Source of the DNA: a virus
Length of the DNA stretch: 64,000 nt
Virus record (IMG/VR): IMGVR_UViG_3300035670_009638
Coordinates: 18,502-82,501 of that record
Strand: one strand, 5' to 3'
Shown here: positions 1-64,000 of the stretch, in pieces
How positions within the stretch are numbered: position 1 is the first letter of the stretch
Layout: each line of letters begins with the position of its first letter
Position numbers and translations under genes: made by a program
Notes under the pieces: model-generated
Told to the model about the DNA's origin: nothing
The model's database searches: none
What the model saw: only the letters and a program-made list of their open reading frames with translations

Positions 1-2
1 AA

Positions 3-3000
3 GAAGTTTATGCTGAAATCTCTGCCCAAGACGATTTAATTAAAGATGTAGTAAGACCAGCAACACATACATCTGCTTCTCTTGAAACAGTCATTACAAC
101 TATCCTTTCTAATTCAGATTGGAAAGTTGGTCATGTTGATGATTTTGGAATTAAAGATTATAACATTGACGACTATCCAAATAAACTTGAAGCTTTAGTT
201 GATGCAGTAAAAGCTTACGGTGGAGAATTAGAATTTGAATATATTGTTCGTGGGACAAAAATTATCTCTCAAATTGTTAATGTATATGAGCAAGTAGGTG
301 AAAGAACTGGTAAAACTTTCACTTATGGAAAAGACTTAGTGGGAATTGAGAGAATTGAAGATACAACTAAATTAGTAACAGCTTTAATTGGTGTTGGGCC
401 AGAAAAAGATGGTATAAAATTATCATTTTATAATCAGTCTGCCACTCAATTGGGCGCACCAGAAGGTTTTGAAAAACCAACAAATGCTGATTGGGTTGGT
501 TCTTTAGAAGCTTTCCAAAAATATAGCACAAACGGTAAGCATATTTTTGGTGTTTTCAAAGATGATAAAGCTCAATCTTCATATGAGTTATTTAATAATA
601 CTCTTGAAGCATTAAAGAAATATTCCAAACCTTTAATGACTTATAAAGCTAAGGTTGCTCTTTTAGAAAGAATTGCTGGATACGAACATGAAGTAGTTCG
701 TCTAGGTGATACTGTCATGATTATTGACAAAGAAATGGGTATCACAGTAAAGGCAAGAATTCGTAAATTACAACGATCTATTACTAATCCAGAAAGCGGC
801 GGAGTAGAACTAGGAGATTATATTCCAGTTGTTCCTCCGATAAATGATAGAATTTCTGCAATTCAGAGTAAAATTAGAGATCGCGAAGATATTTGGAATA
901 AAGCTCAAGAAGTTCCTCAGATCCAACAAGAGCTTGCTCAAAAAGCCGACAAAGGCGATTTATTTTCAGTACCTTCTCAACGTATGAAGATTCGATATGT
1001 TCGTGATTATATTAATGGTAACACTGTAAATAGTCACAACCATTGGGTTGAGTTACAAGTTTGGAGAAAAGGTATTAACTTAGCTAAAGGCATAATACCA
1101 ACCGGAACTGAAACAATCACTAATGCTTCTTACATCACAGATGGAATTATTGACTCATTGAGTTATGCTTCAATGGGAACTGGATTACAATATATCGAAC
1201 TAGACTTAGGTCAAGTTTATGATGATGTTGAATATATCCATACATGGCATTATTACAGTGATGGAAGAACATACAATGACCACAGAGTTGATGTTTCAGA
1301 AGATGGGTTAACATGGGTTCATTTATATTCCTCAGAATTAAATGGTTCTCATATAGAAACTTCTGAAGGTTTAATTGTTCCAGTTAACAGTTCAGCAATT
1401 ATTTCTACTCAAAAGAAAGAACAAAATCAAGTTGTTATAAGAGTAGGAGATTTGGAGGACTTTAAACTTTCAACTGAAGAAATCCTTCCTCAGAAAGTTA
1501 ACCTTGTAGACTACAACAATAAAGTAACTCAACTAGAGAATGATATTGCTGCTAAAGCTGGTCTTGATTATGTTGACGGTCAACTGTTATTGAAAGCAGA
1601 TAACACAAGAGTTGATACTCTTGCAAACGATGTCGCGAATAAGGCTGATAAGTTATATGTTGACGATAATCTAATTTTAAAAGCTGATAAGTCTACAACT
1701 TACACAAAGACAGAAGTAGATAATGCTCTTAACAGTAAAGTAAGTACAACTACTTACGATACTGATATTAATGGCATTGTTTCTCGCTTAGATAGCGCAG
1801 AAACTCGAATAACCCAAACTGAAAATGAAATTACTCTTAAAGCTTCAAAAACAGAAGTTGAGCAAGCAAAAGATTTAGCTACTGCTTCCACTGTTAAACC
1901 AGTATTTTCTGGTAATAGCTCAAATATTTCTGTAAATCAAGGAACATTTGAAACTACTCCAGAAGGAAATATAAGAATTACTGGAACAGGTTCAGATGTA
2001 ATGCTTTACCTAAATCCATCTTCACCTTTTAGTGGTGGAAAAAATGAACGGATCGCAATTAGAGTAAGATATATCGCAGACAATGGAACACCTTCATGGC
2101 AAGGACAAATATATTACCAAACTGCGACTCATACAGATAGCGAAAGTTACACCAAAAAGGGAATTCCTCAGCCAGCCAAAGATGGTAAGTGGCATACAAT
2201 TTCTGTTGATATGCATGATTTAACAACTGGTGGAACAGATTGGAAAGATAACAATATTATAAAAGTTAGATTAGACTTCTGGAATTACGCTATTTGGGAA
2301 GTTCAATTCGTTGTCATTGGTACAGTTTCAACTGACTTTGCTACTCCTGAGTCTGTAGATGCTTTAGAGCAAAGAATATCAACAGCAGAAACATCTATCA
2401 CTCAAAACTCTAATGAGATTTCATTAAGAGCTAAATCAAGTGATGTATATACAAAAACTGAAACTGATACAAAAGTTAATGCAAAGGCTGACCAAACAAC
2501 AGTTGATAATTTAACAACAAGAGTTTCTAACGCAGAAGCTCAATTAACTGTTCATTCGAATGAGATTGCAGCAAGAGTAAAAACAGTTGATTATGACGCA
2601 GACATGAGTGGTGTTGTTACAAGATTAGATACTGCTGAAGCTAATATTACAGCCAATGCTAATGAAATTAGTTTAAAAGCTTCTCAGTCTTCTGTTGACA
2701 CTTTAAATACTAGAATGTCGGATGCAGAAGCTCAATTAACTGTTCATTCGAACGAAATTTCAACTAAAGTAACTTTAGATGAAGTTAAAGACGAAGCTAG
2801 AAGATCTGGAAATGAAGTTGTAAAAGCTCGTTATGTTCGTATTTATTCTAATGGAAACACAGTAAATACTAGCAACCATTTAGTTGAAGTTAAGGTTATG
2901 AAAGATGATGTTAACCTTGCAAAAGGTTTAATTGCCACAAGTTCAACTACAATGAGTTATCCTGAAAGAATGACTGACGAAGTTATTGACACTTATCAAT

Positions 3001-4952
3001 ATTCATCTTTCGGAAGTGGAAGACAATGGGTTCAATTCGATTTAGGCCAAATTTATGATGATATAGATTATATTCAAGTTTGGTTTTATTGGGCAGATGG
3101 AAGAAGTTACAACTATGAAGTTGAAGTTTCAGAAGACTCAATAAACTGGATGAACCTATTTGATACTAGCCGAAGTGGAAGACCTAAAGCAACTAGCTCG
3201 GGATTTGTTATTTTAGTTAACAAACAAGCTTCAATTAGTTCTTTAGCAAGTTCTATTAAACAAACTGCAAATAGCATCAACCTTAGAGTTGATAATGTCG
3301 AAGGAACTGCAAATACAGCAAAATCTTCTGCCGATACTGCTAATAATAAAATAGATAATCTAAAAGTTGGTGGTCGAAATCTTCTTTATAACTCCACCGG
3401 TGAAATAACTAACGAAAATGGAGAAGCTGATGGATGGGCAGCAGGAACGGTTGTTGAGCATGTTGAAAATAAAACTTGTTTAACAATTCATACCGCATCA
3501 ACTACAGAAGTAACAAAAGCTTCTGAAAGATTTAGAGTGAAACCTAATACAAAATATGCGGTTAGAGCTTTAGTTAAAGGTACTACTAATGCTAAAGGTT
3601 TTGACATTTTCTTTTTAGGTAGACCATTAAGTTCAGCTAACAACTATGATTTTATTCATAATATGAATGCTGTCTTGCCTACTGATAAATTAACTGAAAA
3701 GTTTTGGACCTTTACTACAGAATCAACTGAGGAAGAAGGCTACATCAGAATTGATAACAATGGCTCTTCTGATGGATTAAATGCAACTGTTTGGTTCTCC
3801 GAAATTCAAATTGAAGAAGGAGATAAACATACAACTTGGAAACCTTCATTGGATGATACAGAGCAACGAATGGCTTCAGTTGAGCAAAGATTGTCAAATG
3901 CTGAAATTGCAATTTCTGATAGTTCTATTATAAGTACAGTTATGAACTCTACAGAATATCAAGTTGCAATGGAAGGAAAAGCAAATTCAGACGATCTTGC
4001 TGGTTATGCAACAACTGGTCAGTTATCAGAAATGGAAACGTCTCTAAATAATAGTATAGATGATAAAATTTCTGCACTTGATATTGGGTCATATGTAAAA
4101 AGCTCTGAACTGAGTCAAACTTCTAGCGATTTAACTGCCAAATTCTCTAGAGCTGGTGGAGTCAACTTAATAAAGAACTCTGTTGGTTTTGCTGGATTTG
4201 AGTTTTGGAATGCCCCGACTCCAGATAGGTATAGTGTTGTAAGTCACTCAGCATTAGACTATCTTGGATTTGGTAGTGGTTTCTATTTCCCTTACCACGG
4301 AACATCTCCCAGATATATTACTCAAGAAGTTAATGTTGTATCGGGCAATCCATATACATTATCTTGGTTTGTGAATAAAACAAATAGTGATCCGGCAACA
4401 AATAATGCAGGAGCTTTTTATGTTCAAGTATTAGAATATGATGCTTCTGGAAATACCCTTTACACTATGAGTTATAGATATGGTAGCGAAGTAACTACTA
4501 ATGGTTATGAAGAGCATTTTGAAACATTTACTCCAGTGACCAATAAAATCACAGTGAGATTGTATGCTTATCAAAATGTTGATGCTACTGCAACTGGTCT
4601 AATGCTAAATGTTGGTGATGTTCCATTACAATGGACAATGGCACCAGGGGAAATCTATAACACAAATGTACGAATGGATATGAAAGGTTTAAAAGTATCT
4701 AAGTTTGAAGGGGAAAAAGAAACAAAATTCACCGTTATGACACCAGAACGTTTTGCAGGTTTTTATGATGTAAATGGTGACGGTGTAATTGAGGACTATG
4801 ATGGTTCTCCTGACGAAGTATTCAAAATGGACGAAGACTCGTTTATCATGAAGAAAGCCGTTATTAAGGAAGAACAATCTATGGGTCCGATGAAAATAAT
4901 TAAAATTGAAAGCGCTTCAAATACTGGATGGGCTTTTGTTCCTTCAGAATAA
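3..4952 (+). CDS. Tail tip/minor structural protein (Tal-like N-terminus, carbohydrate-binding domains, coiled-coil repeats); 5'-truncated by the window
   Basis: Frame is open from position 3 (EVYAEISAQDDL...FTYGKDLVGIERIED), so the start at 339 is not real. Contains two discoidin-like repeats (RYVR..NGNTVN..NH.VE), GGRNLL/GGVNLI CBM-like domains and heptad linkers. Confidence 0.85.
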   Translation, partial: EVYAEISAQDDLIKDVVRPATHTSASLETVITTILSNSDWKVGHVDDFGIKDYNIDDYPNKLEALVDAVKAYGGELEFEYIVRGTKIISQIVNVYEQVGERTGKTFTYGKDLVGIERIEDTTKLVTALIGVGPEKDGIKLSFYNQSATQLGAPEGFEKPTNADWVGSLEAFQKYSTNGKHIFGVFKDDKAQSSYELFNNTLEALKKYSKPLMTYKAKVALLERIAGYEHEVVRLGDTVMIIDKEMGITVKARIRKLQRSITNPESGGVELGDYIPVVPPINDRISAIQSKIRDREDIWNKAQEVPQIQQELAQKADKGDLFSVPSQRMKIRYVRDYINGNTVNSHNHWVELQVWRKGINLAKGIIPTGTETITNASYITDGIIDSLSYASMGTGLQYIELDLGQVYDDVEYIHTWHYYSDGRTYNDHRVDVSEDGLTWVHLYSSELNGSHIETSEGLIVPVNSSAIISTQKKEQNQVVIRVGDLEDFKLSTEEILPQKVNLVDYNNKVTQLENDIAAKAGLDYVDGQLLLKADNTRVDTLANDVANKADKLYVDDNLILKADKSTTYTKTEVDNALNSKVSTTTYDTDINGIVSRLDSAETRITQTENEITLKASKTEVEQAKDLATASTVKPVFSGNSSNISVNQGTFETTPEGNIRITGTGSDVMLYLNPSSPFSGGKNERIAIRVRYIADNGTPSWQGQIYYQTATHTDSESYTKKGIPQPAKDGKWHTISVDMHDLTTGGTDWKDNNIIKVRLDFWNYAIWEVQFVVIGTVSTDFATPESVDALEQRISTAETSITQNSNEISLRAKSSDVYTKTETDTKVNAKADQTTVDNLTTRVSNAEAQLTVHSNEIAARVKTVDYDADMSGVVTRLDTAEANITANANEISLKASQSSVDTLNTRMSDAEAQLTVHSNEISTKVTLDEVKDEARRSGNEVVKARYVRIYSNGNTVNTSNHLVEVKVMKDDVNLAKGLIATSSTTMSYPERMTDEVIDTYQYSSFGSGRQWVQFDLGQIYDDIDYIQVWFYWADGRSYNYEVEVSEDSINWMNLFDTSRSGRPKATSSGFVILVNKQASISSLASSIKQTANSINLRVDNVEGTANTAKSSADTANNKIDNLKVGGRNLLYNSTGEITNENGEADGWAAGTVVEHVENKTCLTIHTASTTEVTKASERFRVKPNTKYAVRALVKGTTNAKGFDIFFLGRPLSSANNYDFIHNMNAVLPTDKLTEKFWTFTTESTEEEGYIRIDNNGSSDGLNATVWFSEIQIEEGDKHTTWKPSLDDTEQRMASVEQRLSNAEIAISDSSIISTVMNSTEYQVAMEGKANSDDLAGYATTGQLSEMETSLNNSIDDKISALDIGSYVKSSELSQTSSDLTAKFSRAGGVNLIKNSVGFAGFEFWNAPTPDRYSVVSHSALDYLGFGSGFYFPYHGTSPRYITQEVNVVSGNPYTLSWFVNKTNSDPATNNAGAFYVQVLEYDASGNTLYTMSYRYGSEVTTNGYEEHFETFTPVTNKITVRLYAYQNVDATATGLMLNVGDVPLQWTMAPGEIYNTNVRMDMKGLKVSKFEGEKETKFTVMTPERFAGFYDVNGDGVIEDYDGSPDEVFKMDEDSFIMKKAVIKEEQSMGPMKIIKIESASNTGWAFVPSE

Positions 4953-4970
4953 TAGAGAGGTGAAACCTTA

Positions 4971-7900
4971 ATGGCTTTATCTGGTTCTTTTTATACCAAC
5001 GTTGGTAGCCATTGGAGATTACAGTTGGAGTGGTCTGGGACACAAAGTGTCTCAGGCAACTACACTGATGTAACTGCGAAATTATACTGGATTGCGCTAG
5101 ACAGTTATGGAGCAATATACTCAAGTGCTACTAAAGATGGTGGTATTTATATAAGTGGTTCTTGGAGTTATTTCAGTGGTGCTGGATTAGCTGCACTTTC
5201 AGCCAACCAAAAAAAATTACTCCATACTTACACAAAAAGGATTAACCATAATTCAGACGGTACAGGTTCTGTAACACTAGATGGCTTCTTTGATGCTGAA
5301 GTTACTCTTTCTGGTACTTATTATGGAAGAATAAACTTACCTTCAAAAACTTATACTCTGAATACAATTCCTCGTGCTTCAAGTTTAACTTCAAGCGCAA
5401 GTTGGACAGCACCAAATAATTTAAGTATCTCTATTTCAAGAGCTTCTACAAGTTTTACACATACAGTGAAAATCTATGCTGGCTCGACATTAATTAAAAC
5501 TTTAACTGGTATTAGAACAAGTGCAACTGCTTCGTTTACCACTTCTGAAAATACGAGCATTTTCAATGTGATTAATACTGGTTCAAGTACAAGCTCAAAA
5601 ATTGAACTATTAACGTATTCTGGTTCAACATATATTGGAATGAAAACCTATACTGGAACAATTTCTGCTCCATCGGCAAGTTCTGTTTCAAGTAGTACAG
5701 ATCGTTATCGTTATGTCGATGAAAACTTCCCAGTATCTTTAAGTGTTGGCCATAGTTCATTTACTCATACTTTAAAATGGACTTTTGGTTCATTCACTAA
5801 AACAATTTCTGGTGTTGGTTCAAGCTATACTTGGGACCCAACTTCCACTGAAGAACAATCAATCTATGCCCAAATTCCAAATGCAAAATATGGTAGTGGA
5901 ACATTACAAGTTACAACTTACTATAATGGAGAACAAGTTAGAACCCCGACTTCAGTAAGTATTCAATGGCATGTACGAAACAGTGAACCTACATTTGGAA
6001 CTGGCTACACTTATAAAGATACAAATACAACAACAACTGGTATCACCGGGGATGCTACTAAGATTATTCAAAATAAATCTAGTGTTCTAGTAGAAATTCC
6101 AACAACAGCAAAAGCGACAGCTAGAAACAGTGCGACAATGGTTGAATACGTAGCAACGTTGAACGGTGTATCAATAACTCAACCATATTCTGATACAGCA
6201 ACAGTATCATTTAACTTTGGTGCTGTTAATGCAAATGTTGATTTATCTTTAACAATTAAAGCAGTAGACAGTCGTGGTTTCTCGACTTCAACTTCAAAAA
6301 CTGTAACAATTATTCCTTATTCAAATCCGACTGTAACAACAAGTGCTTCTCGTGCAAATAACTTTGAAAACTCTACGACAGTAAAAATGAGTGGTGGATT
6401 TTCTCCATTAACTATTGGTGGAGTAGATAAAAATACTGTTTCTTCTGTTCAATATCGATATAAAACAAGCACTTCAACTACTTGGGGAGCCTGGACAGAC
6501 TTCGTGTTTTCAATTAGTGGTTCAAGCTATTTTGCAACAGATGTTGTGCTTGACCTAGATAATATGCAATCTTGGAATATTGAAGTCCGAGCAGTTGATA
6601 AATTAGGGAGTACAGTTGTAGCAAGATTAGTTGGCACCGGACAACCAATTTTCTTTATTGATACTACTAAAAAGGCTTTAGGAGTAAATAAATTTCCAAC
6701 TTTTAATAGAGATTTAGAAGTTGGTGGAACTGGAGCTATTAGTGCTAAAGGTCTGTTTGGTCAATATATGAATGATTATATGATATATGACCACGGAAAT
6801 GGAAACGTGACTCTCAATGCTTTAGGTGGAGATTTATATTTAGGATATAGAAATTCAGCTAAAGTGAGGTTGTCTTCAGACCTTTATACTTATGATGGTG
6901 TAAAACTAATTATTGATAAGTATGGGAATCTTAAAGCTGCTAGTGGAACACTTTCAGTTTCTAAGAATGGAACAGACTCATATATCAGATTTGATGCACA
7001 AACAAATGACCCTGCCTACATCAGACACTACGAAAGTAGTAATACTGGTATTATGTATTTTTCTGCATCTGACGATAGAACGAGTGGAGATTACTTCTCA
7101 TTCGGTTCTACTCCTGGTGGAACTTATTCCGAAGCAGTAAGAATTCAAACAGATGGACATATACTTGCTGATGGAAACCTTTATTTAAGAGGTTCAGATG
7201 CAAAAGTGTATATGAGTACAACATCTGGATCGCAATCATGGTACGGTCAAAACGGTGGAAACCTTGCAGTTGGTACGGATGATATTTTCGAAATTATTGA
7301 GACTGATGCAAGTGCTTCTAAATTCAAGTTTAGTGCCAATAATGGTACTTTCCAGATTAATAATGGTGTTGTATTGTCCAATCAAAGTGGAAATACTATT
7401 AGAATACAAACTGCTTACGGGTATACGCAAATTGGGCCAAAAAACTCATCTTGGGCGCACTTTTATACTGATAGACCAAGTTGGTATTTTGATAAAGAAG
7501 TTGCAATCAATAATACTTTGAAGGGATATGGAACATATTTAAATATTAATACAACAACTCCTTCTGATAGTGGGTCATACCTTCGTGTTGCTGATTATAT
7601 CAGTGGTTCATATGGAACAGAGGTAACACTTACTTCTGAAGGTAGAACTGACTTGTATGGTGCAATCGGTACTTCTGGTAACCGTTTCTATCGTATGTAT
7701 TCTGGTGCTTTCTCAACATCTTCTTCTATGCATATCAAGAAAAATATTAAGAATGCTAGATCGAGAAGATACAAGATGAGAAGTGGAATTGAACTAAGTG
7801 CATTAGAAGCAGTTAGAAGCTTAACTCCATATCGATATAACTTCTACAACAGACCGGATAAAGTCGAAGAAGAACAAATTGGTATTTTAACAGAAGAAGC

Positions 7901-8183
7901 TCCAATTGATATTCTTGATGAAGATTTACAGAACGTTGATTTATACTCTTTATCAATGCTTTTAATGCAAGCTCTCCAAGAAGCAGATGAAAGATTAGAC
8001 TTCTTAGAAAGAAAGCTCAATATGAAAAAGGTTAGTGAAAGAGGTAATAAATCATATTACGGTCCAGAAGTTGAAGTTGATAACCCTTATAAAACTTGGG
8101 TTGGTAAAGGTATTCCTGAAGATGTACGTAAGAAATTAAATATGAAAGCCGGAAGGGAAAAGGAGAATTTCTATGTACTTTAA
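4971..8183 (+). CDS. Tail fibre/receptor-binding protein with C-terminal intramolecular chaperone (peptidase S74-like)
   Basis: Ser/Thr-rich beta-type siphovirus N-terminus; C-terminal SS..IKKNI...L.PYRY...IG...EE...VDLYS motif plus coiled coil; RBS GAGAGGTG. Confidence 0.8.
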   Translation: MALSGSFYTNVGSHWRLQLEWSGTQSVSGNYTDVTAKLYWIALDSYGAIYSSATKDGGIYISGSWSYFSGAGLAALSANQKKLLHTYTKRINHNSDGTGSVTLDGFFDAEVTLSGTYYGRINLPSKTYTLNTIPRASSLTSSASWTAPNNLSISISRASTSFTHTVKIYAGSTLIKTLTGIRTSATASFTTSENTSIFNVINTGSSTSSKIELLTYSGSTYIGMKTYTGTISAPSASSVSSSTDRYRYVDENFPVSLSVGHSSFTHTLKWTFGSFTKTISGVGSSYTWDPTSTEEQSIYAQIPNAKYGSGTLQVTTYYNGEQVRTPTSVSIQWHVRNSEPTFGTGYTYKDTNTTTTGITGDATKIIQNKSSVLVEIPTTAKATARNSATMVEYVATLNGVSITQPYSDTATVSFNFGAVNANVDLSLTIKAVDSRGFSTSTSKTVTIIPYSNPTVTTSASRANNFENSTTVKMSGGFSPLTIGGVDKNTVSSVQYRYKTSTSTTWGAWTDFVFSISGSSYFATDVVLDLDNMQSWNIEVRAVDKLGSTVVARLVGTGQPIFFIDTTKKALGVNKFPTFNRDLEVGGTGAISAKGLFGQYMNDYMIYDHGNGNVTLNALGGDLYLGYRNSAKVRLSSDLYTYDGVKLIIDKYGNLKAASGTLSVSKNGTDSYIRFDAQTNDPAYIRHYESSNTGIMYFSASDDRTSGDYFSFGSTPGGTYSEAVRIQTDGHILADGNLYLRGSDAKVYMSTTSGSQSWYGQNGGNLAVGTDDIFEIIETDASASKFKFSANNGTFQINNGVVLSNQSGNTIRIQTAYGYTQIGPKNSSWAHFYTDRPSWYFDKEVAINNTLKGYGTYLNINTTTPSDSGSYLRVADYISGSYGTEVTLTSEGRTDLYGAIGTSGNRFYRMYSGAFSTSSSMHIKKNIKNARSRRYKMRSGIELSALEAVRSLTPYRYNFYNRPDKVEEEQIGILTEEAPIDILDEDLQNVDLYSLSMLLMQALQEADERLDFLERKLNMKKVSERGNKSYYGPEVEVDNPYKTWVGKGIPEDVRKKLNMKAGREKENFYVL

Positions 8184-8661
8184 TTCTGAATTAGAAATTA
8201 AATTGGTCAAAGAAGGATGGGCAGCATTTAGCCTTGGCGAAAAAAATGCTTTAATACTAAGTCTTGCCACAAAGGACCAAGTTGAATACTCAAAAATTAC
8301 TGATGAATATATTTTAGACCATCACAAGTTCTTGAAGAAAGAACTTCTAAAAGAGAAATGTGAATTAGTTATTGAAGAAGGGTTTGTTTACTCTGTCAAT
8401 GGTCACAAATATAGAACAAATCGTGACGATCAAATTAATATGATAGGTCAAAAAGATGAACTTCTTGCTGATGAAACGATTACTATTGTTCAGTGGAAGA
8501 CTGAGGATGCTGGTTATATTAGCCACACAAGGGATGAATGGTTAGATATTTATAATCAAGCATTTGTTCATAAGAAAGAAACACTTTTAAAATATGATAC
8601 TTTGAAAAAAGCTGTTCAAGATGCTTTAACTCATGAAGAAATACTTTCTATCACTTGGTAA
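8173..8661 (+). CDS. DUF4376-like tail fibre assembly protein
   Basis: TNRDDQINM...WKTED...ITW C-terminal pattern; follows the fibre gene. Confidence 0.6.
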   Translation: MYFNSELEIKLVKEGWAAFSLGEKNALILSLATKDQVEYSKITDEYILDHHKFLKKELLKEKCELVIEEGFVYSVNGHKYRTNRDDQINMIGQKDELLADETITIVQWKTEDAGYISHTRDEWLDIYNQAFVHKKETLLKYDTLKKAVQDALTHEEILSITW

Positions 8662-8669
8662 AAATATTT

Positions 8670-8696
8670 AAGACTCTCATTAGTGGGAGTCTTTTT
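8670..8696 (+). terminator. Intrinsic terminator
   Basis: AAGACTCTCA-ttag-TGGGAGTCTT followed by a T run. Confidence 0.6.
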
Positions 8697-8714
8697 AATT
8701 TGGAGGAAATTAGA

Positions 8715-8894
8715 ATGGAACAACAACAAATCAACCCTCAAGAAGAAATGGTTAATGAAATCATTAATGATTTATCAAATAAAATTGCAGCACTCACCAA
8801 AGAGAATTCAATCCTGGTGGCAAACTTAAAAATGCTGCAAAAACAATTACAAGAAAAAGAACAAAATAACCAAGAACCACCTCAAGGAAAATAA
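8715..8894 (+). CDS. Small coiled-coil protein
   Basis: RBS GGAGG before ATG 8715, so the start is later than in the ORF track. Confidence 0.65.
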   Translation: MEQQQINPQEEMVNEIINDLSNKIAALTKENSILVANLKMLQKQLQEKEQNNQEPPQGK

Positions 8895-8930
8895 TCCCTT
8901 GGGGTTTTTCTTGTAAGAGGGGAGGATGCC

Positions 8931-9164
8931 GTGTTGGAGCAACTACTTTTGGAATTCGGACTAAAAGATGGGGTTTTTGTAGGTTTATTCATTTGGCTAC
9001 TAATCTATGTATTAAACACATCAAAAGAACGTGAGACGAAATTAACTAACTTCTTAGATGGAATGAAAGTTGAATTCGCAAAATTAACTGGTAGTTATGA
9101 AAGCCTATCAAAAGATGTTAAAGAAATCCGTGAAGAGCTTACTGAAATGAAAAGCAACAAATAA
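8931..9164 (+). CDS. BhlA/UviB-family holin-like protein
   Basis: N-terminal TM segment (GVFVGLFIWLLIYVL), KERE motif, coiled coil; upstream of the endolysin. Confidence 0.8.
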   Translation: MLEQLLLEFGLKDGVFVGLFIWLLIYVLNTSKERETKLTNFLDGMKVEFAKLTGSYESLSKDVKEIREELTEMKSNK

Positions 9165-9165
9165 C

Positions 9166-9200
9166 AACCTGAGATTTTTATAATCTCAGGTTATTTTTTT
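9166..9200 (+). terminator. Intrinsic terminator between holin and endolysin
   Basis: AACCTGAGATT/AATCTCAGGTT stem followed by T7. Confidence 0.65.
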
Positions 9201-9214
9201 AAGGAGGAATTCTA

Positions 9215-10312
9215 ATGGCATTTAAAGTTGGCGTATGTGCTGGTCATGGTGGTTCCAATTCTACTCCTGGTAAAAGAACTCCAGACGGTGAATATGAATG
9301 GACTTTTAATGACAAAGTTGTAAGGGCTTTCATTAATGAAATTAACACCTATCAAAACGTTTCTGTTCTTAGAACTGACGATGCTTCAGGTAAGACAGAT
9401 GTTCCTCTAAAAACTAGAACAGATAAAGCTAACTCTTGGGGTGCTGATATTTATATCTCATTCCATCATAATGCTTTTGCTGGTAAATGGGGAACTCATA
9501 CTGGAGTTGAAACTCATGTATACCAATCTCGTCCAGCAAATTCAGTTAAACTAGCTAAGGCTGTTCACCCTGCTTTAGTTAAAGCTTATGGTTTACGAGA
9601 TCGTGGAATCAAATACACTAATTTTCATATCACAAGAGAAACTAAAATGGCAGCTGTTCTAATCGAAGGTGGATTTATGGATTCCACAATTGATATTAAA
9701 AAATTAAGAGACGATAAAGTCTTAGCAAATGTTGGTAAAGAAATTTCAATTGCTGTAGCTAAACTTTATGGACTTAAGAAGAAGCCTGTTTCAAAACCTT
9801 CTACACCTTCTACCCCAACTTCTGGAACGTACAAACTTTATAACGATGTTGCTGGTTACGTTACAGCAACTAACGCTAAAAGTGGTACTAACAGAAAAAC
9901 AACAGTCAAAAAAGGTGACTATTTCATTTTCAATGAATCTCAAGGAATGTTAAACCTTACTAAGAAAAAAGGTGTACCAGGTTCTTGGATTAACCCTTCT
10001 CATAACAAAATTCCAAAACCATCTAGCTCAGCTAAAACTTATACAGTTAAAAGTGGAGATACTTTATGGGGAATATCTCGATCAACTGGAGTGTCAGTGA
10101 ACACTCTTAAGTCTATCAATAATCTAAAATCTGATTTAATTCGTCCAGGACAAGTTCTCTATTTAGAAAAGACAACTATTCACACAGTTGTTAAGGGAGA
10201 AACTTTATGGGCGATTTCTAGAAAATATAATACAACTGTAAATGCAATTAAGTCAGCTAACAGCTTATCATCCGATACTATTCATGTTGGAGATAAGCTA
10301 GTAATTAAATAA
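9215..10312 (+). CDS. Endolysin: N-acetylmuramoyl-L-alanine amidase (Amidase_3) with two LysM domains
   Basis: AGHGG, E, SFHHNA and LIEGGF zinc-amidase motifs; two (Y/H)TV..G(D/E)TLW LysM repeats. Confidence 0.93.
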   Translation: MAFKVGVCAGHGGSNSTPGKRTPDGEYEWTFNDKVVRAFINEINTYQNVSVLRTDDASGKTDVPLKTRTDKANSWGADIYISFHHNAFAGKWGTHTGVETHVYQSRPANSVKLAKAVHPALVKAYGLRDRGIKYTNFHITRETKMAAVLIEGGFMDSTIDIKKLRDDKVLANVGKEISIAVAKLYGLKKKPVSKPSTPSTPTSGTYKLYNDVAGYVTATNAKSGTNRKTTVKKGDYFIFNESQGMLNLTKKKGVPGSWINPSHNKIPKPSSSAKTYTVKSGDTLWGISRSTGVSVNTLKSINNLKSDLIRPGQVLYLEKTTIHTVVKGETLWAISRKYNTTVNAIKSANSLSSDTIHVGDKLVIK

Positions 10313-10324
10313 GGAGGAATTCTT

Positions 10325-10570
10325 ATGCTTCAAAAAATCAAGAAAAGAATTCGTAATCCTAAAGTAATTCTTGGTATTGTGTCTGGTGTTTTAATGATTC
10401 TAGTAAACTTAGGAATCATTGATGCAGTAATGTCGGACCAAGTTATCGAGATTACTAACATGATTCTTGGGGTCGGTGTGGCAATTGGTATTTTCTCAAA
10501 TCCTGAAAGTCATGTAAAACCAGAAGAACTTGAAGTTCCAGAAGAAGTTGAAGAAGAAAAAGCTGAGTAA
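10325..10570 (+). CDS. Holin (2 TM)
   Basis: Two hydrophobic helices and a GIFSNP motif; follows the endolysin. Confidence 0.75.
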   Translation: MLQKIKKRIRNPKVILGIVSGVLMILVNLGIIDAVMSDQVIEITNMILGVGVAIGIFSNPESHVKPEELEVPEEVEEEKAE

Positions 10571-10689
10571 TTCATTTACGTCCTAAGCATGACGTTAAAC
10601 TGCTTTCTTTTTATCATAAAATTACTATTTTATAAATTATTTAGGCTCATTCGAGTCTTTATTTTTTTTATAAAGGAGGCCGATATGCA

Positions 10690-11667
10690 ATGGCTAAAAG
10701 GAATTATATTTATACTAATGAACTTTATGAAAAAGTAAATAGTGAAAATAAAATACTTCTTGATGACTATATTCTTGAAATGAAATCAAATGGCAGAAGC
10801 GATAAAACAATCTACCAATATACTGCCGACATTAAAATGTTTTACTGTTGGGCTGTAAAGGGTGTTAAAAACAAATCTATCTTAGAATTAAAGAAACGTG
10901 ACTTCAGAAGATTCTTCCTACAACTTCAAGACAATGGAACCTCAGCTGCACGTATAAACAGAGTACAATGTTCTCTTCGAAATATGCTTGAGTTTGCCTC
11001 TCAAGATGAAGATGAATATGATTATCCGATCAATATAATGAAAGGAATCAGAGGGCTACAGAAAGAAGAAGTTCGAGAGATTTGCTTCCTAACTAATGAA
11101 CAAATTGAGATGATATTAGATTATCTGATTTCTAAAAAACAATATCAGAAGGCTCTTTATCTGTCATTATCTTATGAGAGCGCTGGTAGACGTAACGAAG
11201 TATTCCAGGTGATGAAAGAAGGTTTCTTAGAAAATAATAGGACGAACGAGGTCACAGGTAAACGTGGGAAAAAATTTAGACTACTTTATTTTAATCGTTC
11301 CAAAGAAATTGCAAAGTTGTATTTTGAACAGCGTGGAGAAGATGATATTTCAGAACTTTGGATTGTCGGCAAAGGTGAAAATAAACGTACTGCAAAATAT
11401 GAAACTTTATATAACTGGACAGTAAGCTTCAGAAAGATTCTTGAAAAATTAACTGGAGATCACATTGAATTCAACCCTCACTCATATCGTCATTCAGCAC
11501 TCGAGAACTATTCAAACGGGACCCATTATGTCCTAAAAGAATTAGGAAAAGATAAACTTGATTTAAAAGTTTTGAAAGTTTTAGCGAATCACAATTCAAT
11601 CGAAACCACGGAAGGTTATTTGAAAGATCGGGATCAAGAATTATTAAACGAAGCATTTGGATTATAA
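10690..11667 (+). CDS. Tyrosine recombinase (SAM-like N-domain plus catalytic domain)
   Basis: GRRNE (R), HSYRH, ANH and TTEGY catalytic residues all present. Confidence 0.9.
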   Translation: MAKRNYIYTNELYEKVNSENKILLDDYILEMKSNGRSDKTIYQYTADIKMFYCWAVKGVKNKSILELKKRDFRRFFLQLQDNGTSAARINRVQCSLRNMLEFASQDEDEYDYPINIMKGIRGLQKEEVREICFLTNEQIEMILDYLISKKQYQKALYLSLSYESAGRRNEVFQVMKEGFLENNRTNEVTGKRGKKFRLLYFNRSKEIAKLYFEQRGEDDISELWIVGKGENKRTAKYETLYNWTVSFRKILEKLTGDHIEFNPHSYRHSALENYSNGTHYVLKELGKDKLDLKVLKVLANHNSIETTEGYLKDRDQELLNEAFGL

Positions 11668-11680
11668 AAAGGGTGATTTC

Positions 11681-11932
11681 TCACCCTACTTTATAACCAC
11701 CATATAAATCATTTATTACTTTTTGAATAAAATTCCAATCTACAGAACCTTCGTGGTTATACATCATATACTCTTCTGAGAATTCATTTTCAAAAATATA
11801 AATTTCTTTACCTTCATAAAAATTAATACTTTTTAATTTTAAATCTTCATACTCATAAGATTTGTTTTGGTTCTCACCTACAATTACTGAATAAATTTCT
11901 CCAATTATCATTTTTTCTTTCATGTTACTCAT
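11681..11932 (-). CDS. Hypothetical protein
   Basis: RBS AGGAG and an upstream TGTACA-N17-TATAAT promoter. Confidence 0.65.
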   Translation of the reverse strand: MSNMKEKMIIGEIYSVIVGENQNKSYEYEDLKLKSINFYEGKEIYIFENEFSEEYMMYNHEGSVDWNFIQKVINDLYGGYKVG

Positions 11933-12089
11933 CTCCTGGTTGTTATTTATAAGGATTTATTTCTTTACCTTATATATATATTATATACCATTTTCTTCCA
12001 TCTGTACACCCTTATTTACTTAATTTTTCAAAAAATTTGAATTTTATTACATAATTATTAACAGTCTTATAGAGCTATACTCTACGAGT

Positions 12090-12201
12090 CATCTAGTCGG
12101 CATTTAAAATCCACCGCGATGAACAACTTGTCTTTTTAAACTTGTTCTGACGCAATCGATCTTTTAATACTTGGTTCTCTTATTCTAAATTTCATTTTCA
12201 T
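12090..12201 (-). pseudogene. Decayed small basic phage protein
   Basis: MKMKFRIREPSIKRSIAS, then a frameshift to RTSLKRQVVHRGGF*MP. Resembles (from memory) small MKFGxRKPSxKxxIAARTS proteins. Confidence 0.4.
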
Positions 12202-12242
12202 CTACTCCGATTTATATCTCTGAAACTGAACAAGCACGCTGA

Positions 12243-12638
12243 TTATTCAGCGTACTTGAACAGATAGCCGCCAGTTTTAAATTTTCGACCCGCAACAGTT
12301 TCTTTTCCAGTTTTAAGTGAATGCTTCACCCAACCAACATTACAGATATTGTTTTCTGTTGCCCACTTGAAAGTTTCTAATAATCCATTAATTGTATTTA
12401 CTAGTTGACCATCTTTATATACTTCAATAACTCTTCTACGCCCTCTTCGTGGTTGAGGTTTTTCTACTTCTTCTTGTTGAGATTGTTCAGATTGCTCTTC
12501 AGCAATTCTAGCTTCTTCTTCAAGGATTGGAGTTAAAGCATCGATTAATTGTTGTTTATTCATATCCCAACGACCAGTAATATTTTTTTCTCCTGCTAGA
12601 TTTCTAAGTTCTTTTACTTTCATTTCTTGTAAATTCAT
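12243..12638 (-). CDS. Rho-N-like helix-extended-helix plus NUMOD1-like DNA-binding protein
   Basis: L.EMKVKELRNLA...ITG...MNKQQLIDAL; C-terminal ...GGYLFKY; RBS GGAGG before ATG 12638. Confidence 0.65.
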   Translation of the reverse strand: MNLQEMKVKELRNLAGEKNITGRWDMNKQQLIDALTPILEEEARIAEEQSEQSQQEEVEKPQPRRGRRRVIEVYKDGQLVNTINGLLETFKWATENNICNVGWVKHSLKTGKETVAGRKFKTGGYLFKYAE

Positions 12639-12820
12639 TTTTCTTACCTCCAATTTAGTAGTTGAATTTTTTTTATATCTCTCTAATTATTATTATATAC
12701 AGATTCTACCAACTCGTAAACACTTTTTTTGCAATATTTTGAAAGTTCTTGCAACTTTTTGTCAAAAAAAGAGAGGCTTTAGGCCCCTCTAAAATCACTC
12801 AACTAAATAAATCAGAAATA

Positions 12821-13051
12821 TTAATTAATAGGAATGTTAAAAATGATTAGAACAATCAATATAGCAGTAATAAAAAATCCATAGAATCCATAGAACAATA
12901 TACGATCGCTAACATGACCATCAATTCCAAAGTATTCATTTACTTTCCAATAAATCGTAGATAGAACTTCCAATGTCATTAAAATTAAGATGCTAATCTT
13001 TTGGCGAAGTGTCAGTTTTTTTCGACTAGGAAGTTGAACAATTCTTTCCAT
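12821..13051 (-). CDS. Small membrane protein
   Basis: Two hydrophobic segments; RBS AAGGAG. Confidence 0.65.
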   Translation of the reverse strand: MERIVQLPSRKKLTLRQKISILILMTLEVLSTIYWKVNEYFGIDGHVSDRILFYGFYGFFITAILIVLIIFNIPIN

Positions 13052-13114
13052 TTTGATATACTCTCCTTAGAAATAGTTTTTGTTTGGTTACTGGTTCGTG
13101 TTGCAGCACGAACC

Positions 13115-13759
13115 TCAAACGTAACCTTTTTCTTTCAAAGAAACATGTTTTCCTTGACCGATTATAATATGATCGAGCAGTTCAATTCCAACCATTTTTC
13201 CAACTTCTGAAAGTCTCTTAGTTACTTCAACATCTTGTCTGCTGGGATCAGGATTCCCAGAAGGATGATTATGACAAACAATAACTGAGGCTGCACTTAA
13301 TCGAATTCCTTCTCGAAAAACCTCTCTCGGATGAACAATACTAGAATTTAGTGAACCTTTGAAAACCATTTTTCTTGAAATGATAATATTCTTTGTGTTC
13401 AAGTAAATTGCTTCAAAATGTTCTTGATTCTGTAAAGTTAAATCTTCGAAATACTTAGCTACATCTTCCGGGCTTCTTACAATATAGCTATCTTCTTTTT
13501 TGAATTTTCTTATATAGTTTGCTAGTCCAAATGAAGAAACAATTCTTCTCGCCGAAACTTCACCGATCCCTTCGAATTTTTTAAGTTCATCGATACTCAT
13601 ATCTACTAGTCTACTAATTCCAAGACTCGCCAATTTACCAGTTGATTCTGGATTTGCTTTAGGACCAATTAGAATTGCCAACATATTTTGTAATGAGGTT
13701 CCATCTGGACCATAAAAACTTAATTCTTCTTTTGCTACCTGAAAATGATTATTTTCCAT
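13115..13759 (-). CDS. radC: RadC/JAB-domain protein
   Basis: HhH motif (GIGEV), VHPREVF, HNHPSG.PDPS..D and LLDHIIIG. Confidence 0.95.
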   Translation of the reverse strand: MENNHFQVAKEELSFYGPDGTSLQNMLAILIGPKANPESTGKLASLGISRLVDMSIDELKKFEGIGEVSARRIVSSFGLANYIRKFKKEDSYIVRSPEDVAKYFEDLTLQNQEHFEAIYLNTKNIIISRKMVFKGSLNSSIVHPREVFREGIRLSAASVIVCHNHPSGNPDPSRQDVEVTKRLSEVGKMVGIELLDHIIIGQGKHVSLKEKGYV

Positions 13760-13910
13760 TTAAATACCTCCTAATTAAAATAAAATATTTAATATATTTT
13801 TGCACTCATTGATAATAAATCATCATAGAAGGCTACAGGATGTCCTGTATTTCATTTTGTTTTCCGTTTAATATAAAACATTAGACTGGATTTCGAAAAG
13901 GCCATACGGG

Positions 13911-14405
13911 TCAAATATGAGCCTCGTTTCCGGTCAAAGGGCAATTTCCACAGTCTTGTGTTAAACATTGAGCACAAGGAAGAATTTTAATTCTACAATT
14001 TGGACAAGACTGACTTTCGAATCTTTGTTCCAATTCAACTTCATTTTCACAATGAGGACACCATTCAGAAACTGTTTGGTTTTTTTGATATTCTTCAAGA
14101 CTAGATTGTGACCAGTATTTCTCAATTCCTTTATGTTCAGAATGACAAGGTCCGCAAAGAACCATATCAAGGAGTTCCAGCCAAATATCTTCGTTCTTTC
14201 TCATATCTAAAATTTTTCCACATTTATCGCATATTTCAAAACCAACATCCATTTCATCAATATCATTCAATAAATCTACTTTTCTTTGAAGTCTTTCTTT
14301 AAACTCTGGACCAGACAAGTTCTCGAATGTTTCCATTAAACTGACCGCATCATCTAGTTCTCTAAATAATTTTCGGGCCAAATCATATTGCAATAAGTTC
14401 CTCAT
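13911..14405 (-). CDS. Cys-rich zinc-binding hypothetical protein
   Basis: Multiple CxxC pairs; overlaps the ardC stop. Confidence 0.65.
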   Translation of the reverse strand: MRNLLQYDLARKLFRELDDAVSLMETFENLSGPEFKERLQRKVDLLNDIDEMDVGFEICDKCGKILDMRKNEDIWLELLDMVLCGPCHSEHKGIEKYWSQSSLEEYQKNQTVSEWCPHCENEVELEQRFESQSCPNCRIKILPCAQCLTQDCGNCPLTGNEAHI

Positions 14406-15255
14406 TTTTAACCTCCTGGAATTCTAAAATATAATCTGCTGCTTTTTGTGCATGTTGTGCCGCATAAATTATCAACTTGGGATCTTTCTTGATTTCAGAT
14501 AACCAACCGTATAAATAAGAAATTGAATTTTGATGTTGTTTTTCATTTTCAATTCCTAAGACTGAAAGAATCATGTTACTACCGATTTCAGCAACTAGCT
14601 CTTCTTTTGAGTAACTTTCTGAACCAAAAACTGACTGATCATCATTAGTAAATCGATTGAGTCTAATATTATGTCCAGTTGAATGAACCATTTCATGGAA
14701 TATCGTAGAGTAATATTCTTCAACTTCTCTAAACTGGCTTAGGTCTGGCATCGTAATGATGTCTAAGGTTGGTGTGTAATAAGCTCGGTTTGAGCCTTTA
14801 TGAATTCGAATTTTCACTTCAGACTTATATGATTGAATCAAGTTCTCTGCTTGTTCGTTGGGGTTATGATGGAAATTCATTTGTTCTTCTTCAATACCTT
14901 CAACATCAGCAGCAGAAAAGACCCTGTAATAACGGAACACTGGATAACTTTCTTCTTCTCCATCTTCATTCTTCTTCTCAACAAATTTCCAAAATGCTAC
15001 CATATGAGACTTACTTCCTTTTTTCAATTTGACCTCTGGATTTTTCTTGTTTAAATCTTGTATTTGGTTAAAGGTTAAATAATTTCCACCATCCAAAAGC
15101 AAAAGATTAATTCCTCGATAAGGCTTCTTGGTTACGTAGTTCTTTGGAATGCCACCTTTCCAAGGTTTTCTCCAAGGAGTAGTTCTACCATTTTGGATGG
15201 CATCTTCAATTTCCTTAATAATTTTCTCCTGAACAATTTGGTAGACTTTTGACAT
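14383..15255 (-). CDS. ardC: ArdC-family anti-restriction ssDNA-binding protein with zincin-like domain
   Basis: PWRKPW, N..T.KPYRGIN, FHEMVHSTGH and YSKEELVAE. Confidence 0.92.
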   Translation of the reverse strand: MSKVYQIVQEKIIKEIEDAIQNGRTTPWRKPWKGGIPKNYVTKKPYRGINLLLLDGGNYLTFNQIQDLNKKNPEVKLKKGSKSHMVAFWKFVEKKNEDGEEESYPVFRYYRVFSAADVEGIEEEQMNFHHNPNEQAENLIQSYKSEVKIRIHKGSNRAYYTPTLDIITMPDLSQFREVEEYYSTIFHEMVHSTGHNIRLNRFTNDDQSVFGSESYSKEELVAEIGSNMILSVLGIENEKQHQNSISYLYGWLSEIKKDPKLIIYAAQHAQKAADYILEFQEVKNEELIAI

Positions 15256-15265
15256 CTTTATCCTC

Positions 15266-15463
15266 CTAACGAATAAAAGTTGAAAATGAAATCAATCTTG
15301 GTCGTTGATTATATTTTTTAGCAATCTCTTTTGACTTCTTGTTAAACAAGGTTATATAAGGCTCAATTTCGTCCTTTGCTTGTTCTCTATTGATTTTACC
15401 AATGTTATACAAGGCTCTTGCTTCTTGAGCTCTTAGAAGTAGCGTACGGGATTCGTGTGTCAT
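15266..15463 (-). CDS. Hypothetical protein
   Basis: RBS AAGGAGG. Confidence 0.65.
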   Translation of the reverse strand: MTHESRTLLLRAQEARALYNIGKINREQAKDEIEPYITLFNKKSKEIAKKYNQRPRLISFSTFIR

Positions 15464-15484
15464 TTTAAAGTCCTCCTTATATAA

Positions 15485-15562
15485 TTAAATTAAATCATCT
15501 TCACCATAACCCAAGAAAATTACTGATAACACTACTAATACAGAAGATAATACTTTTTTCAT
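15485..15562 (-). CDS. 25-aa peptide MKKVLSSVLVVLSVIFLGYGEDDLI (not in ORF track)
   Basis: Perfect RBS AAAGGAGG, ATG 15562, TAA 15487-15485; signal-peptide-like. Confidence 0.6.
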   Translation of the reverse strand: MKKVLSSVLVVLSVIFLGYGEDDLI

Positions 15563-15642
15563 TCTGATACCTCCTTTATTAATTGTTAGTTGCTTCTAGC
15601 TAAAACAACTCCGAGACTTATGTCTCAGAGCTGCTTATTATT

Positions 15643-15927
15643 TTATTTATAGATAATTATTAAACTTTCTAATGCTTCTCTAGTTCCACAAGAATCGCAA
15701 ATCATTGTCTTATTATCTTTTCTTGAAAGAGCTAATAATCTTTCAAAAGTTTGTTTACAACTAGGACAGATTTCAATAAATTCTACATCCAGGTTTTCTT
15801 TCTTAAATTTTCTAAACTCATTTAAATTTTCAAAATTGTAAAAGAAAGATTCAATTCTTTTCTTTTTAACTTGGACTTCAACTAAAATTTCTCCAGATTT
15901 CAATGTTTCTACGTAAGCTTGTTTCAT
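15643..15927 (-). CDS. Zinc-finger hypothetical protein
   Basis: CPSC...ALSR.DN...ICDSCG..EAL. Confidence 0.65.
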   Translation of the reverse strand: MKQAYVETLKSGEILVEVQVKKKRIESFFYNFENLNEFRKFKKENLDVEFIEICPSCKQTFERLLALSRKDNKTMICDSCGTREALESLIIIYK

Positions 15928-15980
15928 TTTTCTTCACTCCTAGTAGTTGGTTATTTATATTTCTCTATAATTAATTATAT

Positions 15981-15994
15981 CAAACGTTTGTTCG
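15981..15994. promoter_or_regulatory. LexA/DinR SOS box inside a promoter spacer
   Basis: Minus strand CGAACAAACGTTTG matches the Bacillus consensus CGAACRNRYGTTYG; lies within TGTACA-N17-TATAAT. Confidence 0.7.
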
Positions 15995-16209
15995 CTTGTA
16001 CATAATTATTTGCAATTTTCAGAAAATTTATTTTAACTTTTATTATAATTAGATCAAGAGATAAAGGCCTTGATCAATTGATTTTTTTATTTATATCTCT
16101 GTAATTATTATTATAAATAGATTACTGCCAAACGTAAACGATTTTTCAAATTTTACAATATTTTTAATTTTATTACAAACAATTAAATATAAGAAGAAGT
16201 AGCCTGTGA

Positions 16210-18210
16210 TTAGACTACTTCTACTTTTTTAAGTTCACCCCGTCTTGTAGCATAAGTTCCAGGTGTTGCTCGACTTTTAATTGCAGTCAAGTCTTTTGTA
16301 TTTACTTCCACTTCAGTACGAGTTGTTTTTAGTTTTAAAGTTACTTCCTTATCAAGGGTAATCATATCAACAACTTCTTGACCTTCTTTGTAACCATATT
16401 TCAGAACTTTTCTTCTACTAGAGAAAACTTTCATATCGACTTTAGCAATTCGATTATTCTTGTAAGCAATAATCAAGAATTTTCTTTTGCCATCATAGAT
16501 CGTATAATTAACAACATTTTCATTTTCAATTTCGAAGATGTTCATCAAGTAAGTTCCTAGAGAATTATTCTTCGTATCTTCAATCCTGCTTAATTCAATT
16601 TTGTATGCCATACAAGCATCAGTTATCATAACAACTTCAGACTTATTAGTAGCCTCGAAGACTTGAATAATTTCGTCACCTGGTTTCAATGCTGGTTCTT
16701 GTTCGAAATTCTTGAGTTTATAAACGTATCCTTCTTTAGTCAAATGAACTTTAACTGGATAATCAGGAATTGTTTGTTCTTGAATAAGACTTATTGGTTT
16801 TACATTCGTAAGCTCAATAATCTCAGATTGTCTTGGCTTACCATATTTTTCTTTCGTTTCTTCTAAATCGTTGATGATCAACTCGTTCAATCTTTTTTCA
16901 TTTCCAACAATGTCTTTATAATCCTTAATTTTCTTTTCAAGGTTTTCAATGTCCTTGATTTTCTTGACAATGTAATCTTTATTGATGTTTCGAAGTTTCA
17001 TGTCAGCTACTTCTTTTGCTTGCTCTTTGTCGATTCCAAAATGTTTTTGAAGATTCTTTTCAATCATATCTTCTTTAGATTTTCTAATGATATCGATTGC
17101 TTTATCAATATCAAGCAATACTTTTTCCAAACCTCTTAAAATATGAAGCTTCTCACTCATTCTTTTAATATCATAAGTTAAGCTTCTTTGAAGACTTGTT
17201 CTTCTCCATTTTAGCCATTCTTCGATAATGTTCCACACTCCCAGAACTCTTGGTAAATCATTAACAAGAATGTTCATATTGGAACTGTATGTTGATTGGA
17301 GTGGTGTAAATCGATATAACTTTTCAAGGAGCAATTTCATATCTGTTCCACGTCTTGCTGTAACTGTTATAAGCATTCCTCGAAGACCTGTTAAATCTTT
17401 AACATCTGTTACTTCTTTTAATTTCCCAGTTTTAGCGAGCTCAACGATCTTTTCAATTATTGCCTCTCTTGTCGTTGAATATGGAACTTCAGTTATAAGA
17501 ATTTCATTTCCTTCGATTTCAGCTTTTCCACGAATCTTCACTGTTCCAGTTCCTTCAGTATTGATTTGCTTAAATACTTCTAGCTCTTTTACAATGAATC
17601 CTCCAGTAGCAAAATCTGGAACCAAAGTGGTTTTCTTTTTTGTTTTTAGATATTTAATAACTGAGTCACAAAGTTCAATTAAGTTAAATGATGGGGTTGA
17701 TGAGCTAAATCCAACACCAATTCCAGATTGAGCATAAGTTAGTATTGCCGGGAATTTTACCGGAAGAACTTCTGGGATTTTAATTGTTCCATCATAATTG
17801 TCTACAAAATCTACAATATTCTTTTCAAAATCTTTCATCATATCAATAGAGATATCAGATAGTTTAACTTCAGAATATCGGCTTGCTGCTGGAGCTAAGT
17901 CTCTTGATGTATAGTTACCAAAGTTTCCTTTACCGATCAACCATGGATGAGAATGTCTGTCTTTTTGAACCATTCCAACCATCGTTCCATAAGTCGAACC
18001 ATGTGGGTGGTACTTGAAAACTTCTCCTTCAGCATTTGCACTTTTTGTAAACTTAATTGCATTCATTTGTTTCATTGCCCATAAAATTCTTCGATGGGCT
18101 GGTTTCAATCCATCTCTCAAATCTGGCAAAGCTCTGTCAAGAAGAACGTACGCGCTGTAGTTCATCATGTTATCTTGTACGATATTTTCAATTTGTTTAG
18201 TAGTAGTCAA
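16210..18210 (-). CDS. Type IIA topoisomerase subunit A (GyrA/ParC-like)
   Basis: RALPDLRDGLKP..RR, YHPHG, AASRYSE (catalytic Tyr) and PDFATGG. Confidence 0.95.
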   Translation of the reverse strand: MTTTKQIENIVQDNMMNYSAYVLLDRALPDLRDGLKPAHRRILWAMKQMNAIKFTKSANAEGEVFKYHPHGSTYGTMVGMVQKDRHSHPWLIGKGNFGNYTSRDLAPAASRYSEVKLSDISIDMMKDFEKNIVDFVDNYDGTIKIPEVLPVKFPAILTYAQSGIGVGFSSSTPSFNLIELCDSVIKYLKTKKKTTLVPDFATGGFIVKELEVFKQINTEGTGTVKIRGKAEIEGNEILITEVPYSTTREAIIEKIVELAKTGKLKEVTDVKDLTGLRGMLITVTARRGTDMKLLLEKLYRFTPLQSTYSSNMNILVNDLPRVLGVWNIIEEWLKWRRTSLQRSLTYDIKRMSEKLHILRGLEKVLLDIDKAIDIIRKSKEDMIEKNLQKHFGIDKEQAKEVADMKLRNINKDYIVKKIKDIENLEKKIKDYKDIVGNEKRLNELIINDLEETKEKYGKPRQSEIIELTNVKPISLIQEQTIPDYPVKVHLTKEGYVYKLKNFEQEPALKPGDEIIQVFEATNKSEVVMITDACMAYKIELSRIEDTKNNSLGTYLMNIFEIENENVVNYTIYDGKRKFLIIAYKNNRIAKVDMKVFSSRRKVLKYGYKEGQEVVDMITLDKEVTLKLKTTRTEVEVNTKDLTAIKSRATPGTYATRRGELKKVEVV

Positions 18211-18375
18211 GTTAAGTAACCTCCTTGTTAATCTCTCTCATATATTTATATCTGTCTGAGAGAAAATGTAAATTATATTTCTATAATTATTATATAAAAG
18301 ATATTGTAATTCGTACATATATTTTTGCAATTTTCAGATAATTTATAAATAAAAACTAGACTGGATAATTCCAGC

Positions 18376-18783
18376 CTAGTTTCGTGTTCCAGTATATATT
18401 TTTCCTTCTTCTATCAAGCTATTGATTAAATCACAAACACGATCAAGAGTATTTAAGTCATTTACAATTATTCTATTCGAAATAAAGTTTTTATTCTCTT
18501 TGCTTACAATACCAAATATTTCTTCGTTAAGTGGATTTTTTAGGTTTGTGTCTATATAAAAGGTTCCAATTGAGTTTTTATTAAGTCTTACTCCACCGAG
18601 AGTTTTTAGTGTATCAGAATCTTTAAGATATAACCAAGGCCTATTAACACTTTTCTTTGTTACAATATTGCACTTCAATTCTAGAAATTCAGAAAGCTTT
18701 TTAGGATCTTTTATATTTTCAGAAGTAACGGTAATTGTCTCAACGTGCTTTTTTTCAAATGTCAATGTTTCAATTTGAGTCAT
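18376..18783 (-). CDS. Hypothetical protein between the topoisomerase subunits
   Basis: RBS AAGGGGG; hairpin downstream at 18356-18380. Confidence 0.65.
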   Translation of the reverse strand: MTQIETLTFEKKHVETITVTSENIKDPKKLSEFLELKCNIVTKKSVNRPWLYLKDSDTLKTLGGVRLNKNSIGTFYIDTNLKNPLNEEIFGIVSKENKNFISNRIIVNDLNTLDRVCDLINSLIEEGKIYTGTRN

Positions 18784-18882
18784 TTTAAAAACACCCCCTT
18801 TTGAGTTCTTATTATTATATTACTTGAATTTATTCAATAAAACAATTTTTTCATTTTTTTATTAAAAAACAAGTAGAAAGCA

Positions 18883-20796
18883 TCAATCGATGCTCTCTAC
18901 ATAGTTATGGAGATTTTCTGAAATATACTGTCTTCTGTTGGATGAATCAATTCCCATCCACGTTTCGAGGGAATCAATCATTGATTTTGCATCCTCGACA
19001 GTTACTTTTATCAAGTCTCTTGTTTCAGGATTCATTGCTGTTTCTGCCATAGTTTCAGCATCCAATTCCCCAAGTCCTTTACAACGGGCAACTGTTTTTA
19101 CATTTTGTAATGTATGAAGTTTTTCTTCCTTTTCTTTTTCAGAATAGAAGTAAATCATATTATCATCTTTTAACTTCACTTCGTACAATGGAGTTTGAGC
19201 AATATAAACATATCCTTGTTTAATTAATTCTGGCATTAGTCTGTAGAACATAGTAATAATTAAGCAGGCAATTTGATGACCATCTGGGTCAGCATCTGTA
19301 CTTATGATTATCTTCCCGAATCTCAACTTTTTAATATCAAAATTTTCGAGGTCTTTATTTTTCTTGTCTGTCTGAATACCACAACCTAGAACCTTAACTA
19401 AGTCAGTTATGACTTGGTTTTTAAAGATTGTTGTATAATCTGATTTCAGACAGTTTAAGATTTTTCCTCGAAGTGGATATGCTGCCTGATACATTGCATC
19501 TCTGGCCAAAACAATAGAACCTAAAGCTGAGTTACCTTCCGCAATAAACAATTCTGAATCTGGTCCGTGTTTTTTACAATCAACAAGTTTTTCAACTTTG
19601 TTCCCAATACCATCCACTTTTTCTGTGAGTTTTTTCTTTAAAGCTTTTTTAGCTTTAAGAGACTGAGCATTATGTTTTTGTACTGCCAATAAATGATTGA
19701 TCAGCTTTTTTAATCCTTTTTCATTTTCAACTTTAAGAACTTCTAATAATTGAACTGCATGCTTTTGTGCAATTTTTTTATATAGCTTCTTATTGGTTGA
19801 AAGTTTAGTCTGGTTTTGGAATTCTCCCTTATTTGATAATGCTACCAATACAAAGCTTACTGAAGATTCAACATCAGACATTGTAAATGAGGTTACTCCT
19901 TTAGGAAATAACTTATTATCTTTACAATACTTATTTGCAAATTGACGTATTCCAGAAATAACTCCATCGTTGAAACTTCCACCTTCAGCTAGGTAGGTTA
20001 GGTTTAAGTAAGATTCTTGGATTGGCTCAGCTGTGGTAGAAAATATAAGCTCGATACTGTTCTTTTCATCTTCATCATCATATAAAGTTACTGGAGAAGT
20101 TATGATTGGTGAAGTTGATGAATTTCCAATAATTTCACCATAATAATCTTGAATGCTTCCATAATGGAATTCATGTGATTCTTCTTTATGCTTAAAGAAA
20201 AGTTTAACTTTTGGAGATCCAACAGCAAACCTTTTTACAATATCTTTAACTTCATCTTTATCATAAGTCGTAATAGGATAAACTTCTGGGTCCAACTTAA
20301 AAGTAATTGATGTTCCATGTAAGTTCTTATCACATTTTTCTTTCTTTAAGTCTTGAACAAGTTCTCCACCATTTTCAAATTTCAATGAATGTTTATATCC
20401 ATTGTAATATGCTTCAACATAGAAAATGGAAGATGTATAACATAAAACTGTATTACCAACACCATTAGTTCCGGTTGTAGTTGAATCAGTAGTTTCATAT
20501 TTTGTACCGGCGAACAGGGTTCTGAATAGAAGTTCGTAATTCTTGACTCCATCTGTTTTACCATCAATAGGAATTCCACGACCTGTATCTTTTACAGTTA
20601 TTGTCTGTAAATCATCATGGAGTTCAACTGTTACAACTCCTTCATCAAAGTTATTAATTACTTCATCAGTTCCATTTGCAATAACTTCTTTTAAACCATG
20701 ATAGTAGTTGTCTCTTGAACCATACCAAACAGAAATTTTTTCTCTAGCTTTCTCTCTGTCATTCAATACTCGGATTCTGTCATTATTAGTAGTCAT
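18883..20796 (-). CDS. Type IIA topoisomerase subunit B (GyrB/ParE-like)
   Basis: EVIANGTDE, DTGRGIP, GTNGVG, EGNSA, PLRGKILN, DADPDG and KGLGE; RBS AGGAGG before ATG 20796. Confidence 0.95.
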   Translation of the reverse strand: MTTNNDRIRVLNDREKAREKISVWYGSRDNYYHGLKEVIANGTDEVINNFDEGVVTVELHDDLQTITVKDTGRGIPIDGKTDGVKNYELLFRTLFAGTKYETTDSTTTGTNGVGNTVLCYTSSIFYVEAYYNGYKHSLKFENGGELVQDLKKEKCDKNLHGTSITFKLDPEVYPITTYDKDEVKDIVKRFAVGSPKVKLFFKHKEESHEFHYGSIQDYYGEIIGNSSTSPIITSPVTLYDDEDEKNSIELIFSTTAEPIQESYLNLTYLAEGGSFNDGVISGIRQFANKYCKDNKLFPKGVTSFTMSDVESSVSFVLVALSNKGEFQNQTKLSTNKKLYKKIAQKHAVQLLEVLKVENEKGLKKLINHLLAVQKHNAQSLKAKKALKKKLTEKVDGIGNKVEKLVDCKKHGPDSELFIAEGNSALGSIVLARDAMYQAAYPLRGKILNCLKSDYTTIFKNQVITDLVKVLGCGIQTDKKNKDLENFDIKKLRFGKIIISTDADPDGHQIACLIITMFYRLMPELIKQGYVYIAQTPLYEVKLKDDNMIYFYSEKEKEEKLHTLQNVKTVARCKGLGELDAETMAETAMNPETRDLIKVTVEDAKSMIDSLETWMGIDSSNRRQYISENLHNYVESID

Positions 20797-20904
20797 TAAG
20801 CAATTCCTCCTAAAAAGTTTTTCCAATATTTGGAAATATCTCTCTAATAATTATTATATCAAGTTCCGTAAAAACGTAAACACTTTTTAGGAGGGTTTTT
20901 TCTT

Positions 20905-21849
20905 TTATTTGTCATCATTTAACCAATCGTATAATACACTCTTACCAGTAGAAGAATAATCAAAAACATAAAACTGTTCTTTCTTGTAAGTGAAAGCTTG
21001 CTCTACCCATTCTTTAATTAGACCTCTCATATTCTTTATGTCTTTAACTCTAGTAAGCATCTTAACTACCGTATTACTAAACTCGTAATCATTTAAAGCT
21101 TCAGGATCTTCCATAGAGCAATCAGGAATTATAAATCCTTTAGAAATTTGGTATTTATAAGCATCTTCAATTTCTAGTATTTGAGAAGCATTTAAATAGA
21201 TTTGTTTATTAACAATCATAACCTTAATCCTATTCTTTAATTCTTGAGGTAAATTACAATCCCATAGTATTTCATATATATCTACTAGATTAGGATTAGG
21301 ATTAAGATTTTTATTTATATTTATTTCTTTTATATCTGTTTTATTTATATCTATTTTATTTAATAGGTGCTCGTTTTCAACAGTTGAAAATGAACTGTTG
21401 ATGTTCAATTGTTGATTTTCAGCACTTGAAGAAACCTTGATTTGACGCGATTCTTTCAATTGTTGATTTTCGTCAATTGAAAGTAAATGACCAAAAGTGC
21501 TGCTAATTTCCATAATCTTGAAGTCTACTTGTACTTCCTCAATTAGCTCAACTACTTCTTCATCAGAAAAAGGAACGTCTGAAATATGATAGATATGTTC
21601 ATTCTTTTTTCCATTTCTGTACTTTATATCAATCCAAAATTTCTTTTCTTCCAATTCTTTAATTGCATGAGAAATAGCAGCTCTACCAAACTTTGAATAT
21701 AGCTGCATTTTTCTAATCTCCCAAGTTTCTGGTAAAGACATTAAATGAGCTATCAAACCGATAGATCTAATATCTTCCAAATTTTGAAGAGGATTATTAT
21801 GGATTTGCGCATACTTGACTGTCTTCCTACGTTTAATGATATTTGACAT
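20905..21849 (-). CDS. Replication initiator-like protein with N-terminal winged HTH
   Basis: YAQIHN...GLIAHLMSLP..W...GRAAI..AIKELEEK; low-complexity linker carrying DNA repeats; RBS AAGGAG before ATG 21849. Confidence 0.7.
   Translation of the reverse strand: MSNIIKRRKTVKYAQIHNNPLQNLEDIRSIGLIAHLMSLPETWEIRKMQLYSKFGRAAISHAIKELEEKKFWIDIKYRNGKKNEHIYHISDVPFSDEEVVELIEEVQVDFKIMEISSTFGHLLSIDENQQLKESRQIKVSSSAENQQLNINSSFSTVENEHLLNKIDINKTDIKEININKNLNPNPNLVDIYEILWDCNLPQELKNRIKVMIVNKQIYLNASQILEIEDAYKYQISKGFIIPDCSMEDPEALNDYEFSNTVVKMLTRVKDIKNMRGLIKEWVEQAFTYKKEQFYVFDYSSTGKSVLYDWLNDDK
21290..21480. repeat. Putative replication origin (iterons plus AT-rich tract) inside the initiator gene
   Basis: TTCAATTGTTGATTTTC at 21404-21420 and 21455-21471; palindrome TTTTCAACAGTTGAAAA at 21374-21390; AT-rich tract at 21290-21365. 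Confidence 0.55.
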
Positions 21850-21906
21850 AATTTGTCGCTCCTTTTCTTCTTGATTTTTAGGAGCAACACCTGATATAAT
21901 AAAGTA

Positions 21907-21984
21907 AACCAAATTAAATGCACTTGTGAACTTTGGTCGGGGATCAGGTGTTGCAGTAGACGAGTTGGCGCTCGTCTATTTTTA
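21907..21984 (+). ncRNA. Antisense (countertranscript) RNA to the rep leader
   Basis: TTGATT-N18-(TG)TATAAT at 21871-21900; terminator TAGACGAG-ttggcg-CTCGTCTA plus T run; overlaps the 5' leader of rep. Confidence 0.65.
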
Positions 21985-22051
21985 TTATAATCTTAATTAT
22001 TGATACCGTAAATTGAATTGACGATATAACCTCAACATGGTAAAATATAAG

Positions 22052-22119
22052 TAGTAGTTGAGTTAAGCAATTAACTTGTTGTCCTGAATCTTTCCTCCGA
22101 TTGGTTCAGGACCTTTTTA
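22052..22119 (+). ncRNA. Putative trans-acting multi-target sRNA
   Basis: Promoter TTGACG-N17-(TG)TAAAAT at 22018-22046; hairpin AGTTAA-gcaa-TTAACT; terminator stem 22081-22112 with loop TTTCCTCCGATT and a T run; no ORF. Confidence 0.7.
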
Positions 22120-22473
22120 TGTATATTCATCAAAGAATGGCTCTAAGTATTCTGATTTTCCACAGGTGGGACAGACCTCTACAGAATTGGAAACTTTATT
22201 ACATAATTCGCAATATGCTTTTCCTTTTCTCTCATCATCAATTACTTCCTCAACATATTCTTCCATAATTCTTATTCCTTTTTTAGTTATTCCAGGTATA
22301 GGCTTAGTATTAAATTCATGCTTAAATAACATTTCAGTATCTACTTCAATAATTTTTCCAGCTAATTTTTTTAATGCTCTTTCCCATTTATCTTTTCCGT
22401 TGTATGTACCATTCCAGTCTGTATGTTCTTGTATGTATAGTTCGGCAGCATCTTTTCTGATTCTAATCTTCAC
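22117..22473 (-). CDS. Hypothetical protein with C-terminal zinc ribbon
   Basis: CELC...CPTC; RBS GGAGGTG before GTG 22473. Confidence 0.65.
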   Translation of the reverse strand: MKIRIRKDAAELYIQEHTDWNGTYNGKDKWERALKKLAGKIIEVDTEMLFKHEFNTKPIPGITKKGIRIMEEYVEEVIDDERKGKAYCELCNKVSNSVEVCPTCGKSEYLEPFFDEYT

Positions 22474-22581
22474 GTTCTCACCTCCCCACAAATATAATTA
22501 TAAATCATTTCTACAAAAAAGAAAATATAAGTAAAAAAACAAATAAAAAAATAAGCTCAGAAAAGAGCTTATTTCAAGTTT

Positions 22582-23154
22582 TTAGCTAAAATAATGTTTT
22601 TTACAATAAGCAAGATATTTACTCTTCTCTTCTACGAATGTATCACCATTTCTTGCTACTTTTCCATTAACAATTCTAGCGTTGTATTCTGCTATAGATT
22701 CGCAGTTATCATGCTGACAATTCATAGGAATGTTGGAAATGTTCATTGGCTCTATTTCACTTAATAGGTAACTCGAACCTTCAAAGTAGTCACCAGTGAA
22801 TGTAGTTGATAATCCGTAGAAATGAATATCAATTCCATTTTCAATTGCCCCGTTCAAAATTTTTGATAAAGTCATTTTATTTAAAAATTGAACTTCATCA
22901 ATATAAACTGTTTCAAGTTCTGGAACTGAAAAAAATAAATTAACAAATCTTATGACCTTTTCATGTTCATTAGCATTTATATTGATCGAGAAAATAAATT
23001 GTCCATTTCTACTTTCAATTGTACCAATGGTTCCTGTTTCTTCTTCTAATTTTGCAGAAAGAGTAATACATAAAGTATTATCTTTTTTAATTTTTTCAAT
23101 TAAAGATTTTGATTTCCCTGAACCCATAAGTCCAGTAGTAAAAGTTGCAACCAT
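22582..23154 (-). CDS. tdk: Thymidine kinase
   Basis: G.MGSGKS, IESRNG, IDEVQF, YGL...F.G..F and a C-terminal Zn site (C..HY). Confidence 0.88.
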   Translation of the reverse strand: MVATFTTGLMGSGKSKSLIEKIKKDNTLCITLSAKLEEETGTIGTIESRNGQFIFSININANEHEKVIRFVNLFFSVPELETVYIDEVQFLNKMTLSKILNGAIENGIDIHFYGLSTTFTGDYFEGSSYLLSEIEPMNISNIPMNCQHDNCESIAEYNARIVNGKVARNGDTFVEEKSKYLAYCKKHYFS

Positions 23155-23236
23155 ATTATTTTCCTCCTGGTATAGTAGTTGAATTACATTGTAATTATAT
23201 CTGCACCAGGGAAAACGTAAATTTCAATTCTCATAA

Positions 23237-23461
23237 TTATACTGGTCTTTTTATACTGGGCTTATCATCCTCATCTTCATCATCCAATATGCCTTTTTCT
23301 TCAAGTTTCATAACTATATAATCGTAGTCTTTTATTGGAAGAATTTCTCCGTAGATTCTAGAATACCTTTTACATAGATCGGACACAAACTGGTCAAAAG
23401 ATTGACCAGCTGTGAAGATCCCTTCATTTTTTATTTTCATCAATTTTTCTTTTGAGTCCAT
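23237..23461 (-). CDS. Hypothetical protein
   Basis: Coupled to the upstream GGCT gene; RBS GAGGTG. Confidence 0.6.
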   Translation of the reverse strand: MDSKEKLMKIKNEGIFTAGQSFDQFVSDLCKRYSRIYGEILPIKDYDYIVMKLEEKGILDDEDEDDKPSIKRPV

Positions 23462-23462
23462 A

Positions 23463-23876
23463 TTAAACCACCTCTACCATATGTTTTCTAAAATCACCGT
23501 CATTTATAGGCTCACCGAGGCCTTCTCTTTTGGTGTTATATAAATACATATAGCACTCAATCAAAGAGCCATCTGAGGCCTTACAGTGACCTAAAATACG
23601 ATGATAAAGGTTCATATCGTTATTTGGTCCATAGTAACCTTCTAGTCTGTCCAAAAGTTTCATGCTAATATTCAAGTATTCAGGTTTGATTGTAATAATC
23701 TCACCAGACACTTTTCCTGTTCCTTTTAGCATGCAAGGAAATCTTCCACATTCATGCATGTATAAATCTTTGTCATCAGCTACAGCAGATTCAATGCTTT
23801 CAATTGCCTCTTGGATTAAAATTTTATGATTGCTCATTCCACTCATTAAAGTACCATATACAAAAAATTTATTCAT
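23463..23876 (-). CDS. Gamma-glutamylcyclotransferase (AIG2-like)
   Basis: FVYGTLM.G..NH, V.GE, LDRLEG and Y.R. Confidence 0.88.
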   Translation of the reverse strand: MNKFFVYGTLMSGMSNHKILIQEAIESIESAVADDKDLYMHECGRFPCMLKGTGKVSGEIITIKPEYLNISMKLLDRLEGYYGPNNDMNLYHRILGHCKASDGSLIECYMYLYNTKREGLGEPINDGDFRKHMVEVV

Positions 23877-23941
23877 TATTTTTCCTCCTCTTATTTTAAT
23901 CTTAAGATTAAGAACTCCCCTTCTGGGGAGCTCTCTTTTTA

Positions 23942-24697
23942 TTAAGCTAGCTTAGCGATGTATCGTTGGGCTCTTTTGAATTGTTTTACTACCGGTTTAT
24001 TATCTGAAAGACCAACTTCTTCTAGCATTTCATCAAGAGCTTCTTCGTTGTTGCTTGACTGTAATGGAGTCATCTCTTGAATATTTGCTGCTGTTTCAAC
24101 TAACTTGTGTGTGAATTCGATCCATGCAAGAATTTCATTAATATTTGTTGTTCCTTGATGATGTCTGAACTCAATTGTTCCATACTTAACGTATGCTCTG
24201 TTGTTTAAATTGTAATATCTTGAACGGATTGAGTTTTTAAATTCTTCGATATTGGAAGCGCTTTCAACATTTTCCATAATTGGAGCAATTGGACTGCAAT
24301 AAGAACTTATTCTTCTTGATGGATTAATGATTGAGTAAATTGCATTTCTTTCATATTTATTATAAAGTCTGTATAAGTTTTTGATTTGGTTTATGTTGAA
24401 ATCGTTGATATCATGATGAACATGTAAACCAGTTTTCTTATTACAACGAACTTTCAACTCTTTTCTTAAAACATGAACTACAGTTTTTAATTCTTCTGTG
24501 TCAGTAAGTGGTGGGCTAACAATCTCCCATCCATTGATTGAAGCATCTGGTTGAACTTTCCATGCATTGTGATTTACTGGGCTTCCGTAACGATCACCTT
24601 CAACATTAATTCCAGCATTTTGTAATGCTTCAATTACCTCATAACGAGATTTACTTGTTGCTACTTCTAATTCTGCTCCAAATTTCATTTGTCTCAT
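23942..24697 (-). CDS. Putative amidoligase (COOH-NH2 ligase, Amidoligase_2)
   Basis: FGAELE, W....D.SI, EIVSPPL, GLHVH, RY..LN and TIEFR.HQGT. Confidence 0.88.
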   Translation of the reverse strand: MRQMKFGAELEVATSKSRYEVIEALQNAGINVEGDRYGSPVNHNAWKVQPDASINGWEIVSPPLTDTEELKTVVHVLRKELKVRCNKKTGLHVHHDINDFNINQIKNLYRLYNKYERNAIYSIINPSRRISSYCSPIAPIMENVESASNIEEFKNSIRSRYYNLNNRAYVKYGTIEFRHHQGTTNINEILAWIEFTHKLVETAANIQEMTPLQSSNNEEALDEMLEEVGLSDNKPVVKQFKRAQRYIAKLA

Positions 24698-24770
24698 TTT
24701 AATTACCTCCGATTTTTTTATTTTAGTTGAGTGATTATTTATATCTCTCTCTATTTATTATTATATCATG

Positions 24771-24784
24771 CAAACATATGTTCG
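24771..24784. promoter_or_regulatory. LexA/DinR SOS box
   Basis: Minus strand CGAACATATGTTTG, overlapping the TGTACG-N17-TATAAT promoter of the amidoligase operon. Confidence 0.75.
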
Positions 24785-24863
24785 TACACTATTATTTTCA
24801 TTATTTTGCAACTTTTTTGCATTTTTTAAGAAAAAATAAAAAAGACAGCAATTAAGCTGCCTT

Positions 24864-25136
24864 TTATACGAAACCTCCAGAATCATCTGGAAGTTCGTTA
24901 TCATCATTATCAATATTTTTATCAATTTTTATAGAAGAAGTATTATCGTTATTAACTGGTTTATGTTCAACATATATAGTTTTATTATTAGAATATATAT
25001 CGTTCATTATCAGTTTTCTTAAATAGAATGCAATTCCATTATCTTCTTTTTCACGTTCTAAAGCTTCACAAATCTCAGGATACTTCTTTCTATTGAAGTT
25101 GATCTGGTACAAGAAGTTGTCCTGGTTTTTGTTCAT
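24864..25136 (-). CDS. Putative ParR-like centromere adaptor
   Basis: Small ORF overlapping the parM stop; RHH-like N-terminus and acidic disordered tail. Confidence 0.55.
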   Translation of the reverse strand: MNKNQDNFLYQINFNRKKYPEICEALEREKEDNGIAFYLRKLIMNDIYSNNKTIYVEHKPVNNDNTSSIKIDKNIDNDDNELPDDSGGFV

Positions 25137-25957
25137 GTAAACATCGCCTCAAACTTCTTGCTATACTTTAGAAGTAATCCAACTGCATTAACGTAATAAG
25201 TTGGATAACCATCAAGTTCAGCAGCAGAAACTTTTTCATATCCTAACTGTTCAAGAGATTTTTGTATATCAAAAGCTTTGCCTCCAGTTGTTATGATCGG
25301 ATAATCGTACTCAATTTGTGGACAAGACTTTAGAACGTTGTTCGCAATTTGGAAAGGGCTATTATTGATAGTTCCTCCATTCAATGTTGCGCTATCTTCT
25401 TTACTTATTGCTCCATTTATTAAATATAGAACATTTGTAGTCATAGAGCCTGCATCGATGATTACAAAGTTTTTCTCTTTAGAGAAATGAGCTGCGCCAA
25501 ATCCTTCAGCTGCACATATAATTCTATTAACTTCAAAATCAAAAGGATTTTCATCAATCCAAGATGTTCTTTTTCCTTGGAAGTTTTTTACGAAATAATC
25601 TTTATCGCTGACCATGCTTTTATAAGGACTTGTAAGTATTAGATTAAATTCTCTTTCTCCAGTTTCTTTATATATATTATGTAGAGCTGCAACAAGTCTT
25701 ACTTGAGCTTCATGATGGCCTTTCTTTGTATTTCCAAAATACATTCTTTCTTCTTTTCCACTGTAGAAATTTTTTACAGCTTCACCAACATAGTAGTCTA
25801 AGTTATTGTAGACATACCTTGTCATTCCCTCTGTTTCTTCCAATGGTTTATAAGGATGAATTACGGAAGAGAAAGATCCCATCTTTGTTTCATTTTTCCA
25901 TTCGTACACGTATTTGGTACTAAAATTCCCAACATCAATTACAGTAGTTAGTGTCAA
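25133..25957 (-). CDS. ParM/StbA-family actin-like ATPase
   Basis: IDVGNFSTK, AEG, IDAGSMTTN, TGG and NAVG actin-fold motifs; RBS AGGAGG before TTG 25957. Confidence 0.85.
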   Translation of the reverse strand: MTLTTVIDVGNFSTKYVYEWKNETKMGSFSSVIHPYKPLEETEGMTRYVYNNLDYYVGEAVKNFYSGKEERMYFGNTKKGHHEAQVRLVAALHNIYKETGEREFNLILTSPYKSMVSDKDYFVKNFQGKRTSWIDENPFDFEVNRIICAAEGFGAAHFSKEKNFVIIDAGSMTTNVLYLINGAISKEDSATLNGGTINNSPFQIANNVLKSCPQIEYDYPIITTGGKAFDIQKSLEQLGYEKVSAAELDGYPTYYVNAVGLLLKYSKKFEAMFT

Positions 25958-26208
25958 ACTAAGCAACCTCCTAAATTTATTTATAGTACTCTCATAATCT
26001 ATTATAGGACAAAAACCTAACAAAGTAAAGGGTTTATGTATTTTTTTAAATAACTAATTATTTAAGTTGTTATGTAATAAATTAAATAACTGAATATTAA
26101 GAAATTATATCTTAAATAGGTAGAAAAAAACCCGTATAAATGTTATAATTAGATAAGAAAATAAAAAGACTTACCCTTTTTTAGGATAAGTCTTTCTTCT
26201 GTTGGAGA

Positions 26209-26805
26209 TTAGGCGATCTCTAGATATTGTTCGGCAACTACTTTTTGTAATTTCTTCTTAAGTTTATTCACTCTTTGGTTGGCAGCCTGACGAGTGATAC
26301 CATATTTATCAGCGTAATTTTGAACTGAGAAGGATTTTTTGTCGAGGATAACTTTTAGGAGATCTTCTTCTCCAGGTTCAATGCTTTCTTGAATGATGGC
26401 AGTCAATTCTTTGAAAGCAAGGTTGTCCATTGAGTTGTCATCTGTTGCGAACATATCTTCAAGTTTGAGATCGTCGTCTCCAACAGGAGCGTTCATTGAA
26501 ACTGTAACACCTTGATTTTTCAAGGAGTATTTATGGTAAGTGGCGTTTCTTACACCTTTTTGAAGTTTGTAATATAGATAAGTTGTGAAGCAATTTCCCT
26601 GAGTTGGTTCATATTGCTCATATGCTCTCCATAATTCTAAATCAAGTTCTTGTCTAAAATCTTCTTCTTCTACTGCGTTGAAGATAAACTTGTTGTTTGC
26701 TCTCTTCATAGCTTTAATGACCATTGGAGTAAATTGTTCTCTTACTTCTTCAAAAGTCATTTCCTTGCTAGTGTTATCAGAAAATAAGATTGTCTTTGTC
26801 ATCAT
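26209..26805 (-). CDS. Phage RNA polymerase sigma-70-family factor
   Basis: Region 2-like ED..QE..L.LWRAYEQY......F.TY; SMNAPVGDD; region 4 HTH (ADKYGITRQAANQR). Confidence 0.85.
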   Translation of the reverse strand: MMTKTILFSDNTSKEMTFEEVREQFTPMVIKAMKRANNKFIFNAVEEEDFRQELDLELWRAYEQYEPTQGNCFTTYLYYKLQKGVRNATYHKYSLKNQGVTVSMNAPVGDDDLKLEDMFATDDNSMDNLAFKELTAIIQESIEPGEEDLLKVILDKKSFSVQNYADKYGITRQAANQRVNKLKKKLQKVVAEQYLEIA

Positions 26806-26916
26806 AATAAAGTTCTCCTCCGATTCATTAATTTTTATATCTCACATTTTATTTATATCTGTCTTTTATAAAACGTAAATTAAAAATTAAATAAATTTAA
26901 AAGAATTTTAAAATAA

Positions 26917-26968
26917 GAACTGATGTTCTACAAAAAAGAGTATGAAGTTTTAGATAGAACGTATGTTC
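26917..26968. promoter_or_regulatory. Tandem LexA/DinR SOS boxes upstream of the sigma gene
   Basis: GAAC-TGAT-GTTC at 26917-26928 and GAAC-GTAT-GTTC at 26957-26968. Confidence 0.7.
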
Positions 26969-27009
26969 TATGAAAAAGTATAAGGTAGTATAGAACAAAT
27001 TGTTATGTA

Positions 27010-27275
27010 AAAGCAATTCCTCCCCTCTAAAAGTGGATTAGACCAAATATTCAGTTTTCGTTTAACTAAAAAAATAATGGTGAACCAAATAACCAACGGA
27101 TGAAGATTGTTGGTTAAAATACTTGCATATAAAGCCAACTGGTGGAGATTGTTGGCTTTACTCCGATGCAAATCAACTTCTGTGAAGATAGAAGTTAAGC
27201 GATGTTGCAGGGGAAACATGATGTAATTATAAATTTGAAAGATATAATAAATTGAGAATCTATATCTCTCTCACA
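27010..27275 (-). ncRNA. Structured non-coding element with three similar hairpins
   Basis: Stems AACCAAC/GTTGGTT, AAAGCCAAC/GTTGGCTTT and AACTTCT/AGAAGTT share the loop motif TGRAGAT (plus strand); minus-strand promoter at about 27282-27310. Strand is inferred. Confidence 0.45.
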
Positions 27276-27515
27276 TTTATAATTATATCACAAATTCTTC
27301 CATTCGAGAATATTTTTTTACAACTTTCTTAATAATTTTTTGTTACTACAATTTTAAGAAGCTACATTCACTATTGTGAAACACTAAACAAAATAATACA
27401 ACAACATGGACAAATTGTCTACTTGTAATCATAAAATACTCATTTTATAATAAATAACGTCAATATATAGTGCGTATTGGCGAATATAACACTACATATT
27501 GACGGTTAATTTTCG

Positions 27516-28067
27516 TTATTTCTTCTTGCTGCAAACCCCTTTTTCTACTTCTGGAATAATTCTATTATCTAGTAATCTTTTCATTATTCCGCACTTGTTT
27601 ACATCTTTTTTGCAAAGTTTGCAGTTATTTTTCATAAACGTTTCAAGCTCTTCTTGGCTATCAAAAACCCCGATAGCTTCACTTTCGAATATTTCAATTT
27701 CAATTCTTGGGTTAGCAGCATCAATATAAATTCTATCTGCAACCGGTAAAGCTATATCATCATCAAGATAGACTCCAGCCTCAGTTAATGCATCCAATGG
27801 AACTTTAAGAAGATTGTTTGCATCCTTTCTTTTTCTGTCCAAGAAGAATGTCATTCGAACATAAACTTGTTTACCTTTTTCAGGTCTACTCCATTTTTGT
27901 TCTCTTATCTGATCCTTTACATAATCAACAAAGAAAGTCTTGTAAGCAACTGTTTCTTCAGTTGGGTAAGCTTGAACATATCTTCTGTTTCCTCTTCTAG
28001 CAATTCTATAGTTCAAATAACTATTCACTGATGGAGGTAAAGGTGAAGTTAGGAATAGTTTTTTCAA
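27516..28067 (-). CDS. RusA-like Holliday junction resolvase
   Basis: PPSVN, D.NNLLK...DAL...GVY.DD and PRIEI. Confidence 0.85.
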   Translation of the reverse strand: MKKLFLTSPLPPSVNSYLNYRIARRGNRRYVQAYPTEETVAYKTFFVDYVKDQIREQKWSRPEKGKQVYVRMTFFLDRKRKDANNLLKVPLDALTEAGVYLDDDIALPVADRIYIDAANPRIEIEIFESEAIGVFDSQEELETFMKNNCKLCKKDVNKCGIMKRLLDNRIIPEVEKGVCSKKK

Positions 28068-28621
28068 GATTGTTTACCTCCTTGGATTATTTTTAGTATT
28101 TCATTAAGTACTCCAGATTTGGTAGTTTTATTTATTACATAGTCAACTTCTTTTTCGAAGTCTTTAAAGTCTTCTTCGTCTGCCATTAATCTTCTAAGAA
28201 GTTCGTTCACCCGGTCTTTCCGATTCAGTCCTCGAAGCAATCTGATCTCAAGATCTACCATTAGATAAATTCCAGTTACATTTTCTTTGCCAAGATTTTT
28301 AACTAAATCTCTGTAACCTTTTGGTTCAGTTACAACCACAAGATCTTTAGTTAAATCAATATCCTGGCGATTGATAGCATAATGCCATTCTGTTCCGAAA
28401 GCATTTTTAAATGTGTTCTTAGCAATCAATAGGTTGAATTCGTCAAGATGGTTATATTGTTGATCAGAAATAAAGTAATAATCTTTTCCACTAACTTCAT
28501 TTTTTCTTTTTGGTCGAGTTGTGTAAGTTATGATGGTTTCATATCCAATGTTAATGAGTTGCTTTAAAGTCGTGGTTTTACCAGAACAAGTTGGTCCCAA
28601 TAAAACATAAATCATAAGCAA
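28064..28621 (-). CDS. Guanylate-kinase-like NMP kinase
   Basis: GPTCSGKTT and TTRPKR.NEV.G.DYYF. Confidence 0.88.
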   Translation of the reverse strand: MLMIYVLLGPTCSGKTTTLKQLINIGYETIITYTTRPKRKNEVSGKDYYFISDQQYNHLDEFNLLIAKNTFKNAFGTEWHYAINRQDIDLTKDLVVVTEPKGYRDLVKNLGKENVTGIYLMVDLEIRLLRGLNRKDRVNELLRRLMADEEDFKDFEKEVDYVINKTTKSGVLNEILKIIQGGKQS

Positions 28622-28899
28622 CCACCCTTTATTCTATTGGCCAAAGTTCCTTTAGCTTCGTATAGCAAAGCTTCTAAAGTCTTTGAATCAAAAACACCAT
28701 CATGTCTTACTAGCTCATTTCCTCGTTTATCTGAAAAAATAATTGTATGCCATTTTTCAGGATGATATTTTTCTACGACTTCGTTATCAAGTTTTATTCT
28801 TTCAAGCTTGTACCCTTCTAATTTAGCTTCATCAATCTGACGATCTAAGAACGGAACAATCAAGCTGTCTTCTTCGTAAAGATAAATAATTTTTATCAT
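28612..28899 (-). CDS. Hypothetical protein (possible thioredoxin fold lacking CxxC)
   Basis: RBS ATCGGAGG; ...GNELVRHDG pattern. Confidence 0.55.
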   Translation of the reverse strand: MIKIIYLYEEDSLIVPFLDRQIDEAKLEGYKLERIKLDNEVVEKYHPEKWHTIIFSDKRGNELVRHDGVFDSKTLEALLYEAKGTLANRIKGGCL

Positions 28900-28951
28900 A
28901 ATCGTTCCTCCGATATTTAGTAGTTAAGTAACCAGAGAGAAATCTCTCTGA

Positions 28952-29566
28952 TTACAAAATATCAATAGCGATCTTCGACCAGTTTTCTAATCTGTCATAG
29001 AATTGCTTCAGCTTTAATTTTTCGATTGAGAAGAATTGTCCTTGAAGTTCTTCAGTTTCACGAACCTGAACATCTGTATCTTCTGGAACTTCAATTGCAA
29101 CTAATACTCCAATATGAACTCGACCAACTTCATCTTCATCATCATTTATAAGTCCAATAGGAGTTACTTTGAAGTTCTTATTATCAATAACTAGTTCTTC
29201 TTCAATTTCTCGTAGAAGGTTTTCATCCAGGACTTTATTAAAATCTTTTTCATCTGGAACTTCATTCATATGGCCACCAACACCTATTGAAAGTTTATTG
29301 TGCAATCTTGTTTCTCCTGCACCTTTCAATCGTTCATAAACAAAAACTTCATTTCCACGTTTTATAACTGCATATGGAATTGGTTGTTTGAAGTTTTCAT
29401 CTTCTTCTGCATTTCCACGTCTCATCACTTCATAAGTGTTGCTGATATTTTTTACGATTTTATTTACTATCTTTTTATCTTGAAAAGTTCCTTGGAATAC
29501 AAGCTTTTCATTTTCAAAGACTTCAGAACGTGGAGCAACAATAATCATTTCATCCATTTTTCCCAT
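28952..29566 (-). CDS. NUDIX-fold hydrolase (YmaB-like)
   Basis: KQPIPY, SIGVGGH, REIEEEL and VGRVHIG. Confidence 0.8.
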   Translation of the reverse strand: MGKMDEMIIVAPRSEVFENEKLVFQGTFQDKKIVNKIVKNISNTYEVMRRGNAEEDENFKQPIPYAVIKRGNEVFVYERLKGAGETRLHNKLSIGVGGHMNEVPDEKDFNKVLDENLLREIEEELVIDNKNFKVTPIGLINDDEDEVGRVHIGVLVAIEVPEDTDVQVRETEELQGQFFSIEKLKLKQFYDRLENWSKIAIDIL

Positions 29567-29568
29567 AT

Positions 29569-29691
29569 TTAAAAACCTCCGATTAATAAGAATTGAAAGA
29601 ATTTATATCCGAAATATGAATAAATAACAGTTGCAGATAATGAAACAAAGAAATGAATAACAAGAATAGTGTTGTATAGTTTGTTACTCAT
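29569..29691 (-). CDS. 40-aa membrane peptide (not in ORF track)
   Basis: MSNKLYNTILVIHFFVSLSATVIYSYFGYKFFQFLLIGGF; RBS GGAG; fills the gap exactly. Confidence 0.5.
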   Translation of the reverse strand: MSNKLYNTILVIHFFVSLSATVIYSYFGYKFFQFLLIGGF

Positions 29692-29698
29692 AAACTGA

Positions 29699-29905
29699 TC
29701 ACTCCGTAACTACCAAGTCGGCAGCTCGATAATATTCAACAACGACAGTAACAATGAAATATTCGATCTCTTTTCTTTGTCGTTTAGCAATTGTATAATC
29801 TTTTAAATTACTTCCATGTTCTTCTTTCATTTGTTGAACCATAGATTCGGCTTCTAAAAGAGTGTCAGCGAAAAAAGTTTCTTTTTTACCCATCAAAGTT
29901 TTCAT
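29699..29905 (-). CDS. Hypothetical protein
   Basis: RBS AATCGGAGG. Confidence 0.65.
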   Translation of the reverse strand: MKTLMGKKETFFADTLLEAESMVQQMKEEHGSNLKDYTIAKRQRKEIEYFIVTVVVEYYRAADLVVTE

Positions 29906-29925
29906 AGTTTATTTACCTCCGATTT

Positions 29926-30291
29926 TTAATATCCATTTTCTTGTCTTTCGTAGTTGACTTTGTTTTTAGCAATATACATGCTGATAATTTCTTCTTCATT
30001 TCTAAAACCAAGAGCTAAACCAACATTTATAGCAAAATGAAGGAAATCAATATATTCTTCTTTAGATAATTTATTTTGGATCTCAAGTTTTTCTGGTCCC
30101 CATTTCAAATACTTTGAAGACCAATCTTTAGCAAACGGTACTTCATGAAGCATTTCATGTAGTTCATCTGTAGCCCATAGCATGTGTTCTTTTATATATT
30201 TAGCTCGTTCTTGCAAGTCCATAGAATCCAAGTCATAACCCATACGTTTTTGAAATTTAAGTTGGGAATCAAGTAAAAATTGAAGTGTCAT
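29926..30291 (-). CDS. All-alpha NTP pyrophosphatase (dimeric dUTPase/dCTPase-like)
   Basis: DELHE, K.W, EEYIDFLHF and Y..KN.VN..RQ..GY; RBS AGGAGG before ATG 30291. Confidence 0.8.
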   Translation of the reverse strand: MTLQFLLDSQLKFQKRMGYDLDSMDLQERAKYIKEHMLWATDELHEMLHEVPFAKDWSSKYLKWGPEKLEIQNKLSKEEYIDFLHFAINVGLALGFRNEEEIISMYIAKNKVNYERQENGY

Positions 30292-30421
30292 AGTAGTTGA
30301 GTTCCTCCTATTCAATAATTTTTTAAATAACTTTTTATTTAACTCACATTGTATTTATATCTGTTTAAATAAAAACGTAAATAATTTATTACATAATTTT
30401 TTAAATAAAAAGTTGGAGATA

Positions 30422-33400
30422 TTACTCCCCAACTTTTTCCATTTGTAAGTAAAGGTTATCTGAGTTATAACCGTTCACTTTCATGCAAGTATGATTAAAT
30501 TGGGTTCCAGTTTTTCTTAATACAAATTCTTCTCCCTTTCTAAATCCTACAAGAACTAAGATTGTTCCTCGTTCGAACCAGCTTGGGTCCAATACCTGCT
30601 TCTCTTTTCCATTCACTCGAACAACTTTCTTGTCATAATGAGCAAATTGTCCCTTAGTGAATCGAACAGTTACAACACCAGAAGGAGTGAGAACATAAAC
30701 CAAAGACTTTCCTTTTGCTTTATCAACAACTGTTCCAGCAATAACATCGATTTTGAATTGAGGAATTTTTCTTCCTCTATAACTCTTGTAACCAGTTACA
30801 ACCGGCTCTTTTGGCAGTTCTTCAAAATCTACTACATTGAAATACTTGTCAATTGGCATATAGTCTAGTTCATGCTTATCAGAATAGAATAAATTTGTTT
30901 CCATCTCCCAGGACTCAACTGCTCCTCTACAGTTCTTTTTCCAGAATTCTTGCATCTTTACTTTATTGAAAAGAGTTGCAGCTTCTGGGGAAGTGACCCA
31001 GTCTTTTAATTTTTCAATTGCTTTTCCATAGAACTTGTTCCAACTCTTCTCATCGATTTTAAGTTGGCCATCAACAAAATCATAATTAACTTGGCTAGAA
31101 TAATTTTTGATAAAGTCTGACTCAATCTCTTTGTTCATTGGAACTTTGTTTCTTCCTTGAATTTTGTGTCTAAATTCATAGATCTCAAGTTCTTTAGCAA
31201 ACTTCTCTTTATCTACTAAATGTGCAATCACAGGGAATTGAACCATTGTGAGCTTTTCTCGTTTTGGTGTTACTAATCTGACATAATCGATCATTAGCTG
31301 TCTTCTATCAGGATTCAACTTATCGAAGCAACCAGATTTGATTAAAGTAACACCTTTTGCATCAGAAATAAGTTTTGTTTTGATGACTCTTTCATAGAAG
31401 TCTACAAAACTTTCATATGGTCTGTTTTGGATAATAGCTTCAATAGCATCAACACCTAAACCAGAGATTGGCTTTAGACCAAACAATATTTTTCCTTCAG
31501 ATTCTAGTGGAGTGAATCCCATATTTGACAAGTTAATATCTGGAGGAAGTATATCACCTTTCATATCTCCAATAGCTTTAGCGATTGCTCCGTAGTTTGT
31601 TCCAGCTGCACTATCACCAAGTAGACCAGCATTTACCGATAAGCATGCAGTCTTCCACCAAACTGGACCAAATCGATAACAAATGTTCATTTCAATCATC
31701 AAAATTAATGTATATCCAGCAATATGAGGAAGAGAGAAAGAATAACCAAACTGAGGCTTTAGTTCTTTTTCCCATACATAATCAAGGAACTCTTTTCTTG
31801 TGCCATTCTTTTCTCCGCCTTCATAGAATAGAATTCTTTGTTCTTCAATTAATTTTTGATTCTGTTTAGCCACAGCTTTACGAAATTTGTTTGCTTGAGT
31901 TAAACTAAATCCAGCAATTTTCGGGTCCATAGAGAGCAACATAAGACCTTCTTGAGTATCACAAATTCCATATCGATCTAATAAGTGTTTCTCAAGTACT
32001 TTAATTTCATCTTGTGTCAATCCATATTCGTTCATTTCTTCATACCATTGGTTAATATCATTTTTAAAACGAACGAATTTATCAAGAGGTTGTTCTCCGT
32101 CTGTTGAAAGTCTCATTAAAGAGTTGCCAGCACACAACTCTTCAAAGTTTCTTGGATTGATTTTAGTTAGAGCTTGAATTCCTACTGCAGTCTCAAATTG
32201 GAAAGCATTTAGAACATGACCTTCGAATAACATATCCCACATTTCTGGCGCTTCCATTTCAAGTACGTCAGGATGGAAATATTTGTTGTAAGTTTCTCGT
32301 AGAGTTCCTTGCCATTCAATTTTTCCATGTTCAAGAAGCAAATCCATTGCAGCTCTAATTCTGTCCAATGCGTTGATTGAAAGATAATCAAGTTTAAGGG
32401 CTCCCATATAAACAGAATCATTCATATCAAATTGAGTAACAGGCAAGCCAGATGTTGTTTTCATCATTGCATTTTGAGCAACATATCCATCTGGGAAGAT
32501 AATAACTCCTGAAGCATGTTGTCCACGTCCTGAAATTAGACCCTCAATTGATAACATTGCTTCTTTTAAACCATCATATTTTTCTACTTCAGCAATAAAA
32601 TCTTTAGCTGGTTTTTTACCTTTGGCTGGGTTTCCATTAAAGCATTCATCTAAATTCCAAATTCCACCTTTTTCAGTAGGAATTAAGTTTGCAATATTAT
32701 GAGCAATATCTTTATCAATTCCTAAGCCACGACAAGCAGTTAAAACTGTTGATCGAGTGCCCTCAGTTGTGAATGTTCCCATGTTTAAAACATTTTCTTC
32801 TCCATAAGCTTCCTTAGTTAAAGAAATTATTTCTGCTCGTTTTGACCCTTCTGAGTCTAAATCAATATCAGGAAGTTCAACACGTTCTTTGGATAAGAAA
32901 CGCCAATGAGGAAGATTGTGTTTTAATGGATTAATTTGAACGATGTCTAAAAGATAATTTAGATAGAAACAGCTTGCAGAACCACGAGAAACACCAACTA
33001 ATGATACTTGCCACATTAGGTCAACTACTTCTTTTGTTAGAACAAAGTAAGATGACATTGGCTGATTAAGTTTTTCAGTGATGTGATATAACTCATTTAA
33101 TTCTGTATCAATACGACTTAAGTTTGTTTCGTTTAACTCTTCATTTTTTGAAATCATTCCTTCAGCAATCAAATGAAGATAGTAACGATCAACTTCATAT
33201 TTCGATTCTGAGTATTTTTTGATATATTCATATTTGTCATAGAACTGTTCAAATAAAGGATTGAGTTCAAATTTTGGAATATGAGCTTTCGGAATTTTAA
33301 CTTCTTGTTCGAATTTTATAGGCTGAATTTTTTTCATGATCAGATGAGTGTTTCTAATCAGTTCATCTAAAAGCTGTTCATCGAAGTATTCAAGCAGTTC

Positions 33401-34213
33401 TTCTCGATTCATTACATAAGTTGTTGCGTAGAAAGCTTCAACTTCTCTTTCACCTTGAGACGATTGCAAATAGATTTTGTGTGCTGTTGCTTGGTCTTTA
33501 TTTAGATAATGAGCATCTGTTGAAACAACACAAGTAACACCATATGCTTGACCAATTTTATAAAGCATTTTGTTAGCAATTTGTTGGTCTCTGTTATGGC
33601 TTGGCTGTAGCTCAAAATACAAGTCATCACCAAAAACACCTTTAAGCCAAACAACAAGATTATGAACATTTCTTTTGTTCTCTTCTGTTGGTTCATCATG
33701 ATATTTAATTAAAAGTTGTGGTACCTCTCCACCAACACAAGCTGTTGTAGCAATGATATGTCCTCGGTATTCTTCCATAAGAGCCATTAATTCATCTTTA
33801 TATGTTGGTACTCGTTCCATTCCTCGATAGAAAAACGAATTATACCAAGCTCGTGATGATAATTTTCTGAGGCCTTCATATCCTTTATCGTCTTTGGCAA
33901 TTAAGATAAAGTGATGGAATGAAACCCTTTCATTAATTTCTCTTTTCTCTTGAACTTCATCTTTATCAACTAGATATATCTCGTTTCCGAATGCAAGGAC
34001 AAACTTTCCAAATCTATCTCTATTACTCTCAACATACTGGTGTGCTTTCACGTGAGAAGACAAAGTCTCATGATCGGTTATTGCGATTCCTGGCAATCCA
34101 AGTTCTAGTGCATAGTCTAATAACTCTTCTGGCTTGTTAATAGCATCTCGTAACCGAAAATTCGACGCGTGCGTGTGGTTATGGACTGAAAAAGGTTGTA
34201 GTAGTTGAGTCAT
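30422..34213 (-). CDS. dnaE: DNA polymerase III alpha subunit
   Basis: PHP domain (HNHT..S, AITDH, TDAHY), SRGSA, PDIDLD, GQHASG, KLDYL and FSLPH; no intein seen. Confidence 0.95.
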   Translation of the reverse strand: MTQLLQPFSVHNHTHASNFRLRDAINKPEELLDYALELGLPGIAITDHETLSSHVKAHQYVESNRDRFGKFVLAFGNEIYLVDKDEVQEKREINERVSFHHFILIAKDDKGYEGLRKLSSRAWYNSFFYRGMERVPTYKDELMALMEEYRGHIIATTACVGGEVPQLLIKYHDEPTEENKRNVHNLVVWLKGVFGDDLYFELQPSHNRDQQIANKMLYKIGQAYGVTCVVSTDAHYLNKDQATAHKIYLQSSQGEREVEAFYATTYVMNREELLEYFDEQLLDELIRNTHLIMKKIQPIKFEQEVKIPKAHIPKFELNPLFEQFYDKYEYIKKYSESKYEVDRYYLHLIAEGMISKNEELNETNLSRIDTELNELYHITEKLNQPMSSYFVLTKEVVDLMWQVSLVGVSRGSASCFYLNYLLDIVQINPLKHNLPHWRFLSKERVELPDIDLDSEGSKRAEIISLTKEAYGEENVLNMGTFTTEGTRSTVLTACRGLGIDKDIAHNIANLIPTEKGGIWNLDECFNGNPAKGKKPAKDFIAEVEKYDGLKEAMLSIEGLISGRGQHASGVIIFPDGYVAQNAMMKTTSGLPVTQFDMNDSVYMGALKLDYLSINALDRIRAAMDLLLEHGKIEWQGTLRETYNKYFHPDVLEMEAPEMWDMLFEGHVLNAFQFETAVGIQALTKINPRNFEELCAGNSLMRLSTDGEQPLDKFVRFKNDINQWYEEMNEYGLTQDEIKVLEKHLLDRYGICDTQEGLMLLSMDPKIAGFSLTQANKFRKAVAKQNQKLIEEQRILFYEGGEKNGTRKEFLDYVWEKELKPQFGYSFSLPHIAGYTLILMIEMNICYRFGPVWWKTACLSVNAGLLGDSAAGTNYGAIAKAIGDMKGDILPPDINLSNMGFTPLESEGKILFGLKPISGLGVDAIEAIIQNRPYESFVDFYERVIKTKLISDAKGVTLIKSGCFDKLNPDRRQLMIDYVRLVTPKREKLTMVQFPVIAHLVDKEKFAKELEIYEFRHKIQGRNKVPMNKEIESDFIKNYSSQVNYDFVDGQLKIDEKSWNKFYGKAIEKLKDWVTSPEAATLFNKVKMQEFWKKNCRGAVESWEMETNLFYSDKHELDYMPIDKYFNVVDFEELPKEPVVTGYKSYRGRKIPQFKIDVIAGTVVDKAKGKSLVYVLTPSGVVTVRFTKGQFAHYDKKVVRVNGKEKQVLDPSWFERGTILVLVGFRKGEEFVLRKTGTQFNHTCMKVNGYNSDNLYLQMEKVGE

Positions 34214-34303
34214 ATTTTTACCTCATTTCTTTTTATTTCTCACATTGTTTTTATATCCGTCCGATTGGAAACGTAAAAAGAAATAGGCAAAAAAAATAGA
34301 GCA

Positions 34304-35095
34304 CTAGGCTCTATAAGAAAACAATTTTCCTTTAAATGGTTTATCATTTGTGGCACTAAACTTAATACCTTGATGACCAATACCAGTCGCCTCAACTGCG
34401 TGCTTAACAGATGGAAATTCATCTATAACTTCTTTTGTGACTGGGTCTAATAATTGAACTACCTTTCTTCTTGGTGAAGGCTTTCCGAACATTCCATTTC
34501 CTTTCCCAGAATTCACTTTTGAAATTCGTTCTTTGGCTTCTTCAGAATGGTTCTTACCAAGGAATGCTAGTTTAGTTTTAGCTCTAGCTTCATCTGATAA
34601 TTTTCTTCCAGTAAGTTTTCTTCTCATCTTTTCTTTTGCTGCTGGAGGCATCGGAACTCCTTTGTTTGCTGGTTGAACCCCAATACGAGCCTTACTCATC
34701 TTTAACCTTGACTGTTTAGAATGAGTCTTACCAAACATTGGAGCGTTCTCTCCTACTCTTATTTCTCTCATTACTTTAGCAAGCTTTTCTCTTGTTTCTT
34801 CTGTGTGATGGTAACCAGTAATCCCTTCTCCACCATCAGTCATATTCGAAAGTTTAAATCCAAATTCATCTTTATATACAGCAATATAGTAAACTTCGTA
34901 TTCAAGAGCTTCTTCCTCAGTAAGACCTTCATGAAGAATAACAACAGCAACATTCTCGAATCCAAGTTTCTTAATTATATTGTTGAAGTACCTGTTTCTG
35001 CAAGGATAGTATGCTCTTCCTCCCTGACCTTTACCAACATAGAAAGGTTCGTTTGTATCTAATCTAATCCATTCATAAACATAAAAATCATTCAT
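34304..35095 (-). mobile_element. Free-standing GIY-YIG homing endonuclease with NUMOD3/NUMOD1 domains
   Basis: YVY...FYVGKG...R, E, N.TDGGEG; repeated H(S/T)EE...K(I/M)S and N.MFGK. Confidence 0.85.
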
Positions 35096-35173
35096 GATTG
35101 AGTCACCTCTTGGAAATAATTGGTATATATTTATTATATAATATAAACATTGAACCGTACATATGTTCTTATA

Positions 35174-35247
35174 ATAACTTTTATAACTTCTATAACGGTT
35201 ATAACTAAAAAAGATAGCCGAAAGGCTATCTTCATAACAGTTATAAC
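35174..35247. repeat. 9-bp-period GTYATRAC-like array
   Basis: ATAAC at 35174, 35183, 35192, 35201 and at 35234, 35243. Confidence 0.55.
35207..35232 (-). terminator. Intrinsic terminator of the ThyX-like operon
   Basis: AAGATAGCC-gaaa-GGCTATCTT with an A run on its left. Confidence 0.65.
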
Positions 35248-35250
35248 CCC

Positions 35251-35706
35251 TTAATCTTCAATCTTTTTCTTTTTTCCTTTGAAAATATGAGGCATGCTAA
35301 CAAAAATATTTATATCAACTTTTGAACCAGGAAGATATTTGTTAACAAAATAATTAAAGAATTGAACATCATCTTCAAGATTCAAAAGGTTAGAAGATCT
35401 TTGGAATGCATTGATTTGCTTAACTTTATTGTTTTCATCAAATATGAAATGAATTGTTGAAATACATTCTTCTGAATGATACATAACTTGTCTTTCTGAA
35501 GTTATCCATCCATGTTCATACTTGAATAACAAATGTCTTAGCTGCATTTCAAGTGAAGTATAATATGGTTCATCAGAAGGTGGAAAATCAGTTTTTGTAA
35601 CTGGATTAATCAAGAGGAATGGCTCAAATAGAACCATATCCTCAGTCTCTTTTGAAACTAATAATTCATCAACAACTGGTAGTTCATATTGAAAACTTGT
35701 GAGCAT
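35251..35706 (-). CDS. Miniature thymidylate-synthase-fold protein (putative pyrimidine C5-modifying enzyme)
   Basis: SERQ, ECISTIHF (catalytic-Cys-like), FQRSSNLLNLEDD and MPHIF; TAATG-coupled to the ThyX-like gene. Confidence 0.6.
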   Translation of the reverse strand: MLTSFQYELPVVDELLVSKETEDMVLFEPFLLINPVTKTDFPPSDEPYYTSLEMQLRHLLFKYEHGWITSERQVMYHSEECISTIHFIFDENNKVKQINAFQRSSNLLNLEDDVQFFNYFVNKYLPGSKVDINIFVSMPHIFKGKKKKIED

Positions 35707-36674
35707 TAAAGATTACCTCCACGAAGTTCTTCCATGTATTTTTTAGATTGAGCAGCAAGTAATTCAAGCTCTTTCTTATACTCAGCAAACATCTTCTGGA
35801 AGATTGTTGGACCTTCTGGAGGATTTGTTCCATTAACTTCCTCACGATATGCTTGATAGATAAAGTCTTTCTCGTTCCATTCGAATTTGTCTGAGTTTTC
35901 TTCAGGGAAGTATAAGTTTGTTGCATGTCCATTACGAGCATTTTTAATGTAATGGAATGATGGCATTTCAAAATCAATAATGTTCAAGTGAGCAATTGGA
36001 TATGCTTTACATACTGCTAACCACATTTGATATGCAATGATGTTATCTGATTTTGGTTGAATTTGTCGGTCAATACGTTGCTTAACAAATCCAAGTAAAT
36101 CTTTAAAGTTACAACTTGCATAATAGAAATTGTCATGGTTTTTATTAAGAATTAATCGAGCATCCATAATTGAAATTTGTTTAGAATCAATCATGTCTTG
36201 ATATAACTTTCTGCATTCATAAGTTAATTGTTTATATCGTTCATAGAATTCTGGAGAGTTTTGAATAGCTTCTGGAACTACTGCTGTATGATGGGTTAAC
36301 CAGCGATCTCCAGTACACTGAGCTGAGAATGAGAAAGTTCGATGGCGAATTAAATGAGTTACGTCCTGAACTGAAATACCTTCAATTCGGAAAGTTAAAC
36401 GAATTGTTTCAAGAATAGAAGGTAAAGTTTTGAAAGTGAAAGCTTTCTCGATATCTTCAACTACTTGTTCCATAGAATATTCTTGTCCAGGCTCATCTGC
36501 CCAAGTTGCATTTACATAACCAGGAAGGTAATTAACAATGTTTTGCCATGGAGTATGATCGACTAGGGTAACATTAATATTCTCTAAGTCATTAACAAAC
36601 TCAAAATCTGGTTCTTCACCGAAACGTAATTCCATTGGTAATTTTACAGGTTCAAGATTGTTATTTTTTGGCAT
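35706..36674 (-). CDS. Divergent ThyX-like flavin-dependent enzyme
   Basis: LE...TFRIEGIS....HLIRHRTFSFSAQC and DARLIL; RBS AATCGGAGG before ATG 36674. Confidence 0.8.
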   Translation of the reverse strand: MPKNNNLEPVKLPMELRFGEEPDFEFVNDLENINVTLVDHTPWQNIVNYLPGYVNATWADEPGQEYSMEQVVEDIEKAFTFKTLPSILETIRLTFRIEGISVQDVTHLIRHRTFSFSAQCTGDRWLTHHTAVVPEAIQNSPEFYERYKQLTYECRKLYQDMIDSKQISIMDARLILNKNHDNFYYASCNFKDLLGFVKQRIDRQIQPKSDNIIAYQMWLAVCKAYPIAHLNIIDFEMPSFHYIKNARNGHATNLYFPEENSDKFEWNEKDFIYQAYREEVNGTNPPEGPTIFQKMFAEYKKELELLAAQSKKYMEELRGGNL

Positions 36675-36788
36675 AATAGAAAACCTCCGATTGATTAAAT
36701 AATTTTTTAAATAAGTTATTAAATAACTCACATTGTATTTATATCTGATCAAATAAAAATGTAAATCATTTTTTAAATAATTTTTTAT

Positions 36789-37388
36789 TTAAAACCAAAT
36801 TGTTGTTTTATCTAGGCTAAATCTTTCGCTGTAGTAAGGCTCCTCTGACTTCTTGCCAATTGGAATAAACATGATGGGAACTAGATTTTCTGGAACATCA
36901 AATGAACCTTCAAATTGTTCTCTGTCAAATCCACCAATAATTCCAGTGTTGTAGCCTTTAGATTCGGCTGCATAAACTAATGTCATTGCTGCCAACGGAG
37001 CATTAACAAAAGCATGTTCTAAAGCATCATAGTAATCTTCATAAGCTTTTTCTACTTGTTTCTTTAATTTCGCCTTAACAAAATCATTCATATAACCTTT
37101 TTCGACCAAAGGATTATAAACTTCGTCAAAATTTAGATCAGCATCAATGTCCGCAAGAACTGCCACAACAGCACTAGAATTAATAATTTGATTTTGATAG
37201 TAGGCAATTGGTAGAAGTTGTTCTTTTGATTCTTTACTTTCAAAAACAAAGAACTTCCAATGTTGTAGGTTCCAAGCCGAAGGAGACTTACCTGATAAAG
37301 TTAAAATCTCCTCCAGATCCTCCCTAGGAATCTTAAAATTTGGGTCGAATGAAGTTGTGTTTTTACGATTCAAAATTATCTCTTTCAT
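36789..37388 (-). CDS. Nitroreductase-family flavoprotein
   Basis: R.....FD, SPSAWNLQHWKF, L.YAA...GY.T..IGGFD and IPIGK. Confidence 0.9.
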   Translation of the reverse strand: MKEIILNRKNTTSFDPNFKIPREDLEEILTLSGKSPSAWNLQHWKFFVFESKESKEQLLPIAYYQNQIINSSAVVAVLADIDADLNFDEVYNPLVEKGYMNDFVKAKLKKQVEKAYEDYYDALEHAFVNAPLAAMTLVYAAESKGYNTGIIGGFDREQFEGSFDVPENLVPIMFIPIGKKSEEPYYSERFSLDKTTIWF

Positions 37389-37837
37389 ATCATCTCATCC
37401 ATTGCTTTATTTGCTAATTCATCTGCTCTCTCATTTCCAGGTTCACCGGAATGGCCTTTGACTTTAGTGAATTGGATAAATGCAAACTTATTAATCAAAT
37501 CAATAAGTTCAATCCACAATTCTCTGTTTTCAACTGGAGTTTTAGCTGATGTAACCCATCCATTATTCATCCATTTGACATACCATTTTTGGTTGATGCA
37601 ATTACATACATAAGCTGAATCAGTTCGTACTTCAACAGGGATATTAAACTTTTTCATAGCTCTGAGGCCTTCAATAGCAGCTTTTAATTCCATTTGATTA
37701 TTAGTTACATTTCTAAAACCTTGATACAATTCTTTGGTGTGTTCTCCGTATTGAAGAACAACACCATAACCTCCAATTGAATTAGTTTTACTATTACCTC
37801 TCGAACCGCCATCAACGTAAATTACAACTCTACTCAT
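37385..37837 (-). CDS. rnhA: Ribonuclease HI
   Basis: YVDGGSRGN, TNNQMEL, TDSAY and KVKGHSG.PGNERAD.LA. Confidence 0.95.
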   Translation of the reverse strand: MSRVVIYVDGGSRGNSKTNSIGGYGVVLQYGEHTKELYQGFRNVTNNQMELKAAIEGLRAMKKFNIPVEVRTDSAYVCNCINQKWYVKWMNNGWVTSAKTPVENRELWIELIDLINKFAFIQFTKVKGHSGEPGNERADELANKAMDEMI

Positions 37838-38865
37838 TAAAGAATTCCTCCTTCAATAAGTTCTTTAACAATTTCTGAAACGTGTTTCTCGGTTGTATCA
37901 ATTTTGATTTTGTTTTTATATGCAGAATTATCAAAGTAAAATTCCATAACTGCTTTATGATAATCAAAATCTAGTATTTCATGGTTTGTTTCAATACATC
38001 TTCTTTCTAATTCTTCTGTCGAGCAATCAATATAAATTGCTAAAACACAATCTGATTTTGCAAGTTGGATTTCCATTTCCTTATAAGTTTCTTTTAGATC
38101 GTCGCTTTTTTCAAAAATATCACAATATGCTTGGAAAGATTCGGGTCCTCTATCCATTGTCATATGTTTATATTTTGTTTGTTTATCAATTTCATTGATT
38201 AATGTATCTTTACCAGCTCGATCTACAGCAGAAATAACAATTATTTTTGGAGAAGACTCAAGAATATATTCCATTCTAATTCCTTCCAAATGTTTATATT
38301 TTGAATAAGGAGTTTTATAAGGTTCTCCAGTTCTTAATAGTTCTTTTACTTTTCCTGAACTTAGTCCAAAATTTTCTTTAAAGTATTTGTAAGCTTCTCC
38401 AACAAAATTAAAGAAAATTTGTTTCCCATCAGGCATTATAAGTTTGCATTTCCTTCTTGATGGAGAGGGTTTGCCATACATTCCATTGTTTTTTCCTAAA
38501 ACTCTTTCTTTCTGTTCATCTGACCATTTATTTCCGTAATTTGGATTATCTTGTCCCTTATACATTTCAGAGAATTCAATTCTTGTTTTCTCTGAAATTC
38601 TTTCTCCTTCTTTTTTATTAAATCTGGCTTCACCTAAATTATGGTATCTTTTTGTAAGTATTTCTTCGTATTTAAAAGCTATCATCTTATCATCAAATTC
38701 TTTTACAATTTCAATATCAACACTTTCTTTAAGGTAAGGTCGTTGGTGCCAATCGCCATATGCTCTACCACCAGAACCTTTACCAACATAAAGAACTTCT
38801 CCAGTTTCTTTATCTTTGTGGATATAAACATAATGTTTAGTAGTAATTGAGATTTGTTTAGTCAT
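37837..38865 (-). CDS. GIY-YIG/NUMOD endonuclease fused in frame to a dNMP (thymidylate-kinase-like) kinase
   Basis: N-terminal YVY...YVGKG..R; C-terminal IIVISAVDRAGKDT P-loop and DR motif; internal RBS GGAAGGA with ATG at 38274. Confidence 0.75.
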   Translation of the reverse strand: MTKQISITTKHYVYIHKDKETGEVLYVGKGSGGRAYGDWHQRPYLKESVDIEIVKEFDDKMIAFKYEEILTKRYHNLGEARFNKKEGERISEKTRIEFSEMYKGQDNPNYGNKWSDEQKERVLGKNNGMYGKPSPSRRKCKLIMPDGKQIFFNFVGEAYKYFKENFGLSSGKVKELLRTGEPYKTPYSKYKHLEGIRMEYILESSPKIIVISAVDRAGKDTLINEIDKQTKYKHMTMDRGPESFQAYCDIFEKSDDLKETYKEMEIQLAKSDCVLAIYIDCSTEELERRCIETNHEILDFDYHKAVMEFYFDNSAYKNKIKIDTTEKHVSEIVKELIEGGIL

Positions 38866-39091
38866 AACTCTTATAACCTCCGATTTATTTATTTCTCATA
38901 ACTTTTATATCTGTTATGACTGAAACGTAAATCGAATAGGTTAATAAAATTTCAATTTTATAATAAAAAATGAGCTCAGTTTTCATCAAACTCACTACGT
39001 TAAGACTATTAAGTTGGTTTATATGTAATAAAATTTGGGCATGATATAATATATCCTAAATAGCAAAAAATAAAGCAGAGACAAACTCTGC

Positions 39092-40486
39092 TTATATAAC
39101 TTCTCTAATTGCTTTACCAGATTTACCAGTAAAAATAGATATTTTATTTTCTTCAATAGCTCCAGGAACCATAGGAATTAAATTGCCTTCTTCATACAGC
39201 TCCACAAACTTTTCTGCTTTTGAAATAGATTTTGTAAGATACTCAACAAGTTCAAAATCGCTTTCGAACTTATAAGGATCTTTTGTAATGTTGAATAGTT
39301 GGGACATAAGCTTAGGTAGAACAACAGAATTATCATATTCATTCATTAATACATTGAATGCTGTGTCTCGATATAACTGTTGTAACTCTGGATTTTCAGC
39401 AACTCGTTTCATTTCTTGAATCGCATCATGAGGATTATCTTCATCCATATAAATAGCAAAATTCGGAATATCGATATATCTTACTTCATCTACAGTTTTA
39501 CATTCTTCTGCCCATTCTTTGTCTACAACTAAAATAGCTCCCGCACAAATGGCTTCTTGCATTGTATATTCTAATCGATCACCATAGAAGGACTTATCAA
39601 TTCCTGTTTTGAACTTGAAAAGAGTACAAGCGAATAAGCTTTGATTAAATTTGTTCAGGACTTCTTCTCGTTCAATTCTTCCGTATGTTGGAACAATAGG
39701 ATTTTCATTCTTAGGAAGAGTAGGCTGCAATAAATTATCGCAGTTTGGATGACTTAGGATTTGTTGCTTACAACCAATTCCTGTGTCCATTCCATAAATA
39801 ACCGGCTGTATTCCAGCTTCGTAAACTGCCTCTGAAATATCTAAAAGTCGTCTTGGACCCTTATACAATACAAATCTACCAATATAGGTTAGATTGTTTT
39901 CACGTTTAGAATTCTTATAGAAGTGCTGAAATCTTTTTACGTCAGTCCATAAATGCATTGGGAAAGCTCTGTCTCTTTTAGATGGAAGTTTCTTCACTAA
40001 AGAATTCATATAGTAACTTTCCGAAGAATGGTTATAAACCGCATCAGACTCGTTTATATAAGACCAACAGAATGGAGTTTCTTTTATTGCTTTGACAAAA
40101 GATGTATGTTGCATTTGAACTTTAACTGGAGTAATTTTTTTATACATCTTATGAAACTCAAGAACATCTTCTTTTTTAAGGCCACTATGAGGTTTCGCTG
40201 GGTTGATCAGAATTACTAAATCATACTTTTCGTTGATTTCATTAGTAATTTCATCGATATTCTCTCTTGAGAAAATTGTGTGTTCATGGATATATCCATC
40301 TTTATATTCTGGCTTTTTCCTTTTCCATGGAGCATGGTAGTAGTAAGTATGGAATTCTACATCATTTTTTAATCCCCAACGAAACATTTCCTCGACTGAG
40401 GTTGATTCACCATCAATCAGCCGAGGGTAACCACGAAGTATAGCGACTTTTTTACCAGAATAATTGTTCATATTTAATTCCTCCAT
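39092..40486 (-). CDS. DNA alpha-glucosyltransferase-like GT-B glycosyltransferase
   Basis: Motifs QH, DAVYNHS, YIGRFVLYKG, LEYTMQEAICAG and IYMDED...RDTAFN parallel T4 AGT motifs as I recall them (QH, DVIFSHS, WIGR..WKG, LEYTHLE..ACG, WFDEND). Confidence 0.8.
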   Translation of the reverse strand: MEELNMNNYSGKKVAILRGYPRLIDGESTSVEEMFRWGLKNDVEFHTYYYHAPWKRKKPEYKDGYIHEHTIFSRENIDEITNEINEKYDLVILINPAKPHSGLKKEDVLEFHKMYKKITPVKVQMQHTSFVKAIKETPFCWSYINESDAVYNHSSESYYMNSLVKKLPSKRDRAFPMHLWTDVKRFQHFYKNSKRENNLTYIGRFVLYKGPRRLLDISEAVYEAGIQPVIYGMDTGIGCKQQILSHPNCDNLLQPTLPKNENPIVPTYGRIEREEVLNKFNQSLFACTLFKFKTGIDKSFYGDRLEYTMQEAICAGAILVVDKEWAEECKTVDEVRYIDIPNFAIYMDEDNPHDAIQEMKRVAENPELQQLYRDTAFNVLMNEYDNSVVLPKLMSQLFNITKDPYKFESDFELVEYLTKSISKAEKFVELYEEGNLIPMVPGAIEENKISIFTGKSGKAIREVI

Positions 40487-41046
40487 TATTTAGATTCCTC
40501 AGTAATTTTATCTTCAAGTTTTTGAATTAAACGAGCAACTCTTTCTTGAGCCCCTTCATTAATATCTCTCATTTGGGGTGTTTGATTGCCTAAACTAATT
40601 TCACGATTAGAGTATTGAAGGACTGAAACTGTATCAGCTAATTTAGTGACCAAGTAAGGAATTGTCTCTTGCTTTTCTTCTTCAATGAATTTCTTGTATG
40701 AATCCAAGTATTCTGGCATATTTTGTTCCAAAGCAATTACTTCAGCTTGCTCACAAGCTTCTCTTAATGCAGGATTATTTACTTTTGTGTCATATGGAAT
40801 ATCTCCAACCATTAGTTCTGGAATATCATGAACTGTTGCAAATTCTAAAGCTTTATATTTAATTTCATCACTTAAGTTGAACATTTTAACAATTTTTAAG
40901 ACAGTTGTAATTACATAAAACGAATGTTCGGCAACATTTTCATGTTTAATCTTTGGTCTGTTATTGTATCGAATAATCTCACCAAGACCTAAAATTGTAG
41001 TATCACCTAACGTACGAACTTTACCACGATTGAAATATCCTGACAT
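40486..41046 (-). CDS. HD-domain 5'-deoxynucleotidase (YfbR-like)
   Basis: IRY, ENVAEHSF, HDIPE...GDIP...K and KLAD. Confidence 0.85.
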   Translation of the reverse strand: MSGYFNRGKVRTLGDTTILGLGEIIRYNNRPKIKHENVAEHSFYVITTVLKIVKMFNLSDEIKYKALEFATVHDIPELMVGDIPYDTKVNNPALREACEQAEVIALEQNMPEYLDSYKKFIEEEKQETIPYLVTKLADTVSVLQYSNREISLGNQTPQMRDINEGAQERVARLIQKLEDKITEESK

Positions 41047-41101
41047 ATAGCATTCCTCCGATTGATTTAGTAATTGGGTGGAAGGGATTAAACCCTTCCG
41101 T

Positions 41102-41368
41102 TTAAACTAATCCTCTCTTTTCAAAAATTGAACGAAGTTTTGTTTGGCCAACACCACGAACTTTTTCGATTTCATTACCTTCATCATCAACAAGAACAAA
41201 TGTTGGAGATTACATAACTCCGTATTTTACAGCCAATTCATTAGCTCGATCATCGTCATTAAATAGAATAAGAGTTTCATCTGGTTGAGTCTTTAATTCT
41301 TCTTTTATAAATGAATCTGCCATTTTACAAGGTGTGCAGTTATTTTGTTTAAACATTAGTAATTTCAT
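41102..41368 (-). pseudogene. Thioredoxin/NrdH-like gene with in-frame ochre stop
   Basis: MKLLMFKQNNCTPCK...KYGVM*SPTFVLVDDEGNEIEKVRG...; TAA at 41212-41210 (codon 53 of 88); RBS GGAGG. Confidence 0.8.
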
Positions 41369-41422
41369 AGAAGTTCCTCCAATAAAATATTAAATAAAGT
41401 ATTATTTAATTTATTATTGAAA

Positions 41423-41881
41423 TTATTCAATAAGACCTTCATAATAAATTTCTTCACCAAGAATTGCTGCTTCAAGTTCTTCGACTGTTCGACAGGCTGC
41501 AACTCCAGACTCAGCTAACATCAAGTTAAACATGCCATCTTTTCCAAGAGTAAAAGCAACATAAATTACTGGAATTTTTGAAGCAAAAGCATGACCAGCT
41601 TCAAAAATAGTTCCCATATCTTTTCCATCTGTAATAGCAATTAGGAACTCAGCTCCTTCAATTCCTTTAACATTCATTTCGAAAGATTTCTTACGAACTT
41701 CTGGAGAAGAAATAGGACCGATAGCTGACTGTTTTCGTGGTGAAAAATATGTGAATCCATGTTTTTCTAGTAATGTTTCTACTAAAGCAACACGAGTGAT
41801 TTGATCTGGATTAAAGAACGGTGCTGCAATATAAACATGATGTTTCTTTCCTTCTTTTAATGAACGAGTAGTTTGAGTCAT
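41423..41881 (-). CDS. Nucleoside 2-deoxyribosyltransferase / nucleotide N-hydrolase family
   Basis: YIAAPFF, D.GTIFEAG.A and NLML. Confidence 0.85.
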   Translation of the reverse strand: MTQTTRSLKEGKKHHVYIAAPFFNPDQITRVALVETLLEKHGFTYFSPRKQSAIGPISSPEVRKKSFEMNVKGIEGAEFLIAITDGKDMGTIFEAGHAFASKIPVIYVAFTLGKDGMFNLMLAESGVAACRTVEELEAAILGEEIYYEGLIE

Positions 41882-42050
41882 GATTTATTTCCTCCGATTT
41901 CATATTTTTATTTCGTGAGTATTTATATCTCTCACATTGTATTTATATCTGCTACTTGAAAAATGTAAATTAAAAAACAAAAATTAAATTTAATATATTT
42001 TTCAATTCTGTTATAATAGTTATAACTACTATAATCGGGGGAATTGAATA

Positions 42051-42581
42051 ATGGGAGTCTACATTAAAATTGACGATGTCGCCAAAGCTATAGGTTTATC
42101 TCCTTCTACTATTAAAAAATATTACTTGATGGTAGAAGATTATGGTTATAGGTTTGCAAGGAATAACCAAGGACAATTAATCTTCTCAGATCAAGATATA
42201 AATATGTTCAGAAAAATAATTCAACTCAAGAATGAGCCTAATATGAGTGTACAAAAAGCAGTAGAAAAAGTTGTATCAAGCATAACTTCTATAACTGTCT
42301 ACAACGAAAGCTCCAACAGTTCAAACAGTTATAACATTGATTTGTTGTCAGATGATATAAACGAAATTAAAGAGTTTATAAAAGTTCAAGCTGAAGTGAA
42401 TAAATCTCTTTTAACTGAGTTACAAGATACAAAGAAATATATAGCAAACAGGCTAGAAGAAAGAGATCAGACTCTTATGCTTGCTTTAAAAGAAACAATG
42501 GAGACTAAAAAGCTGATCTCTGACAGGCAGAATAAAAAGTGGTGGCAGATATTCAAGAAAAGTCATAACAATCATGACTAA
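42051..42581 (+). CDS. MerR-like HTH, coiled coil and amphipathic C-terminus (TubY/RacA/DUF3967-like)
   Basis: DVAKAIGLSPSTIKKY HTH, ERDQTLM coiled coil and KKWWQIFKK tail. Confidence 0.75.
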   Translation: MGVYIKIDDVAKAIGLSPSTIKKYYLMVEDYGYRFARNNQGQLIFSDQDINMFRKIIQLKNEPNMSVQKAVEKVVSSITSITVYNESSNSSNSYNIDLLSDDINEIKEFIKVQAEVNKSLLTELQDTKKYIANRLEERDQTLMLALKETMETKKLISDRQNKKWWQIFKKSHNNHD

Positions 42582-42618
42582 TAGACATGACCGTTATGAC
42601 TGATATAATCGTTATGAC
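42562..42618. repeat. 9-bp-period GTYATRAC-like array
   Basis: GTCATAAC 42562, ATCATGAC 42571, GACATGAC 42584, GTTATGAC 42593, GATATAAT 42602, GTTATGAC 42611. Confidence 0.6.
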
Positions 42619-44372
42619 TAGAAGACTATGTTTTCAACTGTAATTTCTTCTTCAACATCGCCAGACTCATTTCTCTGACAGTCTTCTAATATAATTCTAG
42701 GAGTTTTTCGACCACTCCAGTTGTTTTCTCCTGGTATTCCTACGAAATCCATTGTTATATATTGATCGAAATTATGAGTCAAACTTTCGAATAATCCATG
42801 GGGCGCTGAGAACATTACAAATTCAACCCCATTTTCGAAGAAGGTGAGCATTGAGCCTCGTTGTCTAATGAAATCTTTTCTCACCTTAATTCCAGTAAAG
42901 GCGAAAAGGGGATCATGAACCTTTCCACCAAATAGGTGTTTATTTTCATTTACTTCGATAATAGGTTGCTTATCAACTTTTCCTTTTACATGCAAATCCA
43001 CTTCATATACAAACTTGGGAGGCTCCACTTCATGCGCTTTATTTTTGAAATCTTCAAAATTCTCTTCAAAGATTGATATACCAAAAGCATTAGCATGTCC
43101 TTGTGCAAACTCTACTAATTCTGTTTCTTGGCACCAATCTTTGAGAGAAGGTAAGACTTTTTCATATCCTCGTCCAGAACCAACGTATTTACCGTTTTTA
43201 TCTTCATCATTCTTAATATAATGAACTAGAATAACAGGCTTTTGAAGTTTTCTTGCAAGTTTATTAGCAACTAAACCAGTTATTGAACCTTCATCAGAGT
43301 TAGGAACAATTCCAATTGCAATTCCACCAGTTGAATCAATTGTCTTTTCAATTTCTGCGTTTATTTTCTTTACCAAAGATGCTTGTCTATTTTTTACTCG
43401 TTTACAAGCATCGTGAGCATATTCATAAAGATTTTGATTAACTGTGATTTTATCAAACTTTCCAGTTTTCTTGTTTTTCTTTCTCTTTTCAACCACCCAT
43501 ACTTCATCTGAACCAATTCCATTTAATGCTCTAAAAAGTAATTCTTTCTCTTCCACCGTTCCAACTCGAACAACAGCATTAATTAAAGGAATTATAGAGA
43601 ATGACAAATCTTTGGGGGCAACGCTTTCAATATCATCAAAAGAATCTTCAAGAACTAACTTTATAAATGGATTATTGATATTTCTCAATCCTTTAAAAAC
43701 TAAGTTCCTTACTTCATTTTCACTAATATCTGAGGCATCTCCAACTTGTCCGATTGCTACTAAATCATAAAGATCTTCAGTGTTAGCAGTTTTTAAGAAG
43801 GTGTCCATAGCTTGGCAAAATTTAAAAGCCATACCAGCACCAACTAAGTTTCTATTTGTTTCTTCATTATGGGAAAGTTGGTTGTTTATTAGAATTCCAA
43901 AACGAGGCTCTTTTTCAACTTCGTGATGGTCAACAATTACAATATCAATACCCATATGATAAATTCTTTCAATTCCTAAAGAATCGTTGGATGCCGCATC
44001 TGGAATAATGACTAAATCTATACTAGAATCAGCAATCTGCTCTAGAATTTTTTCTGTTAATCCATGAGCTTTGCTATCATGAAGGAAGTAAGAAATTTTA
44101 CTTTCAGGATTTAACTTTTTAAGATATTGATAGATTATAGTGGCTGAAGAAAAACCATCAGCATCTGGGTCAACCAATATTCCAATATGATTTTCAACCA
44201 CCATATGAGCTAGAGTTATTTCTGCGCCTTCTTTCATGTTGGTCAATTTCATTGCATCCAAATCATCTTTATCGTTAGGATTAAAGAATAAATCAATATC
44301 TTCAATATTCCTATTTCTGAGGATTGTCGAGATTATATCTCCGTCATACTTACCAATTTGTTTAATTTTCAT
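42618..44372 (-). CDS. recJ: RecJ-like DHH ssDNA exonuclease
   Basis: DPDADG, PD, DHH, GSGR and GHANAFG. Confidence 0.9.
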   Translation of the reverse strand: MKIKQIGKYDGDIISTILRNRNIEDIDLFFNPNDKDDLDAMKLTNMKEGAEITLAHMVVENHIGILVDPDADGFSSATIIYQYLKKLNPESKISYFLHDSKAHGLTEKILEQIADSSIDLVIIPDAASNDSLGIERIYHMGIDIVIVDHHEVEKEPRFGILINNQLSHNEETNRNLVGAGMAFKFCQAMDTFLKTANTEDLYDLVAIGQVGDASDISENEVRNLVFKGLRNINNPFIKLVLEDSFDDIESVAPKDLSFSIIPLINAVVRVGTVEEKELLFRALNGIGSDEVWVVEKRKKNKKTGKFDKITVNQNLYEYAHDACKRVKNRQASLVKKINAEIEKTIDSTGGIAIGIVPNSDEGSITGLVANKLARKLQKPVILVHYIKNDEDKNGKYVGSGRGYEKVLPSLKDWCQETELVEFAQGHANAFGISIFEENFEDFKNKAHEVEPPKFVYEVDLHVKGKVDKQPIIEVNENKHLFGGKVHDPLFAFTGIKVRKDFIRQRGSMLTFFENGVEFVMFSAPHGLFESLTHNFDQYITMDFVGIPGENNWSGRKTPRIILEDCQRNESGDVEEEITVENIVF

Positions 44373-44435
44373 TATGTTTCCTCCTCATAAGTTTTCGCTT
44401 CTTTGTATTTATATCTGCTTTAGAGGAAACGTAAA

Positions 44436-45476
44436 TCAAACTACTATTCTTTGTTCGAATAGTTTTGAGAACACTTTTAAGCCTTTATCAGTAGGTGAAT
44501 CCTTTAAATCTAGAAGTCCTTCGGTGTCCCGGATAACTGAAGTTCTGTAATAAGGAGATAACTTGTCGATAAAGACATTCGTTATTTTTTGTGCATAGAA
44601 TTTTTCTTCAGGAGATCCAACTTCTTCAAACTCTTTATCAAGAGCTATAATAACCTCATCAACGTTCAAAGTTTTTAATATATCTAGTTGATGATAAGTC
44701 ATGTTACTTCCACTTAAACAAACACCAATAGACATATCTGGAAGCATTGTGTCTAATTGAAGAACAGATTTTTCAGACTCGAATAATATTACTGTTTTGC
44801 ATTGTTCTATGCTTTCTTTGGTGACATTTAGGCCGTATAATGCTGCCCCTGTGGGGTGTTTTAATACTTCTTTCTTCCAATAAACAGGCATATACTTCTT
44901 TCCATCTTCAACTAATTCTGGATTAAGATTTCTTGCTCGAACTCCAATTAAATTACCATCAATATCATAATGAGGAATAATAATTTGATTATCCGAAATT
45001 GAGAACTTAATACCAAACTTTTTCATTGAAGAAACGCTTATTCCATCGTCAATCCAAGATTGATGGTATAAATTCCAATAAGAATTCAAAATATTTTTGT
45101 TCAATTTCTTTAAATTAATTTTTTCTTTTTGCTTCTTAAATTTCTGAAAGAACGAAGTATCTATTCTATCACTTTCAGCAAATCCACCTTGATAAGAAAT
45201 GCCAAACTTCATACACACATATTTAAAAGAATTATAGAAATCTAAGTCCATAACTCTGCCTACTAAGCCATAAATATCCATGGACCCACAGCTATCTGTG
45301 AAGCATCTAAACATTCTTGAGTCTCCAAAGTATATAAGTTTATGTTTATGGCCACTATGGCAAATCGTTTTACAATGTATGTTGTTTCCCATTCTTTGAG
45401 GTTCGGCACCAAGATCATTAAGAAGACTAATGAGATCGTTATCACTTAGTATTTGTTTTACTTCATTAGCATCCAA
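44436..45476 (-). CDS. DNA primase
   Basis: Zn-binding CH...C...C; TOPRIM FESEKS and ALD; KDSPTD. Confidence 0.85.
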   Translation of the reverse strand: MDANEVKQILSDNDLISLLNDLGAEPQRMGNNIHCKTICHSGHKHKLIYFGDSRMFRCFTDSCGSMDIYGLVGRVMDLDFYNSFKYVCMKFGISYQGGFAESDRIDTSFFQKFKKQKEKINLKKLNKNILNSYWNLYHQSWIDDGISVSSMKKFGIKFSISDNQIIIPHYDIDGNLIGVRARNLNPELVEDGKKYMPVYWKKEVLKHPTGAALYGLNVTKESIEQCKTVILFESEKSVLQLDTMLPDMSIGVCLSGSNMTYHQLDILKTLNVDEVIIALDKEFEEVGSPEEKFYAQKITNVFIDKLSPYYRTSVIRDTEGLLDLKDSPTDKGLKVFSKLFEQRIVV

Positions 45477-45554
45477 CCCTAGTCACCTCGTTCAATTTTT
45501 GTTATTATATCTGAAACAATCTAAACGTAAAAAAGCCGGAGGAAATAACTCCGA

Positions 45555-47153
45555 CTAAAAATCGAGATTGTAAGTTTGCTCAACTTCTTGAACAGGTTCC
45601 TCTATATTTTCATCAAAATCGATAACGATCTGATTGATATCAGTAATCAAGTTATAATCAGTGTCTGTAACAAATAAAGGTTCTTCTCTCATCGTTCCAA
45701 GGTCCATATAAGTCCAAATGATACAGTTATTTCTTCCTGAACGGTTTTTGTAAATCCAATGAGAATAATTAGGTTTCTTATGAAATCCTCTTTCTAAAAT
45801 GTGTTTCAAGTTATCATGGTCTTTAGCAGTTACCTTAAATGTCATTAATCCATGGTCAACTTTATCGGCTGTAGCTGAACCACCGCGAAGTGCAGTAGTA
45901 TCTCGATTCTCGGCTTCTTTTGCACTTCTGTTCAATTGAGTTGATGATTCAATGAACACATTATATTTATTAGCTAAAATCTTTAATGCGGCTGAAAATT
46001 GAACAAGAATCTGGTCTTCACGAAGATTTAGACCAAAAGCATTAGCCATTGTTCTTGAAAGTTTTGGAGTCATTTGAATGTAGTCAAATGAAACATATTG
46101 AACATTATGCTCAATAATATGACGTTCGATAATCATTTCAATATCGGCAATTGAAAAGTCATCCACATATACGCAAAAAATCGGAGCTCGTTTTAATATT
46201 TCAATAGCTTTTTCTAATCGTTCTCTTACTTTGATAGAATATCTTCCATCTTTAATAACTTGTTCGTTAATACCTGAAATAAAAGCGAGCATGATAGTCT
46301 GAACTTCTCTTTTTTCTAGCTCAGTAGAGATAAATAGAGAAGGATAAGAAGGACCGTTAGAAACATATCGCCCTTTATCTAAATCGTAAATTGTATCACA
46401 TGAAGCATTACACATATCAGCTAATGCTTGACGAGTTTTACCTGCACCGGTTCCAGCTGATCTCAACATAAATTTAGTCTTTCTCATTCCTCGGAATATA
46501 GCATTATAAAAACCGTTTTTAAATGGATAACCAAACTCTGGTTCTTTATTTAAATCATCAAGCAATGTGTCTAAATCGTCTCCAGCTTTAAAATCTTTTG
46601 ATTCTTGACCAACTTGGAATTCGTCTCTTATATTCATCATTTTCACGGTATAATGTTCAATAATCTCTTGAACAGTCATTTTATCTAGCTTTTTCATACT
46701 TTTATCATGATTTGCTAAATCAAGAGACTTATAATCATAGATATCTGAAACATCAATTCCATTTTCTACATAATGACGAAGCAAAGCGAATTTCTTTAAT
46801 CGTTCATAATTAGACTTAAATGTTTCTGTATTAGCATGTTCAATTGAATCTTGAACATATGACATTCCATTATGCTTTTCCCAAATCTTATAAAGTTTAG
46901 GATATGAAGCCAGATAGTTATCGATATCTACTTCATCGATTTTTGTAGTATCTCCACTTGAAAATGCTAGATTATGAATGGCCGAAAATATGATTTTATG
47001 AAACTCATGAGAGAAATCTTTTTCTGATAGATATATCTCAGGATCCCTGAGCTGCTGAGGATTTTTACAAAGGTTTCCAATAACAGAATAAACTGCTCTT
47101 GGTGGATTTAATGTATTAGCATTAAAATTAGTAGTTGAGTTAGCTTGTGTCAT
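45555..47153 (-). CDS. DnaB-like replicative helicase
   Basis: AGTGAGKT, STEL, FDYI, TQLNR and KNR.G. Confidence 0.9.
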   Translation of the reverse strand: MTQANSTTNFNANTLNPPRAVYSVIGNLCKNPQQLRDPEIYLSEKDFSHEFHKIIFSAIHNLAFSSGDTTKIDEVDIDNYLASYPKLYKIWEKHNGMSYVQDSIEHANTETFKSNYERLKKFALLRHYVENGIDVSDIYDYKSLDLANHDKSMKKLDKMTVQEIIEHYTVKMMNIRDEFQVGQESKDFKAGDDLDTLLDDLNKEPEFGYPFKNGFYNAIFRGMRKTKFMLRSAGTGAGKTRQALADMCNASCDTIYDLDKGRYVSNGPSYPSLFISTELEKREVQTIMLAFISGINEQVIKDGRYSIKVRERLEKAIEILKRAPIFCVYVDDFSIADIEMIIERHIIEHNVQYVSFDYIQMTPKLSRTMANAFGLNLREDQILVQFSAALKILANKYNVFIESSTQLNRSAKEAENRDTTALRGGSATADKVDHGLMTFKVTAKDHDNLKHILERGFHKKPNYSHWIYKNRSGRNNCIIWTYMDLGTMREEPLFVTDTDYNLITDINQIVIDFDENIEEPVQEVEQTYNLDF

Positions 47154-47635
47154 TTCAACAACTCCTCCATGTTGATGAATTTTTTATCTTTATATTTGTT
47201 TTCTAATTTAAAAGGCTTGAGTTTCAATCGAATAATCTTCTCTTCTTGTACTACTGTTTGAGCTCTCTTTCTATTAAACTCTTTATAGTAATCAATCATT
47301 TCATCATGGTAATGGGGAACAAAAGCAATTCCAAACTTGATTTCAGGCTTCACTTTTTTATTAGAAAAACAATAATCAATAGTGAACCTGATGTTCTTAT
47401 ACGAATAGTTATAAGGTTCACTTCTGAAGTTCTTTATTTGCTTCAACATATGACCATTAGGAAATGATATATTGAACCATTTAGATATGGTTTGATTTAG
47501 TTTAATTCTTTCTTGGTCTTCACGTTTTTTATCTTCATAGCAAGAAGGGCAATGATTTTTTCCACTGAAAACTTGCATTTCCTCTTTAGGATATTTCTTG
47601 TTACAAGTTCCATAACATTTAAGCAATCGAGCCAT
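47150..47635 (-). CDS. Zn-finger protein coupled to the helicase (possible loader)
   Basis: CxxxC...CxxC N-terminus; overlaps the helicase start. Confidence 0.6.
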   Translation of the reverse strand: MARLLKCYGTCNKKYPKEEMQVFSGKNHCPSCYEDKKREDQERIKLNQTISKWFNISFPNGHMLKQIKNFRSEPYNYSYKNIRFTIDYCFSNKKVKPEIKFGIAFVPHYHDEMIDYYKEFNRKRAQTVVQEEKIIRLKLKPFKLENKYKDKKFINMEELLK

Positions 47636-47711
47636 CTAAACCACCTCTGTATTTTTTTTTATTATATCTGCACCGAACAAAACGTAAATAAAAATGATGG
47701 GCCAAAACCCA

Positions 47712-47852
47712 TCATTTTTTGTACTTACGTTTATATTTGAATCGATGAATAATAGAGTGAGTTAAATCACGAATCACTTCAAAGAATATTAGAGCTACTA
47801 CTCCAAAAACAATTAGGAAGACTAGAAATTGTAAGATTAATACAAGAAACAT
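47712..47852 (-). CDS. 46-aa membrane peptide (not in ORF track)
   Basis: MFLVLILQFLVFLIVFGVVALIFFEV...KRKYKK; TGATG coupling to the upstream gene. Confidence 0.5.
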   Translation of the reverse strand: MFLVLILQFLVFLIVFGVVALIFFEVIRDLTHSIIHRFKYKRKYKK

Positions 47853-48136
47853 CATTTTTCTTCCACCACAATTATGTCTGTTGCTGATCTATAAATGATT
47901 ACTACCTTTCCATCTTTAATAAATTTGACTTTATGCTCGTCAGCTTGAACATCAAATTTTCCTTCATATCGTTTAATTACTTCACCGTCAATATTGATTA
48001 CTTCCACAACTCTTTCAAGCCCTCCACCATATTCAGAAGTTAGATCTTTCTTAGTCCTTTCCCAAGTCTCTCCACAGCCAGAGAGAATGGTTACAAGAGA
48101 TACGGTTAGTAGTAGGGCAGCGATTTTCTTTTTCAT
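47852..48136 (-). CDS. Lipoprotein
   Basis: MKKK, hydrophobic core and LSGC lipobox. Confidence 0.75.
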   Translation of the reverse strand: MKKKIAALLLTVSLVTILSGCGETWERTKKDLTSEYGGGLERVVEVINIDGEVIKRYEGKFDVQADEHKVKFIKDGKVVIIYRSATDIIVVEEK

Positions 48137-48265
48137 TTAAATCAACCTCCGATTTAATATTTTGTTACATTGTTTTTATATCCGCTCGGAGGAAAACGTA
48201 AAATAAAATAAGAATTTTATAATGTAAAAAGGTAAAAAAAATAGGCCATATTAGGCCTTTTTTAG

Positions 48266-48838
48266 TTATTCTTCATTATTTTCTTCATCTGTCACAATAT
48301 AGTCTTTAAAGTTATTTTCAATAAATTTAATTTCCTCTTCAGGTGTCATTAATCCATAAGCCTTGCCAATTGTTCCACCTTGCCAATTCCAAATATAGTT
48401 ATGGTCGTGGTCTGCTTGCGAGAAGTCACCTTTTTTCCATCGCTCCAAAATCTCAAGTAAATCATCTTTAACATCAAAATCACTGTTAGAAACTACTTCA
48501 TATACTTGATTAATAGTATTTTTAGTCATAGGAATTGTTCCCCATTTATCTTCTGCTCGAATTTTTTGGTGAGTCATTTTATGCATAACGTCCATAACAG
48601 AAGATAAACTTGAATCTGATGATAAGCCAGTATCATATTGAATTCCATCTATAAATCGTGTTTGCTCCTCAGATTCTTCTTCATCAATTGGAACTAAGAC
48701 TCTTTCATCTTGCTCAATCACTTCAGGTTCTTCTACGGCACTTTCAACTTTTGAGCCTTCTAAAAACTTAAATACTCCAAGTGTAATACCTGCAACCAAT
48801 ACCAAAGAAATAGCAATTATAGTCAAAACTTTTTTCAT
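48266..48838 (-). CDS. Membrane-anchored protein (DUF6241-like)
   Basis: N-terminal TM; MHKMTHQK..A..KWG and HN.IW..QGGTIGKA. Confidence 0.65.
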   Translation of the reverse strand: MKKVLTIIAISLVLVAGITLGVFKFLEGSKVESAVEEPEVIEQDERVLVPIDEEESEEQTRFIDGIQYDTGLSSDSSLSSVMDVMHKMTHQKIRAEDKWGTIPMTKNTINQVYEVVSNSDFDVKDDLLEILERWKKGDFSQADHDHNYIWNWQGGTIGKAYGLMTPEEEIKFIENNFKDYIVTDEENNEE

Positions 48839-48988
48839 AATAAATTCCTCCTATAAGAATATTGTCAGTATTTTGGTCATAATATTTAATAGGAATGAGT
48901 TCTACATACAATGTTATCAATCTATATCATATTAAAAGTGGTAGATTGATAGCAAGGGATTCCTGAAAATTATGTCAATTTTTATAGA

Positions 48989-49363
48989 TTAATAGTTTTC
49001 ATAAACGTAAACTATATTCAATCCAAGTAAAGCTGGTTTGAACTCTTTTATAATTTCTAAAGCTCCTTCAGTAAGACTAACAGTATTTCCTTCTTCATCA
49101 TGGGAAGAGAAAACCACATTTCCACAAAGAACAATATCATAATCAGTTAGACTTACAGTTCTTGAATTTTTAATGATAACTGTTGGAATTGGTGATTCTT
49201 CCTTTAGAAGAAATTCATCATCGAACCAAAGATCTAACTCTCCGATTTGCCTTACATCAAACACTGCATCATTGAGTTCTCTTTTCAATGTTGAGTAAGA
49301 ACTTTCTTGAGACTTCCTAAAAGTAATCTTTTCTCCAGGTTTTACAGTAGCGTAGTTAAGCAT
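48989..49363 (-). CDS. Hypothetical protein (DUF3846-like)
   Basis: DLWFDDEFLLK and GNVVF...D.EG.TVSLT. Confidence 0.6.
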   Translation of the reverse strand: MLNYATVKPGEKITFRKSQESSYSTLKRELNDAVFDVRQIGELDLWFDDEFLLKEESPIPTVIIKNSRTVSLTDYDIVLCGNVVFSSHDEEGNTVSLTEGALEIIKEFKPALLGLNIVYVYENY

Positions 49364-49504
49364 ATTATCATATCTCTTTTAAAAATATTAATATATATAT
49401 CTCTATTAATATTATATAATTTTCAGAATATTCCGTAAATAGTAAATTTTAACAGGATATCAATTTATTTCATACGGGGTAAATATGGACCCCGTAAGCA
49501 TACA

Positions 49505-49699
49505 TTAATCCTCCTTCTTAAAGAAAACTGTATGTGTCATAATTAAAGCGAACATCAATAGGAAGACCCCAGCTAAATTTACGTCTGTTTCAAAAATCAA
49601 GTCTATCCCCATTTTTACAGCAAAACTAGGAACGAATACAGCCAATAGGAATAGAATGATGCTACCAATAAACGCAATTAGACCAGTAAGAAATTTCAT
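49505..49699 (-). CDS. Small membrane protein
   Basis: Two TM segments; RBS AAAGGAG. Confidence 0.65.
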   Translation of the reverse strand: MKFLTGLIAFIGSIILFLLAVFVPSFAVKMGIDLIFETDVNLAGVFLLMFALIMTHTVFFKKED

Positions 49700-49810
49700 G
49701 ATTTTTGTTCTCCTTTCTCTTAATTATTGTTATTTTATCTGTTGTTTAAAAAACGTAAATCAAAATTGGAAACTATATGTATATAAAAAAATAAAAAGGG
49801 AATGCTTATA

Positions 49811-50207
49811 TTAAGCACTCCATTCTTTAATAGTTTCTATTAAGTTATCAATTTCTTCCTTGCCGAAGTTTGATGTATTGAATCTTTGTTCGAACTTAAA
49901 TATTCCAATTACTTTAGCTCCACTATCTGAGCAAATTTTATTGATACCATCAACAGCACCACAGAATCTAGGGTAAATAGAATTACCACTACCAAATATG
50001 AAAACTTCTTTGTCTTTTTTAAGTTCACCTAAACGAATTTCAAGTTTAGCAATTTCATTATAGGTTTTTTTCGATTTCTAATTCATCTTGAGTAATACCT
50101 TTTCCTAAAATTTCATTTGCTTTCTCAACACTGGTAATTGCTTCATCAAAGACTAGAGTAGCTTTAGATACGAGTTTATTAGCTTGTTGAAGAGATTTGT
50201 TTGCCAT
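49811..50207 (-). pseudogene. Frameshifted chimera: coiled-coil N-part plus flavodoxin C-terminal half
   Basis: MANKSLQQANKL...; downstream frame KDKEVFIFGSGNSIYPRFCGAVD...; ATG-to-TAA span is 397 nt, one base off frame near the T run at about 50065-50071. Confidence 0.6.
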
Positions 50208-50208
50208 A

Positions 50209-51258
50209 TTAATCTTCCTCCACGTTTAATGCTTCTTTCATTTTTTTAACTGCAACGAATAATGGTTGAACTTGATGTTTCTTAGCATCAGTAAGTTTAT
50301 TACCAGCACCAAATACTTCATCAACAATTCTCTGTAATTCTTCCATTCGACCAGATTTATGGAATTGAACACCGAGTTCTTTTGCTTCTTTCATCAATGC
50401 ATCAAAATCTAGCTCTTGTTCTTGAATTCCAATAGATTCTTTTTCATCTTTTAATTGAGATGGATCAATTTTTTCAATAGCTCGTTTAACTGCATCTTTG
50501 TAAGCATCAGCATCTAAAGGAATTACTGGGTCAATACCATCAAAAGTAGAACCAGCTTGCCATTGTAGTGTTTCACGAAGATGAATTACTCGATGTTCTT
50601 GTCCAGTTTCATCGGTTGTAACTGTCATAAACAAGATGTTATCAACCATTTTGTTAATTGGTGCCATAACTTTATCTTTTAAATCTGGTACATACTTAAC
50701 GAATTCGTAGTATTGTTCACCAGTTTTCTTATCTTTTGTTAGAGTCATAGTATCGTTGACTTGTTCTTGTAATACTCCTGCAGCTGGAATTTTTGTTGTC
50801 ACTTGAGTTGCATGAGAAATAAATACTGGTGTGTAGCCAAGTTTTTCAATCATTTGAAGGTTATTTTTCCAATCATTTTTCAAGTCAACCCAGTCTTTAC
50901 CCCATTCAACTTGACCAAATTCTGTTTTTCCATATTTAGCTAGAATATAAGTTTCAAGCATGTTATAAAGGTTCTCAACTGTATCAATTGCAATAACATC
51001 AAATCTTTCTTTAACTTTTTTGTTCCGTAGTTGAGATAGTACAGTTAGATATTCAATCCAAGATGAAACATATTGAACATTTGCTCCAACTAATACTTTA
51101 TGACGTTTTTCTGTAGCAACAAATAGAACTCGATCTCCATAAAGCCTATGGACAAAAGTTGTTTTACCAATTTTAGGAGTTCCATAAATAAAAGCTGTGT
51201 AGGAAGATAAATCAGTTGAAGCTTTAACAGGTTCAAGATTTAAAAGATCAATTGCCAT
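50209..51258 (-). CDS. AAA_24/Sak4-like ATPase (recombination/replication)
   Basis: YGTPKIGKTT, IAIDTV and FISH. Confidence 0.8.
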   Translation of the reverse strand: MAIDLLNLEPVKASTDLSSYTAFIYGTPKIGKTTFVHRLYGDRVLFVATEKRHKVLVGANVQYVSSWIEYLTVLSQLRNKKVKERFDVIAIDTVENLYNMLETYILAKYGKTEFGQVEWGKDWVDLKNDWKNNLQMIEKLGYTPVFISHATQVTTKIPAAGVLQEQVNDTMTLTKDKKTGEQYYEFVKYVPDLKDKVMAPINKMVDNILFMTVTTDETGQEHRVIHLRETLQWQAGSTFDGIDPVIPLDADAYKDAVKRAIEKIDPSQLKDEKESIGIQEQELDFDALMKEAKELGVQFHKSGRMEELQRIVDEVFGAGNKLTDAKKHQVQPLFVAVKKMKEALNVEED

Positions 51259-51328
51259 AAAATATTACCTCCGATTGTTTAATTTTTATTTCACATTATA
51301 TTTATATCTGAAGTAAACAAAACGTAAA

Positions 51329-51823
51329 TCAGTTTAATAAAGTTATTTTTTTATTTTTAAGAGTTTGTTTAACATCAATAACTCTTTGATTAGAAGAACC
51401 TCGATATTTCAAACTCAAATCTTTTAATTTAATTATAAATTGACCGTCTATTAAAACATCAATCTCTTTTAGAATTTCAACTTTATCTTTTTGTCTTAAC
51501 AATACTTCAATTTTGTAACCGGTCCAGACCCAAATCGGTTTGTTTACTTCAGTCCTCAATCTTTTGACTAGATTTAACATAGTCTCAGAGTCTTGCATCA
51601 TAGGTTCTCCTCCAAGTATGCTTACTCCATCAATGACAGGATTCTTCGCGTGTTCGATAAACTGATCTTCAACTTCATTTGTCCAAAGTTCACCATAATT
51701 AAAATCTTGGATTTCTTTATTAAAACAACCTTCGCAATTAAATTTACAACCTGATACAAATAAAGCCGTTCTTACTCCAGGTCCATTAGCTGCGTCGAAT
51801 TTTTTTATTTCTGCATAATTCAT
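51329..51823 (-). CDS. nrdG: Anaerobic RNR activating radical-SAM enzyme
   Basis: NGPGVR..LFVSGC...CEGCFN, LGGEP and RGSSNQR. Confidence 0.95.
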   Translation of the reverse strand: MNYAEIKKFDAANGPGVRTALFVSGCKFNCEGCFNKEIQDFNYGELWTNEVEDQFIEHAKNPVIDGVSILGGEPMMQDSETMLNLVKRLRTEVNKPIWVWTGYKIEVLLRQKDKVEILKEIDVLIDGQFIIKLKDLSLKYRGSSNQRVIDVKQTLKNKKITLLN

Positions 51824-51894
51824 ATAATATCAGCCCCTAGCTTAACAAATTTACCCATAACAAAAGCACAAGGCTCAAGGCCTCATGCTAGGTT

Positions 51895-54030
51895 TTATAA
51901 ATGAAGAACTCTTTCTTTTATCTCTTTTGTTCTACCTCTATTCCAAAGGTTTGTTCCAATGTATCCACAGGTTCTACGCATAACTTGCATTTCATATTCG
52001 TCATCATTTCCACAGTTAGGACAATACCAATGAAGGTCATCAGTTACTTGCATTTCTCCATCATATCCACATTTATAGCAAATATCTGATTTAGTATTGA
52101 TTTCAGCATATTGAACATTATGATAGATAAAGTTTATAATTTTTTCTACTGCTTCAACGTTCTTACTCATATCAGGAACTTCAACATAAGAAATGCATCC
52201 ACCACTTGAGATAGAATGATATTGAGCCTCAAACTTAAGTTTTGAGAATGCATCAATAGGTTCTGTTACATTAACATGATAAGAGTTAGTGTAATATTCT
52301 TTATCAGTAACACCTTTGATTACTCCAAACTTTTCTCTATCCAATTTACAAAATCTAGCGATAAGTGATTCTGCAGGAGTTCCATATAAACTAAACCCAA
52401 TATTGGTTTCGGCTCCCCATTTATCTACAGATTCTTTCATTTTGTTCATAACTTTTAAAGACAACTCTTGACCTTCAGGAGTTGTATGAGACTTACCAAT
52501 TAGAGCATAAATCATCTCATGTAAACCAACATATCCAAGACTGATGGTTGAATATCCTCCATAAAGAAGTTTGTCAATTTTTTCTCCTTTTTTTAATCTT
52601 GCAATAGCACCGTGTTGCCATAGAATAGGGGCAACATCTGAGACAGTTCCCTTAAGTAGGTCATGTCTTACCATTAATGCTTCATATGCTAATGAAAGTT
52701 TTTCATCTAAAATCTTCCACATTGAATCCATGTCACCGTTGGCTTGAATACCTATACGGGCAAGGTTTAATGAAACAACACCTTGATTAAATCTTCCATA
52801 CCATTTGTTGTTTCCATTTTCATCTTTCCACGGAGATAAATGAGATCTGCAACCCATAGGAGGGAAATTATCTCCATCATAATTTTGTTTCATTATCTTA
52901 ACACTTTGATAATCTGGAACAAGTCTCTTTACATTACATTTTGCTGCAAGCTTAGTTAGATAATCATATTTTCCTCCTTCTAAGCAATTATGTTCGTCAA
53001 GAGGATATACGAGTTTTGGAAAGGCTTCTCCAATTTCTTGGCCTTTGTAATTCTTCATTCCTTCTAATCTTTGTTTAATCATTTCTTCAACGATTAAAGC
53101 TTCTTCTTCTTCATATTCGGAACCAACTTCTACTTCTAAATAAATGGTTGCAAAAGGAGCTTGACCATTAGTTCCTGAGATTGTACTTAATTGGTATCTA
53201 ATTGTTTGAACTCCATTTTTTAAGCTCTCTAATTTTCTATCAGTAGCAAGCTTTTCAGCAGTTTCTTTATCAAATCCCATTTCAGTATACTTCTTAAGAT
53301 ATTTTTCATAGGTAGTTCTTAAGAAAGGAGCAAGATGTTTTATAGTTATCGATTGACCTCCATACTGACTGCTAGCAACTTGAGCCATTATTTGAGTAGC
53401 AACTGTACAAGCTGTTTCAAATGATTTAGGTTTTTCAACAAGCTTTTCGTTAATTACTGTTCCATTTTGAAGCATATCTTCTAAGTTGACTAAATCACAG
53501 TTATGCATATGTTGTAATGTATAGTCCGCATCGTGCCAATGAATATCCCCATCAATATGAGCTTGAACAATATGAGCAGGAATTAACTTTCTAAAAGCTA
53601 TATCTTTAGAAATTTCTCCGGCAATCAAATCTCTCTGAGTTGAAACAATAAAAGCATTTTTATTAGAATTTTCCCTCATAACTTCTTCATTAGTTGTATT
53701 AATCAATTTTAAGATGCTTTCATCTGTTGTATTTACTTCACGCTTAAATTCTTGAACAGCTCTAAAACTTTCATAAGCTTTTGCAATTTGAATTTCATTT
53801 CTTTTAACTAATTCATAATAAACTGTTGTTTCGACTATTTTTACACTTGGAATATCTGATTCATTTTTATAGTAATGATCTGAAAAGTATTTTTCTAATG
53901 AATCAGCAATATCTATAGCAACATCTTCTTTTACAATTCCCGAACCATACTTCATAGCTTTAAGAATGGCATTTTTAATCCTTTCTTTATCGAATTGATT
54001 AATTTCACCATTTCTTTTAATTATTTTCAT
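51895..54030 (-). CDS. nrdD: Class III anaerobic ribonucleotide reductase with ATP cone
   Basis: IIKRNG ATP cone, QYGGQS, MGCRS, TPAES, YYTNS and RRTCGYIG. Confidence 0.96.
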   Translation of the reverse strand: MKIIKRNGEINQFDKERIKNAILKAMKYGSGIVKEDVAIDIADSLEKYFSDHYYKNESDIPSVKIVETTVYYELVKRNEIQIAKAYESFRAVQEFKREVNTTDESILKLINTTNEEVMRENSNKNAFIVSTQRDLIAGEISKDIAFRKLIPAHIVQAHIDGDIHWHDADYTLQHMHNCDLVNLEDMLQNGTVINEKLVEKPKSFETACTVATQIMAQVASSQYGGQSITIKHLAPFLRTTYEKYLKKYTEMGFDKETAEKLATDRKLESLKNGVQTIRYQLSTISGTNGQAPFATIYLEVEVGSEYEEEEALIVEEMIKQRLEGMKNYKGQEIGEAFPKLVYPLDEHNCLEGGKYDYLTKLAAKCNVKRLVPDYQSVKIMKQNYDGDNFPPMGCRSHLSPWKDENGNNKWYGRFNQGVVSLNLARIGIQANGDMDSMWKILDEKLSLAYEALMVRHDLLKGTVSDVAPILWQHGAIARLKKGEKIDKLLYGGYSTISLGYVGLHEMIYALIGKSHTTPEGQELSLKVMNKMKESVDKWGAETNIGFSLYGTPAESLIARFCKLDREKFGVIKGVTDKEYYTNSYHVNVTEPIDAFSKLKFEAQYHSISSGGCISYVEVPDMSKNVEAVEKIINFIYHNVQYAEINTKSDICYKCGYDGEMQVTDDLHWYCPNCGNDDEYEMQVMRRTCGYIGTNLWNRGRTKEIKERVLHL

Positions 54031-54307
54031 TTGGGGGTCCTCCTTATACTAAAATGAGAGAGATTACTCTCTCTAGTAATCTATAGAATTTATTTCATTC
54101 TTTAAATTAGGCTAATCAATTTTTCAATAATATCTTTAATATTGTATTTATATCTGAATCGGACAAAACGTAAATTAAATATTGAATATTTATAATTAAA
54201 ATTCATATATCTTAACTACTACTCTTTTTCATAAGATCTTTGAAAAACACAAATCAAAACAAAAAACAAGAGTAACAAGATTTTTCTCGTTACTCTTAAT
54301 TTTGAAA

Positions 54308-54589
54308 TTACTTCTTGTTTCGATACTTTAAAATCATTACTAACATAACGAAAGCCAACAATTCGTTGAAAATATAGGTAATCACATAACCAAAATTACC
54401 ATTTTGAGTGTATAGTAAAATTGAGTTGATTAAGAGTAATGTTAAAGCGATATTCAGCATTACAAAGAATGATAAACTAATATCTCCAACTTCTTTTGTT
54501 TTGTAAGTATGGATTACTTGAGGAATGTAGCAAATCACCAAAAATACAGTTGTGAGAATAGGAATAACGTTTAATAGAGTTTCAATCAT
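54308..54589 (-). CDS. PQ-loop/SemiSWEET-family transporter
   Basis: YIPQVIHTYKTK...DIS; three TM segments. Confidence 0.8.
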   Translation of the reverse strand: MIETLLNVIPILTTVFLVICYIPQVIHTYKTKEVGDISLSFFVMLNIALTLLLINSILLYTQNGNFGYVITYIFNELLAFVMLVMILKYRNKK

Positions 54590-55068
54590 TTAATCTTCTC
54601 CTTTACAGCTTGAACTAAGTCTTCAATTTCAGAAAAAATTCCACCTTCAGTTTGTTTAATCAGTCCAATAACAAATAGGTTTCGATATACAAACTGGTTC
54701 TCTGTTGCATCTTCAATAAGAGCATCAATTTTTTCTGCATTGTCTCTTCCTAATTGTCGAACATCAGTAAACAAAGCAAAGATTGGTTTTCCTGTTGTTG
54801 CAAACATACCAATTTCTGCTGCAACACCAGAATCTATTTCAATACCATCAATTACTGCAATTAAAAAATCGCTTTCCATTAATTTTTCTGTATCAGCTTT
54901 TGCAATAGCAATACTATCTGCATACTGAGTTTTATCATTAATTGCATCATTTTCTTGAGGAACATAAAGATCTACTTTGTTAGTAATAAACCTTAGTCTT
55001 GATGCAATTAATTGATTTGTGAGTCTGTCACCAATTGAGAATAATCCATTTGCTAAATAACCTTTCAT
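54586..55068 (-). CDS. Second nucleoside 2-deoxyribosyltransferase-family protein
   Basis: YLANGLF, PQE, D...L..SD, DSGVAAEIG and NLFV.G. Confidence 0.85.
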   Translation of the reverse strand: MKGYLANGLFSIGDRLTNQLIASRLRFITNKVDLYVPQENDAINDKTQYADSIAIAKADTEKLMESDFLIAVIDGIEIDSGVAAEIGMFATTGKPIFALFTDVRQLGRDNAEKIDALIEDATENQFVYRNLFVIGLIKQTEGGIFSEIEDLVQAVKEKIK

Positions 55069-55808
55069 TTTAAAGAACCCTCCGATTTAAGATTTTCAAT
55101 TGTCTCTTGAATTTCATCTGCTCTAGTTGAGAACCATCCACGATAGTTAGTTTCAAGTTTATGAAACGCAACTGGATAACCTTTGAAATGTCTCATATAT
55201 AACTCAAATGGAGCCAATCCATGAATTTTATTTTTTGGGTTATCATTTTGTCTTGTTGAACCAATGACTACGATTTTACAATTATCAGTTGGTCTTGTAA
55301 GAACTGTTTGAGCTTCATTAAGATCGAAAGATTGAAATTCATCGATAATAACGTAAGCATTATCCCAAGTAATACCTCTTGTATAAGCTGATGTAGCAAC
55401 TTGAACTTTTGGAGTTTCTTTAGAGTTGTTCTTTTCATTTTCTTGCTGAGCTGACCATTGCTCAAACAACCCAGGTTGTACATGGTCAAGGGCTTCAATA
55501 AATGGTGCCATATAAGGTAATTCTTTTTCTCCAATTCCTCCTGGTAAGTAACCCATCTCACGAACTGGAACAGCATTTCTTATATAAATAATTCGATCAT
55601 AATTTCCAACTTCAACTTCATAGGCACCAATTAATGTTGCAATTGTTGTTTTACCAGTACCAGCTTTGGCATCACAGAATACTCCAGTAACAACCTCAGG
55701 ACTAGCAAATAAACTCTGGGCATAAGCATATTGATGTTTATCTGCAAGAACATTAAAACCTTTTTCAGCTAACCATTTCCAACGAATATCGCCATATTTA
55801 TTACCCAT
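55065..55808 (-). CDS. PhoH-like ATPase
   Basis: AKAGTGKT, GYLPG...EK, RG.T, IIDEFQ and G...Q.D. Confidence 0.88.
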   Translation of the reverse strand: MGNKYGDIRWKWLAEKGFNVLADKHQYAYAQSLFASPEVVTGVFCDAKAGTGKTTIATLIGAYEVEVGNYDRIIYIRNAVPVREMGYLPGGIGEKELPYMAPFIEALDHVQPGLFEQWSAQQENEKNNSKETPKVQVATSAYTRGITWDNAYVIIDEFQSFDLNEAQTVLTRPTDNCKIVVIGSTRQNDNPKNKIHGLAPFELYMRHFKGYPVAFHKLETNYRGWFSTRADEIQETIENLKSEGSLK

Positions 55809-55881
55809 ATGAGTTACCTCCTAGTTTTTAAATATGAAGGGGAATAAATCCCCTCCATGTTTTCGTAGTTTGACATATTTA

Positions 55882-56838
55882 TCAAAAATCAGGCATATCG
55901 TCATTACCCATACTAGTAGGCATTTGATTAGTAATGTCTTGTGGTGATGGAGCTCCTTGACCAAATCCAGTATTAGTTTGAGGAACTTCTGGTGCTGGTT
56001 GCTGAAGTTCTTGTAATTTTAGATTACGAACTCGTTTAGCATTTTCAATTTCTTCAGGAGTGTATTCTTTGGAGCCGAGGAACGGCATATCTCCACCGAT
56101 AATTTCAATGTTATTAACAAAGTTTCGAATAACATTTGATGTTTCAACAGTTTCAGTTGAACCAAATCCATGTGTAGGTGCTTGTTGAACTTCTTCTTCT
56201 TTCTCTTCAACTTCAACATAGTTATTCAACTTGAATGTTAATCGACCAGTTGATCCAGGTTGATATAAATCCATGAATGATTGAGCAAGTTCTTCACCAA
56301 TTACCACGTTTTTAAGTTCAATTACTTCATTTCCCCAAGCAACAGTAAATCCGTGAACTTCATAATCTCCAGTTGGCAATTGATCTTTATCTAATTTTTC
56401 AACAAAGTTTTCTACTACTGTTTCGATCGAGGCAATAGCTTTATCAGGTTGGTCATTATCAGCATCTAGGCGATTAAAGAAAACACCTTTAACTTCATTG
56501 AATTGAACTAGATGACCTTGTCGGTTGTAGTATTCGTTAAGCGTTAATTCACCAGCTACACGAATTCGATCTGCATTTTCTTCGCCATGTTCTTCAATTG
56601 ACTTGTACTCATTTTTAACAGTTTCAATACCTTTAAATAGTTTCGAAGACTCCATAATGAATACTCGAACATTTTGTTCTTGAATCTTTCCATCAAATTT
56701 AGAAGCGATAACTAGCTTACCAGACATATATCGATTACCTTTTTTACTCGTTCTCACTTCAAGATCCTTAGACTTCAAAGTACCAACGATTTCAACATTG
56801 TTTTGTAGTTGACGTAATTCAATGTTTTGGTTTTCCAT
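55882..56838 (-). CDS. Phage single-stranded DNA-binding protein
   Basis: OB-like NNVEIVGTL... region and acidic C-terminus DDMPDF. Confidence 0.7.
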   Translation of the reverse strand: MENQNIELRQLQNNVEIVGTLKSKDLEVRTSKKGNRYMSGKLVIASKFDGKIQEQNVRVFIMESSKLFKGIETVKNEYKSIEEHGEENADRIRVAGELTLNEYYNRQGHLVQFNEVKGVFFNRLDADNDQPDKAIASIETVVENFVEKLDKDQLPTGDYEVHGFTVAWGNEVIELKNVVIGEELAQSFMDLYQPGSTGRLTFKLNNYVEVEEKEEEVQQAPTHGFGSTETVETSNVIRNFVNNIEIIGGDMPFLGSKEYTPEEIENAKRVRNLKLQELQQPAPEVPQTNTGFGQGAPSPQDITNQMPTSMGNDDMPDF

Positions 56839-56997
56839 ATTTCTGATTCCTCCGATTGAAATAATTTAATTTTTATTACATTGTTTTTATATCTGAATTG
56901 ATAAAAACGTAAATCAAATTATTAAAATAAAATTTATATTTTATAATAAATAATCACTATATATAGGCGAATTTTTAAGAAAAACACCTATATATTG

Positions 56998-57219
56998 TTA
57001 TTTTTTAGTAATTTCTTCAACTAAAGCTTTAAATGCATTACGATACTTAAAAGCTTGAAAAGACTGTTCTTCATACAATCGCTTATACAAATCCCTGTCC
57101 GATTTAATCTGATCTAATTCAATTAAGAGTTTTTCATTCACCGCATCTACGTCAGGACCAGATTTATCGGAGTCACATAATTCTTCAGAATCACAAATTT
57201 CATATGGGCTTTTTTCCAT
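56998..57219 (-). CDS. Hypothetical coiled-coil protein
   Basis: RBS AAGGAGG. Confidence 0.6.
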   Translation of the reverse strand: MEKSPYEICDSEELCDSDKSGPDVDAVNEKLLIELDQIKSDRDLYKRLYEEQSFQAFKYRNAFKALVEEITKK

Positions 57220-57237
57220 CTGAATTCCTCCTTAATA

Positions 57238-57438
57238 TTAATAATCTTCTGCATATAAAAATTTTTCTTCTGCTCCAATAAAATCGATAAGACATTTTTT
57301 GGAGCAAAAATAATCACCATCAAAATAAACTACATGCTGTCCATCATGAATCTCTGAATCACATTCTTCACAATGAGTAATTGGGATTGGGTCGGGATCT
57401 GGTTCAGCAAATCTCGCCATCGTGTGTAATCTACTCAT
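57238..57438 (-). CDS. Small zinc-binding protein
   Basis: CEEC...FCSKKC. Confidence 0.65.
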   Translation of the reverse strand: MSRLHTMARFAEPDPDPIPITHCEECDSEIHDGQHVVYFDGDYFCSKKCLIDFIGAEEKFLYAEDY

Positions 57439-57510
57439 TTATTTATCACCTCAAAGTATTTATATCTGTCCTATAAAAAACGTAAAAAAAGAGAATTAAA
57501 AAGTTCTCTC

Positions 57511-58338
57511 TTAAATCGCTACATCAGCTTTTTCAATTTTTTCTGGCTTAGTTTTATAAATTAGTTTGAAGTCATCTTCCGTGAAATCATAGAAATTAGT
57601 AATTTCTGGATTTATCCAAAATTCAGGAGCTTCTAATTCTTTTCTACTTAATAGGTCTATTGCTAATTCCTCATGTTTGTTGTATATATGCATATCTCCA
57701 ATAACATGAGTTAAAGTTCCAACTTTCAATCTTAAATGTATTGCTACCATATGCAGCCATATTGAGTACTGAACAACATTCCAATTGTTAGCAACCAAGA
57801 AATCGTTCGATCGTTGTTTCATAATTAAATGTGCTTTTCCACTTTTGATTAATAGCTGAATATGATGAACACATGGTGGCAAGTTCATTTCGTGTAGTTC
57901 GCTCGTATTCCATAATTCTATTTGCAATCTTCGAGAAGTTGGATTTTTCTTACCCTCTCCAAGAATATAGTCCATTTGATTGTCATATCCAAAGACAGGT
58001 TTTGCTACTTGATAACCGTAAGCTTTTCCGATGGAACCAGTTTCATCAGCCCATGCATCCCAGATTGCACCTTTTAAATCTTTAATATTATTTGAACGCT
58101 GGCGATAAATCCAATCAGTTTCATTAAAAGCACTTTTAATTGGAGTTGGCCTAATAGTAAGTGCAGGAAATTCTTTTTCCAAATCATAGACATTAACAAC
58201 TGAAACAATACGTTTTGTTGAAATTGGTGAACCATCATCCCATCGAGCGCGATTGTCAATTTCCCAAGGTTCTTTCATGATTCTTTCTAAATTTTCTTTA
58301 AAAATCTTATCTGCAATAGTCATTATGTTATCCTCCAT
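57511..58338 (-). CDS. thyA: Thymidylate synthase (canonical, dUMP-type)
   Basis: IWDAW, YG.Q, SRR, LPPC, QRSND...N (Asn at the specificity position) and DMHIY. Confidence 0.93.
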   Translation of the reverse strand: MEDNIMTIADKIFKENLERIMKEPWEIDNRARWDDGSPISTKRIVSVVNVYDLEKEFPALTIRPTPIKSAFNETDWIYRQRSNNIKDLKGAIWDAWADETGSIGKAYGYQVAKPVFGYDNQMDYILGEGKKNPTSRRLQIELWNTSELHEMNLPPCVHHIQLLIKSGKAHLIMKQRSNDFLVANNWNVVQYSIWLHMVAIHLRLKVGTLTHVIGDMHIYNKHEELAIDLLSRKELEAPEFWINPEITNFYDFTEDDFKLIYKTKPEKIEKADVAI

Positions 58339-58376
58339 AATTTTTGTTATTTTATCTGTTCTTTAAAAAATGTAAA

Positions 58377-59048
58377 TTATTTAAGGACTCTTTCTAAAAA
58401 GAAACTTTCTAATCCATCTACATCAACTACCATTCTAGGAAAATAAAATTTGTGGCCATATTCAGACATAATGTAAGGGTTTTCAAAATCAAAATTATAG
58501 AATAAATGAGTACTAGGATAAGGCAGATTGGCTCTATCCTGTTTAATTTTTTCCTCATTTATTTTTCTGGTATCGTTATAATAAGAGCTGCTTTTTATCT
58601 GTATATATGTTTTCTTGCCATTAATACCAAATAAACCATCTACTGCATATTCAATATCTTCCATTCTATTTAAAGAATCAAAAGAAGAACCAGGAATTAA
58701 TAAAAACGATCTAGTAGTTATTGATTCACCATAAAAAGCTTTATGAGCCCGGCAGCTAAGTTGCCTTTCCACTTCAGTTTTTACTTCTTCTAAATTTAAA
58801 TTATTTAGTTCTGCCATTCTCCCAAGTTCTCTGTAGTTCTCGTAAGTTGAATAAATCTGAAAAGCTAGTGTTCTAAATTTTTCAAAGCTAAGATATGAAA
58901 TTTTATTATTTTCATCGATTAATACCGTGTTAAAACAAAATTTTTTAATAGCATCTATATCAAAGACTCCGAATTGACCATTTACTCCTATCCAAAACTT
59001 ATTCCAAACAAAATCATGGACATTCATAATTCGCACCTTCTCTTTCAC
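58377..59048 (-). CDS. Putative PD-(D/E)xK endonuclease
   Basis: E...D..YAVD......YIQIKS pattern. Confidence 0.5.
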   Translation of the reverse strand: MKEKVRIMNVHDFVWNKFWIGVNGQFGVFDIDAIKKFCFNTVLIDENNKISYLSFEKFRTLAFQIYSTYENYRELGRMAELNNLNLEEVKTEVERQLSCRAHKAFYGESITTRSFLLIPGSSFDSLNRMEDIEYAVDGLFGINGKKTYIQIKSSSYYNDTRKINEEKIKQDRANLPYPSTHLFYNFDFENPYIMSEYGHKFYFPRMVVDVDGLESFFLERVLK

Positions 59049-59086
59049 AATTTTCAGTATTTTAAATACAACAAAAAGAACAGATC

Positions 59087-60127
59087 CTAATAGACCTGCT
59101 CTTCTGCATCGTATTTGTTACCAACCTTGGCAACCTTCTTAGCGATAAGATCGATTGTTCGAGATATTTTCTTTTGATAGGTGTTAAGGTTATAAGCAAT
59201 TTCTTCTTGAGTTAATCCATCTCTGATAGACTCTAAAACTTGCTTCTCAAAATCTGTTAATTCAGCTTTGTTAATCGTATTTTGTAAATCCCAAAGAACA
59301 TGGTCAAAATCACTGTTTGGGTCATTTGTTGGTCTGAAGTAAAGTAACCCTTTAGCAACAATTCTCTGTCCTGATTCTGTTTCAATAACGCATCCTTTTA
59401 AATGGAGCTCATTAGTAAAATCAAAAACATCGAAATTATATTTTGTACTTTCTGAGAACGCTTTCAAATCATAACCGAATACACCAAGAAAAAAATCTTT
59501 AGTGTAAATCATATCTCCGGATAATTGGCCCTTAATCTTAGTAAGTAAGTATCTGTTGTATTTTGATTTCTTCTTTTTTAATTCAGACGTTGTAAAATCT
59601 TCTAGAACTTTATAGTCTCTTAAAATTTGACCTAGCTCATCTTCACGGTTCAGATCTTCGGCTGTGATTTTTTGAGATTTACTTTTTTTAAAGTTTTTCT
59701 CATCTCTCTTTAAAAAATGGATTACCGTCTCAGAATGATTTCCGCCTTTCATTTTTGTCATTGATTCAATAGACAATTCTCTGTCCATTTTCTTTTGGAA
59801 ATATTTTGGATCAGTGTGGAAAACATATTGAACCTTTTCCTTATCTTCTTCCTCTTTAATCTCATCTGAATTAAGAAGGTAGTTAGCCATTCTTTCAAGT
59901 GAACGACAAACGTTTATATTATTAGAGAGGTGGTCACCTGAATTAATATTTGGATTAAAGTAATTTGAAAAGTATTCTTCATAGAACTTCGTATTATCTA
60001 AAATATCATTGATTACTTTCTTTCTATCTTCTAGTTTAGTTTTCTTGTAATCAATTTTTCTATTTAGCTTATTTACATTTGTTCCATCTAATACTCCAAC
60101 GAAATTTTGTTGAATTGAGAAAGCCAT
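59087..60127 (-). CDS. Putative transcription factor with C-terminal sigma-region-4/LuxR-like HTH
   Basis: LTDFEKQVL...DGLTQEEIAYNLNTYQKKISR. Confidence 0.6.
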   Translation of the reverse strand: MAFSIQQNFVGVLDGTNVNKLNRKIDYKKTKLEDRKKVINDILDNTKFYEEYFSNYFNPNINSGDHLSNNINVCRSLERMANYLLNSDEIKEEEDKEKVQYVFHTDPKYFQKKMDRELSIESMTKMKGGNHSETVIHFLKRDEKNFKKSKSQKITAEDLNREDELGQILRDYKVLEDFTTSELKKKKSKYNRYLLTKIKGQLSGDMIYTKDFFLGVFGYDLKAFSESTKYNFDVFDFTNELHLKGCVIETESGQRIVAKGLLYFRPTNDPNSDFDHVLWDLQNTINKAELTDFEKQVLESIRDGLTQEEIAYNLNTYQKKISRTIDLIAKKVAKVGNKYDAEEQVY

Positions 60128-60256
60128 TTTTATTTCTCCCCTTATATGTTTAAAGTCAAATCTATATGAATTTTCGGAATATTCTTATTTGTTATATTTA
60201 TATCTGCTCGACTTTAAAACGTAAAAAGATAATTGGAAGAATTTTGAAATTATTTT

Positions 60257-60288
60257 GAATGAGACAAAATACATATTATGTCTTATTC
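60257..60288. other. Putative recombinase (res/dif-like) site
   Basis: GAATGAGACAAAA-TACATA-TTATGTCTTATTC: 13-bp inverted arms with a 6-bp spacer, upstream of the recombinase. Confidence 0.55.
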
Positions 60289-60414
60289 GCCTATCAATCT
60301 TGTAAGCCTTATAGATCTAAGCTTGAACTCTATTTTGAAGTTATGATAGAATGGAAGTAATATAATGAAAGAGTCATATTGAATATGATTATCTTGTTAA
60401 AGGAGACATAATGT

Positions 60415-60960
60415 ATGAATATAGTTGAGCCAATAAGAGATTTGGAGAAGATCGAGGAAATTAAGAATTTTCTTAAAAAGAAAAGTTATCGAGATTATGT
60501 TTTGTTTAATTTAGGAATAAACTGTGGACTTCGAATTTCTGATCTTTTGAAATTGAAAGTTAAAGATGTTAGAGGAAAATATCATCTTAAGTTAAAGGAG
60601 ACTAAAACCAAGAAAAACAAAAATCAAAAACTTCCTTTACCAGTTGTTGAAATACTTGAAGATTATATAGAAGGAAAAGATGATGATGAATATTTATTTC
60701 AATCAAGAAAGGGTGTTAATAAACCACTTCAAAGACAAAGAGCTTTTTCTATCATCAAAGAGGCAGCAGAACACGTTGGTTTAGAATCAATAGCAACACA
60801 TACATTGAGAAAAACATTTGGTTATCATTTTTATCAAAGAAAAAAGGATGTAGCATTACTTCAGGATATTTTTAATCATGCTGCACCTTCTATAACTTTG
60901 AGATATATTGGAATAAATCAGGATGTTCTTGATAAAGCTATGGACGATTTTTATTTATAG
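60415..60960 (+). CDS. Small tyrosine recombinase (catalytic domain only; resolvase-like)
   Basis: GLRISDLL, K, HTLRKTFGYH, NH and TLRYIG. Confidence 0.92.
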   Translation: MNIVEPIRDLEKIEEIKNFLKKKSYRDYVLFNLGINCGLRISDLLKLKVKDVRGKYHLKLKETKTKKNKNQKLPLPVVEILEDYIEGKDDDEYLFQSRKGVNKPLQRQRAFSIIKEAAEHVGLESIATHTLRKTFGYHFYQRKKDVALLQDIFNHAAPSITLRYIGINQDVLDKAMDDFYL

Positions 60961-60989
60961 CATATATAATAGAAGAAACTCGGTATGAG

Positions 60990-61295
60990 GTGATAAAAAT
61001 GGGAATGGAAAAATGGATTAGTCGAAAAGAGGAATATGAACTTCCAGAATTCAAAAGTCATGATGAAGCGAGAGCTTACTTTAAAGAAAAGTATGGAGAT
61101 AATTTTCAAATGATGGACTCAGATTATATTGATGGGAAAAAGATTTATTTTTACAAGCTAATAGTAAATAAAAAAGAATGGGAAAAAGGAATAAAGGAAA
61201 TGCAAGAAAATGGTTATACATCTGGGATGGGCTTTGCAATGGCAGCACAGCCAATAGAAATCTGGGAAGATGGTGGAATTCATATCATACACTAA
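60990..61295 (+). CDS. Hypothetical protein
   Basis: RBS GAGGTGA; the start may be ATG 60999. Confidence 0.6.
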   Translation: MIKMGMEKWISRKEEYELPEFKSHDEARAYFKEKYGDNFQMMDSDYIDGKKIYFYKLIVNKKEWEKGIKEMQENGYTSGMGFAMAAQPIEIWEDGGIHIIH

Positions 61296-61309
61296 GGATG
61301 GATTACGAT

Positions 61310-61486
61310 ATGACTAAAATTAAGCTGATAGGAATAGGAACGCCAGTAACTTATACTGATCGATCAGGTGTTATTATTAACGGTAAAATAATTAGTGCAA
61401 GACATTATGCAAGAAAGATACGCTATGAACTAATAGATGATAAGGGTTACGTATATATAGGTAACAGCAGAACGGTAAAAAAATGA
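61310..61486 (+). CDS. Small hypothetical protein
   Basis: MTKIKLIGIGTPV...; later start than in the ORF track. Confidence 0.5.
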   Translation: MTKIKLIGIGTPVTYTDRSGVIINGKIISARHYARKIRYELIDDKGYVYIGNSRTVKK

Positions 61487-61502
61487 GAGCCATTCAGCTC
61501 TC

Positions 61503-62075
61503 TTATCGTTTGAAGGTATGATTTCCTATAACAACAGTTGTAGGTCTACTATCTAACCATCGATCTGTTGCAGTTTTAGAATTATAGAAAAATAGACTTC
61601 CATTAGTTAAATTAGTTTTATTTAAGGCTTCTTTCACTGCTTTTATACTTTCTTCATCTGGAGTATTATTTATTGCTCCATTACTTACTGGCTGGAATTG
61701 TCCTTGCTGATAAATTACATCGTATATCGTATCAGGGAAATCTTCATGTTCAACTCTGTTTAATACGACTTCAGCAACAGCAACTTTTCCATTATACGGC
61801 TCACCACGAGCTTCAGCATAAACAATTCTAGCCAATAAATCTTTTTCACTTTTGCTAACTTCGATTTTATTTAATTGAATTTCTTCTTCAATCTCTACTA
61901 TTAGCGGTTCTTCTTCAAACTCTAAAAAAAATTCAATATTATCTTTCTTTGAAATTGGATTATTTTTAATTATAGAATGTTCTCTAGCTTTCCTGGGGTA
62001 CTCATCTTTTTCAGCATTAGGCAAGAACGAAAATATCAATAAAATTATCATTATTGAGTTTATTATTATTTTCAT
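61503..62075 (-). CDS. SleB/CwlJ-like cell wall hydrolase (Hydrolase_2)
   Basis: LLARIVYAEARGEPY.GKVAVAEVVLNRV, FP.TI..VIYQ..QF and IGNHTF; signal peptide. Confidence 0.92.
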   Translation of the reverse strand: MKIIINSIMIILLIFSFLPNAEKDEYPRKAREHSIIKNNPISKKDNIEFFLEFEEEPLIVEIEEEIQLNKIEVSKSEKDLLARIVYAEARGEPYNGKVAVAEVVLNRVEHEDFPDTIYDVIYQQGQFQPVSNGAINNTPDEESIKAVKEALNKTNLTNGSLFFYNSKTATDRWLDSRPTTVVIGNHTFKR

Positions 62076-62170
62076 ACATCATCCTCCTAAATAAAAAAAG
62101 TTATATTTTTTATATCTAGGAAAATGAAAATGTAAATTAAAAATAAAAAAGAAGTGGTTTTTGCCACTCC

Positions 62171-63454
62171 TTATGCGTATGATACTTCGTCTTTATCATC
62201 ACGAAGACGTACAAATACTGGAAATCTTAAACTTATTCCACCTAATTCATTTTTACTTTCTTCAAAATATTGAACCTCGATTATTTTTCCAATCAATTCA
62301 TTTTTATTCTTCCAATAATATTCTCTTTCTTCATCACTGAAGCCTGAACCAACTTGAACTCTGTGGCCTTTATAATCTACAATTACTGAACCTAATTTTC
62401 CACCACGACTGAATTCTTGAACATCAACAACTCTTAGGTCAACAGTATGGAATTTTTTCACTTTCAACAATGACTTAGTACGTTTTGTTTCATAATAACC
62501 AGTCATAGTATTGACCATTAGCCCTTCGTAACCTTTTTCAGTCACTTCTTTAAGTATAATTGGAATAACACTTTTTTCTGCTCCAACATAATAAGTCGGA
62601 ACTTTTTCTATTCTCATCCATGTCTCGATATGCTCAACAAACAATCTATCCATATCTTTCTTGCGCTCAGAGTATTGCTTTCTCGATTTTCCTTTTTGGA
62701 ACTCAGAGATTGGCAACATATCGAATAAGATAAAGTTAACTCCACATTTTGCTCCTTTCTTACGAACGATACTTTGAGTAACTCGGAATAAATCGGCTGA
62801 GTTTAGTTTGTTAGGATTTTCTGCTAGAAGTTCTCCATCATAAACGATACCTTTAGGCAATTTTTCAAACGCTTTCTCTAATTCTACCAATCCTTCGATT
62901 TCTTTTCCTGCACGAGTATAAACTTTAAGACCAGACTCGTGATTGAAGAATGTTGCTCTTAATCCATCTAATTTTAAAGTCACTGCGAATTCACCAGTAA
63001 TTTTCTTTTCAACAGCTTCATATTTCCCAGCTAACATAACAGAATACTTTCCAATGAAGTCACTTCCATAAACCTTATTTAAAGTAACAGACGAAATTCC
63101 GATCGGGAGGTCTTTAACTAAGATCGCCTTAGCTAATTCCTTCTCTTCTTCTGTTTCAAGAGTATTTAAGAATTCTTGAACAGTAGCAATAACTTTGTCA
63201 TTTCCAGTATTATTATCTTTAACGAATTTCATCATATCGAAAATATTAGTAATTGAGATTGCAGCATCAACAGTAACATCTTTTTCAATTTTACGTTTTG
63301 CTAATCCAGTTGTAATCATTGGATCGTACACAAAACGAAGAATATCTTGGAAACCTTCAATATCTTGATATTGTTTGAGCAAGTTTTCTTTTGCAATGCG
63401 ACTTGAATTGTTTTTAATTTCCTCAAAAATTTGAACATACTGTTTCATTTTCAT
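62171..63454 (-). CDS. ATP-dependent DNA ligase
   Basis: KLDG.R, DGEL, FD, EGLM, LLKVK, VGSGF and SLRFP.F. Confidence 0.95.
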   Translation of the reverse strand: MKMKQYVQIFEEIKNNSSRIAKENLLKQYQDIEGFQDILRFVYDPMITTGLAKRKIEKDVTVDAAISITNIFDMMKFVKDNNTGNDKVIATVQEFLNTLETEEEKELAKAILVKDLPIGISSVTLNKVYGSDFIGKYSVMLAGKYEAVEKKITGEFAVTLKLDGLRATFFNHESGLKVYTRAGKEIEGLVELEKAFEKLPKGIVYDGELLAENPNKLNSADLFRVTQSIVRKKGAKCGVNFILFDMLPISEFQKGKSRKQYSERKKDMDRLFVEHIETWMRIEKVPTYYVGAEKSVIPIILKEVTEKGYEGLMVNTMTGYYETKRTKSLLKVKKFHTVDLRVVDVQEFSRGGKLGSVIVDYKGHRVQVGSGFSDEEREYYWKNKNELIGKIIEVQYFEESKNELGGISLRFPVFVRLRDDKDEVSYA

Positions 63455-63468
63455 TTCCTCCGATTAAA

Positions 63469-63675
63469 TTAAAATTTAGAATAAACTTCATCAATTCCAT
63501 CAAATTCTCCAAGACCTAACTCAATGTTGATTTCAACAATATCAGATTTAAGATTTTCTAGAATTTCATCAACATCTTCTGAATATTTATCTTGGTCTTC
63601 TCCATCAATGATAGAAGCTATTTTTAATGCCCCTTCTAACATAGATAGCAACATAATTCTTCTATTCAATATCAA
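63469..63675 (-). CDS. Hypothetical protein
   Basis: Preceded by AAGGAGG; exact start uncertain. Confidence 0.55.
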   Translation of the reverse strand: MILNRRIMLLSMLEGALKIASIIDGEDQDKYSEDVDEILENLKSDIVEINIELGLGEFDGIDEVYSKF

Positions 63676-63824
63676 CCAACCTCCTTTGAAATTTTAGCTA
63701 TCATTTCTAATTGAGACTGATTGAATTTAGCGATTGCTTCGGAACTTTCTCCATCTCTTACCATTTGTTCAACCATGTTTTTAGTTGTTTCAGCAATAAC
63801 TTGAATTTTTTCTTGTTTACTCAT
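63672..63824 (-). CDS. 50-aa hypothetical protein (not in ORF track)
   Basis: MSKQEKIQVIAETTKNMVEQ...ISKEVG; RBS GGAGG; upstream promoter motif. Confidence 0.6.
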   Translation of the reverse strand: MSKQEKIQVIAETTKNMVEQMVRDGESSEAIAKFNQSQLEMIAKISKEVG

Positions 63825-64000
63825 TTTTAATTACCTCCAGTAGTTTGAGTTTTATATCTCTCTAATTATTATATTAACATAATTTGGAAATTCCGTACAT
63901 ATATATTTTCAGAATTTTGTAAAAAAAAAAAAATGACTGGATTAACTCCAGTCTATAAAAGTAAGAATGTTGCAGCCAAAGATAAAATTGATGTGATTAG

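Follow-up and report, generated by a model that had tools for sequence, protein, structure and literature searches.

A predicted phage small RNA mirrors two translation-start tags and probably controls translation of about 20 replication genes

Introduction

Why should a short phage segment without an open reading frame carry, within about 66 nt, the complements of two different sequences that recur at the translation starts of the replication genes? We met this question at positions 22018-22119 of a 64,000-nt stretch of viral DNA, hereafter the window, which comprises bases 18502-82501 of an 82.5-kb phage contig from IMG/VR that is about 98% complete. An initial annotation, made from the letters alone, had proposed a small RNA (sRNA) with two seeds that acts as the master repressor of the lytic programme. 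Our comparison of the locus with its relatives points to a narrower answer: one RNA probably controls the translation of about 20 phage replication genes, because its two exposed parts mirror two translation-start tags.

The source phage has its nearest named relative in Geobacillus phage GR1 (OK896991.1), which is grown on G. stearothermophilus ATCC 10149; the two share 88% identity in the 3 kb that were compared (window 21000-24000). In both phages the genes for replication, recombination and nucleotide metabolism occupy a 50-kb arm on a single strand, the minus strand in the window, and the structural and lysis genes lie on the opposite strand. Further relatives were reached by different routes: the IMG/VR phages G002 (84 kb) and G003 through the DnaE gene, the metagenome contig L048 through a two-seed pattern search of metagenomes and genomes, and G007, a complete 84.6-kb IMG/VR record with terminal redundancy, through the 118-aa gene adjoining the sRNA. 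Five sRNA lineages were compared, namely the window together with GR1, whose transcript is identical, and G002, G003, G007 and L048. G007 (also L187, IMGVR_UViG_2756170314_000001) has direct terminal repeats and is an isolate-derived record.

Results

A self-contained candidate sRNA gene

The segment 22018-22119 looks like a self-contained plus-strand sRNA gene (Table 1). The promoter TTGACG-N17-TGnTAAAAT, which the initial annotation had seen pointing into an ORF-less unit closed by a terminator, is present as described, and the terminator loop at 22091-22102 indeed reads UUUCCUCCGAUU, the complement of the tag. With a promoter of its own, an intrinsic terminator and no ORF, the segment has the predicted features of an independent transcription unit. 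Neither an ORF nor a tRNA nor an Rfam match was found in the unit; the covariance models of Rfam 15 (C4, RsaE, cuckoo and others) gave no match at the gathering score, and at E up to 10 nothing rose above a noise level of 15 bits. The predicted fold (z = -4.4) leaves the 5' end free and has two hairpins, a small one and that of the terminator. On the minus strand of the locus there is no ORF past the pseudo-start and no terminator.

The position of the -10 box and the conservation in relatives place the probable transcript start at about A22053. The 5' seed is consequently AGUAGUUGAGUU, two bases shorter than the GUAGUAGUUGAGUU (22051-22064) given initially, whose complementarity to a second gene set is otherwise borne out.

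Table 1. Positions of the predicted sRNA unit, of the tag and motif 2, and of the adjacent rep-locus elements (window coordinates unless stated; gene coordinates in brackets)
Feature	Position	Strand	Remarks
Second plus-strand unit (within 21849-22012)	21871-21900; terminator 21955-21980	+	TTGATT, 18-nt spacer, TGnTATAAT
rep promoter TTTACG-17-TATAAT	22012-21984	-	back to back with sRNA promoter
sRNA promoter	22018-22046	+	-35 TTGACG 22018-22023, 17-nt spacer, extended -10 TGgTAAAAT 22038-22046
Predicted sRNA transcript, about 66 nt	22053-22118	+	start placed 7 nt past -10 box; end at T-run
Counterpart of the predicted transcript in GR1	GR1 42643-42708	complement	
5' seed AGUAGUUGAGUU	22053-22064	+	first nucleotides unpaired; complementary to mRNA motif (A)ACUCAACUACU
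Hairpin 1 GAGUUAAGCAAUUAACUU	22060-22077	+	hairpin of other sequence at same place in G002, L048, G007
Terminator hairpin	22081-22112	+	10-bp stem, loop UUUCCUCCGAUU
T-run of intrinsic terminator	22114-22118	+	on plus strand in all lineages
Tag AATCGGAGG, amidoligase-family gene (23942-24697)	24706-24714	-	name from GR1 orthologue; ACTCAACTA 12 nt upstream
Tag, phage sigma-70-family factor gene (26209-26805)	26817-26825	-	
Tag, NUDIX gene (28952-29566)	29576-29584	-	
Tag, 68-aa ORF (29699-29905)	29916-29924	-	
Tag, ThyX-like gene (35706-36674)	36684-36692	-	
Tag, 342-aa P-loop gene (37837-38865)	38877-38885	-	
Tag, HD-domain gene (40486-41046)	41055-41063	-	
Tag, nucleoside 2-deoxyribosyltransferase gene (41423-41881)	41891-41899	-	ACTCAAACTACT after ATG
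Tag, 94-aa gene (47852-48136)	48146-48154	-	
Tag, 349-aa P-loop NTPase gene (Sak4-like, 50209-51258)	51268-51276	-	
Tag, second deoxyribosyltransferase gene NDT2 (54586-55068)	55079-55087	-	inside end of upstream gene
Tag, 318-aa gene (55882-56838)	56849-56857	-	called SSB in the initial annotation
Tag, 425-aa gene (62171-63448)	63457-63465	-	GR1 orthologue annotated ThiF-like
Weaker tag ATCGGAGG, 95-aa thioredoxin-family gene (28612-28899)	28909-28916	-	
Motif 2 TACTTAACTACTAA, 95-aa thioredoxin-family gene	28917-28930	-	just upstream of weaker tag
Motif 2 GACTCAACTACTAC, DnaE-like polymerase gene (30422-34213)	34198-34211	-	right after ATG
Motif 2 AACTCAACTACTAA, DnaB-type helicase gene	47128-47141	-	codons 5-9
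Motif 2 AACTCAACTACTAT, dUTPase-like gene	30290-30303	-	between SD and ATG
Motif 2 AATTCAACTACTAT, thymidine kinase gene	23172-23185	-	leader
Motif 2 AATTCAACTACTAA, Rho_N-domain gene	12655-12668	-	leader, followed by AATTGGAGG
Motif-2 variant ATCTCAATTACTAC, 342-aa P-loop gene	38840-38853	-	
Motif-2 variant AACTTGACTACTAC, GyrA-like gene	18200-18213	-	spans TTG start

The unit is conserved as one would expect of a gene read from the plus strand. The GR1 transcript is 100% identical to that of the window amid a promoter spacer and flanks that differ, and an identical unit also occurs in DNA contigs from compost and soil; a search for RNA data sets with the unit listed none. The promoter hexamers are kept in GR1, G002, G003, L048 and G007 with a diverged spacer. 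In all diverged homologues the -35 box is TTGAC or TTGAT, the -10 box is (TG)nTAAAAT, and AGUAGUUGAGU begins about 7 nt beyond the latter, followed by a first hairpin that differs in sequence, by the terminator stem and by a T-run on the plus strand. Moreover, the core of the 5' seed, GUAGUUGAGU, is invariant across the five lineages, and the terminator stem has compensatory changes in 6 of 12 pairs, both sides having changed with pairing kept. The loop UUUCCUCCGAUU is invariant as well save for one C>U in G007, which could still form a G.U pair with the 13 unchanged tags of that phage. According to the predicted structures, the conserved scaffold would present the seeds in the loop and at the 5' end; they are displayed unpaired in three of the four homologue folds, and the predicted fold of G003 differs, with both seeds partly buried.

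The initial annotation had suggested looking for covariation between seed and target in related phages. None was found among the relatives between tag and loop, as the loop hardly varies, and cognate and non-cognate 5' seeds did not differ in the number of starts they matched. Pattern searches for further homologues mostly returned chance matches: the exact 16-nt loop pattern gave seven in IMG/VR, all of them chance; the -10 box combined with the seed gave at least 118 chance matches, with none bearing sRNA features among the matches listed; and the two-seed pattern, run against metagenomes and genomes, gave one true homologue, L048. A further homologue, in the contig G006 (L186:2859-2922), is nearly identical to that of G003, with three changes that all fall in the loop (GTTCCTCCTATTCGG). 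Its loop sequence CCUCCUAUU would mismatch the AATCGGAGG tags of the same sample; the contig is of low quality with Ns, so that either sequencing error or genuine variation of the loop may account for the changes.

The loop complement tags the starts of replication-arm genes

Complementarity of the RNA to several mRNA initiation regions exceeds chance. The tag AATCGGAGG matches the window 14 times, always on the minus strand, whereas shuffled sequence gave 0.18 matches on average and never more than 1. Thirteen copies are followed by an ATG after 8-11 nt, and the remaining one lies opposite the hairpin loop, as its complement. The minus-strand starts listed in the initial annotation carry the tag at exactly the coordinates given there, the ORF at 28899 with the weaker ATCGGAGG; its entry '29905' is the start-codon end of the gene, which does have a tag further upstream (Table 1). 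In the Shine-Dalgarno (SD) region the tag is found in 13 genes of the window, 14 of the whole genome and 18 of GR1, where 18 of 19 copies lie 8-11 nt ahead of start codons annotated independently in GenBank. Translation-start windows, taken from -45 to +35 and covering 6-9% of the sequence, contain 54 of the 58 copies found in five genomes, with Fisher p values between 3e-4 and 4e-20. Three of the four remaining copies are the sRNA locus itself and the fourth is in the genome G000. Far fewer genes are tagged in G002 and G003 (5 and 4).

The tag is a discrete element rather than the end of a continuum, because, of the 67 GGAGG on the gene strand of the whole genome, 17 have a C in front and every one of those 17 reads ATCGGAGG. 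Its commonest one-base variant, AATTGGAGG, which permits a G.U pair with the loop G, has 12 copies versus 3 for A and none for G at the same position. Pairing with the ribosome does not account for the bases AATC ahead of GGAGG, as had been asserted before: the 16S tail (...CACCUCCUUU, from a Clostridium and not from the host) cannot pair with the AAUC part of the tag. The predicted energy of the duplex between loop and tag is -10 to -12.5 kcal/mol at 65 C, compared with -5 to -6 for the 16S tail. A loop duplex of -12 kcal/mol is available at 52% of early-arm starts in G000, versus 3% of gene interiors and 17% of structural-arm starts.

Tagged genes are mostly the first gene behind one of two promoter types repeated along the replication arm. 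One is TTTACG-N16/17-(GA)TATAAA, often succeeded by a conserved leader ACAATGTGA(G)AAATAAA; the other is TATAAT-aataat-TAGAGAGATATAAA. These promoters lie on the minus strand, for instance upstream of 38865, 51258, 34213, 24697 and 12638. The tag is retained on orthologues with diverging leaders: the Sak4-like gene is tagged in all five genomes compared, and the orthologues of the 318-aa gene and of NDT2 are each tagged in GR1, G002 and G001.

A second motif matches the 5' end of the RNA

The complement of the 5' seed, motif 2, marks a partly separate set of genes. The 13-nt matches reported earlier at 34198 (dnaE), 47129 (helicase) and 30291 (dUTPase) are all present, as are the 10-nt matches at 23173 (tdk) and 12656 (Rho_N) and the near-matches. 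With up to three mismatches, the second seed has 23 matches versus 6.9 expected, and the motif-2 cores TCAACTAC and CAACTACT are enriched at translation starts with odds ratios of 20-60 in four genomes. In G000 the 5' seed reaches a duplex of -12 kcal/mol or better at 25% of early-arm starts; the share is 3% for gene interiors and likewise 3% for structural-arm starts, and shuffled seeds give 0.9%. Enrichment over shuffled controls and at start codons, two of the checks proposed in the initial annotation, holds for both seeds. Both motifs are concentrated at replication-arm starts and absent from structural-gene starts, and some 20 genes of the window have at least one of the two. In the Rho_N leader, GR1 has AATCGGAGG where the window reads AATTGGAGG.

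Tag and motif 2 often abut, in either order, in G007, GR1 and G002 (e.g. ACTCAACTACT directly followed by AATCGGAGG), an arrangement that fits two seeds on one RNA. At such sites the 5' end and the loop of the sRNA could form one nicked helix of about 20 bp. A role of motif 2 as a 16S-pairing enhancer found no support: its pairing with 16S rRNA (of a Clostridium, not of the host) scored -10.3 against a mean of -11.7 for shuffled versions and is no better than theirs.

Where motif 2 falls within coding sequence, the helicase CTCAACTACTAA is kept in GR1, G003 and G001 while codons nearby change. At the motif-2 sites in codons 5-9 (47128-47141, 38840-38853 and orthologues), Ser-Thr-Thr is kept and the neighbouring residues change; the two proteins, a helicase and a P-loop kinase-like protein, are unrelated, and the pattern recurs across lineages. 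This suggests that the constraint on these codons acts on nucleotides.

Discussion

Proposed mechanism and alternative readings

We propose, with a probability of about two in three, that the locus encodes a trans-acting base-pairing RNA whose pairing blocks the 30S subunit and down-regulates the replication arm. Host sigma-A RNA polymerase would transcribe the sRNA from its near-consensus extended -10 promoter and stop at the intrinsic terminator. The product would expose two parts, the extreme 5' end AGUAGUUGAGUU and the 12-nt terminator loop UUUCCUCCGAUU. The loop would pair with the private 9-nt tag AAUCGGAGG that forms the SD region of the tagged genes, and the 5' end with (A)ACUCAACUACU in the ribosome footprint of about ten more genes, be it in the leader, in the interval between SD and ATG, or in the first codons. 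Such pairing would most likely prevent 30S binding, and its outcome would be that translation of the arm for replication, recombination and nucleotide metabolism is lowered in concert, that of the phage sigma factor included. The sRNA would in effect do as an RNA what a translational repressor of the RegA type does as a protein.

Much of the initial reading is preserved in this proposal: the sRNA gene and its complementarity at about 20 starts, that of the sigma factor included, were recovered. Its master-repressor part is unsupported, the tagged genes lying behind sigma-A-type promoters. In its strongest form, that part would make the same sRNA the immunity factor of a possibly episomal prophage, expressed constitutively in lysogens, silencing the sigma factor and replication genes and blocking superinfection. 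The plasmid-prophage P1 uses its c4 RNA in a comparable way. The host-type, near-consensus promoter of the sRNA would suit such a role, and so would the sigma-factor tag, which is found in four of five genomes (orthologues in GR1, G003 and G001 included). A carrier or episomal prophage state is furthermore hinted at by plasmid-like functions, namely a RepA-type rep gene with its antisense unit, a ParM-like gene and a XerC/D-type recombinase, and by G007 as a terminally redundant contig from an isolate-derived record. However, the sRNA alone cannot silence the arm, since the early promoters are sigma-A-like and would stay active under a regulator of translation; GR1 was isolated on a host, and the sigma tag is missing in G002. 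We therefore consider an immunity function unlikely.

Might the motifs have another principal reader? An RNA-binding protein or the ribosome could recognise them, with the sRNA masking the sites, or pairing of the sRNA could have a stabilising or activating effect on the mRNAs, for instance through protection of their 5' ends. Motif 2 often stands at the extreme 5' end of leaders, just past the -10 box, and the tags are unusually exact for sRNA targets. Many motif-2 sites in G002, moreover, read CAACTACTA, a consensus kept beyond the complement of that phage's own sRNA, which would prefer ...CTG. On the other hand, a Pfam scan of ten neighbouring proteins revealed no RNA-binding or repressor candidate, motif 2 pairs with the Clostridium 16S rRNA no better than shuffled versions do, and the variable order and spacing of the motifs suit two RNA seeds better than one protein site. 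We rate this family of explanations as quite improbable. The absence of a minus-strand terminator between 22117 and the rep promoter raises a further issue, because the complementary RNA is then probably also made, and the hairpin folds on both strands. It could be the minus strand that functions, the read-through mRNA of the 118-aa gene showing AAUCGGAGG in a loop together with motif 2 as a decoy or relic start; or the plus-strand RNA could act in cis only, as an antisense RNA or insulator between the 118-aa gene and rep, the tag match being a by-product of a duplicated start module. Yet the plus-strand promoter boxes and T-run keep fixed distances from the conserved 5' end in five lineages, and the minus-strand 'start' has no ORF behind it, nor is any relic ORF conserved. 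A relic would not remain 100% identical amid diverging flanks, and the presence of both complements in one 66-nt unit by chance is very unlikely. Such minus-strand or cis-only readings strike us as highly improbable, and a trans-acting RNA that reads both motifs remains our preferred account.

Comparison with known systems

Firmicutes have sRNAs with anti-SD loops, namely RsaE/RoxS and LhrC. Together with the cuckoo/CcsR family, whose loops read CCUCCUCCC (PMC4615179, PMC8034643), these share with the candidate RNA a C-rich loop motif that pairs with the ribosome-binding sites of many mRNAs. They differ in being cellular, in having two to four equal loops and in addressing generic SD targets, whereas the RNA described here is phage-encoded, uses a single loop that is also its terminator, and bears a second, unrelated seed at its 5' end. 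Its loop also reads four bases outside the SD, which restricts its matches to tagged phage genes.

Among phage RNAs, the c4 RNA of P1/P7 and the CI RNA of satellite P4 pair through exposed loops with phage ribosome-binding regions, and the P1 and P4 RNAs are immunity factors of a plasmid or satellite prophage. The T4 RegA protein, which has a loose sequence preference, is alike in that a single phage factor recognises many early mRNAs at their initiation regions and adjusts their translation jointly; the reader proposed here is, in contrast, an RNA with exact complementarity. Sar and OOP (review PMC12197685) are further phage-encoded small RNAs with exposed loops that pair with ribosome-binding regions of phage mRNAs. 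All of c4, CI, sar and OOP act on one operon beside their own gene, whereas about 20 dispersed tagged targets are predicted for the present RNA. A keyword search of a 2025 review of phage sRNAs yielded no multi-target regulon marked by a tag.

The closest parallel to the tag itself comes from Cluster K mycobacteriophages, in which start-associated sequences (SAS) were described in 2011 and the authors did not decide between an RNA and a protein as their reader (Pope et al. 2011, PMC3203893; PMC12699233). Like SAS, the tag is short and asymmetric and consists of an SD core plus bases unable to pair with 16S rRNA; in both cases 11-19 copies stand a few nucleotides before the ATG in one orientation and in the non-structural arm only, are kept on gene families across relatives, and are accompanied by one odd copy away from gene starts. 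As an SD-core repeat about 3-11 nt before starts, mostly ATG, with one orientation and confinement to the non-structural arm, the tag has the defining traits of SAS. The two differ in consensus (GGGATAGGAGCCC for SAS, AATCGGAGG for the tag), host phylum and phage group, and the complement of the tag is carried by a conserved sRNA gene. Inverted repeats of 17 bp resembling ESAS were not seen upstream of the tags. The tag is best regarded as an analogue of SAS, not as a member.

In the Cluster K phage Anaya (JF704106, about 59849-59900; L197:9849-9900), a long hairpin carries the sole reverse SAS in its apical loop of 10 nt, CCUCCUAUCC. The intergenic region of 350 nt around this hairpin is structured (z = -4.5) and conserved across 182 Cluster K phages, and the Anaya-type loop is kept in Adephagia, Validus and LilPharaoh. 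The homologous loop of Bryler and Syra333 reads UUCUCCCUUC with an unchanged SAS. We rejected the idea of a mirror RNA for all of Cluster K, as it holds in Anaya, Adephagia, Validus and LilPharaoh and not in Bryler or Syra333. The parallel is only partial because the Bryler loop differs although the SAS does not, and it is suggestive only.

If our reading is correct, some 20 genes in the phage of a thermophile, with roles in replication, recombination and nucleotide metabolism or encoding the sigma factor, have their translation set by a single 66-nt RNA, and this control runs through a 9-nt barcode that host mRNAs lack. It would supply a concrete mechanism for start-associated tags, whose reader in mycobacteriophages has not been named since 2011, and would extend the range of known phage sRNAs to one with a regulon of many tagged phage genes. 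The reading is directly testable, as cultured GR1 has the identical RNA and 18 tags, and the pair of tag and RNA could be an orthogonal translational switch for thermophilic Bacillota. A broader conjecture, for which the odds seem to us evenly balanced, is that unrelated phage groups mark blocks of genes with a private SD extension read by a dedicated sRNA. The version found here would be of a two-seed type, its 5' end and terminator loop stacking into one long helix on composite sites and creating a phage-owned regulon invisible to host mRNAs. Such an RNA could be the reader of SAS, or even an RNA immunity factor in this plasmid-like Geobacillus phage.

The rep locus and other elements of the arm

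The second plus-strand unit (Table 1) is antisense to the 5' leader of rep (20905-21849, minus strand). A 12-bp long-range stem at this locus, GCAACACCTGAT/ATCAGGTGTTGC, has compensatory changes in G002 and G003. By analogy, the arrangement resembles a plasmid-style antisense control of rep. Contigs found through the rep protein were unrelated integrative elements only, without the sRNA or the tags; the rep gene is a mobile module. In Staphylococcus phage SpP, a distant relative among the sextaecviruses with the same genome layout, repeated promoters are present and a comparable tag was not found. The DUF3967 gene (window about 42011-42619; GR1 23223-23741) is the only protein gene of the replication arm that runs in the direction of the sRNA, and its position would suit a regulator.

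Follow-up and report, generated by a model that had tools for sequence, protein, structure and literature searches.

A phage gene cluster that most likely makes a glycosylated, C5-modified cytosine in a relative of plasmid pBS32

In a Bacillus/Geobacillus phage akin to plasmid pBS32, a cluster of co-oriented minus-strand genes most likely makes a C5-modified, probably 5-hydroxy, cytosine that is glycosylated in the DNA. Judged from the sequences, the full route, in which dCMP would be converted to 5-hydroxy-dCMP, phosphorylated, incorporated and finally glycosylated, has about an even chance of being correct and would represent a T-even-type DNA-modification module with partly unusual parts. 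The window, the stretch of 64,000 nucleotides analysed here, contains each gene listed by a preceding sequence-only reading in its place on the minus strand. The cluster genes are arranged as three SigN-type transcription units, with a further promoter and gene downstream:

41943..41969, minus, SigN-type promoter preceding the NDT, thioredoxin, HD and glycosyltransferase unit
41423..41881, minus, nucleoside 2-deoxyribosyltransferase (NDT; PF05014 4e-14, phrog_7995 6e-48)
41102..41368, minus, broken thioredoxin, open only at 41210-41368 (52 aa)
40486..41046, minus, HD-domain YfbR-like 5'-deoxynucleotidase (PF12917 3e-19, phrog_7076 1e-37)
39092..40486, minus, putative DNA alpha-glucosyltransferase of the T4 AGT family, C-terminal extension of ~80 aa
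38905..38931, minus, SigN-type promoter preceding the endonuclease/kinase, RNase H and nitroreductase unit
38275..38865, minus, GIY-YIG/NUMOD3 homing-endonuclease module (GIY-YIG motif, weak NUMOD3 match)
37837..38274, minus, P-loop dNMP kinase, start ATG at 38274 behind an RBS of its own (GGAAGGA)
37385..37837, minus, RNase HI (PF00075 2e-34)
36789..37388, minus, nitroreductase-family flavoprotein (PF00881 1e-22; NfsB-type model below cut-off)
36739..36765, minus, SigN-type promoter preceding the ThyX-like and mini-TS genes
35706..36674, minus, ThyX paralogue, 322 aa (PF02511 65 bits)
35251..35706, minus, mini-TS, 151 aa, minimal thymidylate-synthase fold, predicted C5 modifier of dCMP
30355-30381, minus, SigN-type pattern match ahead of the NTP pyrophosphatase gene
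29926..30315, minus, all-alpha NTP pyrophosphatase (NTP-PPase, dUTPase_2; PF08761 1e-9, phrog_173 1e-16)

The mini-TS, a member of an unannotated PHROG (35203), is predicted from its sequence and structural model to be 5-hydroxy-dCMP synthase-like and to modify dCMP at C5. The AF2 model (pLDDT 94.8) displays a minimal thymidylate-synthase fold with matches confined to the TS superfamily, and the first Foldseek match is AfhB, the dCMP hydroxylase of phage HY126 (9iqu, also 9iqc), which bears out the TS fold that had been proposed for this protein. With MilA and AfhB, 137-142 residues are aligned at a VIA Z of 9.8; however, classical TS scores lie within 1 Z unit of these, and the fold scores do not tell hydroxylase, hydroxymethylase and TS apart. 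Among the 93 representatives of the family, taken out of 1.84e9 proteins, R72, C81, R103, S104, D113 and H140 are invariant, and the catalytic Cys as well as the phosphate-binding Arg/Ser are retained. In the profile alignment C81 falls on the catalytic Cys, RSSN on the RSQN of RB69 gp48 (D169N), and D113 on the Asp found in RB69 gp48 and phage G gp319 (N177D), the dCMP-specific type. A 2026 report on the 5-hydroxy-dCMP synthases of RB69, DLP3 and HY126 gives the combination of N177D and D169N as the mark of flavin/O2-dependent 5hodCMP synthases working with a dNMP kinase and DNA glycosyltransferases, and the Asn of D169N as diagnostic of the flavin-dependent type (PMC13326640).

Several observations on the mini-TS count against this assignment. 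N106, the counterpart of the D169N Asn, is invariant in the Bacillus-type subfamily only; across the family as a whole, Asn, Asp and His all occur there. A sequence-level match to any TS or AfhB was not found, and hhalign gives only 5% probability against RB69 gp48. Furthermore, at 151 aa most of the cofactor pocket for flavin or folate is missing. This last feature would fit a different, rather unlikely route, a two-component carbon transfer, in which the ThyX paralogue would take the methylene of CH2-THF on its flavin N5 and, with the Cys-bearing mini-TS or its own Cys120, would yield 5-hydroxymethyl- or 5-methyl-dCMP, the AGT homologue then glucosylating 5hmC as in T4. In its favor, the two genes overlap by 1 nt (TAATG) and stand side by side in all Bacillus-type relatives as well as in L033, and 5hmC is the substrate of T4 AGT, the one glycosyltransferase relative with a solved structure. 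Against it, there is no solved case of a ThyX passing its flavin adduct to another protein, and in marine viruses the kinase-miniTS gene lies 6-20 kb from the ThyX paralogue.

The ThyX paralogue itself, whose start was fixed at ATG 36674 owing to the promoter at 36739..36765, scores above the cut-off of PF02511 but reaches only 46 bits with TIGR02170, below the cut-off of 88. It belongs to a large, viral family (871 homologues, alignment A2), the members of which all start with MPKNNN. Its fold is that of ThyX, with the UMP/dUMP methylase PolB (4p5a/4p5b) as best match, and it shares with both the R-x-R motif and the equivalents of Arg147 and Arg174. In contrast to both, the family has an invariant Cys in place of Ser88, a variable His of RHR and a conserved C-terminal extension of ~90 aa, and it occurs beside canonical ThyX or ThyA. 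The Cys, at the Ser88 position next to the pyrimidine C6, and this coexistence, which makes a mere dTMP synthase unlikely, both speak for the carbon-transfer route; R200, by our reading the counterpart of the ThyX Arg that recognises uracil O4, is retained and speaks against it.

Within 80 loci of the ThyX paralogue, NDT is present in 77 and a dUTPase_2-type NTP-PPase in 69; a 5'-deoxynucleotidase is often nearby, as HD protein in 28 and as NT5C fusion in others. NDT is also found downstream of ThyX-like genes in marine viruses, and phrog_7995 is common to the NDT described here and that of marine L048. The idea that HD, NDT and NTP-PPase shape the nucleotide pool thus gains support, since they are conserved companions of the ThyX-like gene. 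The mini-TS, on the contrary, was found within 8 kb of the paralogue in 11 of the 80 loci; of whole records 18 of 50 have it, and of complete ones one of ten. The ThyX-like and mini-TS genes, described earlier as coupled, are not an obligatory pair, and the lack of a detectable mini-TS in most paralogue genomes further weakens the carbon-transfer route. On the preferred reading, the paralogue would be a separate flavin enzyme, grouped with NDT, HD nucleotidase and NTP-PPase, that yields dTMP or a second C5-modified pyrimidine and would not generally be required for mini-TS function.

Phages with hmU in their DNA carry a dTTPase/dTMPase set. The linkage of the paralogue to NDT, NTP-PPase and 5'-deoxynucleotidase resembles this set, the uracil-type Arg residues are retained, and canonical ThyX stands alongside in at least 18 of the 80 loci. 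This would fit a uracil- or thymine-derived base, with the paralogue as a flavin-dependent dUMP hydroxymethylase or similar, NTP-PPase, HD and NDT clearing or recycling dTTP/dTMP, 5hmU being glycosylated and the mini-TS in a side role. We consider this somewhat less probable than the carbon transfer, as canonical ThyA or ThyX together with tdk in the same genomes argue against thymine removal, the Asp of the mini-TS is of the cytosine type instead of Asn, and cytosine derivatives are the substrates of the known AGT relatives, which adjoin dCMP-type TS homologues.

The glycosyltransferase, whose gene overlaps the HD stop by 1 nt, is by sequence a true homologue of the T4 DNA alpha-glucosyltransferase. 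Its profile (A4) has T4 AGT (1y6f/1xv5) as sole PDB match (E 8e-26, 8-384 vs 5-393), spanning the full GT-B core, and the protein matches phrog_2888 at 7e-51. By tblastn, more than 400 T4-like a-gt genes are found; the closest other relatives, phage G gp313/gp306 (31-34% identity), adjoin a ThyA-type enzyme with the dCMP-type Asp. The AGT-like assignment of the sequence-only reading therefore holds, and the grouping with cell-wall glycosyltransferases, which had been named as refuting the DNA-modification reading, was not seen. However, the gene is found in four GR1-like lineages only, and the complete pBS32-like record has neither glycosyltransferase nor nitroreductase.

The ORF at 37837-38865, earlier taken as a dNMP kinase, is one only in its C-terminal 145 residues; the N-terminal 197 residues in the same frame are a GIY-YIG/NUMOD3 endonuclease, which had been overlooked and is present in L010 but missing in GR1, L006 and pBS32. 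The kinase aligns with the standalone kinases of these three and with the kinase portion of the fused kinase-miniTS gene in L033, and it matches phrog_761 (2e-10), the PHROG of RB69p045 of the 5hoC cluster. About a third of the mini-TS family representatives are fusions of ~290 aa, a P-loop kinase followed by the mini-TS, which occur in marine viruses and strengthen the place of the kinase in the pathway. Its Walker A (AVDRAGKD) has Ala for the first glycine, and five marine records with fusions have no AGT, GT1 or GT2 match; both count against the pathway.

The nitroreductase-family flavoprotein is a candidate NAD(P)H:flavin reductase. Five of six lineages carry its gene immediately ahead of ThyX-like/mini-TS: it is present in GR1, L006/7, L010 and L008 and absent from pBS32-like L009, and was found in these five GR1-like lineages only. 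The NTP-PPase shares its PHROG with RB69 gp56 (phrog_173 at 1e-45) and the T4 gp56 dCTPase-dUTPase. Within the PDB, NDT comes nearest to the N-deoxyribosyltransferase 6evs, and the Glu motif ..GT.FE.G.. is retained. The HD nucleotidase reaches 43 bits with NF003009, below cut-off, and matches YfbR (2paq, 2e-4) and DatZ (0.04) in the PDB; the known T4 and RB69 pathways have no role for such an enzyme, which counts against the parallel. The thioredoxin, weakly matching PF00085 and phrog_22, is indeed broken, as comparison with GR1 and L006 confirms a nonsense codon (codon 53, CAA to TAA) followed by a remainder in frame to the ancestral stop.

That the ThyX-like and mini-TS enzymes are not needed for dTMP had been argued from two genes elsewhere, and both are present:

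57511..58338, minus, canonical ThyA (PF00303 1.5e-62), context only, outside the conserved module
22582-23154, minus, tdk

The best PDB match of ThyA is B. subtilis ThyA (E 3e-55), TIGR03284 is above cut-off, and L143, D169 and N177 are kept. The argument is nevertheless limited to this genome, because two close relatives, GR1 and G001 (the complete pBS32-like record), lack ThyA. Neither has any other thymidylate synthase, the glycosyltransferase is dispensable in pBS32, and odd DNA is unmentioned in the pBS32 literature searched despite years of study. This would suit a module that boosts dNTP supply for plasmid/phage replication without DNA modification, the paralogue being a divergent dTMP synthase, the mini-TS a degenerate nucleotide-binding remnant or regulator and the glycosyltransferase target something other than DNA. 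We regard this as the least probable explanation, since the mini-TS, strongly conserved even among distant viruses, keeps its full catalytic set and occurs fused to a kinase, since the glycosyltransferase has a DNA glucosyltransferase as its only solved relative, and since the paralogue, which coexists with canonical enzymes, does not reach the thyX equivalog cut-off.

In the published 5hodCMP pathway the synthase, RB69 gp48, DLP3 gp80 or HY126 AfhB (9iqu/9iqc), acts alongside a dNMP kinase as well as DNA arabinosyl/glycosyltransferases (PMC13326640). Similarly, the present cluster has a TS-fold enzyme with catalytic Cys, Asp at N177 and Asn at D169, a dedicated dNMP kinase, a gp56-type NTP-PPase, a putative post-replicative DNA glycosyltransferase and a nearby flavoprotein. 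In contrast, the mini-TS has 151 instead of 217-238 aa and no detectable sequence similarity, NDP-arabinose genes are absent, the glycosyltransferase belongs to the T4 AGT family and not to the RB69/DLP3 types, ThyX paralogue, NDT and HD genes are additional, and the phage is a temperate, plasmid-like siphovirus-type phage of a Gram-positive host. With the T4 set (gp42 dCMP hydroxymethylase, gp1 dNMP kinase, gp56 dCTPase and alpha-glucosyltransferase, 1xv5/1y6f) it shares the full-length AGT homologue and the scheme of modifying and phosphorylating a dNMP, depleting the canonical dNTP and glycosylating the DNA. Unlike T4, there is no gp42-type (PF00303) hydroxymethylase, the folate-binding half is missing from the mini-TS, which has Asn instead of Asp at 169, and the glycosyltransferase tail is longer by ~80 aa.

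Within the 5-hydroxycytosine route, dCMP would be supplied by the gp56-like NTP-PPase and bound by the mini-TS, where Cys81 would attack C6 and an oxygen-bearing group would be placed at C5. The product would most likely be 5-hydroxy-dCMP, formed from reduced flavin and O2; fold, signature residues and neighbors suggest that the adjacent nitroreductase-family protein or host reductases reduce the flavin. The dedicated P-loop kinase would then phosphorylate the product, as the gene fusions elsewhere suggest, the phage DnaE-type polymerase would incorporate the nucleotide, and the AGT-family enzyme would, given its homology, transfer a hexose onto the modified cytosine of the DNA.

The pattern TTTACR-N14-17-AGATAWAA, taken from the consensus of the pBS32 SigN promoters (PMC6751061 Table 2), has 18 matches vs 0.07 expected, all on the minus strand. 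This consensus is common to pBS32 of Bacillus subtilis NCIB 3610, with its zpc/zpd operons for 'nucleotide synthesis' in the SigN regulon, and to pLS32, and the gene order NDT-Trx-HD ... kinase-RNase H-ThyX-like-miniTS-Pol III-dUTPase-Trx-GMK-RusA-sigma-AlfA is shared. SigN induces the pBS32 operons zpcXYZ and zpdBCDEF, homologous to those here, 176-309-fold (PMC6751061). Unlike the present phage, pBS32 has no AGT glycosyltransferase, no nitroreductase and no ThyA; it is considered a plasmid that carries a defective prophage, whereas GR1 has been isolated as a phage. The SigN-type promoters would drive the cluster units together with the replication genes.

A flavin-assisted route to a hydroxylated or hydroxymethylated pyrimidine, with glycosylation as the next step, had been suggested for this cluster as a combination outside any characterised pathway. 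The published example (PMC13326640) and the mini-TS signature favor the route, in which the flavin user and the base are what we infer, and the combination can no longer be called uncharacterised in kind, as this pathway type, flavin-dependent hydroxylation of a pyrimidine followed by glycosylation, already has published precedent from 2025-26.

The record from which the 64 kb of the window are taken comprises 82.5 kb, and across the module region its DNA is 87% identical to Geobacillus phage GR1 (79 kb). The same backbone recurs on 41 plasmids of Bacillus, among them pLS32 and, in B. subtilis NCIB 3610, pBS32. Window and plasmids have in common the order NDT-Trx-HD, followed further on by kinase-RNase H-ThyX-like-small ORF-Pol III alpha-dUTPase-Trx-GMK-RusA-sigma factor-actin-like protein. 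Due to the identity with GR1 and the shared backbone and gene order, the element is a pBS32-type phage-plasmid relative. The G+C content is 30–36% along the whole window. GR1 infects Geobacillus stearothermophilus (strain ATCC 10149), a species with a much higher G+C content. The low value brings to mind the low G+C of T4.

Scans with Pfam, PHROG and NCBIfam models recovered every gene of the modification cluster named in the sequence-only reading; without exception, these genes lie on the minus strand. This includes the thioredoxin described as broken, in which CAA is changed to TAA at codon 53 in comparison to GR1 and a related lineage (L006). The dNMP kinase is present as well, yet it takes up only the last 145 residues of an ORF of 342 aa that opens with a GIY-YIG/NUMOD3 homing endonuclease of 197 residues. 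The principal features are:

41423-41881, minus strand, NDT
40486-41046, minus strand, HD 5'-deoxynucleotidase
39092-40486, minus strand, AGT-like glycosyltransferase (GT)
38275-38865, GIY-YIG/NUMOD3 homing endonuclease, in frame with the kinase
37837-38274, minus strand, kinase
36789-37388, minus strand, nitroreductase
35706-36674, minus strand, ThyX-like protein (ThyX paralogue)
35251-35706, minus strand, 151-aa TS-fold protein (mini-TS)
34304-35095, GIY-YIG/NUMOD3 homing endonuclease, between mini-TS and Pol III
29926-30315, minus strand, NTP-PPase
57511-58338, ThyA
26209-26805, SigN-like sigma factor
25133-26023, actin-like segregation protein
23463-24697, Amidoligase_2 and gamma-glutamyl cyclotransferase (GGACT) gene pair
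14383-15255, ArdC-N/zincin MPTase-PolyVal protein, anti-restriction-like
13115-13759, RadC-like JAB protein

One-base overlaps join HD to GT, kinase to RNase H and ThyX-like to mini-TS, and the RNase H and nitroreductase genes overlap by four bases. The ThyA gene is missing from GR1 and pBS32, and together with the two homing-endonuclease genes it looks like a recent mobile insertion. The Amidoligase_2/GGACT pair adjoins tdk and is kept in GR1; no connection to the modification module is drawn.

The consensus of SigN promoters has been derived from pBS32 (PMC6751061, Table 2). Scanning with this consensus (TTTACR-N14-17-AGATAWAA) revealed 18 SigN-type promoters against 0.07 expected, all on the minus strand between 12000 and 62200, which marks the phage as a relative of the B. 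subtilis plasmids pBS32 and pLS32. Among them are:

58350-58376, minus strand, just upstream of ThyA
41943-41969, minus strand, just upstream of NDT
38905-38931, minus strand, just upstream of the endonuclease/kinase ORF
36739-36765, minus strand, just upstream of ThyX-like
30355-30381, minus strand, just upstream of NTP-PPase
18246-18272, 23195-23221, 26853-26879, 44409-44435 and 60198-60225, minus strand, further examples

In pBS32, SigN induces the homologous operons zpcXYZ and zpdBCDEF 176–309-fold (PMC6751061), from which a co-regulation of the module and the replication genes follows.

The mini-TS has no Pfam or NCBIfam match, and sequence and profile searches of the PDB were empty as well. 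It falls in PHROG 35203, annotated as "unknown", whereas the 5-hydroxy-dCMP synthase gp48 of RB69 is phrog_160; on sequence level it lies outside the ThyA family as defined by PF00303 and phrog_160. For this reason it is treated as a minimal branch of its own and not as a member of the ThyA family. A profile search among 1.84 billion representatives yielded 93 relatives, none of them a classical TS, and a search for related loci in genome contigs found no mini-TS. The AlphaFold model (pLDDT 94.8, 45-sequence alignment) displays the thymidylate-synthase fold. Foldseek against the PDB placed first the dCMP hydroxylase AfhB of phage HY126 (9iqu) and second a related flavin monooxygenase with dCMP and FAD (9iqc), followed by thymidylate synthases and the T4 dCMP hydroxymethylase. 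In VIA-align, Z was 9.8 for MilA and AfhB and 8.5–9.4 for classical TS, and these fold scores do not separate the TS subfamilies. Between 137 and 142 of the 151 residues were aligned across the entire target chain (141 to 9iqu), which argues on the predicted model for a stripped-down whole TS fold and not a fragment.

R72, C81, R103, S104, D113 and H140 are invariant in 36 diverse members of this family. A profile alignment with RB69 gp48, the phage G protein gp319 and the window's ThyA, a weak one with an E of about 3e-5 against a very small database, assigns the catalytic and substrate-binding positions as listed below. Direct comparison of the mini-TS profile to RB69 gp48 by hhalign gave nothing beyond a short, low-probability alignment.

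Mini-TS residues and the thymidylate synthase positions to which they align
C81: catalytic Cys (Cys146), equivalent present
R103/S104: RS of the Q-R-S-x-D motif (phosphate-binding R166/S167), equivalents present
D113: Asp replacing N177 in dCMP-specific enzymes (RB69 gp48, phage G gp319)
H140: H207
FQRSSN: RSQN of RB69 gp48, with Asn (N106) at position D169

In the work of Lee et al. (PMC13326640), TS homologues carrying both N177D and D169N were shown to produce 5-hydroxy-dCMP with the help of flavin and O2; a phage dNMP kinase then phosphorylates this product, and the resulting 5-hydroxycytosine is decorated by DNA glycosyltransferases. The signature residues of the mini-TS thus appear to favour a hydroxylase chemistry. 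This support falls short of proof because N106, which all 45 Bacillus-type sequences share, alternates with D and H across the wider family. Some form of C5 modification of dCMP by the mini-TS is considered likely. The aspartate at the N177 position also speaks against the rival view that the modified base is derived from uracil, since this residue is the one found in dCMP-specific enzymes.

The kinase provides a second line of evidence. About one third of the mini-TS representatives measure about 290 aa and end in the TS domain; those at viral loci are fusions of a P-loop kinase with a mini-TS. Of 50 further viral records searched with the mini-TS profile, 18 contain such a fusion, each time in an open frame of 296–326 aa; a search with one fusion locus (L033) returned the query's own contig as sole match. 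The kinase half aligns with the window kinase, and GK and DRGP motifs are common to both. Furthermore, the window kinase shares phrog_761 with RB69p045 from the 5hoC cluster of RB69, so that fusion alignment and PHROG both tie this P-loop kinase genetically to a modifying enzyme. In the same manner, the window NTP-PPase shares phrog_173 with the dCTPase gp56 of RB69. As a Rosetta-stone link, the fusion suggests that the mini-TS product would be a nucleoside monophosphate, which is handed to the fused-type kinase.

In GR1, L006 and pBS32 the kinase stands alone, and the window copy, inside its longer ORF, has its own RBS and an ATG at 38274. Its identity to the GR1 kinase is 54%, in comparison to about 90% for the neighboring genes. 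The Walker A motif reads AVDRAGKD, with Ala at the first Gly position, where the relatives have GVDRSGK(D/S/G). The window copy may therefore be weakened.

The glycosyltransferase belongs to PHROG 2888 (alpha-glucosyltransferase, 7e-51), and a tblastn search with it directly reaches more than 400 T4-like a-gt genes. A profile of five sequences (window, L006, GR1 and gp313 and gp306 of phage G) matched in the whole PDB solely the T4 DNA alpha-glucosyltransferase (1y6f/1y8z/1xv5, E 8e-26), with positions 8–384 aligned to residues 5–393 of the 403-residue chain. This full-length homology and the GT-B fold place it in the T4 AGT family. A grouping with cell-wall or protein glycosyltransferases, which would have spoken against the proposed role, was not observed. 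It is quite probable that the GT acts on DNA. That its sole solved relative is a DNA glucosyltransferase speaks against the rival of no DNA modification whatever.

Two AGT-family genes, gp306 and gp313, are also present in Bacillus phage G (NC_023719.1, 218845-240140). They adjoin the ThyA-type gp319, which has the dCMP-type Asp and retains D169, as well as genes for a dCMP deaminase, a kinase, a HAD phosphatase and a glucose-1-P thymidylyltransferase, a sugar-nucleotide gene. This looks like a glycosyl-5hmC cluster. The phage G protein gp315 (331 aa, phrog_761) was considered as a further kinase-mini-TS fusion and rejected: the N-terminal half is a kinase, but the C-terminal half has no match to the mini-TS profile and by eye resembles a family-4 uracil-DNA glycosylase.

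Distribution of AGT and nitroreductase among related elements
Window: AGT present, nitroreductase present
GR1: AGT present, nitroreductase present
L006/L007 (related lineage): AGT present, nitroreductase present
L010 (related lineage): AGT present, nitroreductase present
L008 (related lineage): contig ends before the AGT position, nitroreductase present
pBS32-like complete record (L009): AGT absent, nitroreductase absent

In the latter, a GIY-YIG gene and a small ORF occupy the two places. No AGT homologue was found in five related records tested, two of them complete (G001, the pBS32-like record, and G007), and no GT1 or GT2 family match in five marine records carrying kinase-mini-TS fusions. 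The predicted glycosylation is thus an addition particular to the GR1 subclade, and the core of the module is the mini-TS with the kinase.

The ThyX-like gene starts at ATG 36674 and not at the upstream TTG, since all family members begin with MPKNNN and the promoter lies inside the longer frame. The protein matches PF02511 (65.4 bits, cut-off 24.8) and has the ThyX fold, with PolB (1.6e-10) and atypical ThyX as top Foldseek matches; the ThyX of Mtb and that of T. maritima were matched as well. Nevertheless, it stays below the thyX equivalog cut-off (TIGR02170, 46.3 against 87.9 bits). The family comprises 871 matched homologues, and 20 diverse members deviate from the RHR-x7-S motif: all of them carry Cys in place of Ser88, and the His varies. 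They also share a highly conserved C-terminal extension of about 90 aa. Within the phages of the collection, GR1 alone carries a ThyX paralogue above 33% identity.

Same-strand neighbors at 80 viral ThyX-paralogue loci
NDT of phrog_7995, directly downstream: 77
dUTPase_2-type NTP-PPase, at some loci with one copy fused to an NT5C 5'-deoxynucleotidase: 69
DnaE-type polymerase: 45
NAD-dependent sugar epimerase: 41
HD 5'-deoxynucleotidase: 28
canonical ThyX: at least 18

In the marine loci (L017-L091) the order is a 78-aa ORF, a dUTPase_2-like NTP-PPase, a dUTPase_2-NT5C fusion, the ThyX paralogue and NDT, often followed by the epimerase and the DnaE-type polymerase; an Fpg/Nei glycosylase is found at 21 loci of this set. 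Examples on IMG/VR viral contigs are:

L058, 6424-10470
L043, 7161-11322

Two marine records (G004, G005) hold both a canonical ThyX and the paralogue, and in the window it coexists with ThyA; in GR1 and the complete pBS32-like record, no TS other than the paralogue was found. The balance leans toward an enzyme that is not a plain dTMP synthase, and we conclude that it is a separate enzyme tied to NDT, nucleotidase and NTP-PPase. A rival explanation connects it to the adjoining mini-TS gene, in that both proteins would perform a two-component carbon transfer leading to 5hmC. A complex prediction for the pair (score 0.00) carries no weight either way. The mini-TS is detectable in 11 of the 80 loci and in one of ten complete records, and the ThyX paralogue is not an obligatory partner of it.

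Identities, folds, conserved catalytic residues, the fusion, synteny and promoters were computed, and from these a pathway via 5-hydroxy-dCMP can be proposed. Here, the gp56-like NTP-PPase would convert dCTP to dCMP, which the mini-TS would oxygenate at C5, the most probable product being 5-hydroxy-dCMP; the reduced flavin for this step would presumably come from the nitroreductase-family protein. The kinase would phosphorylate the modified dCMP, the phage polymerase would incorporate it, and the AGT homologue would put a hexose on the modified base. Taken as a whole, this sequence from dCMP to a hexose-bearing base has about an even chance of being correct. A wider reading is put forward more tentatively and is rather doubtful at present, namely two uncharacterised families: a TS-fold enzyme of about 150 aa, often kinase-fused, making a C5-modified dCMP, and a viral Cys-ThyX making a non-dTMP pyrimidine nucleotide.

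This type of pathway is already known from T4 and, since 2025–26, from RB69, DLP3 and HY126. Four points are new. The minimal 151-aa TS-fold family escapes sequence searches and is in many cases joined to its own kinase. Here it occurs together with an AGT-family enzyme in a temperate or plasmid-like phage of a Gram-positive host. The ThyX paralogues that bear the Cys form a large family accompanied by NDT, nucleotidase and NTP-PPase. Finally, a model organism harbours the module core on its plasmid pBS32, where the mini-TS is WP_013603329; as pBS32 lacks a GT, the modified base would be without sugar there. A literature search yielded no paper dealing with GR1 or a pBS32 thymidylate synthase. 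The high interest of these findings depends on the chemistry of the module, which is here a prediction.

If the prediction is true, hypermodification by 5-hydroxycytosine or glycosyl-cytosine reaches Bacillaceae temperate plasmid-like phages, beyond the T4-like myoviruses of Gram-negatives, and the mini-TS would be the smallest known working thymidylate-synthase fold. The Cys-bearing paralogue would likewise be without precedent in the ThyX family as an enzyme dedicated to DNA hypermodification, and the finding directs attention to this large, unstudied viral family. If both are true, GR1-type phages, pBS32 of B. subtilis 3610 and many marine viruses carry overlooked modified bases. Since the core genes lie on pBS32 under the inducible SigN and GR1 is a cultured phage, these predictions are open to standard genetics and LC-MS. 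Modified DNA would also matter for restriction evasion and for the biology of pBS32, namely its hyper-replication and the death of cells that follows DNA damage.
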